Source of the DNA: Mucisphaera calidilacus
GTDB taxonomy: Bacteria; Planctomycetota; Phycisphaerae; Phycisphaerales; Phycisphaeraceae
Direction: 5' to 3'
Assembly: GCF_007748075.1 (NCBI RefSeq)
Contig: NZ_CP036280.1
Location: forward strand, 3,420,001 to 3,452,000
DNA: 32,000 bases
Part shown: positions 1 to 32,000 of the stretch, piece by piece
How the letters are laid out: each line of letters starts with the position of its first letter
How positions within the stretch are numbered: the first letter of the stretch is position 1
Notes under the pieces: model-generated
What the model was told of the DNA's origin: nothing
Databases searched by the model: none
Seen by the model: the letters and a program-made list of their open reading frames with translations, nothing else
Made by a program: the position numbers and the translations under genes

Positions 1-828
1 TGGGGCAACCCCGCCACCCGACGCGGTCTCCAGCTCCTCGCCGTCGCCGCCGTCGTCGTCACCCTCCTCGCCGGCTGGCTGCCCCTCGAACGCGGCCTTC
101 AGCGATACCTCCAGAACAACGACCCTCTCCCCGTCGACCCCGCCACCGTCGAACTCGTCGGCCTCCCCGACTGGATGAACCCCCTCTACGCCAAGGAACT
201 CCGCGCCCTCGTCGCCGAACGACTCACCGACGACCGGCTCGACCAGCGAGGCGTCGCCATTGCCGCCGAAGCCCTCGAGTCCAGCGCCTGGGTCGCCGAG
301 GTCACACGCATCCGACGACTCAGCAACGGAGGCGTCGAGGCACAAGCCCTCTACCGCACACCCGTCGCCGTCGTCGAGAGCCGCGACGGCTGCTACATCG
401 TCGACCGCCAGGGCATCCGACTCTCAGGCACCTACACCCGCACCGCCGCCAGCGAACGACTCAACCTCCCCCTCATCACCGGACTCCGCACACCCACGCC
501 CAGGCTCGGCGAGTCGTGGGAAGGCGACGAGATCGCCGCCGGCATCAGCCTCGCAACCCTCGTCAGCCAGGAACCCTTCGCCCAGGAAGTCGTCGCCTTC
601 GACGTCAGCGAACGCGACAGCCAGGGACGACTCCGACTCGTCATGCACACCTCCCAGGGCCGAGTCCGATGGGGACTGCCCCCGGGCCAAGAACGAGCCC
701 TCGAACGACCCGCCGCCGTCAAACTCAGCTGGCTCCGCGAAGTCGCCAGCGAACGAGGGTCCATCGACGCGGGTGGAGCCGTCGTCGACGTCTACACTCC
801 AGTGGTTCAGGTCAGTCGGATGCCCTAG
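1..828 (+). CDS. ftsQ: FtsQ-like cell division protein (TM helix + POTRA/FtsQ-type domain), 5' end outside window
   Basis: Frame 1 is open from nt 1. It reads WGNPATRRGLQLLAVAAVVVTLLAGWLPLE (one TM helix) and runs into the listed ORF 175..828. After the helix comes an FtsQ/POTRA-like pattern (VELVGLPDW..., AWVAEVTRIRRLSNGGVEAQALYRTPVAVVESRDGCYIVDRQGIRL). Motif recall only. Confidence 0.55.
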   Translation, partial: WGNPATRRGLQLLAVAAVVVTLLAGWLPLERGLQRYLQNNDPLPVDPATVELVGLPDWMNPLYAKELRALVAERLTDDRLDQRGVAIAAEALESSAWVAEVTRIRRLSNGGVEAQALYRTPVAVVESRDGCYIVDRQGIRLSGTYTRTAASERLNLPLITGLRTPTPRLGESWEGDEIAAGISLATLVSQEPFAQEVVAFDVSERDSQGRLRLVMHTSQGRVRWGLPPGQERALERPAAVKLSWLREVASERGSIDAGGAVVDVYTPVVQVSRMP

Positions 829-869
829 CGGATCGTCTCCGCCTGCGAGATCTGGCACGGGAGCCGTCC

Positions 870-1349
870 ATGCGCTGGGCACTGCTCTGGTCATCCCTGT
901 GGCTACTCGGCTGCTGGAACATCGTCGGACAATCCGTCGGCTGGTACCTCAACGGCGCCCGCGTCATGGCCGTCCTCGCCACCGTCGGACTCCTCCTCGT
1001 CTGGCCCGCCGCACGACTCAGCCAGACCGTCCGAGGCGGACATGAACGCACCACCTGGCTCGTCGCCGAAGCCGCCGCCATCACACTCCTCATCCAGTTC
1101 GCCCTCTGGCCCCTCGCCGTCCTCGGCCGATGGCACCTCACCGCACCCCTCGAGATGACCGCCACCCTCCTCGCCTGGGCCACACTCGCCGCACTCCTCG
1201 TCGGCTGGGGCCGACGCAGCGGCAACCGCGCCTCCCTGATCGTCATGCTCATCCTCGTCGCTCTCCTCCTGCTCACACCCCTCCTCCCCGCCGGGTGGAA
1301 CGACTGGGCGCCTATCCTCAGAATCTGGACGCTCGGGGCACGCGCCTAA
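870..1349 (+). CDS. Hypothetical integral membrane protein (4-5 predicted TM helices)
   Basis: ATG at 870 lies inside the listed ORF 516..1349. From here the translation turns from R/P-rich junk into hydrophobic helices (MRWALLWSSLWLLGCW, VMAVLATVGLLLVWPAA, AITLLIQFALWPLAVLG, TLLAWATLAALLVGWG, LIVMLILVALLLLTPLL). No family recognised. Confidence 0.5.
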   Translation: MRWALLWSSLWLLGCWNIVGQSVGWYLNGARVMAVLATVGLLLVWPAARLSQTVRGGHERTTWLVAEAAAITLLIQFALWPLAVLGRWHLTAPLEMTATLLAWATLAALLVGWGRRSGNRASLIVMLILVALLLLTPLLPAGWNDWAPILRIWTLGARA

Positions 1350-1391
1350 GACCCGACCACCAGGCCCGCCGTGTATCGAGCGTTAAAGTTC

Positions 1392-1400
1392 TGCTAAAAT
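1392..1400 (+). promoter_or_regulatory. Possible extended -10 promoter element (TGcTAAAAT) upstream of greA
   Basis: TG at 1392-1393 and TAAAAT at 1395-1400, in the only AT-rich stretch between the membrane-protein stop (1349) and greA. I found no convincing -35. The promoter consensus for this lineage is unknown to me. Confidence 0.25.
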
Positions 1401-1454
1401 GAAAGATTGACGAACGACGAAACCTTAATGTCACTACGGATGTCAGGAAGTGCG

Positions 1455-1919
1455 ATGGAGTTCATCACCGCTGCAGACAAAGAGAAGATCGAGGCCCGCC
1501 TTCAGGAACTGAAGGACCGACGCGTCGAAATCACCGAACGCATTGCCGAGGCACGCGCCCAGGGCGACCTCAAGGAAAACGCCGAGTACCACGCCGCCCG
1601 CGACGAACAAGGCATGGAAGAGGCCGAGATCAAACGCCTCGAAGAACGACTCGCCAACAGCCAGGTCGCCGAAGACGTCGACGTCCCCGAAGACATGGTC
1701 TTCCTCGGATCAGTGGTCAAACTCCGCGATCTGGACGATGATGACGAAGACCTCTACAAACTCGTCGGCGAGTCCAGCGGCTCCTTCGACAGCGACGAGA
1801 TCGAGGTCACCGTCAGCAGCCCCATGGGCGAAGCACTGCTCCGCTCACGAGTCGGCGAAACGGTACGCGTCGACCTCCCGAGAGGGACCAAACGCTTCGA
1901 GATCCTGGAGCTGCTCTAA
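1455..1919 (+). CDS. greA: Transcription elongation factor GreA
   Basis: The translation carries the GreA signature throughout: [38 protein letters not shown] in the coiled-coil, and a C-terminal FKBP-like part (GSVVKLRDL...YKLVGE...[36 protein letters not shown]). ATG 1455 is preceded by aggaag at 1445-1450. The listed ORF also allows a TTG start at 1407. Confidence 0.9.
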
Positions 1920-1947
1920 CGCCAAGCTCCCCACAAGGAGGCCCGTG

Positions 1948-3678
1948 ATGCGATCCAAGACCCTGCTCGCCGCCTGCCTCGCACTCGGCTGCGCCGACGC
2001 CTCCGCCCAAATCCGATCCGGACAGTCCGGACGGGCCCTCGACGCCAACATGCGCGCCGGCTCAGGCGGCATCAACCAGGTCGAGGGACAGGTCGACTAC
2101 GCCGCACGCAACAACATCGTCACCGGTAACGTCACCGACTTCAGCCAGTTCCGCGGATCCATCAACTACTCCGCCGCCGGCGAGTTCTCCGACTCCCTCG
2201 GCAGCAACAGCCTCTTCCAGTTCCAGGCCAACAGCTACGGCTCCTCACTCGGCAGCGTCAACACCTCGCTCGTGCCCGCCCGCGCTCAGGGATACACCAC
2301 AGGCGTCGCACAACCCTATTCACCACCCACCGGCTCCGCACTCCGGCAGGGCGGGACCGCCTACTCCCTCGTCCCCGAGGGCGCCAACTACCGCGTCTAC
2401 GGAACCACCAACAGCCCCGGCGCCGGCATCCGACTCGAACAGGCCGCCATGAGCGCCGACGCCGCCGCACTCGCACGATTCCGCGGAACCAATGGCGAAC
2501 AACTCGCCATTCAGGCCTCGCCCCTCACAGGCGTCCGACGCGTCAACGAGGGCGCACGCCAACGCATCTTCAAGGACGAAGAACAAGCCCAGCAGCAGAA
2601 CACCCCGACACAGTTCCTGGAGAACAACAACGTCCCCGTCGGAACCGACGCCGGAGCAGCACTGCTCCAGCCCAACAACACACCACGCATCGGCCGATCC
2701 TCCATCCTCGTCGGCAGCAGCCTCGCCGGGTCCGCCCGCTCTGCACGAACCAGCAACAACCGACCTCTCAACGAGGTCATCGCCGAACTCGAATCCTCCA
2801 TCCTCAGCCAGAAAGCCGTCACCCAGTTCGAACCCGGGCAGGACGTCTACGCCGACATCGTCCGCAGACTCGCCACACCCGCCACCCCCGACAACGCCAA
2901 CCTCACCCAGGGCAACCAGCTCAAAGAGCCCCTCACCCCCACCCTCCCCGACGAACTCAAACGCGCCATCGACGAACCGGGCACCAACCGCGTCGAGGCC
3001 GCCGAGAACGCTTTCAACGTCTCACGCGGACTCCTCGACGACACGCTTTTTGGCGAGATGCCCGAACAACCCGAACAGGCCAAACCCGAACCCGAACTCG
3101 ACGAGGCCGAACTCGACGCCCTCGAGAGCTTCGTCAACAAGATCGCCGTCCCCACCAAACGCTTCGAGACGCTCGCCAGCGAACGCGAAGACCGCTTCAA
3201 CAACCTCATGAAACAAGGCGAGCAACAGCTTGCCAACGGCGAGTTCTTCGTCGCCGAACGAACCTACCGCCGAGCACTCGACCAGAACCCCGGACACCCC
3301 ATGGCACGCGTCGGTCTCATCCACGCTCAGATGGCCGCCGGCATGGTCCGCTCCGCCGCCGCCAACCTCCGCGGTCTCTTCAACGACCACCCCGAACTCC
3401 TCACCGTCCGCTACGGGCCCGAGGTCCTGCCACCCGCCAAACGCATCAACTGGATCCAGGCCGAGCTCCAACGATCCATCGCCGCGGGTGGCGACCAGAG
3501 CCGAGCCGGGCTGCTCCTGGGCTATCTCGGCTACCAGCTCGAGTCACGACAACTCGTCCGCTACGGCCTCGCCGTCTCCGGCGCCGCCGAACCGAACGAC
3601 GACCTGATCCCGCTCCTTCAGCGGCTCTGGCTGCCCCAACGCGACACGACCGACGCACCCACCATGGGGGTCGAGTGA
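1948..3678 (+). CDS. Secreted hypothetical protein with C-terminal TPR-like region
   Basis: ATG 1948 is preceded by aaggag (1935-1940). The N-terminus MRSKTLLAACLALGCADASAQ is a signal peptide. A long low-complexity middle follows. The C-terminus reads like TPR (GEFFVAERTYRRALDQNPGHPMARVGLIHAQMAAG). It shares a frame with listed ORF 1543..3678, whose upstream part overlaps greA. Confidence 0.7.
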   Translation: MRSKTLLAACLALGCADASAQIRSGQSGRALDANMRAGSGGINQVEGQVDYAARNNIVTGNVTDFSQFRGSINYSAAGEFSDSLGSNSLFQFQANSYGSSLGSVNTSLVPARAQGYTTGVAQPYSPPTGSALRQGGTAYSLVPEGANYRVYGTTNSPGAGIRLEQAAMSADAAALARFRGTNGEQLAIQASPLTGVRRVNEGARQRIFKDEEQAQQQNTPTQFLENNNVPVGTDAGAALLQPNNTPRIGRSSILVGSSLAGSARSARTSNNRPLNEVIAELESSILSQKAVTQFEPGQDVYADIVRRLATPATPDNANLTQGNQLKEPLTPTLPDELKRAIDEPGTNRVEAAENAFNVSRGLLDDTLFGEMPEQPEQAKPEPELDEAELDALESFVNKIAVPTKRFETLASEREDRFNNLMKQGEQQLANGEFFVAERTYRRALDQNPGHPMARVGLIHAQMAAGMVRSAAANLRGLFNDHPELLTVRYGPEVLPPAKRINWIQAELQRSIAAGGDQSRAGLLLGYLGYQLESRQLVRYGLAVSGAAEPNDDLIPLLQRLWLPQRDTTDAPTMGVE

Positions 3679-3705
3679 CGCCGACCTCATGAGGAGTCTC
3701 CGCTC

Positions 3706-5391
3706 TTGGGTGACCGTGACGCGACCCGGTTCTCATCGGGGGGTATGGGTGAATCGCTGATCAGCGGACGCGCTGACCGCACCGATACCCTGCTCGCGTT
3801 CGTTGATCGCTCACTCCTCCAACACGTCCAGGACAGCCTCACCGCCGCGCTCGACATGTCCGTCCAGTTCGTCGACGGCAGCGGACGAACCCTCACCGAA
3901 CCCACCGACGCCCTCCGCCGCGCCGCCTCCGATACCCTCCTCGGCCAACTCCTCACAGGCGAAACCGACGAAGAAGACGGCGTCTTCCGCGCACCCGTCC
4001 AGGTCGAAGGACAAAAACTCGCCATCCTCGAACTCCTCCGCGAAGACCCCGCCGGCAACCCCGTCGACCCGCGACGACTCGCCGTCGGCATCGAGCTCAT
4101 CCACCTCATCGCCGACAGCCTCACGAGACTCTGCGAACAGGAAGTCGCCTCACGACACCGCGTCGAGGAACTCGCCGTCCTCTACCGCGTCAGCTCCATC
4201 CTCTCCGCACAACGCGACCTCCGGAAAGTCCTCGACCAGGCCGCCCACGCCGTCGGCGAAGTCATGAACGCCCGCGCCGTCAGCATCCGACTCCTCGACG
4301 AGGAACACGGAACCCTCGAAACACGCGCCAGCTACCGGCTCTCCGCCGACTACCTCGAAAAAGGCGCACTCGACGTCGAGTCCAGCCCCATCTTCACCAC
4401 CGCCATGGCAGGCGAACCCGTCTACGTCTCCGACATGGGCCGCGACCCACGCGTCCTCTACCCCGAAGAAGCAAGAGCCGAGGGAATCGTCTCCATGCTC
4501 TGCGTCGGCATGGCCTACCAGGGACGAGCCATCGGAACCGTCCAGGTCTTCGCCGGCACCAAACGACGATTCACCGAGTTCGAAAGCGACCTCGTCGTCG
4601 CACTCGCTCAACTCCTCGCCGCCGCCATCGAGAACGCCCGACTCGACGAGGAACGACGCGAAAAAGACAAACTCGTCAACCAGCTCAACCTCGCCGCAAG
4701 CGTCCAGCGACGCATGCTCCCCAAAGGCAAGCCCAGCGACCGACGACTCGACGTCGCTGCCCGATACATCCCCAGCCTCGAACTCGCGGGCGACTTCTAC
4801 GACTTCATCCGACTCGAACGACACCTCGGCGTCGTCATCGGCGACGTCGTCGGCAAGGGCGTCGCCGCCAGCCTCCTCATGGCCAGCGTCCGCGCCTCGC
4901 TCCGCGCCTTCGCACAGGACCTCTACGACATCGACGAAATTATGTCACGCGTCAACCGCGCCCTCACACGAGACACCCTCGACAGCGAGTTCGCCACGCT
5001 CTTCTACGGCGTCATCGACCCCGACACCCTCCGAATGACCTACTGCAACGCCGGACACGAACCACCCATCCTCCGACGACGAGCAAAGCTCTACCAACTC
5101 AACGCAGGCGGACTCGTCGTCGGCGTCGACCGCGACGCCGCCTACGAAAAAGGACTCTGGGACCTCGAAACCGACGACGTCCTCGTCCTCACCACCGACG
5201 GCGTCACCGAGGCCACCTCCTTCGACGGCGAACAGTTCGGACGCGAACGACTCAACGCCGCCGTCCTCGCCGCCGAGGGCAACGCCGACCAGATCATGAA
5301 CCACCTGCTCTGGGAAGTGCGACGCTTCACCGGCATCCGCCGTGCCAGCGACGACACCACCATCGTCGTGATCCGCGTTACCGACGGCTGA
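3706..5391 (+). CDS. Sensor-GAF-PP2C (SpoIIE/RsbU-type) serine phosphatase
   Basis: The C-terminal half has PPM/SpoIIE motifs: AASVQRRMLP, LAGDFYDF, VIGDVVGKGVAASLLMASVR, TLFYGVIDP...YCNAGHEPP, LVLTTDGVTEA, DDTTIVVIRV. The middle is GAF-like (LDQAAHAVGEVMNARAVSIRLLDEE...RAIGTVQVFA). The first 120 aa or so are an unassigned sensory region. TTG 3706 is preceded by gaggag (3691-3696); ATG 3745 is an alternative start. Confidence 0.85.
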   Translation: MGDRDATRFSSGGMGESLISGRADRTDTLLAFVDRSLLQHVQDSLTAALDMSVQFVDGSGRTLTEPTDALRRAASDTLLGQLLTGETDEEDGVFRAPVQVEGQKLAILELLREDPAGNPVDPRRLAVGIELIHLIADSLTRLCEQEVASRHRVEELAVLYRVSSILSAQRDLRKVLDQAAHAVGEVMNARAVSIRLLDEEHGTLETRASYRLSADYLEKGALDVESSPIFTTAMAGEPVYVSDMGRDPRVLYPEEARAEGIVSMLCVGMAYQGRAIGTVQVFAGTKRRFTEFESDLVVALAQLLAAAIENARLDEERREKDKLVNQLNLAASVQRRMLPKGKPSDRRLDVAARYIPSLELAGDFYDFIRLERHLGVVIGDVVGKGVAASLLMASVRASLRAFAQDLYDIDEIMSRVNRALTRDTLDSEFATLFYGVIDPDTLRMTYCNAGHEPPILRRRAKLYQLNAGGLVVGVDRDAAYEKGLWDLETDDVLVLTTDGVTEATSFDGEQFGRERLNAAVLAAEGNADQIMNHLLWEVRRFTGIRRASDDTTIVVIRVTDG

Positions 5392-5664
5392 CTAATACCG
5401 AATCTCGAAACCCGACTCACCCTCACGCACCGGCAGGTCGCTCCGCGTCGCCGACGCGATCTTCCCGCCCATCTCCAGACCCAGACGATCCACAAACGCG
5501 TCGAGATCCGAACCCATGCCCTGAGCCTCCAGCTCAACACGCCCGTCCGCAAGATTCTTCACATACCCGCTGATCGGATAAGCCCCTGCCAGCCGCTCCG
5601 CCGTGTAACGAAAACCAACCCCCTGAACGCGACCCGCGTACAACACCCGCCGACGCTCCATCAC
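5392..5664 (-). CDS. acyP: Acylphosphatase
   Basis: 90 aa with the acylphosphatase signature (VLYAGRVQGVGFRYTAERLA...ISGYVKNLADGRVELEAQG). Its start overlaps the stop of the upstream S41 gene by 4 nt (ATGA). Confidence 0.85.
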   Translation of the reverse strand: MMERRRVLYAGRVQGVGFRYTAERLAGAYPISGYVKNLADGRVELEAQGMGSDLDAFVDRLGLEMGGKIASATRSDLPVREGESGFEIRY

Positions 5665-7022
5665 CGCAGCTTCCGAAAGTGATTCAACGCCGCCTCGATC
5701 ACAGGATCAGGCGTCAACAACCCCGGCCGCTCCCACTTCACCTCGACCTCAGGCTCCAACCCCACACCCTCAAACGCCTCCCCCTCAGGCGTCATCGACT
5801 TCCACGACGGAACATAAAGCGTCAACCCGTTGCCCAGCGGGTACGCACGCGGATTCCCCGAAGACCCATGCGTCGTCAAACCGAAAATCGTCGCACGCGG
5901 CGCCTGACGCATCATCAGCACAAAGGCCTCGGCCGACGACATCACCACCGGACCCGTCAGCACCGCCACGTGACCCTTGAAACGCGGACGACCAAAATTC
6001 GGCTCCACCACACGCTCCATCGGATCCGTGAAGCCGCCCGGCAGACCATTGTCACGAAACACATGCGTCGCATAAACCGCGGGCTCATCGAAAAAACACC
6101 CCGCCAGATGCTGAGCCACACGCTCCGAACCCCCGCCGTTCAGCCGGAGATCCAGAATGATCGCCTCCGCGTCCACATTCTTCCCAATGAACGAGAACAG
6201 CGGCTCGAACGCATACGGGTCGCTCGCCGAAAAACTGTCGATCCGCGCATAAGGCACGTCGCCCTGAAACATCGCGAACGTCAGGTGCGGCAACGGCTGC
6301 TCAAACCGGTACGACGAACTCCGGATCCACGCCGTGTCAATGTTCGGCGTGATCGGGTTCTCATACGTCGGGATCACCTCGCCATCATCCAGCCGGAAAA
6401 CAAGGTGCTTGTCCTTCGCACGCCTCAGGAAACTGTTCGCAATGCTCGCGAAGCGCCGAGGCGACTCCTGACGCACCAGCGACGGCGCCATCGCCTCGAT
6501 CCGCCGGTCCCAGTCAATCTCAAAACGCTCGAAATGCGCGTAGTGAAAACGCATCGCCTCACGCATCCGCTCAATCGCCTCCGCCTGCTGACCTCGTGTG
6601 TACGTCACCCGCGCAGGCTCCGACGCCGCTCCACCCGCTGACGTCGTCCGGAACACCAGCGGATACACCACCGCCGGCTCCCCGGCTTGGCTACGGAAGC
6701 TCTGATACGTCGAACTGTTGATCGACAACCGGTAGTCGTGATCAGGCTCCAGCCGAACCTGCAACGCGAACGTCCGGTTGTTCACCCACCGCGCACGACC
6801 GATCTCCGGGAACGTCGGCCCCCCACCCACAATCGAATACCCGCCCTGCGACATCGGCTGATCAAACGTGATCGTGATCGTCGGCGTCGCCGGATCCACA
6901 TTCTTATCCCCGTGCTCGGGCGAGGTCGACACAACCCGGGGCGGCGCAGCCGCCACCACCGTCGCCATCAGGCCCGTTACCATCAAGACCATCAACCACG
7001 AACGGAAACAAGTCAGACGCAT
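5661..7022 (-). CDS. Secreted S41-family peptidase with N-terminal Ig-like (SbsA-type) domain
   Basis: S41 motifs are present: AIILDLRLNGGGS and GPVVMSSAEAFVLMM. The N-terminal region PRVVSTSPEHGDKNVDPATPTITITFDQPM is a bacterial Ig-like pattern. ATG 7022 gives the signal peptide MRLTCFRSWLMVLMVTGLMATVVAAA and has ggag about 10 nt upstream. The listed ORF extends to a GTG at 7058. Confidence 0.8.
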   Translation of the reverse strand: MRLTCFRSWLMVLMVTGLMATVVAAAPPRVVSTSPEHGDKNVDPATPTITITFDQPMSQGGYSIVGGGPTFPEIGRARWVNNRTFALQVRLEPDHDYRLSINSSTYQSFRSQAGEPAVVYPLVFRTTSAGGAASEPARVTYTRGQQAEAIERMREAMRFHYAHFERFEIDWDRRIEAMAPSLVRQESPRRFASIANSFLRRAKDKHLVFRLDDGEVIPTYENPITPNIDTAWIRSSSYRFEQPLPHLTFAMFQGDVPYARIDSFSASDPYAFEPLFSFIGKNVDAEAIILDLRLNGGGSERVAQHLAGCFFDEPAVYATHVFRDNGLPGGFTDPMERVVEPNFGRPRFKGHVAVLTGPVVMSSAEAFVLMMRQAPRATIFGLTTHGSSGNPRAYPLGNGLTLYVPSWKSMTPEGEAFEGVGLEPEVEVKWERPGLLTPDPVIEAALNHFRKLR

Positions 7023-7082
7023 GGTGTCACTCCGGAAGACCTCAGGCCACAAACGCACGCTAACCGCTCAGCCAGCCGAACG

Positions 7083-7829
7083 TCAGCCCAGAGAAGCCAA
7101 CTCATCTTCGGGGATGTCGAAGTTCGCGTAAACCTTTTGCACGTCGTCGTTGTCCTCCAACGCCTCAACCAGATTCAGCACCTTCTCCGCGTCACGACCC
7201 GTGCACGTCACCGTGTTGTCCGGAATCATCGAAAGCTGCGCCGACGCCACCGCGATCCCCGCTCCCTCGATCGCGTCACGCACCGGGATGAAGTCCGAAG
7301 GCTCCGTCACAACACGAAACACCCCGTCCTCCTCCGCGACGTCCTCGGCACCCGCCTCCAGCGCCAGCTCCATGAGCCGCTCCTCGCTGGTCGCCTCCGA
7401 CGAAATCTCGATCTCACCCTTGTTCTGAAAGTTGTACGCCACACAACCCGACGCACCCAGATTCCCGCCGTGCTTCTCGAAGATCTTCCGAAGCTCAGGC
7501 ACCGTCCGGTTCTTATTATCCGTCAGGCAGTCCAGCATCACCGCTACACCGTTCGGCCCGTAACCCTCGTAAACCACCGCCTCGTAGTTCTCGCCGTCGG
7601 CGTTCCCCGAACCCTTTTTGATCGCGTTCGCGATCGTGTCCTTGGGCATGTTCTCCGACTTCGCCTCGTCAATCGCATAACGCAACGCCAGATTCGCGTC
7701 CGGATCCGGGCCGCCGTTCCGCGCAGCAACAATGATCGCACGCGAACACTTGCTCCAGATCTTTGAACGACGGGCGTCCTGGCGACCCTTCCGATGCTTG
7801 ATGTTGGCCCATTTACTATGGCCGGCCAT
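7083..7829 (-). CDS. yebC: YebC/PmpR family DNA-binding transcriptional regulator
   Basis: MAGHSKWANIKHRKGRQDARRSKIWSKCSRAIIVAARNGGPDPDANLALRYAIDEAK is the canonical YebC N-terminus. ATG 7829 is preceded by ggagag. The listed ORF start at 7871 would add a non-conserved extension. Confidence 0.9.
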   Translation of the reverse strand: MAGHSKWANIKHRKGRQDARRSKIWSKCSRAIIVAARNGGPDPDANLALRYAIDEAKSENMPKDTIANAIKKGSGNADGENYEAVVYEGYGPNGVAVMLDCLTDNKNRTVPELRKIFEKHGGNLGASGCVAYNFQNKGEIEISSEATSEERLMELALEAGAEDVAEEDGVFRVVTEPSDFIPVRDAIEGAGIAVASAQLSMIPDNTVTCTGRDAEKVLNLVEALEDNDDVQKVYANFDIPEDELASLG

Positions 7830-7927
7830 AGGCGAACTCTCCGTGTCTCTGCGGGATCGTGGTTCAGGCAAAGAGCTATTCTAACGACAACCCATCACGG
7901 TTTGGGTCGTCCCTCGAAAGGCACGCG

Positions 7928-9058
7928 ATGTCCAGAATCCAGTGGCTCGGCATCAACGGAACCCCCTATAAGGCAGGCCTCGCCCACGGACAAGCCTACG
8001 CCTCCGAAATCGCCGCCATCACCCGCGAACGCATGGAACTCCTCCACGACCCCTACTGGACCCAGGGCGGCGCCACACCCGACGTCATCCGAGACCTCGG
8101 CGAACAGTGCCTCGAAGCACAAAACGCCTACGACCCCGACATGACCCAGGAACTCAAGGGCATCGCCGACGGCGCCGGCATCGACACCGTCGAAGCCCTC
8201 ATCATGAACGGCTTCACCGACTTCGTCGACGTCGTCTTCGCCGCGCGAGGCAACGAGCCCGTCGGCGAAGAGGGCGGCGGATGCACAGCAGCACTCGTCA
8301 GCACCACACGCTCAGAACACAACCAGCCCTACTTCGCACAGACCTGGGACATGCACCCCACCGCAACACCCCACGTACGCATGGTCTCCATCGAACGCGA
8401 CAACGAGCCCAGCGTCATCACCTTCACCCTCGCCGGATGCGTCGGCATGATCGGCATGAACGACGCGGGCGTCTGCGTCGGCATCAACAACTTCCTCGTC
8501 GAAGACGGACGCCCAGGCGTCACCTGGGTCTTCGTCGTCCGCGCCATGCTCCGACAAACCACCGCCGAGGCCGCACACGCCGAACTCGAACGCGCCGACC
8601 TCTGCGGAGCCCACAACTACCTGCTCCTCGGCCCCAGCGAATCAGGCGGATGGACCGGCTGGAACATCGAGGCCACACCCACACGCAAAGCCGCCACCCA
8701 CCTCGAAGACATCCTCCTCCACACCAACCACTGCCTCGCCGACAACACCCACGCCGTCCAACGCGCCAAACACCCCACCGCACTCGCCTGCTCGCAGACA
8801 CGACTCGCCGACGCAGACGAACTCATCAACACCATGCCCGCCATCAACGCCGCCGCCCTCCGAAACCTCCTCGCCACACGACGCGACGACGGCATGGGCA
8901 TCTGCCACGACGCCATGGAAGGCTACAAGGTCGAAACCTCCGGTGCCGTCGTCATGGACCCCGCCGAACGTCAACTCTGGGCCTGCTGGGGACGACCCGA
9001 CACCGCGCCCTGGGAACACTTCGCCTTCAACGAACACGGCGTCCGACGCACCGACTGA
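7928..9058 (+). CDS. C45-family (acyl-CoA:6-aminopenicillanic-acid acyltransferase-like) Ntn hydrolase
   Basis: INGTPYKAGLAHGQAYASEI at the N-terminus, the candidate nucleophile context EEGGGCTAALV, then QTWDMHP and GMIGMNDAGVCVGINN, all fit the C45/IAT fold. ATG 7928 is preceded by gaaagg. Confidence 0.7.
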   Translation: MSRIQWLGINGTPYKAGLAHGQAYASEIAAITRERMELLHDPYWTQGGATPDVIRDLGEQCLEAQNAYDPDMTQELKGIADGAGIDTVEALIMNGFTDFVDVVFAARGNEPVGEEGGGCTAALVSTTRSEHNQPYFAQTWDMHPTATPHVRMVSIERDNEPSVITFTLAGCVGMIGMNDAGVCVGINNFLVEDGRPGVTWVFVVRAMLRQTTAEAAHAELERADLCGAHNYLLLGPSESGGWTGWNIEATPTRKAATHLEDILLHTNHCLADNTHAVQRAKHPTALACSQTRLADADELINTMPAINAAALRNLLATRRDDGMGICHDAMEGYKVETSGAVVMDPAERQLWACWGRPDTAPWEHFAFNEHGVRRTD

Positions 9059-9080
9059 CACACCACCCGGAGACAACCCC

Positions 9081-9617
9081 GTGACCGACGCCACCTCAAC
9101 CGGACTCGTCAAGACCGCACTCGGCGAACAGATCGCCGCCGCCATCGCCATGCTCCGTGACACCATCGACGCCTGCCCCCACAACCTCTGGACCACAACC
9201 GTAGGCGAACGCGCCTTCTGGGAAAACGCCTTCCACATCACCTTTTACATCGACCTCTACCTCACCCTGCCCGGACAACCCTTCCCCGAAACCCCCGACT
9301 GGGCATGGCCCAACGCCGCCGGCCTCGGCCGACACATGGAACCACCCTTCGAACCCCTCAAACCCGAAGAACTCGGGCCCACCCTCGAACAACCCAAGGT
9401 CCTCGCCTACCTCGACGCCATGCCCGCCAAACTCAAAACCTCCATCGCCGCCGAAACCGCCGACAGCCTCGCAGGCGAGTCAGGCTTCTTCTGGCTCCCC
9501 TTCTCAAGACTCTCCGCCTACCTCTACAACCTCCGACACATCCAGCACCACACCGGTCAACTCTCCGCAACCCTCCGACGCAACAACATCAGCCTAGACT
9601 GGCGCGCCACCGGATGA
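9081..9617 (+). CDS. DinB-family protein
   Basis: GTG 9081 is preceded by ggaga (9069-9073), just after the C45 stop. A four-helix DinB-like pattern has conserved His positions (AFHITFYIDLYL ... NLRHIQHHTGQLS). The listed ORF 8943..9617 would overlap the upstream gene. Confidence 0.6.
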   Translation: MTDATSTGLVKTALGEQIAAAIAMLRDTIDACPHNLWTTTVGERAFWENAFHITFYIDLYLTLPGQPFPETPDWAWPNAAGLGRHMEPPFEPLKPEELGPTLEQPKVLAYLDAMPAKLKTSIAAETADSLAGESGFFWLPFSRLSAYLYNLRHIQHHTGQLSATLRRNNISLDWRATG

Positions 9618-9623
9618 ACCCAC

Positions 9624-9806
9624 TCACCCCTCATCCGACTCAGGCAACTTAACCTCGTCCGGATCCACCCAAACCACCTCGCCGTCACGCTCAATCGGCA
9701 CACGCTGGCCGTGTAGCTTCGCCAAACGCAATGCCTCCCTCGTCGCACGCAGAAACGAAGCCTCCACCGCAGCCACATCGTCATGGGGATTGTCAGAACG
9801 TATCAC
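9624..9806 (-). CDS. Small protein, putative cognate partner (antitoxin-like) of the adjacent zeta/COG4185-type toxin remnant
   Basis: This is the C-terminal 60 aa of listed ORF 9624..9851 (VIRSDNPHDDVAAVEASFLRATREALRLAKLHGQRVPIERDGEVVWVDPDEV). It resembles small ORFs I recall next to COG4185 ATPases. The GTG 9806 start overlaps the reconstructed toxin stop (9793) by 14 nt. The ATG at 9851 would lie inside the toxin C-terminal fragment. Start is uncertain. Confidence 0.4.
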   Translation of the reverse strand: MIRSDNPHDDVAAVEASFLRATREALRLAKLHGQRVPIERDGEVVWVDPDEVKLPESDEG

Positions 9807-10184
9807 GGCTGCCTTGCTCCATAATCTTTGGCGGCAGTACAGTTGCATCATAGACCTGCCAGCGGTCCACCATCGGCCGATAGAGATCCCTGAAATGGAT
9901 CCACCCCTGACGATGCCGCCTCCGAATCAACCCCTCTGACCCGCCGCGACACACGCCCTGATTCGCGACGCCATAATCCGCATAGCCGCCATGTTCGCCG
10001 TCTCCGGCTCAAAAGGCGACAGCCCAGCGGCAATCAAATCCGCATTGATAAACACCCGCGACACAGACTCCGTCCGCAGATAGTCACGGGCAAACGTCGT
10101 CTTGCCGGCACCATTCGGACCCGCGATGATCAGGGCGTGTGGACGCATCTCACGCTCCATGGTACGCCGACGCAGCATCACCAA
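9793..10184 (-). pseudogene. Zeta-toxin/COG4185-type P-loop kinase, internally deleted and frameshifted
   Basis: The N-terminal 85 aa (listed ORF 9927..10184: [20 protein letters not shown]...[18 protein letters not shown]...) stop at a TGA near 9927-9929. A different frame continues from about 9930 as [45 protein letters not shown], which is the conserved C-terminus of the family. About 55-60 residues of the central core (the ETTLSG region through the GGH region) are missing. Confidence 0.65.
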
Positions 10185-10208
10185 CCATCACGCCCTCGGA
10201 GCCCTCCT

Positions 10209-10877
10209 GTGCCCCCCAACGGCCTCCAACTCCTCAACCTCCAGCCCGAACACTTCGAGGCGCTCCAGCAACTCCAGATCGACTGCTACCCCACACTCGA
10301 CCCACGCGAACTCATGCGCATCGAACACTTCGAAGCACAGCTCACACGCTTCCCCCAGGGACAGTTCGTCGCCATCCTCCCCGACCAGCCCGGACTACGG
10401 AACGCACCCCTCACAACCCAGGGACGCCTCGTCGGACAGGCCTCAGGCTTCTTCATCGACTTCGACTTCAACAACCCCGGGCACACCTTCCTCCAGATCG
10501 TCGACAACAACCGCTTCGGCAACCACGACCCCCAAGGCAGCTACTACTACGACGCCGACGTCTCCACACACCCCGACGCTCGCGGCCGGGGCATCGGCAC
10601 CGCCCTCTACAACGCCCGCAAAACACTCGTCCGACAACACCACAAAAAAGGCATCGTCGGCGGCGGACTCATCCCCGGCTACGCCCGACACAAACACACC
10701 CTCTCGCCCCACGACTACGTCCGGAGCGTCATCGACGGCCAACGCACCGACCCCACCCTCAGCTTCCACCTGCGCAACGGATTCAGAGTCCGTGGCCTCC
10801 TCCGCGACTACCTCATCGACGACGCCAGCGACAACTGGGCCACCCTCATCGAATGGACCAACGACCCGAAGACCTAA
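10209..10877 (+). CDS. GNAT family N-acetyltransferase
   Basis: Acetyl-CoA binding core DVSTHPDARGRGIGTALYNARKTLV, with the C-terminal DPTLSFHLRNGFRVRGLLRDYL. GTG 10209 is preceded by ggag (10198-10201). The listed ORF start at 10137 would overlap the divergent toxin remnant. Confidence 0.75.
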   Translation: MPPNGLQLLNLQPEHFEALQQLQIDCYPTLDPRELMRIEHFEAQLTRFPQGQFVAILPDQPGLRNAPLTTQGRLVGQASGFFIDFDFNNPGHTFLQIVDNNRFGNHDPQGSYYYDADVSTHPDARGRGIGTALYNARKTLVRQHHKKGIVGGGLIPGYARHKHTLSPHDYVRSVIDGQRTDPTLSFHLRNGFRVRGLLRDYLIDDASDNWATLIEWTNDPKT

Positions 10878-11758
10878 GGATCCACCCGCTCTACCCCATA
10901 CGTCCTCGCCTCAGGATCAAACCTGAACCGATACGTCCCCGCCTCACGGATCACCGCGATGATGTTCTCATCATTCACCGCGCCAACCGCCTCCAGCGGA
11001 AGCTCAACCCGATCAAGATCCCCGTCGCCAAGCGACAAATCCCAGTCTCCGTTCGCCACAAACTTGAACCGGATCACCCGCGGCCCATCAAACGTGATCA
11101 ACGCCACCCACACATCACCCGACCGCTCCGCAGGATTCGCCTCCAGATCCCAGTCGTTGAAATCCCCCGCCACCGAGGCTCGCGTCACCACCGGAACACC
11201 CTCAGCCTCCGCCGCCTCAACAGGCATCAAACTCAGATACAGCCCCAGACCCATCGCGACCACCGCGAGAATGCCCCCCGCAGCGACCGTCGCACTCCGG
11301 CCGGGGGACGACAGCCTCAGGCTGCCCGCAACTACCTGATCCACCGAGAAACGACCCCCGCCCAGCACCACAAAAGGCAGAATCAGCCAGAAGTACACCT
11401 GCGTAATGTGCATCCCCGTCCAAGGCAGCACGCCATGAAACCCAAAGGCCGCCACCCCCATCGTGAACGCCAGCAACACCGCCGCCGGACGCGTCAGCAA
11501 CCCCATCGCCAGCAGGATTCCGCCTACAAATTCGCTGTAGCACGCGCACCACGCGAAAAACCCGGGAGCCGGGAAGCCGATCGTCGTCACCTGATCCACC
11601 ATCCAGACAGGCACAGGCAGCTTGTCATATCCCGCGATCGCCATCGTGACCCCTGCGAACACCCGGCCCCCCAGCAACAGCACGTCCGCCAAAACCGGAA
11701 CACTCACCGGCGAAAACAGCCCCTGAACTGTCAATAAAGGGTTAATTTTGCCGTGCAT
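10874..11758 (-). CDS. DoxX-family membrane protein fused to a C-terminal CBM48/E-set-like carbohydrate-binding domain
   Basis: The N-terminal 150 aa or so are DoxX-like helices (GRVFAGVTMAIAGYDKL, CYSEFVGGILLAMGLLTRPAAVLLAFTM). One further TM helix follows. The C-terminal 100 aa or so carry VAGDFNDWD...WVALITF...FKFVANGDWD, typical of glycogen-binding CBM48/AMPK-beta-like modules. ATG 11758 is preceded by ggagga with a 7-nt spacer. Confidence 0.75.
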   Translation of the reverse strand: MHGKINPLLTVQGLFSPVSVPVLADVLLLGGRVFAGVTMAIAGYDKLPVPVWMVDQVTTIGFPAPGFFAWCACYSEFVGGILLAMGLLTRPAAVLLAFTMGVAAFGFHGVLPWTGMHITQVYFWLILPFVVLGGGRFSVDQVVAGSLRLSSPGRSATVAAGGILAVVAMGLGLYLSLMPVEAAEAEGVPVVTRASVAGDFNDWDLEANPAERSGDVWVALITFDGPRVIRFKFVANGDWDLSLGDGDLDRVELPLEAVGAVNDENIIAVIREAGTYRFRFDPEARTYGVERVDP

Positions 11759-11863
11759 TCAATTTTCCTCCAGGCCCCGACCCGCCAAACCTCAAAACAA
11801 ATCCCCGGCCCAAGTAAACAATGTTCACTCAAAAAAAGACTCAAAATCAGCGTCTATTCGCCC

Positions 11864-11891
11864 TTGCAAAGCGATGCGTGCGTGCTATTAT
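11864..11891 (+). promoter_or_regulatory. Sigma70-like promoter (TTGCAA-16 nt-TATTAT) with no downstream protein gene
   Basis: -35 TTGCAA at 11864-11869 and -10 TATTAT at 11886-11891, with a 16-nt spacer. It sits in an AT-rich spacer and points at the hairpins and terminator listed next. Confidence 0.3.
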
Positions 11892-11896
11892 ACATG

Positions 11897-11985
11897 TGGA
11901 TTCGGGAAGAATCCTATTTATCCAAATCCCCTTGCCCCCGGAAGGGCTCGGCTTGGCTTCATGCCTTGCCGGGCCTTTTTTTATT
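11897..11985 (+). ncRNA. Candidate small RNA (about 85-90 nt) of unrecognised family
   Basis: The transcript predicted from the promoter above has three elements. Hairpin 1 is GGATTC-gggaa-GAATCC (11898-11914). Hairpin 2 is weak, CCCTT-N8-AAGGG (about 11929-11946). The third is a strong intrinsic terminator (11945-11985). No plus-strand CDS lies upstream that it could serve. I could not match it to a known RNA family by eye. Confidence 0.3.
11945..11985 (+). terminator. Rho-independent terminator, plus-strand orientation
   Basis: Stem GGCTCGGC (11945-11952) pairs with GCCGGGCC (11968-11975): 8 bp including one G-U. A further GGC/GCC 3-bp extension sits above a 2x2 internal loop. TTTTTTTATT follows at 11976-11985. 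On the minus strand the same hairpin has no U-tract after it, so it is not the queD terminator. Confidence 0.6.
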
Positions 11986-12023
11986 GGGTCAAATCACCCA
12001 TTGATGAATCCCAGCCGCCTGAC

Positions 12024-12437
12024 CTAGCTGAATGACGCCGCAGGCCGATACGTCGCCGTACAGCCCGGTGCCTCCGTCGTCGAAACCGATTCCACCGCAA
12101 CACCCTCAGGCAACGCCTCCGCCAGACACGTCCCGATGTGCCACACCACCCGCTCCGCCGTCGGATTCACGCCCGAATCCTTAAACGGCACGCACTCATT
12201 CAAATGAGCGTTCCGCCACGGCCTCAGAATCTCACCCAGCACCGCCTGCAGGTCGTGAAAATCCATCACCGCCTGCATCCGGTCCAGATCCACCGTCGCC
12301 ACCGTCACCGCGACCTCCCAGTTGTGGCCGTGAAGCGGCTCCACCTCGCCATTCGCCAACCGCAGAGCATGCGACGCCGCAAACGCGTCCGTCACCGTGA
12401 TGCTGTACACAGGCTTGCCGCCCTCGCCATCAGTCAT
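12024..12437 (-). CDS. 6-carboxytetrahydropterin synthase / 6-pyruvoyl-tetrahydropterin synthase family protein (QueD-like)
   Basis: PTPS-fold motifs: FAASHALRL...EPLHGHNWEVAVTV (the Zn-binding His triad) and VMDFHDL. ATG 12437 is preceded by caggag. Confidence 0.8.
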   Translation of the reverse strand: MTDGEGGKPVYSITVTDAFAASHALRLANGEVEPLHGHNWEVAVTVATVDLDRMQAVMDFHDLQAVLGEILRPWRNAHLNECVPFKDSGVNPTAERVVWHIGTCLAEALPEGVAVESVSTTEAPGCTATYRPAASFS

Positions 12438-12469
12438 AAGCGTCTCCTGAATGCCTACACTCTCAGTCT

Positions 12470-14443
12470 ATGCCCGAACCAACGCAAGACACACCACAAC
12501 AAGACCCTATCGTCGGCATTGACCTCGGCACCAGCCACTCTCTCGTCGCGTGGTGTGACGCCGCGGGACCACGCGTCCTCCACCAGCCCGACCACTCGGG
12601 CATCCTCCCGAGCGTCGTCCGCTACAGCGAAAACGGAACCGTCGAGGCCGTAGGCGACCACGCCCGCGCCCACGCCGTCGAATTCCCCGAACGAACCGTC
12701 GCCTCCGTCAAACGACTCATGGGCCGAGGCATCAACGACCTCACCGACGACATCGAAACCCTCCCTTACACCGTCGAACCCGACGACCGCGACACCGTCC
12801 GCATCGCCCTGGGCAGCAAACGGCTCAGCCCCCAGGAAGTCTCCGCCACCATCCTCCGACAACTCAAGACCACCGCCGAGGCCGCCCTCGGCCAAACCGT
12901 CCGCCGAGCCGTCATCACGGTCCCCGCCTACTTCGACGACGCCCAACGCCAGGCCACCCGCGACGCCGGACGCATCGCAGGTCTCGACGTCCTGCGAATC
13001 CTCAACGAACCCACCGCCGCAGCACTCGCCTACAACATCGGCCTCGGCACACCCGCCAATAACCTCGTCAAGCAGACCAAACCCGAAACCGTCACCCTTA
13101 GCACCAAACTCAACCCCGAAGCCTGCGCCGACGACAGCCAACGCTCAACCGAAAAACCCGCCGCCCACGACGAGACCGTCGTCGTCTACGACCTCGGCGG
13201 CGGAACGTTCGACGTCTCCATCCTCCGCATTCGACAGACGCCCGCCGGACTCGTCGACCAGGTCCTCGCCACCGCAGGCGACACACACCTCGGCGGCGAC
13301 GACATCGACCAGACCCTCATCGAACTCTTCCGCCAAGAGATCGCCGAGCAGTTCAACGTCTCCGGCTTCCCCGCCACCACCCGACAGGCCTTCAAACGCC
13401 TCGCCGAACAGACCAAGATCCAACTCTCCCAGGCCGAACACGCCAGCGTCGAGATCGACCTTGGCGACAACCGCGTCTACCAGCGAACCATCCAACGCGA
13501 TGAGTTCGACACCCTCATCACACCCCTCGTCCAGCAGACACTCGACGCCTGCGCCAACGCACAACGCGCCGCCAAACGCGACACCGACCAGATCGACCGC
13601 GTCATCCTCGTCGGCGGCTCCACACGCATCCCCCTCGTCCGATCAAAAGTCGCCGAACACTTCGGCCGCGAACCCTACACCGCCCTCGACCCCGACACCG
13701 TCGTCGCCCTCGGCGCCTCCATCCAGGCCGCCATCCTCGCCGGACTCCGCAAAGACGCCCTCCTCCTCGACGTCGTCCCCCTCTCCCTCGGCATCGAGAC
13801 CATGGGCGGCGCCGTCGCCAAACTCATCGTCGCCAACACCACCATCCCCGCACGAGCCACCGAGTTCTTCTCCACCTACGCCGACAACCAGACAGGCGTC
13901 GATATCAACGTCTACCAGGGCGAACGAGAACTCGTCCAGGACTGCCGGCTCCTCGGCAGATTCCAGCTCAAGGGCATCCCACCCATGCCCGCCGGGCTCC
14001 CCAAGGTCGAAGTCACCTTCCTCGTCGACGCCAACGGCATCCTCTCCGTCGAAGCCGTCGAAAAACGCTCCGAACGACGAGCCGCCATACAGATCATCCC
14101 CAACCACGGACTTACCCGCGAAGAAGTCAGCCAGATGGAAGCCGACGCCCTCGGCCACGCCGCCGCCGACATGACCGCACACCGACTCATCGACCTCCGC
14201 AACCAGGCGCGACTCGACCTCCGCGCCATCGACAAACAACTCGCCAAGGCCGCCGACGACCTCGCCGACGACCAACGCACACGACTCGAAACCAACATCG
14301 CCGCCGTCCGCGAATTCCTCGAAGCCGAACAACCCGACCCCGACGACTTCTACACCGCACTCGACGCCATGGACAAGGCCTCCATACCCCTCGCCGAGAA
14401 AGCCATCGCCCGGACACTCCGCGAGGACGCAGCGCGTGCTTGA
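12470..14443 (+). CDS. Hsp70-family chaperone (HscA/DnaK-like)
   Basis: [71 protein letters not shown] and [13 protein letters not shown] are canonical Hsp70 ATPase motifs. The NSLVA-type N-terminus and SVKRLMGR resemble HscA more than DnaK. No isc genes are nearby. Confidence 0.9.
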
Positions 14444-15254
14444 ACGAGTCGAACACCACAACGGCGTCGTCACCTACCAGTCGCCCATCCTCCGCCAGAC
14501 CGGCGCGCCACACGCCTTCACCACACGCATAGGCGGGGCCTCCAAAGGCGACTACACCTCACTCAACCTCGCCATCCCACGCAAAGGCGGCAACGACCCC
14601 AACACCAACATCGCCTGGAACTTCCGACTCCTGCGACAGGCACTCGACCTCAAACGAGCCATCCGACTCGAAGCCATCCAGGACCACGCCGACAACGTCT
14701 ACCTCGACCCCTCGCCCCAACCCCTCCACCCCGATCAACGGCCCCACGCCGACGCCATCATCACCCGATACCCCGGCAAGATGATCACCATCCGCACCGC
14801 CGACTGTGTCCCCATCCTCATCGCAGCACCCGACGCACGCGTCGTCGCAGGCATCCACGCCGGCTGGCGCGGCTTCGTCGCGGGATCCCAGGGCATCATC
14901 CACGCCGCCATCCAACAACTCACCGCGCAACACGACCTCAACCCCGCACAACTCCGCGCCGCCATCGGACCCGCCATCTCCGCCACGCACTACGAGGTCG
15001 GCGAAGAAGTCGCACAAGCCTTCACCCAAGGCGGACACCAACACCACGTCCGACGCGACCTCGGCAGCAAACCACACCTCGACCTCCCCGCCGCCGCCCA
15101 CGACGACCTCACCGCCGCCGGACTCCAACCCCAGTTCATCGACACCACCGACCGATGCACCTTCGCCAACCCCGACGAGTTCTACTCCTACCGACGCGAT
15201 CAGGGCCGCAACGGACAGATGGCCGCCATCATCCTCACACCTCGCGACGCCTGA
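14436..15254 (+). CDS. pgeF: Peptidoglycan editing factor PgeF (YfiH/DUF152 laccase-domain protein)
   Basis: [53 protein letters not shown] and FYSYRRD are the COG1496 signature. The GTG 14436 start overlaps the Hsp70 stop (14441-14443) by 8 nt. Confidence 0.85.
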
Positions 15255-15816
15255 TCACCCGCGCCGGAACACCGCCCACCACCGCGCCCGCCTCCACATC
15301 ACGAACCACCACCGCGTTCGCGCCGATCACCGCGTCATCACCCACACGCACCGGGCCCAGAATCGCAACCCCGCAACCGATCTCCACGCGAGACCCGATC
15401 ACCGGGTACTGACCCACACGCGCATCATCCAACGCACCGAACGTCGTGTTCTGACGGATCACCGTGTCGTCGCCGATGGAACGCGCCACCAGAATCAGTC
15501 CGCCGAAATGCTCGATCCGCACCCGACGCCCGACCCGCGTCGTGTAAGGCAGATGCACACCCAGAACCCACTCACTCACCACGAACAAAAACCGATACAC
15601 CAGCGTCAGCGGCGCTCGAACCACACGCCACCGAAAACCCATCCGCCAGTTCCCGAAACGATGAATCGCCAACGCCCAGAAACCGTGACAGAACAAACGC
15701 CTGTGATGCGCCCGCAAATCCTCCGCGAGCAACGCAAACAAACCCATCCCCTCAGGATTGGTGTTCCGGTCTCCCGGATCCAACGCAAACTCGGATCGGC
15801 ACGCGTCCTCGCTCAT
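15235..15816 (-). CDS. Serine O-acetyltransferase-like hexapeptide-repeat acyltransferase
   Basis: An N-terminal helical region (LLAEDLRAHH...FWALAIHRFGNW) is followed by left-handed beta-helix repeats (IGDDTVIRQNTTFG, IGSRVEIGCGVAILGPVRVGDDAVIGANAVVVRDV). Its 3' end overlaps convergent pgeF by 20 nt. Confidence 0.75.
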   Translation of the reverse strand: MSEDACRSEFALDPGDRNTNPEGMGLFALLAEDLRAHHRRLFCHGFWALAIHRFGNWRMGFRWRVVRAPLTLVYRFLFVVSEWVLGVHLPYTTRVGRRVRIEHFGGLILVARSIGDDTVIRQNTTFGALDDARVGQYPVIGSRVEIGCGVAILGPVRVGDDAVIGANAVVVRDVEAGAVVGGVPARVIRRREV

Positions 15817-15823
15817 GACCTCA

Positions 15824-16846
15824 TCATCGACGCTCGGGGTAAGTCCCCATCAGGTGAAATGACAACGAATCACGAAGAAAATAGGCCGGGTCCGTCACCG
15901 CCTGACCCAGCAGCAGACACTTGAGCCGACCCAGAACCGTCCCCGTAATCACCGCCGCATCCGCAAACACCTTCTTCAACCACCCATGGTTCTTCAGCCA
16001 GTAAATCCGACGCGCCTCGAACACATACTCAGGCGTGCGCCGCGCTCGACCCACACCCCCACCGCCACGCACCCCCGATACCTGACCCACCAGGTGCACC
16101 ACCCGCGACGCCGGCACATACCAGCAACCAAAACCGGCCAGCCGGCCCTGACGAATCCAGTCCACCTCCTCGTAATACATGAAATACGCCTCGTCCAGCA
16201 GACCCACACGCTCCAGCACCGACCGCCGAACCAACAGGCTCGCACCCGCCACCCAGTCCGTCACAGCCACACGGTCGCTCGCAGGCGGCGCCACACGCCA
16301 CCTCCGCAACAACCACGACACCACACCCAGGTTGATCCGACCCTCAAACTCACTCAGCACCGTCGGAAACCGAAACGCACTCACCTGCACCGTCCCGTCC
16401 GGATCCTCCAGACGTGAACCCGCAAATCCCGCCTCCCCATGCCCCTCCATGAAACGCACCAGCTCCACCACCGCACCCTCACGAATCAACGTATCCGGGT
16501 TCAGCAAGTGCACGTAGTGCGCCTCGCCCAGGTGAGCGTCCGCCCACCGGATCCCCTCGTTGTTCCCGTACGCAAACCCGCCGTTCTTCGGCAAAGGCAA
16601 GATCGTCAGCCACTCCCCCCACCCGTTCTCCTCCCGGGCTTGCTCCAACACCTCAACCGAATCATCACCCGACGCATTGTCCGTCACCACCACACGCAGA
16701 CGACCTCCCACCGCCGACCGGTAACGCTCCACCTCCGGCTCAACCGTCCGCAACGCATCAACCGTCAACGCCGCGCACCGATAATTCACGATCACCGTCA
16801 CCGTGTCCGGAGCCGAACCCTGAACTTGGTCATCACGCTGCGTCAT
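15824..16846 (-). CDS. Family 2 glycosyltransferase
   Basis: GT2 motifs: VTVIVNYRC, VVVTDNASGDDS, LPKNGGFAYGNNEGI, LLNPDTLI. It sits 7 nt upstream of the acetyltransferase gene. Confidence 0.85.
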   Translation of the reverse strand: MTQRDDQVQGSAPDTVTVIVNYRCAALTVDALRTVEPEVERYRSAVGGRLRVVVTDNASGDDSVEVLEQAREENGWGEWLTILPLPKNGGFAYGNNEGIRWADAHLGEAHYVHLLNPDTLIREGAVVELVRFMEGHGEAGFAGSRLEDPDGTVQVSAFRFPTVLSEFEGRINLGVVSWLLRRWRVAPPASDRVAVTDWVAGASLLVRRSVLERVGLLDEAYFMYYEEVDWIRQGRLAGFGCWYVPASRVVHLVGQVSGVRGGGGVGRARRTPEYVFEARRIYWLKNHGWLKKVFADAAVITGTVLGRLKCLLLGQAVTDPAYFLRDSLSFHLMGTYPERR

Positions 16847-16900
16847 CCCCCGACATCATCGGCGATTTACACCCGCCATGACAATCCCCCGCCACACCCA

Positions 16901-18199
16901 TCACCCAAACCAACCCTCGAACACGTCCAGCACCATCGAAAGCTGTTCATCCGTGATCACGTAAGGCGGCATCGTGTACGCATACGTCCCGAACGGCCGC
17001 AGCCACACACCCCGAGCCGCCGCATACGCCTGCAACCCCTTGATCGCTTCCGGATCAAACACCTCCACCACGCCCGTCGCGCCCAGCACACGCGTCGACG
17101 CGATCGCCGGACCCGTCAGAGGCAACAACCGCTCCTGCAACTGCTCCTCGATCTGCGCAATCCGATCCAGATAACCCTCACGCTCAAACACCTCCAGACC
17201 CGCCAACGCCACCGCACACGCCGTCGGATTCCCCATGAACGTCGGACCGTGCATCAACGCGTGCTCCGGATTGTCCGAGTAAAAAGCGTCAAACACCCCC
17301 GGCCGCGTCACCACCGCCGCATGACCCGTGTAACCCGCCGTCAACGCCTTCCCAAGCGTCATCACGTCAGGCACCACACCCGCGTGATCCGCCGCGAACA
17401 TCCGACCCGTCCGGCCCAGACCCGTCGCGATCTCGTCAAAAATCAACAGCAAACCATACGCGTCACACAGCCGACGAGCACCCCGGAGGTACGACGGGCT
17501 GTACATGTTGAAACCGCCCGCCGCCTGCAGGATCGGCTCGCAGATCATCCCCGCCAACTCCGATTCGTGCTCGCGAATCAACCGCTCCAACGCCTCAAGA
17601 TCCTTCTGCACCACCTCCGGCTCGGCATCAAAACCCCCACGCGGCGACGGCGCAAAGTGATGACGCATCAGAATCGGCGCAAACAGATGATGCATCGAAT
17701 CCTCCGGATCCGATACCGCCATCGCACCCGTCGTGTCGCCGTGATAACCCAACCGCAACGCCACCATCTTGTGACGCTGCGGATGCCCCAGGTTCCGGTG
17801 GTACTGCGTCGCGATCTTCAACGCCACCTCCACCGCAACCGAACCCGAATCCGCAAAAAACGTGTGCCGCAGATCGCCAGGCGTGATCGCCGCCAGCTTC
17901 TCCGCCAACCGCTGCGCCGGCTCGTGCGACAACCCCCCAAGCATCACGTGAGGCAAACGATCCACCTGCTCGTGCGCCGCCCGCAGAATCTCCGGATGGT
18001 CATAACCATGAACCACCGCCCACCACGACGACAACCCGTCAATCAGACGCGTCCCGTCCTCCAGCTCAAGCACACAACCCGACGCCGAACGCACGCGGTA
18101 AGGCACACGCGCCAGCTTCATCTGCGCATAAGGCATCCACAACTTCTGATCAGATCGAACCGTCTCAGACGACACAGGGGCTTCCTCACGCTTCACCAC
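16901..18199 (-). CDS. bioA: Adenosylmethionine-8-amino-7-oxononanoate aminotransferase
   Basis: LWMPYAQMK, IDGLSSWWAVVHGYDHPEI, LIFDEIATGLGRTGRMFA, MTLGKALTAGY (PLP lysine) and VWLRPFGTYAYTMPPYVI are BioA-typical. GTG start at 18199. Confidence 0.85.
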   Translation of the reverse strand: MVKREEAPVSSETVRSDQKLWMPYAQMKLARVPYRVRSASGCVLELEDGTRLIDGLSSWWAVVHGYDHPEILRAAHEQVDRLPHVMLGGLSHEPAQRLAEKLAAITPGDLRHTFFADSGSVAVEVALKIATQYHRNLGHPQRHKMVALRLGYHGDTTGAMAVSDPEDSMHHLFAPILMRHHFAPSPRGGFDAEPEVVQKDLEALERLIREHESELAGMICEPILQAAGGFNMYSPSYLRGARRLCDAYGLLLIFDEIATGLGRTGRMFAADHAGVVPDVMTLGKALTAGYTGHAAVVTRPGVFDAFYSDNPEHALMHGPTFMGNPTACAVALAGLEVFEREGYLDRIAQIEEQLQERLLPLTGPAIASTRVLGATGVVEVFDPEAIKGLQAYAAARGVWLRPFGTYAYTMPPYVITDEQLSMVLDVFEGWFG

Positions 18200-18233
18200 A
18201 CCATTCTCCCCTCACCCCGCCTCCCTGTCGAGA

Positions 18234-19103
18234 TCACTGCATCGCATGACGCGCCGCACCAATCGCCGCCGCATAACGACCCGCCTGCGTAAAACGCACC
18301 GAAACGTCCGCCGGAGCCGCAGGCGTCAGGTCACGACGAACACCCGCCATGATCCGATCCAGGTGATATTCCACCACCAGCGACAAACCGCCCATGAACA
18401 CCAACTCGTCCGGACGGTAAATCGCCAGGAAAATCCGCAACGCCCGCACCAGCGCATCCACACCACGCAGCACCCGCGGGTGATCACGCAACGCCTTCAA
18501 TTCCTCACGCGTATTCAACGTCAAACCGTCATCACGCAAACCCCGCGCACCAAGGTACGCCTCCAACGCGCCCCGACCCGCGCCAGGCGTAAACGGCGCA
18601 TCCGCCTCACCACCCGACACATCAATATGACCCAGATGCCCAGGCGTCCCACGCGTCACGATAAAAGGCCGACCCCCATCCAGCACCGCTCCACCCACAC
18701 CCGTACCCAACGCCAGATACAACGAACGACCCGACGTCGGATGCTCGTGATGATCCGCAATCGCCGCCGCCACCGCGTCCGTGCTGATCGTCGCCGGAAC
18801 CGACGTCGGAATCGCTCCGCCAATCCACTCAGGCAGATTCGCCCCGATCAGGTGCGGCACGTTCGACGCCGCCTCCAGCACACCACCCTCACTCACCGGA
18901 CCCGGCACACACAGGCCCACACGCTCAAGCGTCGCGTGATGCTCCGCCGCCAACGACTCCGCCGCCGAACGAATCACACCCGCCAACACCTCACGCGAAG
19001 GCTCGCGATACGCCTCCGTGTCCGACGTCACCGTCTCCTCGCTGTTCGTCAGCAACGCCAGCTTCGTCGAAGTCCCGCCAATATCAATCCCGAGCGTCGC
19101 CAT
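18234..19103 (-). CDS. ROK-family sugar kinase
   Basis: LGIDIGGTSTKLALL (phosphate-1), LALGTGVGGAVLDGG and PGHLGHI are ROK motifs. The Cys-rich zinc motif CXCGXXGC of many ROK kinases is not visible after GHLGHI. Confidence 0.8.
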   Translation of the reverse strand: MATLGIDIGGTSTKLALLTNSEETVTSDTEAYREPSREVLAGVIRSAAESLAAEHHATLERVGLCVPGPVSEGGVLEAASNVPHLIGANLPEWIGGAIPTSVPATISTDAVAAAIADHHEHPTSGRSLYLALGTGVGGAVLDGGRPFIVTRGTPGHLGHIDVSGGEADAPFTPGAGRGALEAYLGARGLRDDGLTLNTREELKALRDHPRVLRGVDALVRALRIFLAIYRPDELVFMGGLSLVVEYHLDRIMAGVRRDLTPAAPADVSVRFTQAGRYAAAIGAARHAMQ

Positions 19104-19106
19104 GGC

Positions 19107-19763
19107 CTACTTCCCAACGTCCTCAACCGGAACGTTCATCAAAGGGTAAAGCGGATCAACCCGCAACGTGTAATGCCACCACTCCGAATCCAACGACTCA
19201 AAACCCGCGCCCACCATCGCCGAACGCAAACAGTCCCTGCGACGACGCGGCCCCTCCGGACCGCCCGCGTAATCGCTGAACGCCCGAGGCGACAACTCGT
19301 CCACACCCGAAGGCATCACGCACAACGCGCCGCTCGCAAGATCTAAAAGCGACACGTCCAACGCCAGCCCGCGGTTATGCATCGAGCCACGCTCCGGATT
19401 CGCCACGAAGTGATGAAGCTCCTCAGGCACAACATGCCAGAACACATACGTCATCCACCACGGCCGATACGCATCGTGAATCACCACGCCGTAACCAAGC
19501 TCACGCAATGCCGCCGCCGCCGCCGCCAACGCCTCCGCCACCACACGCTGAGCCGGCGCGTGCCGTAACACCGGTGCCTCGCCCCCTGTGAAGTATTCGA
19601 TGCTGCTGTACTGCAACCCGTAACGCAACTCAGGAATCAACGCACGCAACTCAACCAGATCAGGCTCCGCCAGACCCGACTCCACCGGCACCGAAGCACG
19701 ACGCGCCTCGGCAAGCACCTCGTCGACCGGCCGCGCAAACTCAAAGGTCAGCCGCTGAGACAT
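19107..19763 (-). CDS. ddpX: D-alanyl-D-alanine dipeptidase (VanX/DdpX, peptidase M15D)
   Basis: VIHDAYRPWW, GSMHNRGLALDVSL (the SxHxxGxAxD zinc motif) and SEWWHY are the VanX-family signature. There are 3-nt gaps to both neighbouring genes. Confidence 0.85.
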   Translation of the reverse strand: MSQRLTFEFARPVDEVLAEARRASVPVESGLAEPDLVELRALIPELRYGLQYSSIEYFTGGEAPVLRHAPAQRVVAEALAAAAAALRELGYGVVIHDAYRPWWMTYVFWHVVPEELHHFVANPERGSMHNRGLALDVSLLDLASGALCVMPSGVDELSPRAFSDYAGGPEGPRRRRDCLRSAMVGAGFESLDSEWWHYTLRVDPLYPLMNVPVEDVGK

Positions 19764-19766
19764 CGC

Positions 19767-22085
19767 TCACGCACTGGCCTTCGCCAACGCCGGATCACGC
19801 GGGTCCGCCAGCAGGTAACCGAAGATAAACGCCACAAAGAAACCGACCACCGACCACCACGGCCAGGCCAGCGTCCCTCGTAGTGAGGCCAGTTCGATAT
19901 CCATCCCCAGCGGGATCAGTTGAGACCTCAGGAAGAGTACAAGGCCCTCGTCCGTCAGCTGAGTCCTCCTGATCTCCTCGATCAACTCCTCAGTCGGCTC
20001 GATTTCACGGGCGGCCAACTGTGTCTCGACGTAGGCCGAAAAGGCTTCTGACGCCTTCATCTCGTCCTGATTGTTCATGGCATGCCGAAGATCAAACACG
20101 ACGTTCTTCTGGCTCGACTCATAGCGGCTCGACAGCGCGCTGTAGTACAGGCTGGCACCGAGCTCTGAGATGCGTAGCGACGAACGCATCTCGGTATCGA
20201 TCTTGGGCACACCCAACTGCTCCAGCACCAGTGTCGCTTGCACAAAAGCCGAATCCGTCAACTGCTGCTGGCCAATCTCGTCATCGCGATCGAAGGCATC
20301 GTCCTTGAGCTGAATGCCCAGGGCAGCCAACTGCTCTCTCTTGTTGACGTAGGCCTGCTGGACCTCATCAGCCGTGATCGAGCCATCCGGCAGCGACTGG
20401 ATCCGAGTGATGACGATGTCCTGATAGTTCACAGCACCGCTATAGGTCAGCCAGATCATCAATGCGACCCCAAGAGCGAGAACCGGTGTCTTCAACACGG
20501 TCCTGATCTGGACCTGAAGATCGGTTCGCATAGAAGCCGCATAGAGCCATGTCGCTAGAAGAATGCTCCCGAAAGCCCAGGCAACGGTCTGAGCCCACGC
20601 TTGATCGTGCCACACGATCGCGAAGATCGTCATCACCGACAGCGGCGCCGAGAAGACCAGCCCGTACCCCGAGACCCGGAGCGGCAGGAACCCCAGCAGA
20701 AACGCCGCCAGCAGCGAACCCACCGAGTAGGACGCCAACGCCAGGGCCAGGTCCAGGATCGGCAGCTTGCCCTCCTGCTGCACCACGTACACGACGTACG
20801 CCGCCAGGCACAGCACCACGCCCCAGAACACCACCAGCAGACGCGAGATGAACACCGCCTCCGCCCCGTGCTCCTCGATGTCGTCGCCCTTCTTCTGACG
20901 CCAGCGCAGGTACGTCACCGACATCGTCGTCTGCGACAACGCCGCAAGGATCGAGTCCAGCGACGAGATCGCCGCAGCGAAGATGCCGGCGATGATCAGC
21001 CCCGTCACACCCGTCGGCAGCTCCGACAGGATGAAGATCGGGAAGATCCGGTTGGGCTCGGCCTCGTAACGCGCCAGGGCGTCGCCCACCAGCGGGAACT
21101 CCTGGTAGAAGACGTACAGGCCGGCACCGACGGCCAGCATCATCGCCGTGATGATCTGACCGGCGTAGGCCGCCATCACCGCGATCTTCGCCTCACGCTG
21201 ATCCTTGCAGCAGAAGATCCGCTGTGCCATCAGCTGATCCGTCCCGTACACGCCGACGTTCCCGAACACCGACGCGAACGCCGCCGTGTAGATCGTGTAA
21301 GGCTTCACCGCCGACCACTCCAGGTCCCACAGCTGCCACTTGTTCGCCTCGTCCGCCACCGTCATCATCTGCTCCACGCCGCCCGGGAGCTCCGACACGA
21401 TCGTCACCAGCGCGATGATCCCGCCCAGCACGAACACCAGGAACAGGATCACGTCCGTCCAGATCACCGTCGCGATGCCGCCCATGATCGTCCAGATGAT
21501 CGAGATCAAACCGATGATCGCGATCGACGCCACCACCGGCGGAATCCCCGTCGCCGACTCCAACGCCCCCAGCTGCTCGGCCATCACCAGCTCGAGGATG
21601 ATCGCCGTCAGGTAGACACGCGCCGACTGACCGAGCACACCGCCCAGCGAGAAGAGCGCCGTCGTCACCCACTTCGCCGACTCGCCCAACTGGTTGCCCA
21701 TGTAGTCGTAAGGCGAGTAGATCTCGTGCTTGTAGTAGGCCGGCACCAGCACGAACGCCACGATCAGACGCGCCATCAGCACGCCCACCAGGCCGAGCTG
21801 CAGGTAGGCGAAGTTCCCACCCGGCCCGAAGACGATGAAGGGTGCTCCCACGAACGTCACCGCCGAGATCTCCGTCGCGATCGACGACCCCGCCACTGCG
21901 TACCACGGCATCTTCTTCCCGCCCAGGAAAAAATCCTTCACCGAGGACTGCTTGCCCGCCAGCACGCCACCCAAAACCGTCGTCACGACCAGGTAGCCAA
22001 ACACCACCAGCCAGTCGATCCACGTGAAAGCCCCCACAATGGAGCCGGGTTCAGCCTGAGCGATGAGTGGGAGATAGTCAGTCAT
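19767..22085 (-). CDS. Sodium:solute symporter (SSS) family transporter with about 270-aa C-terminal extension
   Basis: The first 500 aa or so are a typical SSS core (FFLGGKKMPWYAVAGSSIATEISAVTFVGAP..., GGIATVIWTDVILF). Two more TM helices follow, then a soluble helical region of about 190 aa (NYQDIV...ELASLRGT) and a final TM helix (WPWWSVVGFFVAFIFGYLLA). Confidence 0.85.
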   Translation of the reverse strand: MTDYLPLIAQAEPGSIVGAFTWIDWLVVFGYLVVTTVLGGVLAGKQSSVKDFFLGGKKMPWYAVAGSSIATEISAVTFVGAPFIVFGPGGNFAYLQLGLVGVLMARLIVAFVLVPAYYKHEIYSPYDYMGNQLGESAKWVTTALFSLGGVLGQSARVYLTAIILELVMAEQLGALESATGIPPVVASIAIIGLISIIWTIMGGIATVIWTDVILFLVFVLGGIIALVTIVSELPGGVEQMMTVADEANKWQLWDLEWSAVKPYTIYTAAFASVFGNVGVYGTDQLMAQRIFCCKDQREAKIAVMAAYAGQIITAMMLAVGAGLYVFYQEFPLVGDALARYEAEPNRIFPIFILSELPTGVTGLIIAGIFAAAISSLDSILAALSQTTMSVTYLRWRQKKGDDIEEHGAEAVFISRLLVVFWGVVLCLAAYVVYVVQQEGKLPILDLALALASYSVGSLLAAFLLGFLPLRVSGYGLVFSAPLSVMTIFAIVWHDQAWAQTVAWAFGSILLATWLYAASMRTDLQVQIRTVLKTPVLALGVALMIWLTYSGAVNYQDIVITRIQSLPDGSITADEVQQAYVNKREQLAALGIQLKDDAFDRDDEIGQQQLTDSAFVQATLVLEQLGVPKIDTEMRSSLRISELGASLYYSALSSRYESSQKNVVFDLRHAMNNQDEMKASEAFSAYVETQLAAREIEPTEELIEEIRRTQLTDEGLVLFLRSQLIPLGMDIELASLRGTLAWPWWSVVGFFVAFIFGYLLADPRDPALAKASA

Positions 22086-22290
22086 GGCGGCAGCGTATCA
22101 CCTTCACAGAAAGGTTGTAGAAGAACCATAAGACCCGCCCATCATAACGAGCCACCCCACTCCCTGCTCTCCAATCCCCACGCAAACTCGCTCCGATACC
22201 TGCTCTCATCCCCCTCTCAACCAGAACACGCCCCGCCAATCCCGATCCCGAACCTGAGCCAGTCGAAGGCATCCGGGTGTGAATCACCGA

Positions 22291-22326
22291 AAATAAAAAA
22301 CGACGCCCTTCCCTCGAAGGACGTCG
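22291..22326 (-). terminator. Rho-independent terminator of the pseudopilin gene
   Basis: Minus-strand hairpin cgacgtcctt-cgaggg-aagggcgtcg (22301-22326, 9 bp with one mismatch). TTTTTTATTT follows on the minus strand (plus-strand 22291-22300 aaataaaaaa). It begins 30 nt after the stop at 22357. Confidence 0.6.
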
Positions 22327-22356
22327 CTACAAGACTCATCAAAAAATCGGTCCGAC

Positions 22357-23250
22357 TTACTCAGCCTCGATCTGCTGATCGATGGGCGTCCACAACGCCT
22401 TGTACGTGTTCTCCGGGATCCCCGACTCATCCGCATTGGAGACCAGACTTGTCGCACCCTCAAACGAGACGTGGCCATCCGCAAACGCGATGTTGATCGA
22501 ACCGCCACGCGACTTCGTCGGATCGCTGTTGCTGCCGTGACGCGTCCAGTCAAGCTCCGTGGTATATGCCGCCGCAGGCCAGCCCTGAGGCGGGGTGACC
22601 GACCGGCCCAAAAAACCCGTCCAGCGCTGAGCCATGATGCCAGGACCCGTCACACCGGGCGGTGCAAACGCCGCGTCTTCGCCGATGGTCGAACGTGTGT
22701 ACGAAAACTCTGATCCAGGACCAAAGTTCTCCGAGCGAGCCTCCGTGATCAGCACCGTCTTCGATGCGTTGTTCGAGTCCGCGTTGAAGGTCCAGCCCGC
22801 ATCGACCGCGCTCTGGAACCACGACACACTGTGGTGGGACGAGGCAAAGACGTTCATCGCGACCGATCGCGCCGGCTCCAGCGCCTCAAGGGACCCATCG
22901 CCGGGGTTACCCGGATCACTCGGGCAGATCATCACGCCACCGCCGACCGTGTTGACGCCTGCTTCCGTATCAGTCGATGGCAGATAGGTTCCGATTCTCT
23001 CGAGGTCGTACCAGTACTCTTTGGCAACGTCATCATTCTGCGGAAAGCTCGACTTGTTATCTGTGGCGTAGGTGAACAGGCTCGTGGCAATCTGCCGTTG
23101 GTTCGCCGCATCAAGCACCCTTCTGGCTGCCTCACGTGCCGAGCTCAGCGCCGGCAGCAAAATACCGATCAGCAACGCGATGATTGAAATCACCACCAGC
23201 AACTCAATAAGCGTAAATCCTTGCGATTGGACGTTCGTGCGTGCGGTCAT
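22357..23250 (-). CDS. Prepilin-type N-terminal cleavage/methylation domain protein (DUF1559-like type II pseudopilin)
   Basis: The N-terminus [34 protein letters not shown] is the class III signal/methylation motif. The C-terminal [12 protein letters not shown] matches the DUF1559 tail common in Planctomycetota. ATG 23250 is preceded by caggag. Confidence 0.85.
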
Positions 23251-23367
23251 ACCACGCTCCTGAGGGGTTCGGAGTAGAGGAGGGAGTTCAGCGCCCGACG
23301 ATGAAGCCGCCGGGCAAAGCCCTCCCGCCGCGTCTCCGCGACAGGAAGGGTGTAGCAGGCTATTCGC

Positions 23368-24954
23368 TCAGCGGCGACGACCCACCGCAAGGGCACCCAG
23401 CCCGAACAGCGTCGCCAACACCGGCTCCGGTACCGAAGGAGCCGACTGATCAAAATTGCTCGCCAGCACCGACAGGTCCAGAAGATCAACCGACGTGTCA
23501 GTGTTGAAATTCCCGCCCGCCCAGCCGGCCGTCGCCTCGAAGTTCGAAGCCAACGCCGACAGGTCCAGCAGGTTCACCGTCTTGTCCAGGTTCGCGTCAC
23601 CAAAGAGCGTCCCCAGCACGTCGCCGATCATCACATCAAAATCATCACCGTCCACGACGCCGCTCTCGTCAAGGTCGTAGAGCAGATCCGACGAACCCGT
23701 CCGGACCGCCGCGGCCAGCAGATCAATGTCCGCATCGTTCACCACGCCGTCATCGTTGAAATCACCCACCAGACCCGGATCATCACCCGCGATCTGGAAC
23801 ATGTGAATCACGCCCGCCGTCGGCTGCAACACAGCCAGCAGACCGGTGTCCGCATCAAAATCAAAGTCATACCAAGCAAACGTGCTCAGCGGCTCAAACG
23901 TCCCCCCCTCATTGTCCGGGTCGGGCAGCCAGTTGAACGTCACGTCCGCCGCAACACCGTCAGGCGTCACCGCCTGAACCACAGACGTGAAATCACCCGT
24001 CGCGCCCGACTCCGGGCGGTCGTTGTACAGAATCACGTCGTTCGACACATCAACGTCATTATCAACCGCGACATAGGCCACGTTCTGACCCACCACGAAG
24101 TCGCCCTGCGTCACGCCCAGGTCGATCCGGTTCACACTCGCGATCGTCCCGTCCGAAGCACGCACGGCACGGTCGAGATAGTTGTTGTGACGCACATAAA
24201 CGTCGCCGTTCGCGCCAAACTCCATGTCCCGGTTCGTCTCAAAACCGTCCGGGTTCTGCACCGGGTCACCGTTGCCGACGATCATCACGCCATCAGCCAG
24301 CGCGTCGATCACGTCACCCGTCGCCAGATCATGCGTCCCGACGCCAAGCGTCAAACCCGATCCCGGTGCCAGCCACGCGGCACGATCCGGACCCGCGCCG
24401 TTGTAGCCCGGATCAAAATCAACACCACGAGCCACACCCTCGTTCGAACCGTCGCCGATCGCCACCGCGGCCGCCGCGGAAACATCCCACATCGAGAACG
24501 ACGGACGCGGATCGCTGTCAGGCGACTGGCGACCCGTCAGGTCAAACGCCGCCAGGACCGTGTCGCCCTGCACCGAAATGTCGTTAAACCCGCGGAACAC
24601 CGTACCTACCGTCTCAGCGAAACGATCGCCATACGTGCCGCCCGCAATCCCCGTCGCCGTCGTCGCGTTCGTGACCTCGATGATGCCCGCCGTCGCCAGC
24701 GTCGTGTTCGAGTTCGAACCCGTGTTGTCAAAACCACCCACAAACAGCCGGTCACCGTCCAGCGCCACCGTCGCGACACTGCCGATGTAAATGTCCGGGT
24801 TCACAGGCGTCGCCGGATCAAAAAAGCCGCCGCCCGGCTCCCACGCGCTCAACGCGGTCACGTCAATCACCGCCACCTGGTCGAAAACAACCTGCGCCGA
24901 CGCCGACGCCGAAAGGGCCGCAACAAGGCAGGCCGCCGTACTCAATGACTTCAT
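23368..24954 (-). CDS. Secreted PEP-CTERM protein with dockerin-like/EF-hand repeats (paralogue A)
   Basis: ATG 24954 is preceded by gaggagg. Signal peptide MKSLSTAACLVAALSASASAQ. The C-terminal tail (23368-23766) carries DFNDDGVVNDADIDLL, YDLDESGVVDGDDFDVMI, GDANLDKTVNLLDLSALASNF, GNFNTDTSVDLLDLSVLASNF, and then VPEPVLATLFGLGALAVGRRR (PEP-CTERM anchor). Confidence 0.8.
   Translation of the reverse strand: MKSLSTAACLVAALSASASAQVVFDQVAVIDVTALSAWEPGGGFFDPATPVNPDIYIGSVATVALDGDRLFVGGFDNTGSNSNTTLATAGIIEVTNATTATGIAGGTYGDRFAETVGTVFRGFNDISVQGDTVLAAFDLTGRQSPDSDPRPSFSMWDVSAAAAVAIGDGSNEGVARGVDFDPGYNGAGPDRAAWLAPGSGLTLGVGTHDLATGDVIDALADGVMIVGNGDPVQNPDGFETNRDMEFGANGDVYVRHNNYLDRAVRASDGTIASVNRIDLGVTQGDFVVGQNVAYVAVDNDVDVSNDVILYNDRPESGATGDFTSVVQAVTPDGVAADVTFNWLPDPDNEGGTFEPLSTFAWYDFDFDADTGLLAVLQPTAGVIHMFQIAGDDPGLVGDFNDDGVVNDADIDLLAAAVRTGSSDLLYDLDESGVVDGDDFDVMIGDVLGTLFGDANLDKTVNLLDLSALASNFEATAGWAGGNFNTDTSVDLLDLSVLASNFDQSAPSVPEPVLATLFGLGALAVGRRR
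23461..23585 (-). repeat. In-frame 87-nt (29-aa) tandem duplication encoding the LLDLSxLASNF dockerin-like unit
   Basis: The identical 13-mer ccgacaggtccag occurs at 23469-23481 and 23556-23568, with similar flanks (gccagcaccgacaggtccagaagatcaacc vs gccaacgccgacaggtccagcaggttcacc). Confidence 0.6.
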
Positions 24955-25044
24955 CTCGAAACCTCCTCGGGTTGGTTCTGATTCACACATAGACGTGCTC
25001 GATCGGTTCACTCAGTTCAGCCGGAACGGTACACATGGATCCGA

Positions 25045-25060
25045 ATACTTATAGAAGTAT
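25045..25060. promoter_or_regulatory. Palindromic motif ATACTT-ATAG-AAGTAT upstream of PEP-CTERM gene A (candidate operator or promoter element)
   Basis: A 6-bp inverted repeat with a 4-nt spacer, 91-106 nt upstream of ATG 24954. It shares the CTT-N4-AAG core with the sites at 26377-26392 and 30873-30888. Confidence 0.25.
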
Positions 25061-25104
25061 AAAGAAGGGATCGCCAAATGCCAGTCAATCCGTCCCGATT
25101 TACG

Positions 25105-25157
25105 GATAAAAAGTGGAAAAGAGCGAGGCTCGCACGCTCAGGACGCACGAGCCTCGC
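25105..25157 (-). terminator. Rho-independent terminator of PEP-CTERM gene B
   Basis: A perfect 10-bp stem, gcgaggctcg / cgagcctcgc (25123-25157), with a 15-nt loop. On the minus strand it is followed by tcttttccacttttta. It starts 30 nt after the stop at 25187. Confidence 0.6.
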
Positions 25158-25186
25158 AGATTAATAAGCACAGGCTAATCAAATGA

Positions 25187-26296
25187 TTAGCTGCCGCGAC
25201 GAGCCAGACCCAGCAGGCCCAACGCAATCAGGCTGGCCGAAGCCGGCGCCGGAACCGCCGTGCCACCGAACAGGTACACCAACCCGTTCTGGTTGTCCGC
25301 AATCGCCAGAACCTTGTTCGCCTCGTCGTACGAGAAGTCGTAGATCGTGTTGCCGGCAGCCGCAAACACGAACTGGGCCGAACCGTCACCCGTCATGAAA
25401 TCAGCCGGGTTCGCAACGCCCGCGTACTTCGGAACCGAGTTGTCCACGTCCGCGTCAATCACGAACATGTTGTCCGTCGCAACCGGACCACCCGAGAAAC
25501 CCGAGAAACGCTGCGACAGGATCAGGTAGTTGTTCCCGTCACCATTGAAGTCATACAGCGCCGCCGTGTTCACCGCCGACTGGAACGTCAGCTCCTTGTC
25601 CCAGATCTGCTGCGTGCCGGCACCGCCGCCGAGCGTCTGGAAGTTGTGCGGACCCACACGCGTGCCACGCGAGAGACCCTCATCGTTGATGACGTACAGG
25701 TCGCCGTTGTCCGCGATGTCAATGTCGCGATAACCCGAACCCGCATCCGGGTTCCAAAGCGAAGCACTGTTGTCCAGCAACGCCGGAGCCGCAGGATTGC
25801 TCAGGTCAAACAGCGTGCGGCTGCCGCCACGCGTCAGAACAACCCAGCCCGCGCCGCCGCCAGCCGCGTCGCCCGGATCGTAAGCAACGCCGTCAACACG
25901 CGAAAAACCGAAGTCGGCCTCGGTCAACGCCGAAACCAGATTGCCGCTCTTGTCGAAAATCTCAACGTTGTCCAGGCCGCCGCCCGCGTTGTTCGTCGCC
26001 GCAACCACGTACTCGGGCCCCGTGTCGATCGACACAAAACCGTTGCCCGCCAACGCCGCAGAACCCGCGGTGTTCGACACCGTCGGCGTGCCGAAAATGT
26101 CCGTCACGGTCGTGAGCACGCCGCCGCCAAACAGGCCGCCGGTGTAGAGCGTGTTGCCCTCGATCGCCACCGAGCCGGGAGCCTGAGCGCCCAACGCGGC
26201 GTAATCAATCGTGCCAAGGTGAAAGAAATCCACCGCAGACGCCTGAGCAGCGAACGCAGCGGTTACAAGGGTTGCCATAGCAGCAGTACGGTTCAT
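25187..26296 (-). CDS. Secreted PEP-CTERM-like protein (paralogue B, no dockerin module)
   Basis: ATG 26296 is preceded by gggagaagag. Signal peptide MNRTAAMATLVTAAFAAQASA. The C-terminus AVPAPASASLIALGLLGLARRGS is a PEP-CTERM variant. The body aligns by eye with paralogue A (RDIDIADNGDLYV vs RDMEFGANGDVYV; TIYDFSYDEANKVLAIADNQNGLVYLF vs AWYDFDFDADTGLLAVLQPTAGVIHMF). Confidence 0.75.
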   Translation of the reverse strand: MNRTAAMATLVTAAFAAQASAVDFFHLGTIDYAALGAQAPGSVAIEGNTLYTGGLFGGGVLTTVTDIFGTPTVSNTAGSAALAGNGFVSIDTGPEYVVAATNNAGGGLDNVEIFDKSGNLVSALTEADFGFSRVDGVAYDPGDAAGGGAGWVVLTRGGSRTLFDLSNPAAPALLDNSASLWNPDAGSGYRDIDIADNGDLYVINDEGLSRGTRVGPHNFQTLGGGAGTQQIWDKELTFQSAVNTAALYDFNGDGNNYLILSQRFSGFSGGPVATDNMFVIDADVDNSVPKYAGVANPADFMTGDGSAQFVFAAAGNTIYDFSYDEANKVLAIADNQNGLVYLFGGTAVPAPASASLIALGLLGLARRGS

Positions 26297-26376
26297 GGAC
26301 TCTTCTCCCATATCAGGGTGGTAAAAATGATGACTCAGTCGAAAATCGACAGACAATGCCTAAGCATCTGACGCAA

Positions 26377-26392
26377 ACTCTTATACAAGAGT
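26377..26392. promoter_or_regulatory. Palindromic motif ACTCTT-ATAC-AAGAGT upstream of PEP-CTERM gene B (candidate operator or promoter element)
   Basis: A perfect 6-bp inverted repeat with a 4-nt spacer, 81-96 nt upstream of ATG 26296. That is nearly the same relative position as the site upstream of paralogue A. Confidence 0.3.
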
Positions 26393-26482
26393 ACCAGCGC
26401 CCGACCGCCGTTCAAGGCCCAACACGCTTTTTTTGTTCAACAATGACCACAAACACAGGACACACGCGCGAAACTGGAGAAC

Positions 26483-27577
26483 CTAGGCATCCTCGGGCGG
26501 CGCCGACGCCGAGTCACGCGCAATCAGATGCGTCCGCAACACCGTGTCCGCCACCGTCGGCATCGAACCGCCATCCAGCAACCGAACCATCGTGTCCACC
26601 GCCACACGACCCAGATCCACCAGCGGCTGATGGATCGTCGTCAGCCGAGGCGACAAGTGCTCCGCGCTCGGCGGATCGTCCACCGCCACCACCGAAAGAT
26701 CCTCCGGCACACGCAGATTCATACGACCCGCAACCTCATAAACATCCAACGCCAGGTAATATCCCGCCGCGAAAATCGCCGTCGGACGATCCTTCGACTC
26801 CAGAATCCCCACCAGACGATCCTTGTCCTCCGACGCCAGACGCCAACTCGACGCTTCCACCGTCCGGTCCCCTGACACCGCAATGTCCAGACGCTTGCAG
26901 ATCTCATCAAAACCGCGCCGACGATCACGCGTGTCCGACAAGTCATTCATCCCGCCGACATACGCAATCCGACGATGACCCAGATGGTGCAGGTACTCCA
27001 CCGCCTGACGACTCACGTCATGATTGTCAATCCCCACCGACGCGATCGTCGACACCGACGAACGAGCACCAATCACCAGCATCGGCGCACGACCGTCAAC
27101 CTCCGCCGACAACTCCTCGATGTGCTGGTCGGGCGGATTGATCAGCAAAAAACCCTTGCAGTTCGGCGGCTGACGCGTGCCCCACGGCAGAATCGTCGGC
27201 TCAATCAGCGAATCGTCCGAACGCTGACGTATCCCCTCCAGAACCTGACCGTGGTAGTAGTCCGCGATCGACGCCTGCTCATTAAACAACACGCCAATCC
27301 GACGCAGCTGCCTCGGACGATCCTTCCGGTCAATCACAAACGTACCGCGGCCCTGACGACGATCCAGAATCCCGATCGACACCAGATCCTGCAACGCTCG
27401 GTGCGCCGTCACCAGCGACACCGACAGCTGCTGACTCAACTCCTTCGTCGACGGGATACGCTCGCCCGCGCGAAACACCCCCGCGTCAATCGCCGCGATC
27501 ACCGCCTCCTTCACCGTCTCGTAAAGAGGACGTCCCTGCTGAGGCTTCACCGGCTTGAGTTGCTGATCGTCAGTCAC
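26483..27577 (-). CDS. GntR-family regulator of the AraR subfamily (GntR winged-HTH + LacI/PBP1-type sugar-binding domain)
   Basis: N-terminal GntR HTH: PLYETVKEAVIAAIDAGVFRAGERIPSTKELSQQLSVSLVTAHRALQDLVSIGILDRRQGRGTFV. The C-terminal 270 aa are LacI/periplasmic-binding-like (IGVLFN..., RIAYVGG, PTAIFAAGYYLALDVYEVAGRMNLRVPEDLSVVAVDD). GTG 27577 is preceded by ggag and overlaps the upstream stop by 8 nt. The listed ATG 27655 would overlap by 86 nt. Confidence 0.8.
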   Translation of the reverse strand: MTDDQQLKPVKPQQGRPLYETVKEAVIAAIDAGVFRAGERIPSTKELSQQLSVSLVTAHRALQDLVSIGILDRRQGRGTFVIDRKDRPRQLRRIGVLFNEQASIADYYHGQVLEGIRQRSDDSLIEPTILPWGTRQPPNCKGFLLINPPDQHIEELSAEVDGRAPMLVIGARSSVSTIASVGIDNHDVSRQAVEYLHHLGHRRIAYVGGMNDLSDTRDRRRGFDEICKRLDIAVSGDRTVEASSWRLASEDKDRLVGILESKDRPTAIFAAGYYLALDVYEVAGRMNLRVPEDLSVVAVDDPPSAEHLSPRLTTIHQPLVDLGRVAVDTMVRLLDGGSMPTVADTVLRTHLIARDSASAPPEDA

Positions 27578-28523
27578 GCGCGTCTCCGTTATCTTGCTCG
27601 GTGACCACACGGATGCCCAGGTGGTTGGCCACCGAACGCCACCCCTTGGCATCACTGGGCATGTTCGTCACAGGCGGCTCGTCCGTACCCAGCCACGCGC
27701 CGCGATCAAAATAAAACGACGACGACCCGCCACCATCCAGATTGATCGCCGTCATCGCGCCCGCATCAATCATGATCTCCGCCAGCTCAGGCAGCGTCAC
27801 ACCAATGCTCCACCCCGCGCGACGACCATCAATCACCGCGATGATCAGCGTCCGGCCCGAAGCATCCGTGCCCACCGCCGTCCGAGGATGACGACGAGCC
27901 GGCGCCACACGCGCCGTCGCGCCCGTGTTCGCATAACCCGTCACCAGCAACCCATCCGTCTCGCCCACCTCCGCATGTCCACCAACCCCGGCAACCCCGT
28001 CCTCGATCTCAGGAACCATCGCCGCGTCCACCGGACCGATGTAGATCGTCCCGTCACGCAGCACCGCCACCGCCGGGTCCGCCGGATAACCCTCCACCTC
28101 GCGAGGCGGCGAAACCACCACCCCATCATTCACCGACAAACCCAGAATGTCCGTCCCGCCCTCCTTCATGAACGCATAAAAGTTGGCGTTGATCGCCAGC
28201 ACCGCACCCGTCTCCTGGGCCCATTCGTTCGTCGGCTGGTTCGACGCCTCCGCCGCCGGGTTACCCCCGTGACCCTCAGGCAAAGGCGACGTCGTGATCA
28301 CCTCCAACGCCGGGTCCGTCAGATCCACCCACGCCAGATAACCCCGGATCGGCCCGTCCGCCGTCTCCGCGAAATAAGCCTCCGTACGGATCGACGCCGA
28401 CTCCGGCACCGGCAACGGCTCAGGCGCCACCACCTCCGCCGGTTGCGACCGGCAGCCGGCAAGCACCACCACCACACAAAGGCAGGCCGCTAAACGCTCA
28501 AGCCGCATCAAACTCAAAAACAT
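27570..28523 (-). CDS. Phosphodiester glycosidase family lipoprotein (DUF2233/NAGPA-like)
   Basis: AINANFY, GLSVNDGVVVS, PRTAVGTDASGRTLIIAVIDGRR...GVTLPELAEIM and AINLDGGGSSSFYF are the family signature. ATG 28523 is preceded by agaggtgg. The signal peptide has the lipobox VVLAGC. Confidence 0.8.
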   Translation of the reverse strand: MFLSLMRLERLAACLCVVVVLAGCRSQPAEVVAPEPLPVPESASIRTEAYFAETADGPIRGYLAWVDLTDPALEVITTSPLPEGHGGNPAAEASNQPTNEWAQETGAVLAINANFYAFMKEGGTDILGLSVNDGVVVSPPREVEGYPADPAVAVLRDGTIYIGPVDAAMVPEIEDGVAGVGGHAEVGETDGLLVTGYANTGATARVAPARRHPRTAVGTDASGRTLIIAVIDGRRAGWSIGVTLPELAEIMIDAGAMTAINLDGGGSSSFYFDRGAWLGTDEPPVTNMPSDAKGWRSVANHLGIRVVTEQDNGDARD

Positions 28524-28618
28524 CAAACCACCTCTGTGTGAATCGCCGCGCAGACACCACGGTCGGAACTGACAGATCAAGCCCTAGTCTAACGACTCTC
28601 TATTGATCGGGTTAGCGC

Positions 28619-29575
28619 TTACAGCCGAAGGCCGTCGCGGTGAATCGCCGTGAACACCGCCTCAAACGCGCGCATCGTGTTCACGTGCGCCTCGGGCAAC
28701 GTCCCCTGATGATAAACCCCGAACACATAGTGCTCGTCCATCTGCACGTCGTAGATATACCCCACCTCCGAAACCGCACCCGTCCCAGGCCACCAGCCCG
28801 GCTTGTTCAGCGTCACGAACGCCGGATGACCCGCCAGCTTCCCCGTCACCTCCCCCAAACCCTCCGCAACATAAGAATGATTCGTCAGACTCAGCCAGTT
28901 CGGCAAATGGTTATAGAACGTTGTCCCGCGAACATCCGGGCCCGCCAGCACCGCCGCCGCCAGGCGACAGAAATCGTCCGTCGTGTACACGTTCGACCGC
29001 GTCTTGACCCCCGACGTCTCCGGCTCCGCATCAAACGCCGGCCGCTCCGGAATCGTCGTCACCACTTCCCCGCCCCGGTACGCCTTGATGACCCGGCTGT
29101 GCGAATACGCCGGCCTGCGGAAGTGCCGACGCACGATGCTGTCCTTGATCCCCCACGACCGCATCGCCTCGTGCGTCTCACGCGTCCCCACCAGCTCGTG
29201 CAGCGTGCAGAAACCCGAATTGCTCGATAACACGATCGTCGACGCCAGCAGACGACGCAGCGAGATCGGCAGGTCGTCGCCCACCTCGATCACCGTGTCC
29301 AGATCCCACCCATACCGATCCATCACCCCGAGCGCCAACGCGACCGTCGCCAGCTTGATCGTCGACGCCGGGTAAAACTCCAACGACCCCGTGTCACGCC
29401 ACCGCGCCGCCCGAACCGTCGCCGTCTCGCGATCCACACGCGCCAGCGTCAACGCCGAACCCTCAGGCAGATCAACCAACTCGTCAAGCCCCGCCGCCGA
29501 AGCCTCCAGCACGATCGGCAGCGACACCTCGGGCAGGTCCAGCCAGGGCGACGACGGATCCGTCAACGCGCCCAT
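28619..29575 (-). CDS. Serine hydrolase, class A beta-lactamase/PBP-like fold
   Basis: FYPASTIKLATVALAL (SxxK), VLSSNSG (SxN-like) and NKPGWWPG (KxG-like) sit at class A-like spacing. The ATG at 29575 shares one nucleotide with the stop codon of the upstream amidase gene. Confidence 0.65.
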   Translation of the reverse strand: MGALTDPSSPWLDLPEVSLPIVLEASAAGLDELVDLPEGSALTLARVDRETATVRAARWRDTGSLEFYPASTIKLATVALALGVMDRYGWDLDTVIEVGDDLPISLRRLLASTIVLSSNSGFCTLHELVGTRETHEAMRSWGIKDSIVRRHFRRPAYSHSRVIKAYRGGEVVTTIPERPAFDAEPETSGVKTRSNVYTTDDFCRLAAAVLAGPDVRGTTFYNHLPNWLSLTNHSYVAEGLGEVTGKLAGHPAFVTLNKPGWWPGTGAVSEVGYIYDVQMDEHYVFGVYHQGTLPEAHVNTMRAFEAVFTAIHRDGLRL

Positions 29576-30855
29576 CAGTACGACTGCCCCGCCGCATGAT
29601 TCGTGTGACGCGGACGACCCGCCGGCTCCACCACCGGCTCCTCACCCGTCAGGTCCAGCCGGAAACGCTGCGGATAATTGTGATGCTTGTGGTAGTTCGC
29701 GTGATGGACCATCAGCGTCCGAACGTTCGGCTTGTCCGCCTCCGCCTCAGGCACCGCGCACGTCGCATGCAGCACCTTCGTCGCCGGGTCATACGTGTGC
29801 GGCACCGCCACCCCGTCAATCGTCACACGCATCGTCGACGACAGAATCCGCTGCCGATCACTACCCCACCAGCCAGGCATCCCGTCATCCAAAGTCGTCT
29901 CGATCTTCAGCTCCGATTCCGCCACCGTCGCGACCGGAAGCGACTGCGTCGGACGGCCGCCATACGCATAGTCCACCAGGCCCAGGTAGATGCCGTAGGC
30001 CTCCTTGAGGTTGTAGTGGGGGTCACGCAGACGCTGCTCCTCACGCGGGTGCGTGAAGAACGACAGCTCCAGCAGCACCGCCGGCACCTTCGTGTAACGC
30101 ATCACGCCAAAGCCGCTCTCGTACATCAGCTGATCCGACAGCAAAGGCGACGTCAGACCCGCCTGATACGTCTGCATCGTCCGGAACGTGTTGAACGCGA
30201 TGTGCCGCGCCACGTCCAGCTCAACCTCCGCCCAGTCCGACTCGCCGTGGTACCAGATCGACGTGAAGTTCGCCGTCGGCCGAGACGCGTTGTGATGAAT
30301 CGAAATAAACAGGTCCGCACCCACGCCGCCGTCCGGCCGCTCAATGTTGTTCGCAAACTCCGCACGCCGCTTGAGCGTCCCCTTCACCGCATCGTTCGCC
30401 ACCTCGGAGGTCTCGCCCTCACGCGTCAGATGAACCACGCAACCCGCCTGCTCCAGAAGCTCTCGCAGCAAAAACGCCACACGCAGGTTCATCTCCGCCT
30501 CACGCACGCCCGTCGGGCCACGCTTGTAACCCGCCACGTCCGCCTTGCCGCCATGCCCCGGGTCCAGCACGATCACCATCCCCTCGAGGTACTTCTCAGC
30601 AGGGTGCCTCGGGATCGGCAGGTAAACCCCGTCCGGGTCCCACGCGTCACGATCCTGCAGCCGCGCCATCGCCTCCTCCAGCGGCGCCGGCTCCCAACCC
30701 TCCTCGCCGAACGCCGGCGGCTCCACCACCACCGGCTCAGGTTCCGGCTCCGGCATCGGCTTGGGCTGACACGCAAACAACGAGAACACCAGTCCAACGG
30801 CAACAAGACCGAAAAAAGCGGCTCGCAGCGAACGGAAGGGGTAGTTTGTGGGCAT
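29575..30855 (-). CDS. N-acetylmuramoyl-L-alanine amidase (Amidase_3 family) lipoprotein with C-terminal extension
   Basis: VIVLDPGHGGKADVAGY, EAEMNLRVAFLLRELL, ADLFISIHHNAS and PAVLLELSFFTHPREEQ are Amidase_3 motifs. The N-terminal signal has the lipobox-like SLFAC. About 130 aa beyond the catalytic domain are unassigned. Confidence 0.85.
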   Translation of the reverse strand: MPTNYPFRSLRAAFFGLVAVGLVFSLFACQPKPMPEPEPEPVVVEPPAFGEEGWEPAPLEEAMARLQDRDAWDPDGVYLPIPRHPAEKYLEGMVIVLDPGHGGKADVAGYKRGPTGVREAEMNLRVAFLLRELLEQAGCVVHLTREGETSEVANDAVKGTLKRRAEFANNIERPDGGVGADLFISIHHNASRPTANFTSIWYHGESDWAEVELDVARHIAFNTFRTMQTYQAGLTSPLLSDQLMYESGFGVMRYTKVPAVLLELSFFTHPREEQRLRDPHYNLKEAYGIYLGLVDYAYGGRPTQSLPVATVAESELKIETTLDDGMPGWWGSDRQRILSSTMRVTIDGVAVPHTYDPATKVLHATCAVPEAEADKPNVRTLMVHHANYHKHHNYPQRFRLDLTGEEPVVEPAGRPRHTNHAAGQSY

Positions 30856-30872
30856 GGCTTGCCTCCGGGCGA

Positions 30873-30888
30873 AGTCTTACATAAGAAT
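30873..30888. promoter_or_regulatory. AGTCTT-ACAT-AAGAAT motif in the divergent amidase/GHL10 promoter region (candidate operator)
   Basis: CTTACATAAG has the inner palindrome CTTA-CA-TAAG and the same CTT-N4-AAG core as the sites at 25045 and 26377. It matches the 26377 site at 11 of 16 positions. It lies 53-68 nt upstream of ATG 30941 and 18-33 nt upstream of the amidase ATG. Confidence 0.25.
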
Positions 30889-30940
30889 AGGTCTACACTG
30901 TATCGCGTTGCATCCTAACCCGTCATCGTGGAGGTTGTTC

Positions 30941-32000
30941 ATGTCACGTCTTCTCATCCTCTGTCTGGTGCTGATCATGAGTCCACTTGTCCGAGCCGAG
31001 GCCCAGCCCGAAGTCCGCGGCACCTGGATGACCACCACCGCCAACGACGCCATCGCCGACCCCGCCAACACCGCCGAGAGCATGAAACGCCTCCGCGCCA
31101 TCGGCCTCAATACCGTCTACGTCGAGACCTGGAAGAACGGCTACACCCAGTTCCCCTCCCGGGTCCTGCTCGACACCGTCGGCGTCGACCGGCGGCCCGC
31201 CCTCGTCAAGGCCGACCCCAGCGACTCCGACGAGAGCGCCGCCTCCGCCGGCCGCGACCTGCTCCAGGAAACCCTCATCGAGGCCCACCGCAACGGACTC
31301 ATCTACGTCGCGTGGTTCGAGTACGGCTTCATGGCCTCTTATAAAGACACCGACAACCACCTCCGACGCCTCAAGCCCGAGTGGCTCACCAACACCGCCG
31401 AAGGTGAGCAGGTCTCCAGCCAGAACCCCTTCGTCTGGATGAACCCGCTCCACCCCGAGGTCCGCGACTTCCTCATGGGCATCATGCTCGAGGCCGTCGA
31501 CAAGTACGACCTCGACGGCGTCCAGCTCGACGACCGCATCGCCTGGCCCGTGACCATGGGCTACGACCCCTACACCATCGAGCAGTACAAGCTCGAGCAC
31601 GACGGCGCCGCGCCGCCCGCCGATCCGCGCGACCCGGACTGGGTCCGCTGGCGTGCCGAGAAGGTCGGCGACTTCGCCGAGCGCTTCTACCGCGAGCTCA
31701 AGCAGAAGCGGCCGCACCTGCTGGTTTCGATCAGCCCGGCGATCTATCCCTGGAGTCTGGAGAACTACGCGTGCGACTGGAAGACGTGGTCGCGGCGGGG
31801 TTGGATGGATGAGTACCTGCCGCAGATATACCGCTTCAATTACGAGACTTATGAGCGTGACTGGCCGGCTCAGATGGACGCGGCGGGCCCGGACCGGCTG
31901 ATGGACCTGATCGCGGGCATCCGCGTGGTGGGCGAGGGGCCGGACACGACGTGGCCGGAGATGGTGCAGAAGATGAACCTGCCCCGCACGACCGGCGCGG
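30941..32000 (+). CDS. Glycoside hydrolase-like family 10 (GHL10/DUF187, YngK-like) secreted protein, 3' end outside window
   Basis: This ORF is not in the supplied track because it has no stop within the window. ATG 30941 is preceded by gtggagg. I translated it by hand to nt 32000 with no stop. Signal peptide MSRLLILCLVLIMSPLVRAEA, then VRGTWMTTTANDAI...MKRLRAIGLNTVYVETWKNGYTQFPS, LIYVAWFEYGF and GVQLDDRIAWP, typical of PF02638-type hydrolases. Confidence 0.8.
   Translation, partial: MSRLLILCLVLIMSPLVRAEAQPEVRGTWMTTTANDAIADPANTAESMKRLRAIGLNTVYVETWKNGYTQFPSRVLLDTVGVDRRPALVKADPSDSDESAASAGRDLLQETLIEAHRNGLIYVAWFEYGFMASYKDTDNHLRRLKPEWLTNTAEGEQVSSQNPFVWMNPLHPEVRDFLMGIMLEAVDKYDLDGVQLDDRIAWPVTMGYDPYTIEQYKLEHDGAAPPADPRDPDWVRWRAEKVGDFAERFYRELKQKRPHLLVSISPAIYPWSLENYACDWKTWSRRGWMDEYLPQIYRFNYETYERDWPAQMDAAGPDRLMDLIAGIRVVGEGPDTTWPEMVQKMNLPRTTGA

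Follow-up and report, generated by a model that had tools for sequence, protein, structure and literature searches.

A sharp switch of replication-strand codon signature inside an intact GHL10 gene of Mucisphaera calidilacus, a candidate recombination junction between alleles of opposite polarity

Mosaic genes can arise through allelic replacement between diverged lineages, as is known for the penicillin-binding protein genes of Streptococcus and Neisseria. At icd of Escherichia coli, e14 and phage 21 bring in a replacement 3' end of the gene. Abrupt changes of base composition along a strand are also met at the replication origin, where the skew turns from C-rich to G-rich, and at the ends of recent chromosomal inversions, where a sharp boundary separates blocks with equilibrium skew of opposite sign. 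Here, we describe a stretch of 32,000 nucleotides (the window) from Mucisphaera calidilacus that ends inside a GHL10 gene, referred to as gene A, in which synonymous codon usage changes from C-ending to G-ending codons within a few codons (Table 1). The window is part of the closed genome of strain Pan265 (CP036280), a single 3,486,541-bp contig from an axenic isolate (PMC8882080).

Gene A resembles the mosaic penicillin-binding protein genes in that the reading frame is intact, the signature changes abruptly at an in-frame homologous position, the two parts seem to evolve differently, and mosaic signals appear in several lineages of the same gene. However, its signature is a replication-strand stamp at synonymous sites instead of overall divergence, the two alleles involved would be mismatched at most third positions, and the candidate donor type is that of the G-type relatives. 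The switch from C-rich to G-rich and the asymmetry to its left, which covers both gene orientations over more than 31 kb, are also what an oriC skew switch looks like, but the step here lies inside a coding sequence, with neither DnaA boxes, an AT-rich unwinding element, nor nearby dnaA/dnaN in the window and the syntenic regions of relatives, and it is missing at the same place in three relatives. The sharp boundary with equilibrium skew of opposite sign in each block is shared with recent chromosomal inversions; whereas an inversion endpoint would disrupt the gene and alter its neighbors, gene A and the surrounding gene order match those of relatives. As at icd, the gene is intact with a 3' part of different synonymous-site make-up, and an island follows the gene in the closest relative (L084, described below). 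Unlike icd, no remnant of an old 3' end was found in the L084 island, no integrase was seen, and the 3' part looks like any other chromosomal allele of the clade.

The plus strand of the window is C-rich from base 1 to about 31.7 kb, with a GC skew of -0.06 to -0.39 in 1-kb windows. In 150-nt windows, the skew is -0.16 to -0.28 over positions 30950-31599, and the last 350 nt are G-rich, with a skew of +0.09 to +0.20 (31650-31999). At four-fold degenerate sites, the skew per gene in the C-rich block ranges from -0.30 to -0.90 and is between -0.6 and -0.9 in most genes. For example, the plus-strand gene for DnaK has C314/G16 at its four-fold sites, and the minus-strand gene for BioA, scored on the plus strand, has C178/G11. 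Because the plus strand is C-rich in genes of both orientations, the strand bias of the window is of the replication type and not of the transcription type. Over positions 1-31699, C outnumbers G about 15:1 at four-fold sites and A exceeds T on the same strand, regardless of gene orientation. The whole loci of three relatives (L001, L082, and L084) have the mirror-image asymmetry, and most of the other Phycisphaerae loci that we fetched are weakly skewed; so extreme a strand asymmetry is unusual and seems to be confined to the Mucisphaera clade. This replication-strand bias at synonymous sites is among the strongest known to us and amounts to a built-in label of the replication strand on which a piece of DNA evolved. 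Within the strongly C-type region, G and C are about equal at the four-fold sites of three sub-blocks (19887-20530, 22516-23020, and 25577-26280, in the SSF transporter gene, the pilin-like gene, and a PEP-CTERM protein gene), which could be older imports that have partly re-equilibrated, or sequence with a fast turnover. Neither a tRNA nor an Rfam family was found in the window.

Table 1. Coordinates of the features of the M. calidilacus window
Feature	Position (nt)	Strand	Details
C-/A-rich plus-strand block	1..31699	both gene orientations	replication-type asymmetry
Conserved upstream cluster	18234..30855	-	ROK kinase, M15 dipeptidase, SSF transporter, pilin-like protein, two PEP-CTERM proteins, GntR, NAGPA, class-A beta-lactamase-like protein, Amidase_3
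GHL10 (PF02638) gene A, codons 1-353 of 460	30941..32000	+	ORF intact, ATG at 30941, open at window end; protein QDU72994.1
Synonymous codon-usage change point, proposed recombination junction	31694..31706	+	codons 252-256, GAG CTC AAG CAG AAG; likelihood change point and codon-by-codon comparison with relatives
G-/T-ending codon segment of gene A	31700..32000	+	four-fold sites G34/C10/T5, skew +0.55

Gene A matches the Pfam profile PF02638 over residues 24-301 (E = 2e-59; 201.6 bits against a cut-off of 27.9). An initial annotation of the window, made from the letters alone, had pointed to a reversal of codon preference in this gene, and its hand tallies proved exact: CCC:CCG is 10:1 and CTC:CTG is 18:4 up to position 31609 (third positions C154/G50), and the same ratios are 3:10 and 1:7 from 31610 on (third positions G69/C48). 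Its statement that the reading frame runs uninterrupted across the switch is also borne out, as the translated ORF is 100% identical to the 460-amino-acid M. calidilacus protein, which is colinear with its orthologs. To locate the switch, we used a codon-family likelihood model trained on plus-strand genes, with those of the window defining the C regime and those of the relatives the G regime. The likelihood is highest for a change at codon 254 (nt 31700; 2-lnL support interval, 31694-31706), and the log-likelihood ratio for the G regime is +89.6 beyond this point and -192.5 up to it. Codon usage thus changes in a single step, sharper than initially described. Four-fold sites read C41/G6/T2 in codons 150-253 and G33/C10/T6 in codons 257-353. 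All four-fold families take part in the shift except Gly and Arg, both of which retain some C, and since it is the synonymous families that shift, we rejected an artefact of amino acid composition as the cause.

The reversed state stands alone in the window, and chance does not account for it. Among all 4,757 four-fold sites, tiled end to end within genes in blocks of 25, no other block had G clearly in excess of C, and outside gene A, G never led C by more than one site in a sliding 25-site scan. The G-rich state is visible for 300 nt only. C-ending codons return at codons 348-352, but adding a return to C at about 31981 as a second change point improves the fit by a non-significant 1.75 lnL. 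The nearest intergenic DNA lies 615 nt and 760 nt from the step, and the coding DNA around it has a G+C content of 59 to 72% in 150-nt windows. The C-type part of gene A also contains, in codon-aligned antisense, one of two long ORFs of the window that have no family match (30944-31717, minus strand); the listed start of this ORF at 31717 reflects a His codon and is no real gene boundary. The other (1543-3678, plus strand) has a translation rich in S, T, P, A, and R and looks like a wrong-frame or antisense artefact.

A protein-guided scan of genome contigs yielded 80 loci of relatives. Three relatives carry the same cluster: L001 (Mucisphaera sp., on a 3.25-Mb contig), L082 (a Phycisphaeraceae MAG), and L084 (a Logan contig). 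Their common order is M15, SSF, further genes, GntR, NAGPA, the beta-lactamase-like gene, and Amidase_3, followed by GHL10 gene A, an acetyltransferase gene, and a second, inverted GHL10 gene (B). The upstream cluster in M. calidilacus has the same order and the same orientation relative to gene A as in these relatives, which shows that the junction is not a rearrangement breakpoint. Along the window, accession numbers increase (QDU72993 for the amidase and QDU72994 for the GHL10 gene); the QDU and WP numbers give gene order only and no genome position, and neither a skew plot nor anchoring accessions were found in the papers and supplements. An inverted GHL10 paralog, which the initial annotation had proposed looking for in the genome, is indeed present: gene B lies 0.8 to 2.2 kb downstream of gene A in all three relatives and is QDU72999 in M. 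calidilacus, five CDS downstream. By accession number, four CDS separate A from B in M. calidilacus, as in L084. In L084, gene A is followed by a lower-GC island (L084:11405-13071) with a SocA_Panacea-domain gene and two small ORFs, and then by the acetyltransferase gene. The island is missing from L001 and L082, and the CDS between A and B in M. calidilacus are QDU72995-72998.

All three relatives are uniformly G-rich on the gene A strand over 17 to 21 kb, the whole of gene A included. Their four-fold skew is +0.5 to +0.96, the exceptions being two ORFs of the L084 island (+0.20 and +0.33). Compared with these relatives, the M. calidilacus locus bears the opposite stamp to the left of the step and the same stamp to its right. 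In the part of gene A that matches the G segment, the skew of the relatives (+0.60 to +0.72) is about the same as that of the window. Synonymous-site identity between the window and the relatives is about 30 to 35% in the C segment and about 60 to 70% in the G segment, and among the relatives it is about 70 to 75% across the gene. Over the codons of the G segment, identity between the window and the relatives (about 64 to 65%) is close to that among the relatives themselves (67%), and the protein encoded by codons 254-353 is 91% identical to that of L082. A test of the leading strand from gene orientation was uninformative because the loci share the same genes, and in L001 adk has no ribosomal-protein operon next to it.

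We put at about even the chance that homologous recombination joined, at the step, two alleles that had equilibrated on opposite replication strands. The mutation bias of the group brings four-fold sites to about 80% G on the leading-type strand and to about 80% C on its complement, and it is so strong that any stretch of DNA bears the stamp of the strand on which it evolved. Gene A would then be a mosaic, formed when two Mucisphaera-group lineages that carried the locus on opposite replication strands recombined; the part to the left of nt 31700 carries the C stamp, and the part from 31700 on carries the G stamp, as do all three of the relatives sampled. Having fallen at homologous in-frame positions where the gene is most conserved, the crossover would have left the protein intact. 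As gene order is unbroken, a one-sided change of polarity in place needs diverging forks, that is, an origin, and the only alternative is homologous replacement from a lineage of opposite polarity. Lineages with the alternative, G-type signature exist at this locus, as seen in all three of the relatives. The step is resolved to about 12 nt with equilibrium values on both sides, and such sharpness is more readily explained by a fresh junction than by a mutational gradient.

We lean toward the right-hand side as the imported, or non-equilibrated, one. The tract would measure either some 0.3 kb, with its end near 31980, or more than 5 kb, extending past paralog B. A gene-conversion tract had been among the initial suggestions; a replacement tract is what we favor as well, but between lineages and not between copies in one genome, since no second A-type copy is among the protein matches from M. 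calidilacus. Should the step be such a seam, sequence alone would suffice to place crossovers between diverged lineages to within a few codons, and recombination would take place even between alleles with differences at most third positions.

Protein-level comparisons of gene A also hint at different histories along the gene, with boundaries at other places. Relative to L001 plus L082, the substitutions unique to M. calidilacus number 14 versus 5 in codons 78-160, 5 versus 19 in codons 161-349, and 12 versus 11 in codons 350-449. Neighbor-joining trees of successive regions differ in topology and in branch lengths, and support shifts from M. calidilacus with L084 (83%, codons 25-140) to M. calidilacus with L001 and L082 (94 to 100%, codons 141-460). 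At the protein level, the boundaries are found near codons 155-176 and 326-349 and thus away from codon 254. L084 contributes part of the signal, and the phylogenetic breakpoint near codons 155-176 may be a feature of its gene and not of the M. calidilacus one. Several observations count against recombination. The zone of low M. calidilacus-specific divergence begins near codon 161 and not at codon 254. Identical runs at the junction are only about 11 nt between alleles of opposite polarity, and with runs this short and most third positions differing, RecA-type recombination would be very inefficient. Furthermore, there is no other patch of reversed polarity in the remaining 31.7 kb of the window.

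Gene A of L084 (L084:10001-11404) is peculiar in its own right. Over codons 176-460, its distance from the other three is in places that of an outgroup, with 35 to 42 differences in codons 254-353, and its branch carries 70 substitutions and is strongly G-enriching, which suggests that the L084 gene, too, is recombinant. An ortholog on a 9-kb contig of an uncultured Phycisphaeraceae MAG (L004:5213-6580) has a C-to-G step of its own at homologous codon 251 (log-likelihood ratio, 29.3), across which the fraction of G at four-fold sites rises from 0.17 to 0.65. The 5' part of this ortholog is nearest the Mucisphaera clade (74 to 80% identity), whereas its 3' part has closer relatives in other lineages; the contig carries another GHL10 gene just upstream, likewise with C-rich and then G-rich blocks. 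The L004 step could stem from a chimeric short-read assembly. The step position shared with L004 is the 3' edge of the protein's most conserved block, which is where crossovers between diverged alleles would be expected.

For the region beyond the window, we used the G-minus-C content implied by the amino acids at codon positions 1 and 2 as a proxy for polarity. On the M. calidilacus branch, the 116 substitutions in five minus-strand genes to the left of the step add up to a shift of +47, each gene being positive; unflipped control branches averaged about -0.14 per substitution. Paralog B shifted by -9 in 26 substitutions on the M. calidilacus branch, which is control-like, and pairwise versions of the test agree. 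These protein-derived values suggest, with a likelihood ratio of about 8, that paralog B has kept the ancestral polarity. With B unflipped, the G-type state would extend for at least about 5 kb, and a G-type state that reaches B means either a long tract or no tract at all, which counts against recombination. Weaker hints of an earlier return to the C type come from the C-ending codons 348-352 and from M. calidilacus-specific substitutions, which are dense after codon 350.

That leading-strand syntheses diverge at about nt 31700 inside the coding sequence, as a true and long-standing switch of replication direction with each side equilibrated in place, is unlikely in our judgment but has several results on its side. 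The C-to-G direction of the skew along the strand is of origin-type polarity, as the initial annotation had stated, and equilibrium values are present on both sides. Unbroken gene order is in its favor too, given that a one-sided change in place logically calls for diverging forks, as is the retention of ancestral polarity by paralog B in the amino-acid-level test, and no recombination between highly diverged alleles would be needed. However, the step falls inside an intact gene with 59 to 72% G+C, more than 600 nt from intergenic DNA, and the window has neither a DnaA-box cluster nor an AT-rich stretch. The motif TTATCCACA, with at most one mismatch, has 2 matches in the 32 kb against 1.84 expected, neither of them within 2 kb of the step. 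The earlier remark that no DnaA-box cluster or AT-rich element is visible was right, and the caution against an origin that went with it was justified.

The relatives also argue against an origin at this place. The three with the same gene order have no switch here, and neither dnaA nor dnaN was found within 10 to 14 kb to the right of gene A in the two whose DNA reaches that far; the origin would therefore have arisen anew inside the gene. In addition, a mutational boundary is not expected to be sharp to about 12 nt. We rate as rather improbable an unconventional origin that lies inside an intact conserved coding sequence, has moved there in one lineage, lacks visible DnaA boxes or an AT-rich element, and can be read at a resolution of about 12 nt; such readability of the divergence point would be owed to the extreme mutation bias of the clade. 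If gene A does hold a true divergence point of replication, it would have an origin within a gene, which would be very unexpected. A terminus was rejected on account of its wrong polarity and because there is no AT-rich dif-like sequence at the step.

An integrative element that inserted into gene A and brought a replacement 3' end, so that the G-type 3' part and the small island downstream are element DNA, has a slim chance of being correct. Such an insertion would fit the gene remaining intact despite its change of composition, the low-GC island with SocA_Panacea that follows gene A in L084, and the match between M. calidilacus and L084 in the number of CDS between A and B. However, the displaced remnant of the 3' part of A was not found in the L084 island, and L084 has the island and yet a gene A that is uniformly of the G type. 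The G segment has the codon spectrum and the protein of a chromosomal Mucisphaera allele, as its closeness to L082 over codons 254-353 shows, and paralog B should be flipped if an element were responsible but appears unflipped.

A chimeric join in the published genome, which the initial annotation had suggested for the case of a repeated gene, or another artefact of assembly or consensus would fit a junction that is perfectly sharp and in frame, but we regard it as very unlikely. The genome is a closed single contig of an axenic isolate (PMC8882080), and a chimera presupposes that the culture contained another organism, about 25% diverged. Moreover, gene A is unique, with no second A-type match from the species and neither an inverted nor a direct repeat of it in the window.

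Highly improbable, in our estimate, is a codon-usage pattern intrinsic to the gene, many Phycisphaerae orthologs of which use C-ending codons more often in their 5' part than in their 3' part. Among 78 orthologs, the four-fold skew of the 3' part is on average 0.13 higher, and all 11 significant change points run from C to G. However, the shift in M. calidilacus is 1.3 skew units, ten times the family average, and the gene is uniformly of the G type in the three relatives with extreme skew, so mutation bias overrides any intrinsic preference; an intrinsic codon gradient was rejected because its effect is ten times too small.

The initial annotation had also proposed that inverted GHL10 paralogs recombined and inverted the DNA between them, which we give next to no credence: although the inverted paralog does lie downstream in M. 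calidilacus and its relatives, A and B share only 23 to 27% protein identity, both halves of the M. calidilacus gene are orthologous to the A-type gene (79 to 83% identity), and the C-terminal half of the protein is 80 to 83% identical to A orthologs versus 26 to 37% to B, findings that refute A-by-B recombination. An ordinary inversion endpoint was rejected as well, given an intact gene with ancestral neighbors on both sides. The probability that remains is spread over other readings and explanations that we did not consider.

The conserved cluster to which gene A belongs (18234-32000 and the syntenic loci) encodes, besides the upstream genes in Table 1, two GHL10 (YddW-like) proteins and an acetyltransferase; the M15 enzyme is a D-Ala-D-Ala dipeptidase and the SSF protein is a Na+/solute symporter. 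Judging by these gene families, the cluster looks like one for the recycling of cell-wall sugars or peptides. In the 85-nt divergent intergenic region upstream of gene A (30856-30940), there is a motif, AATAGGTCTACACTGTAT, which we take to resemble GntR-family operators. At the other end of the window, an ORF at 175-828 on the plus strand has no Pfam match at E <= 1e-5, and its exact sequence with this start codon is not in the protein collection; its translation looks like an FtsQ/DivIB POTRA-domain protein.
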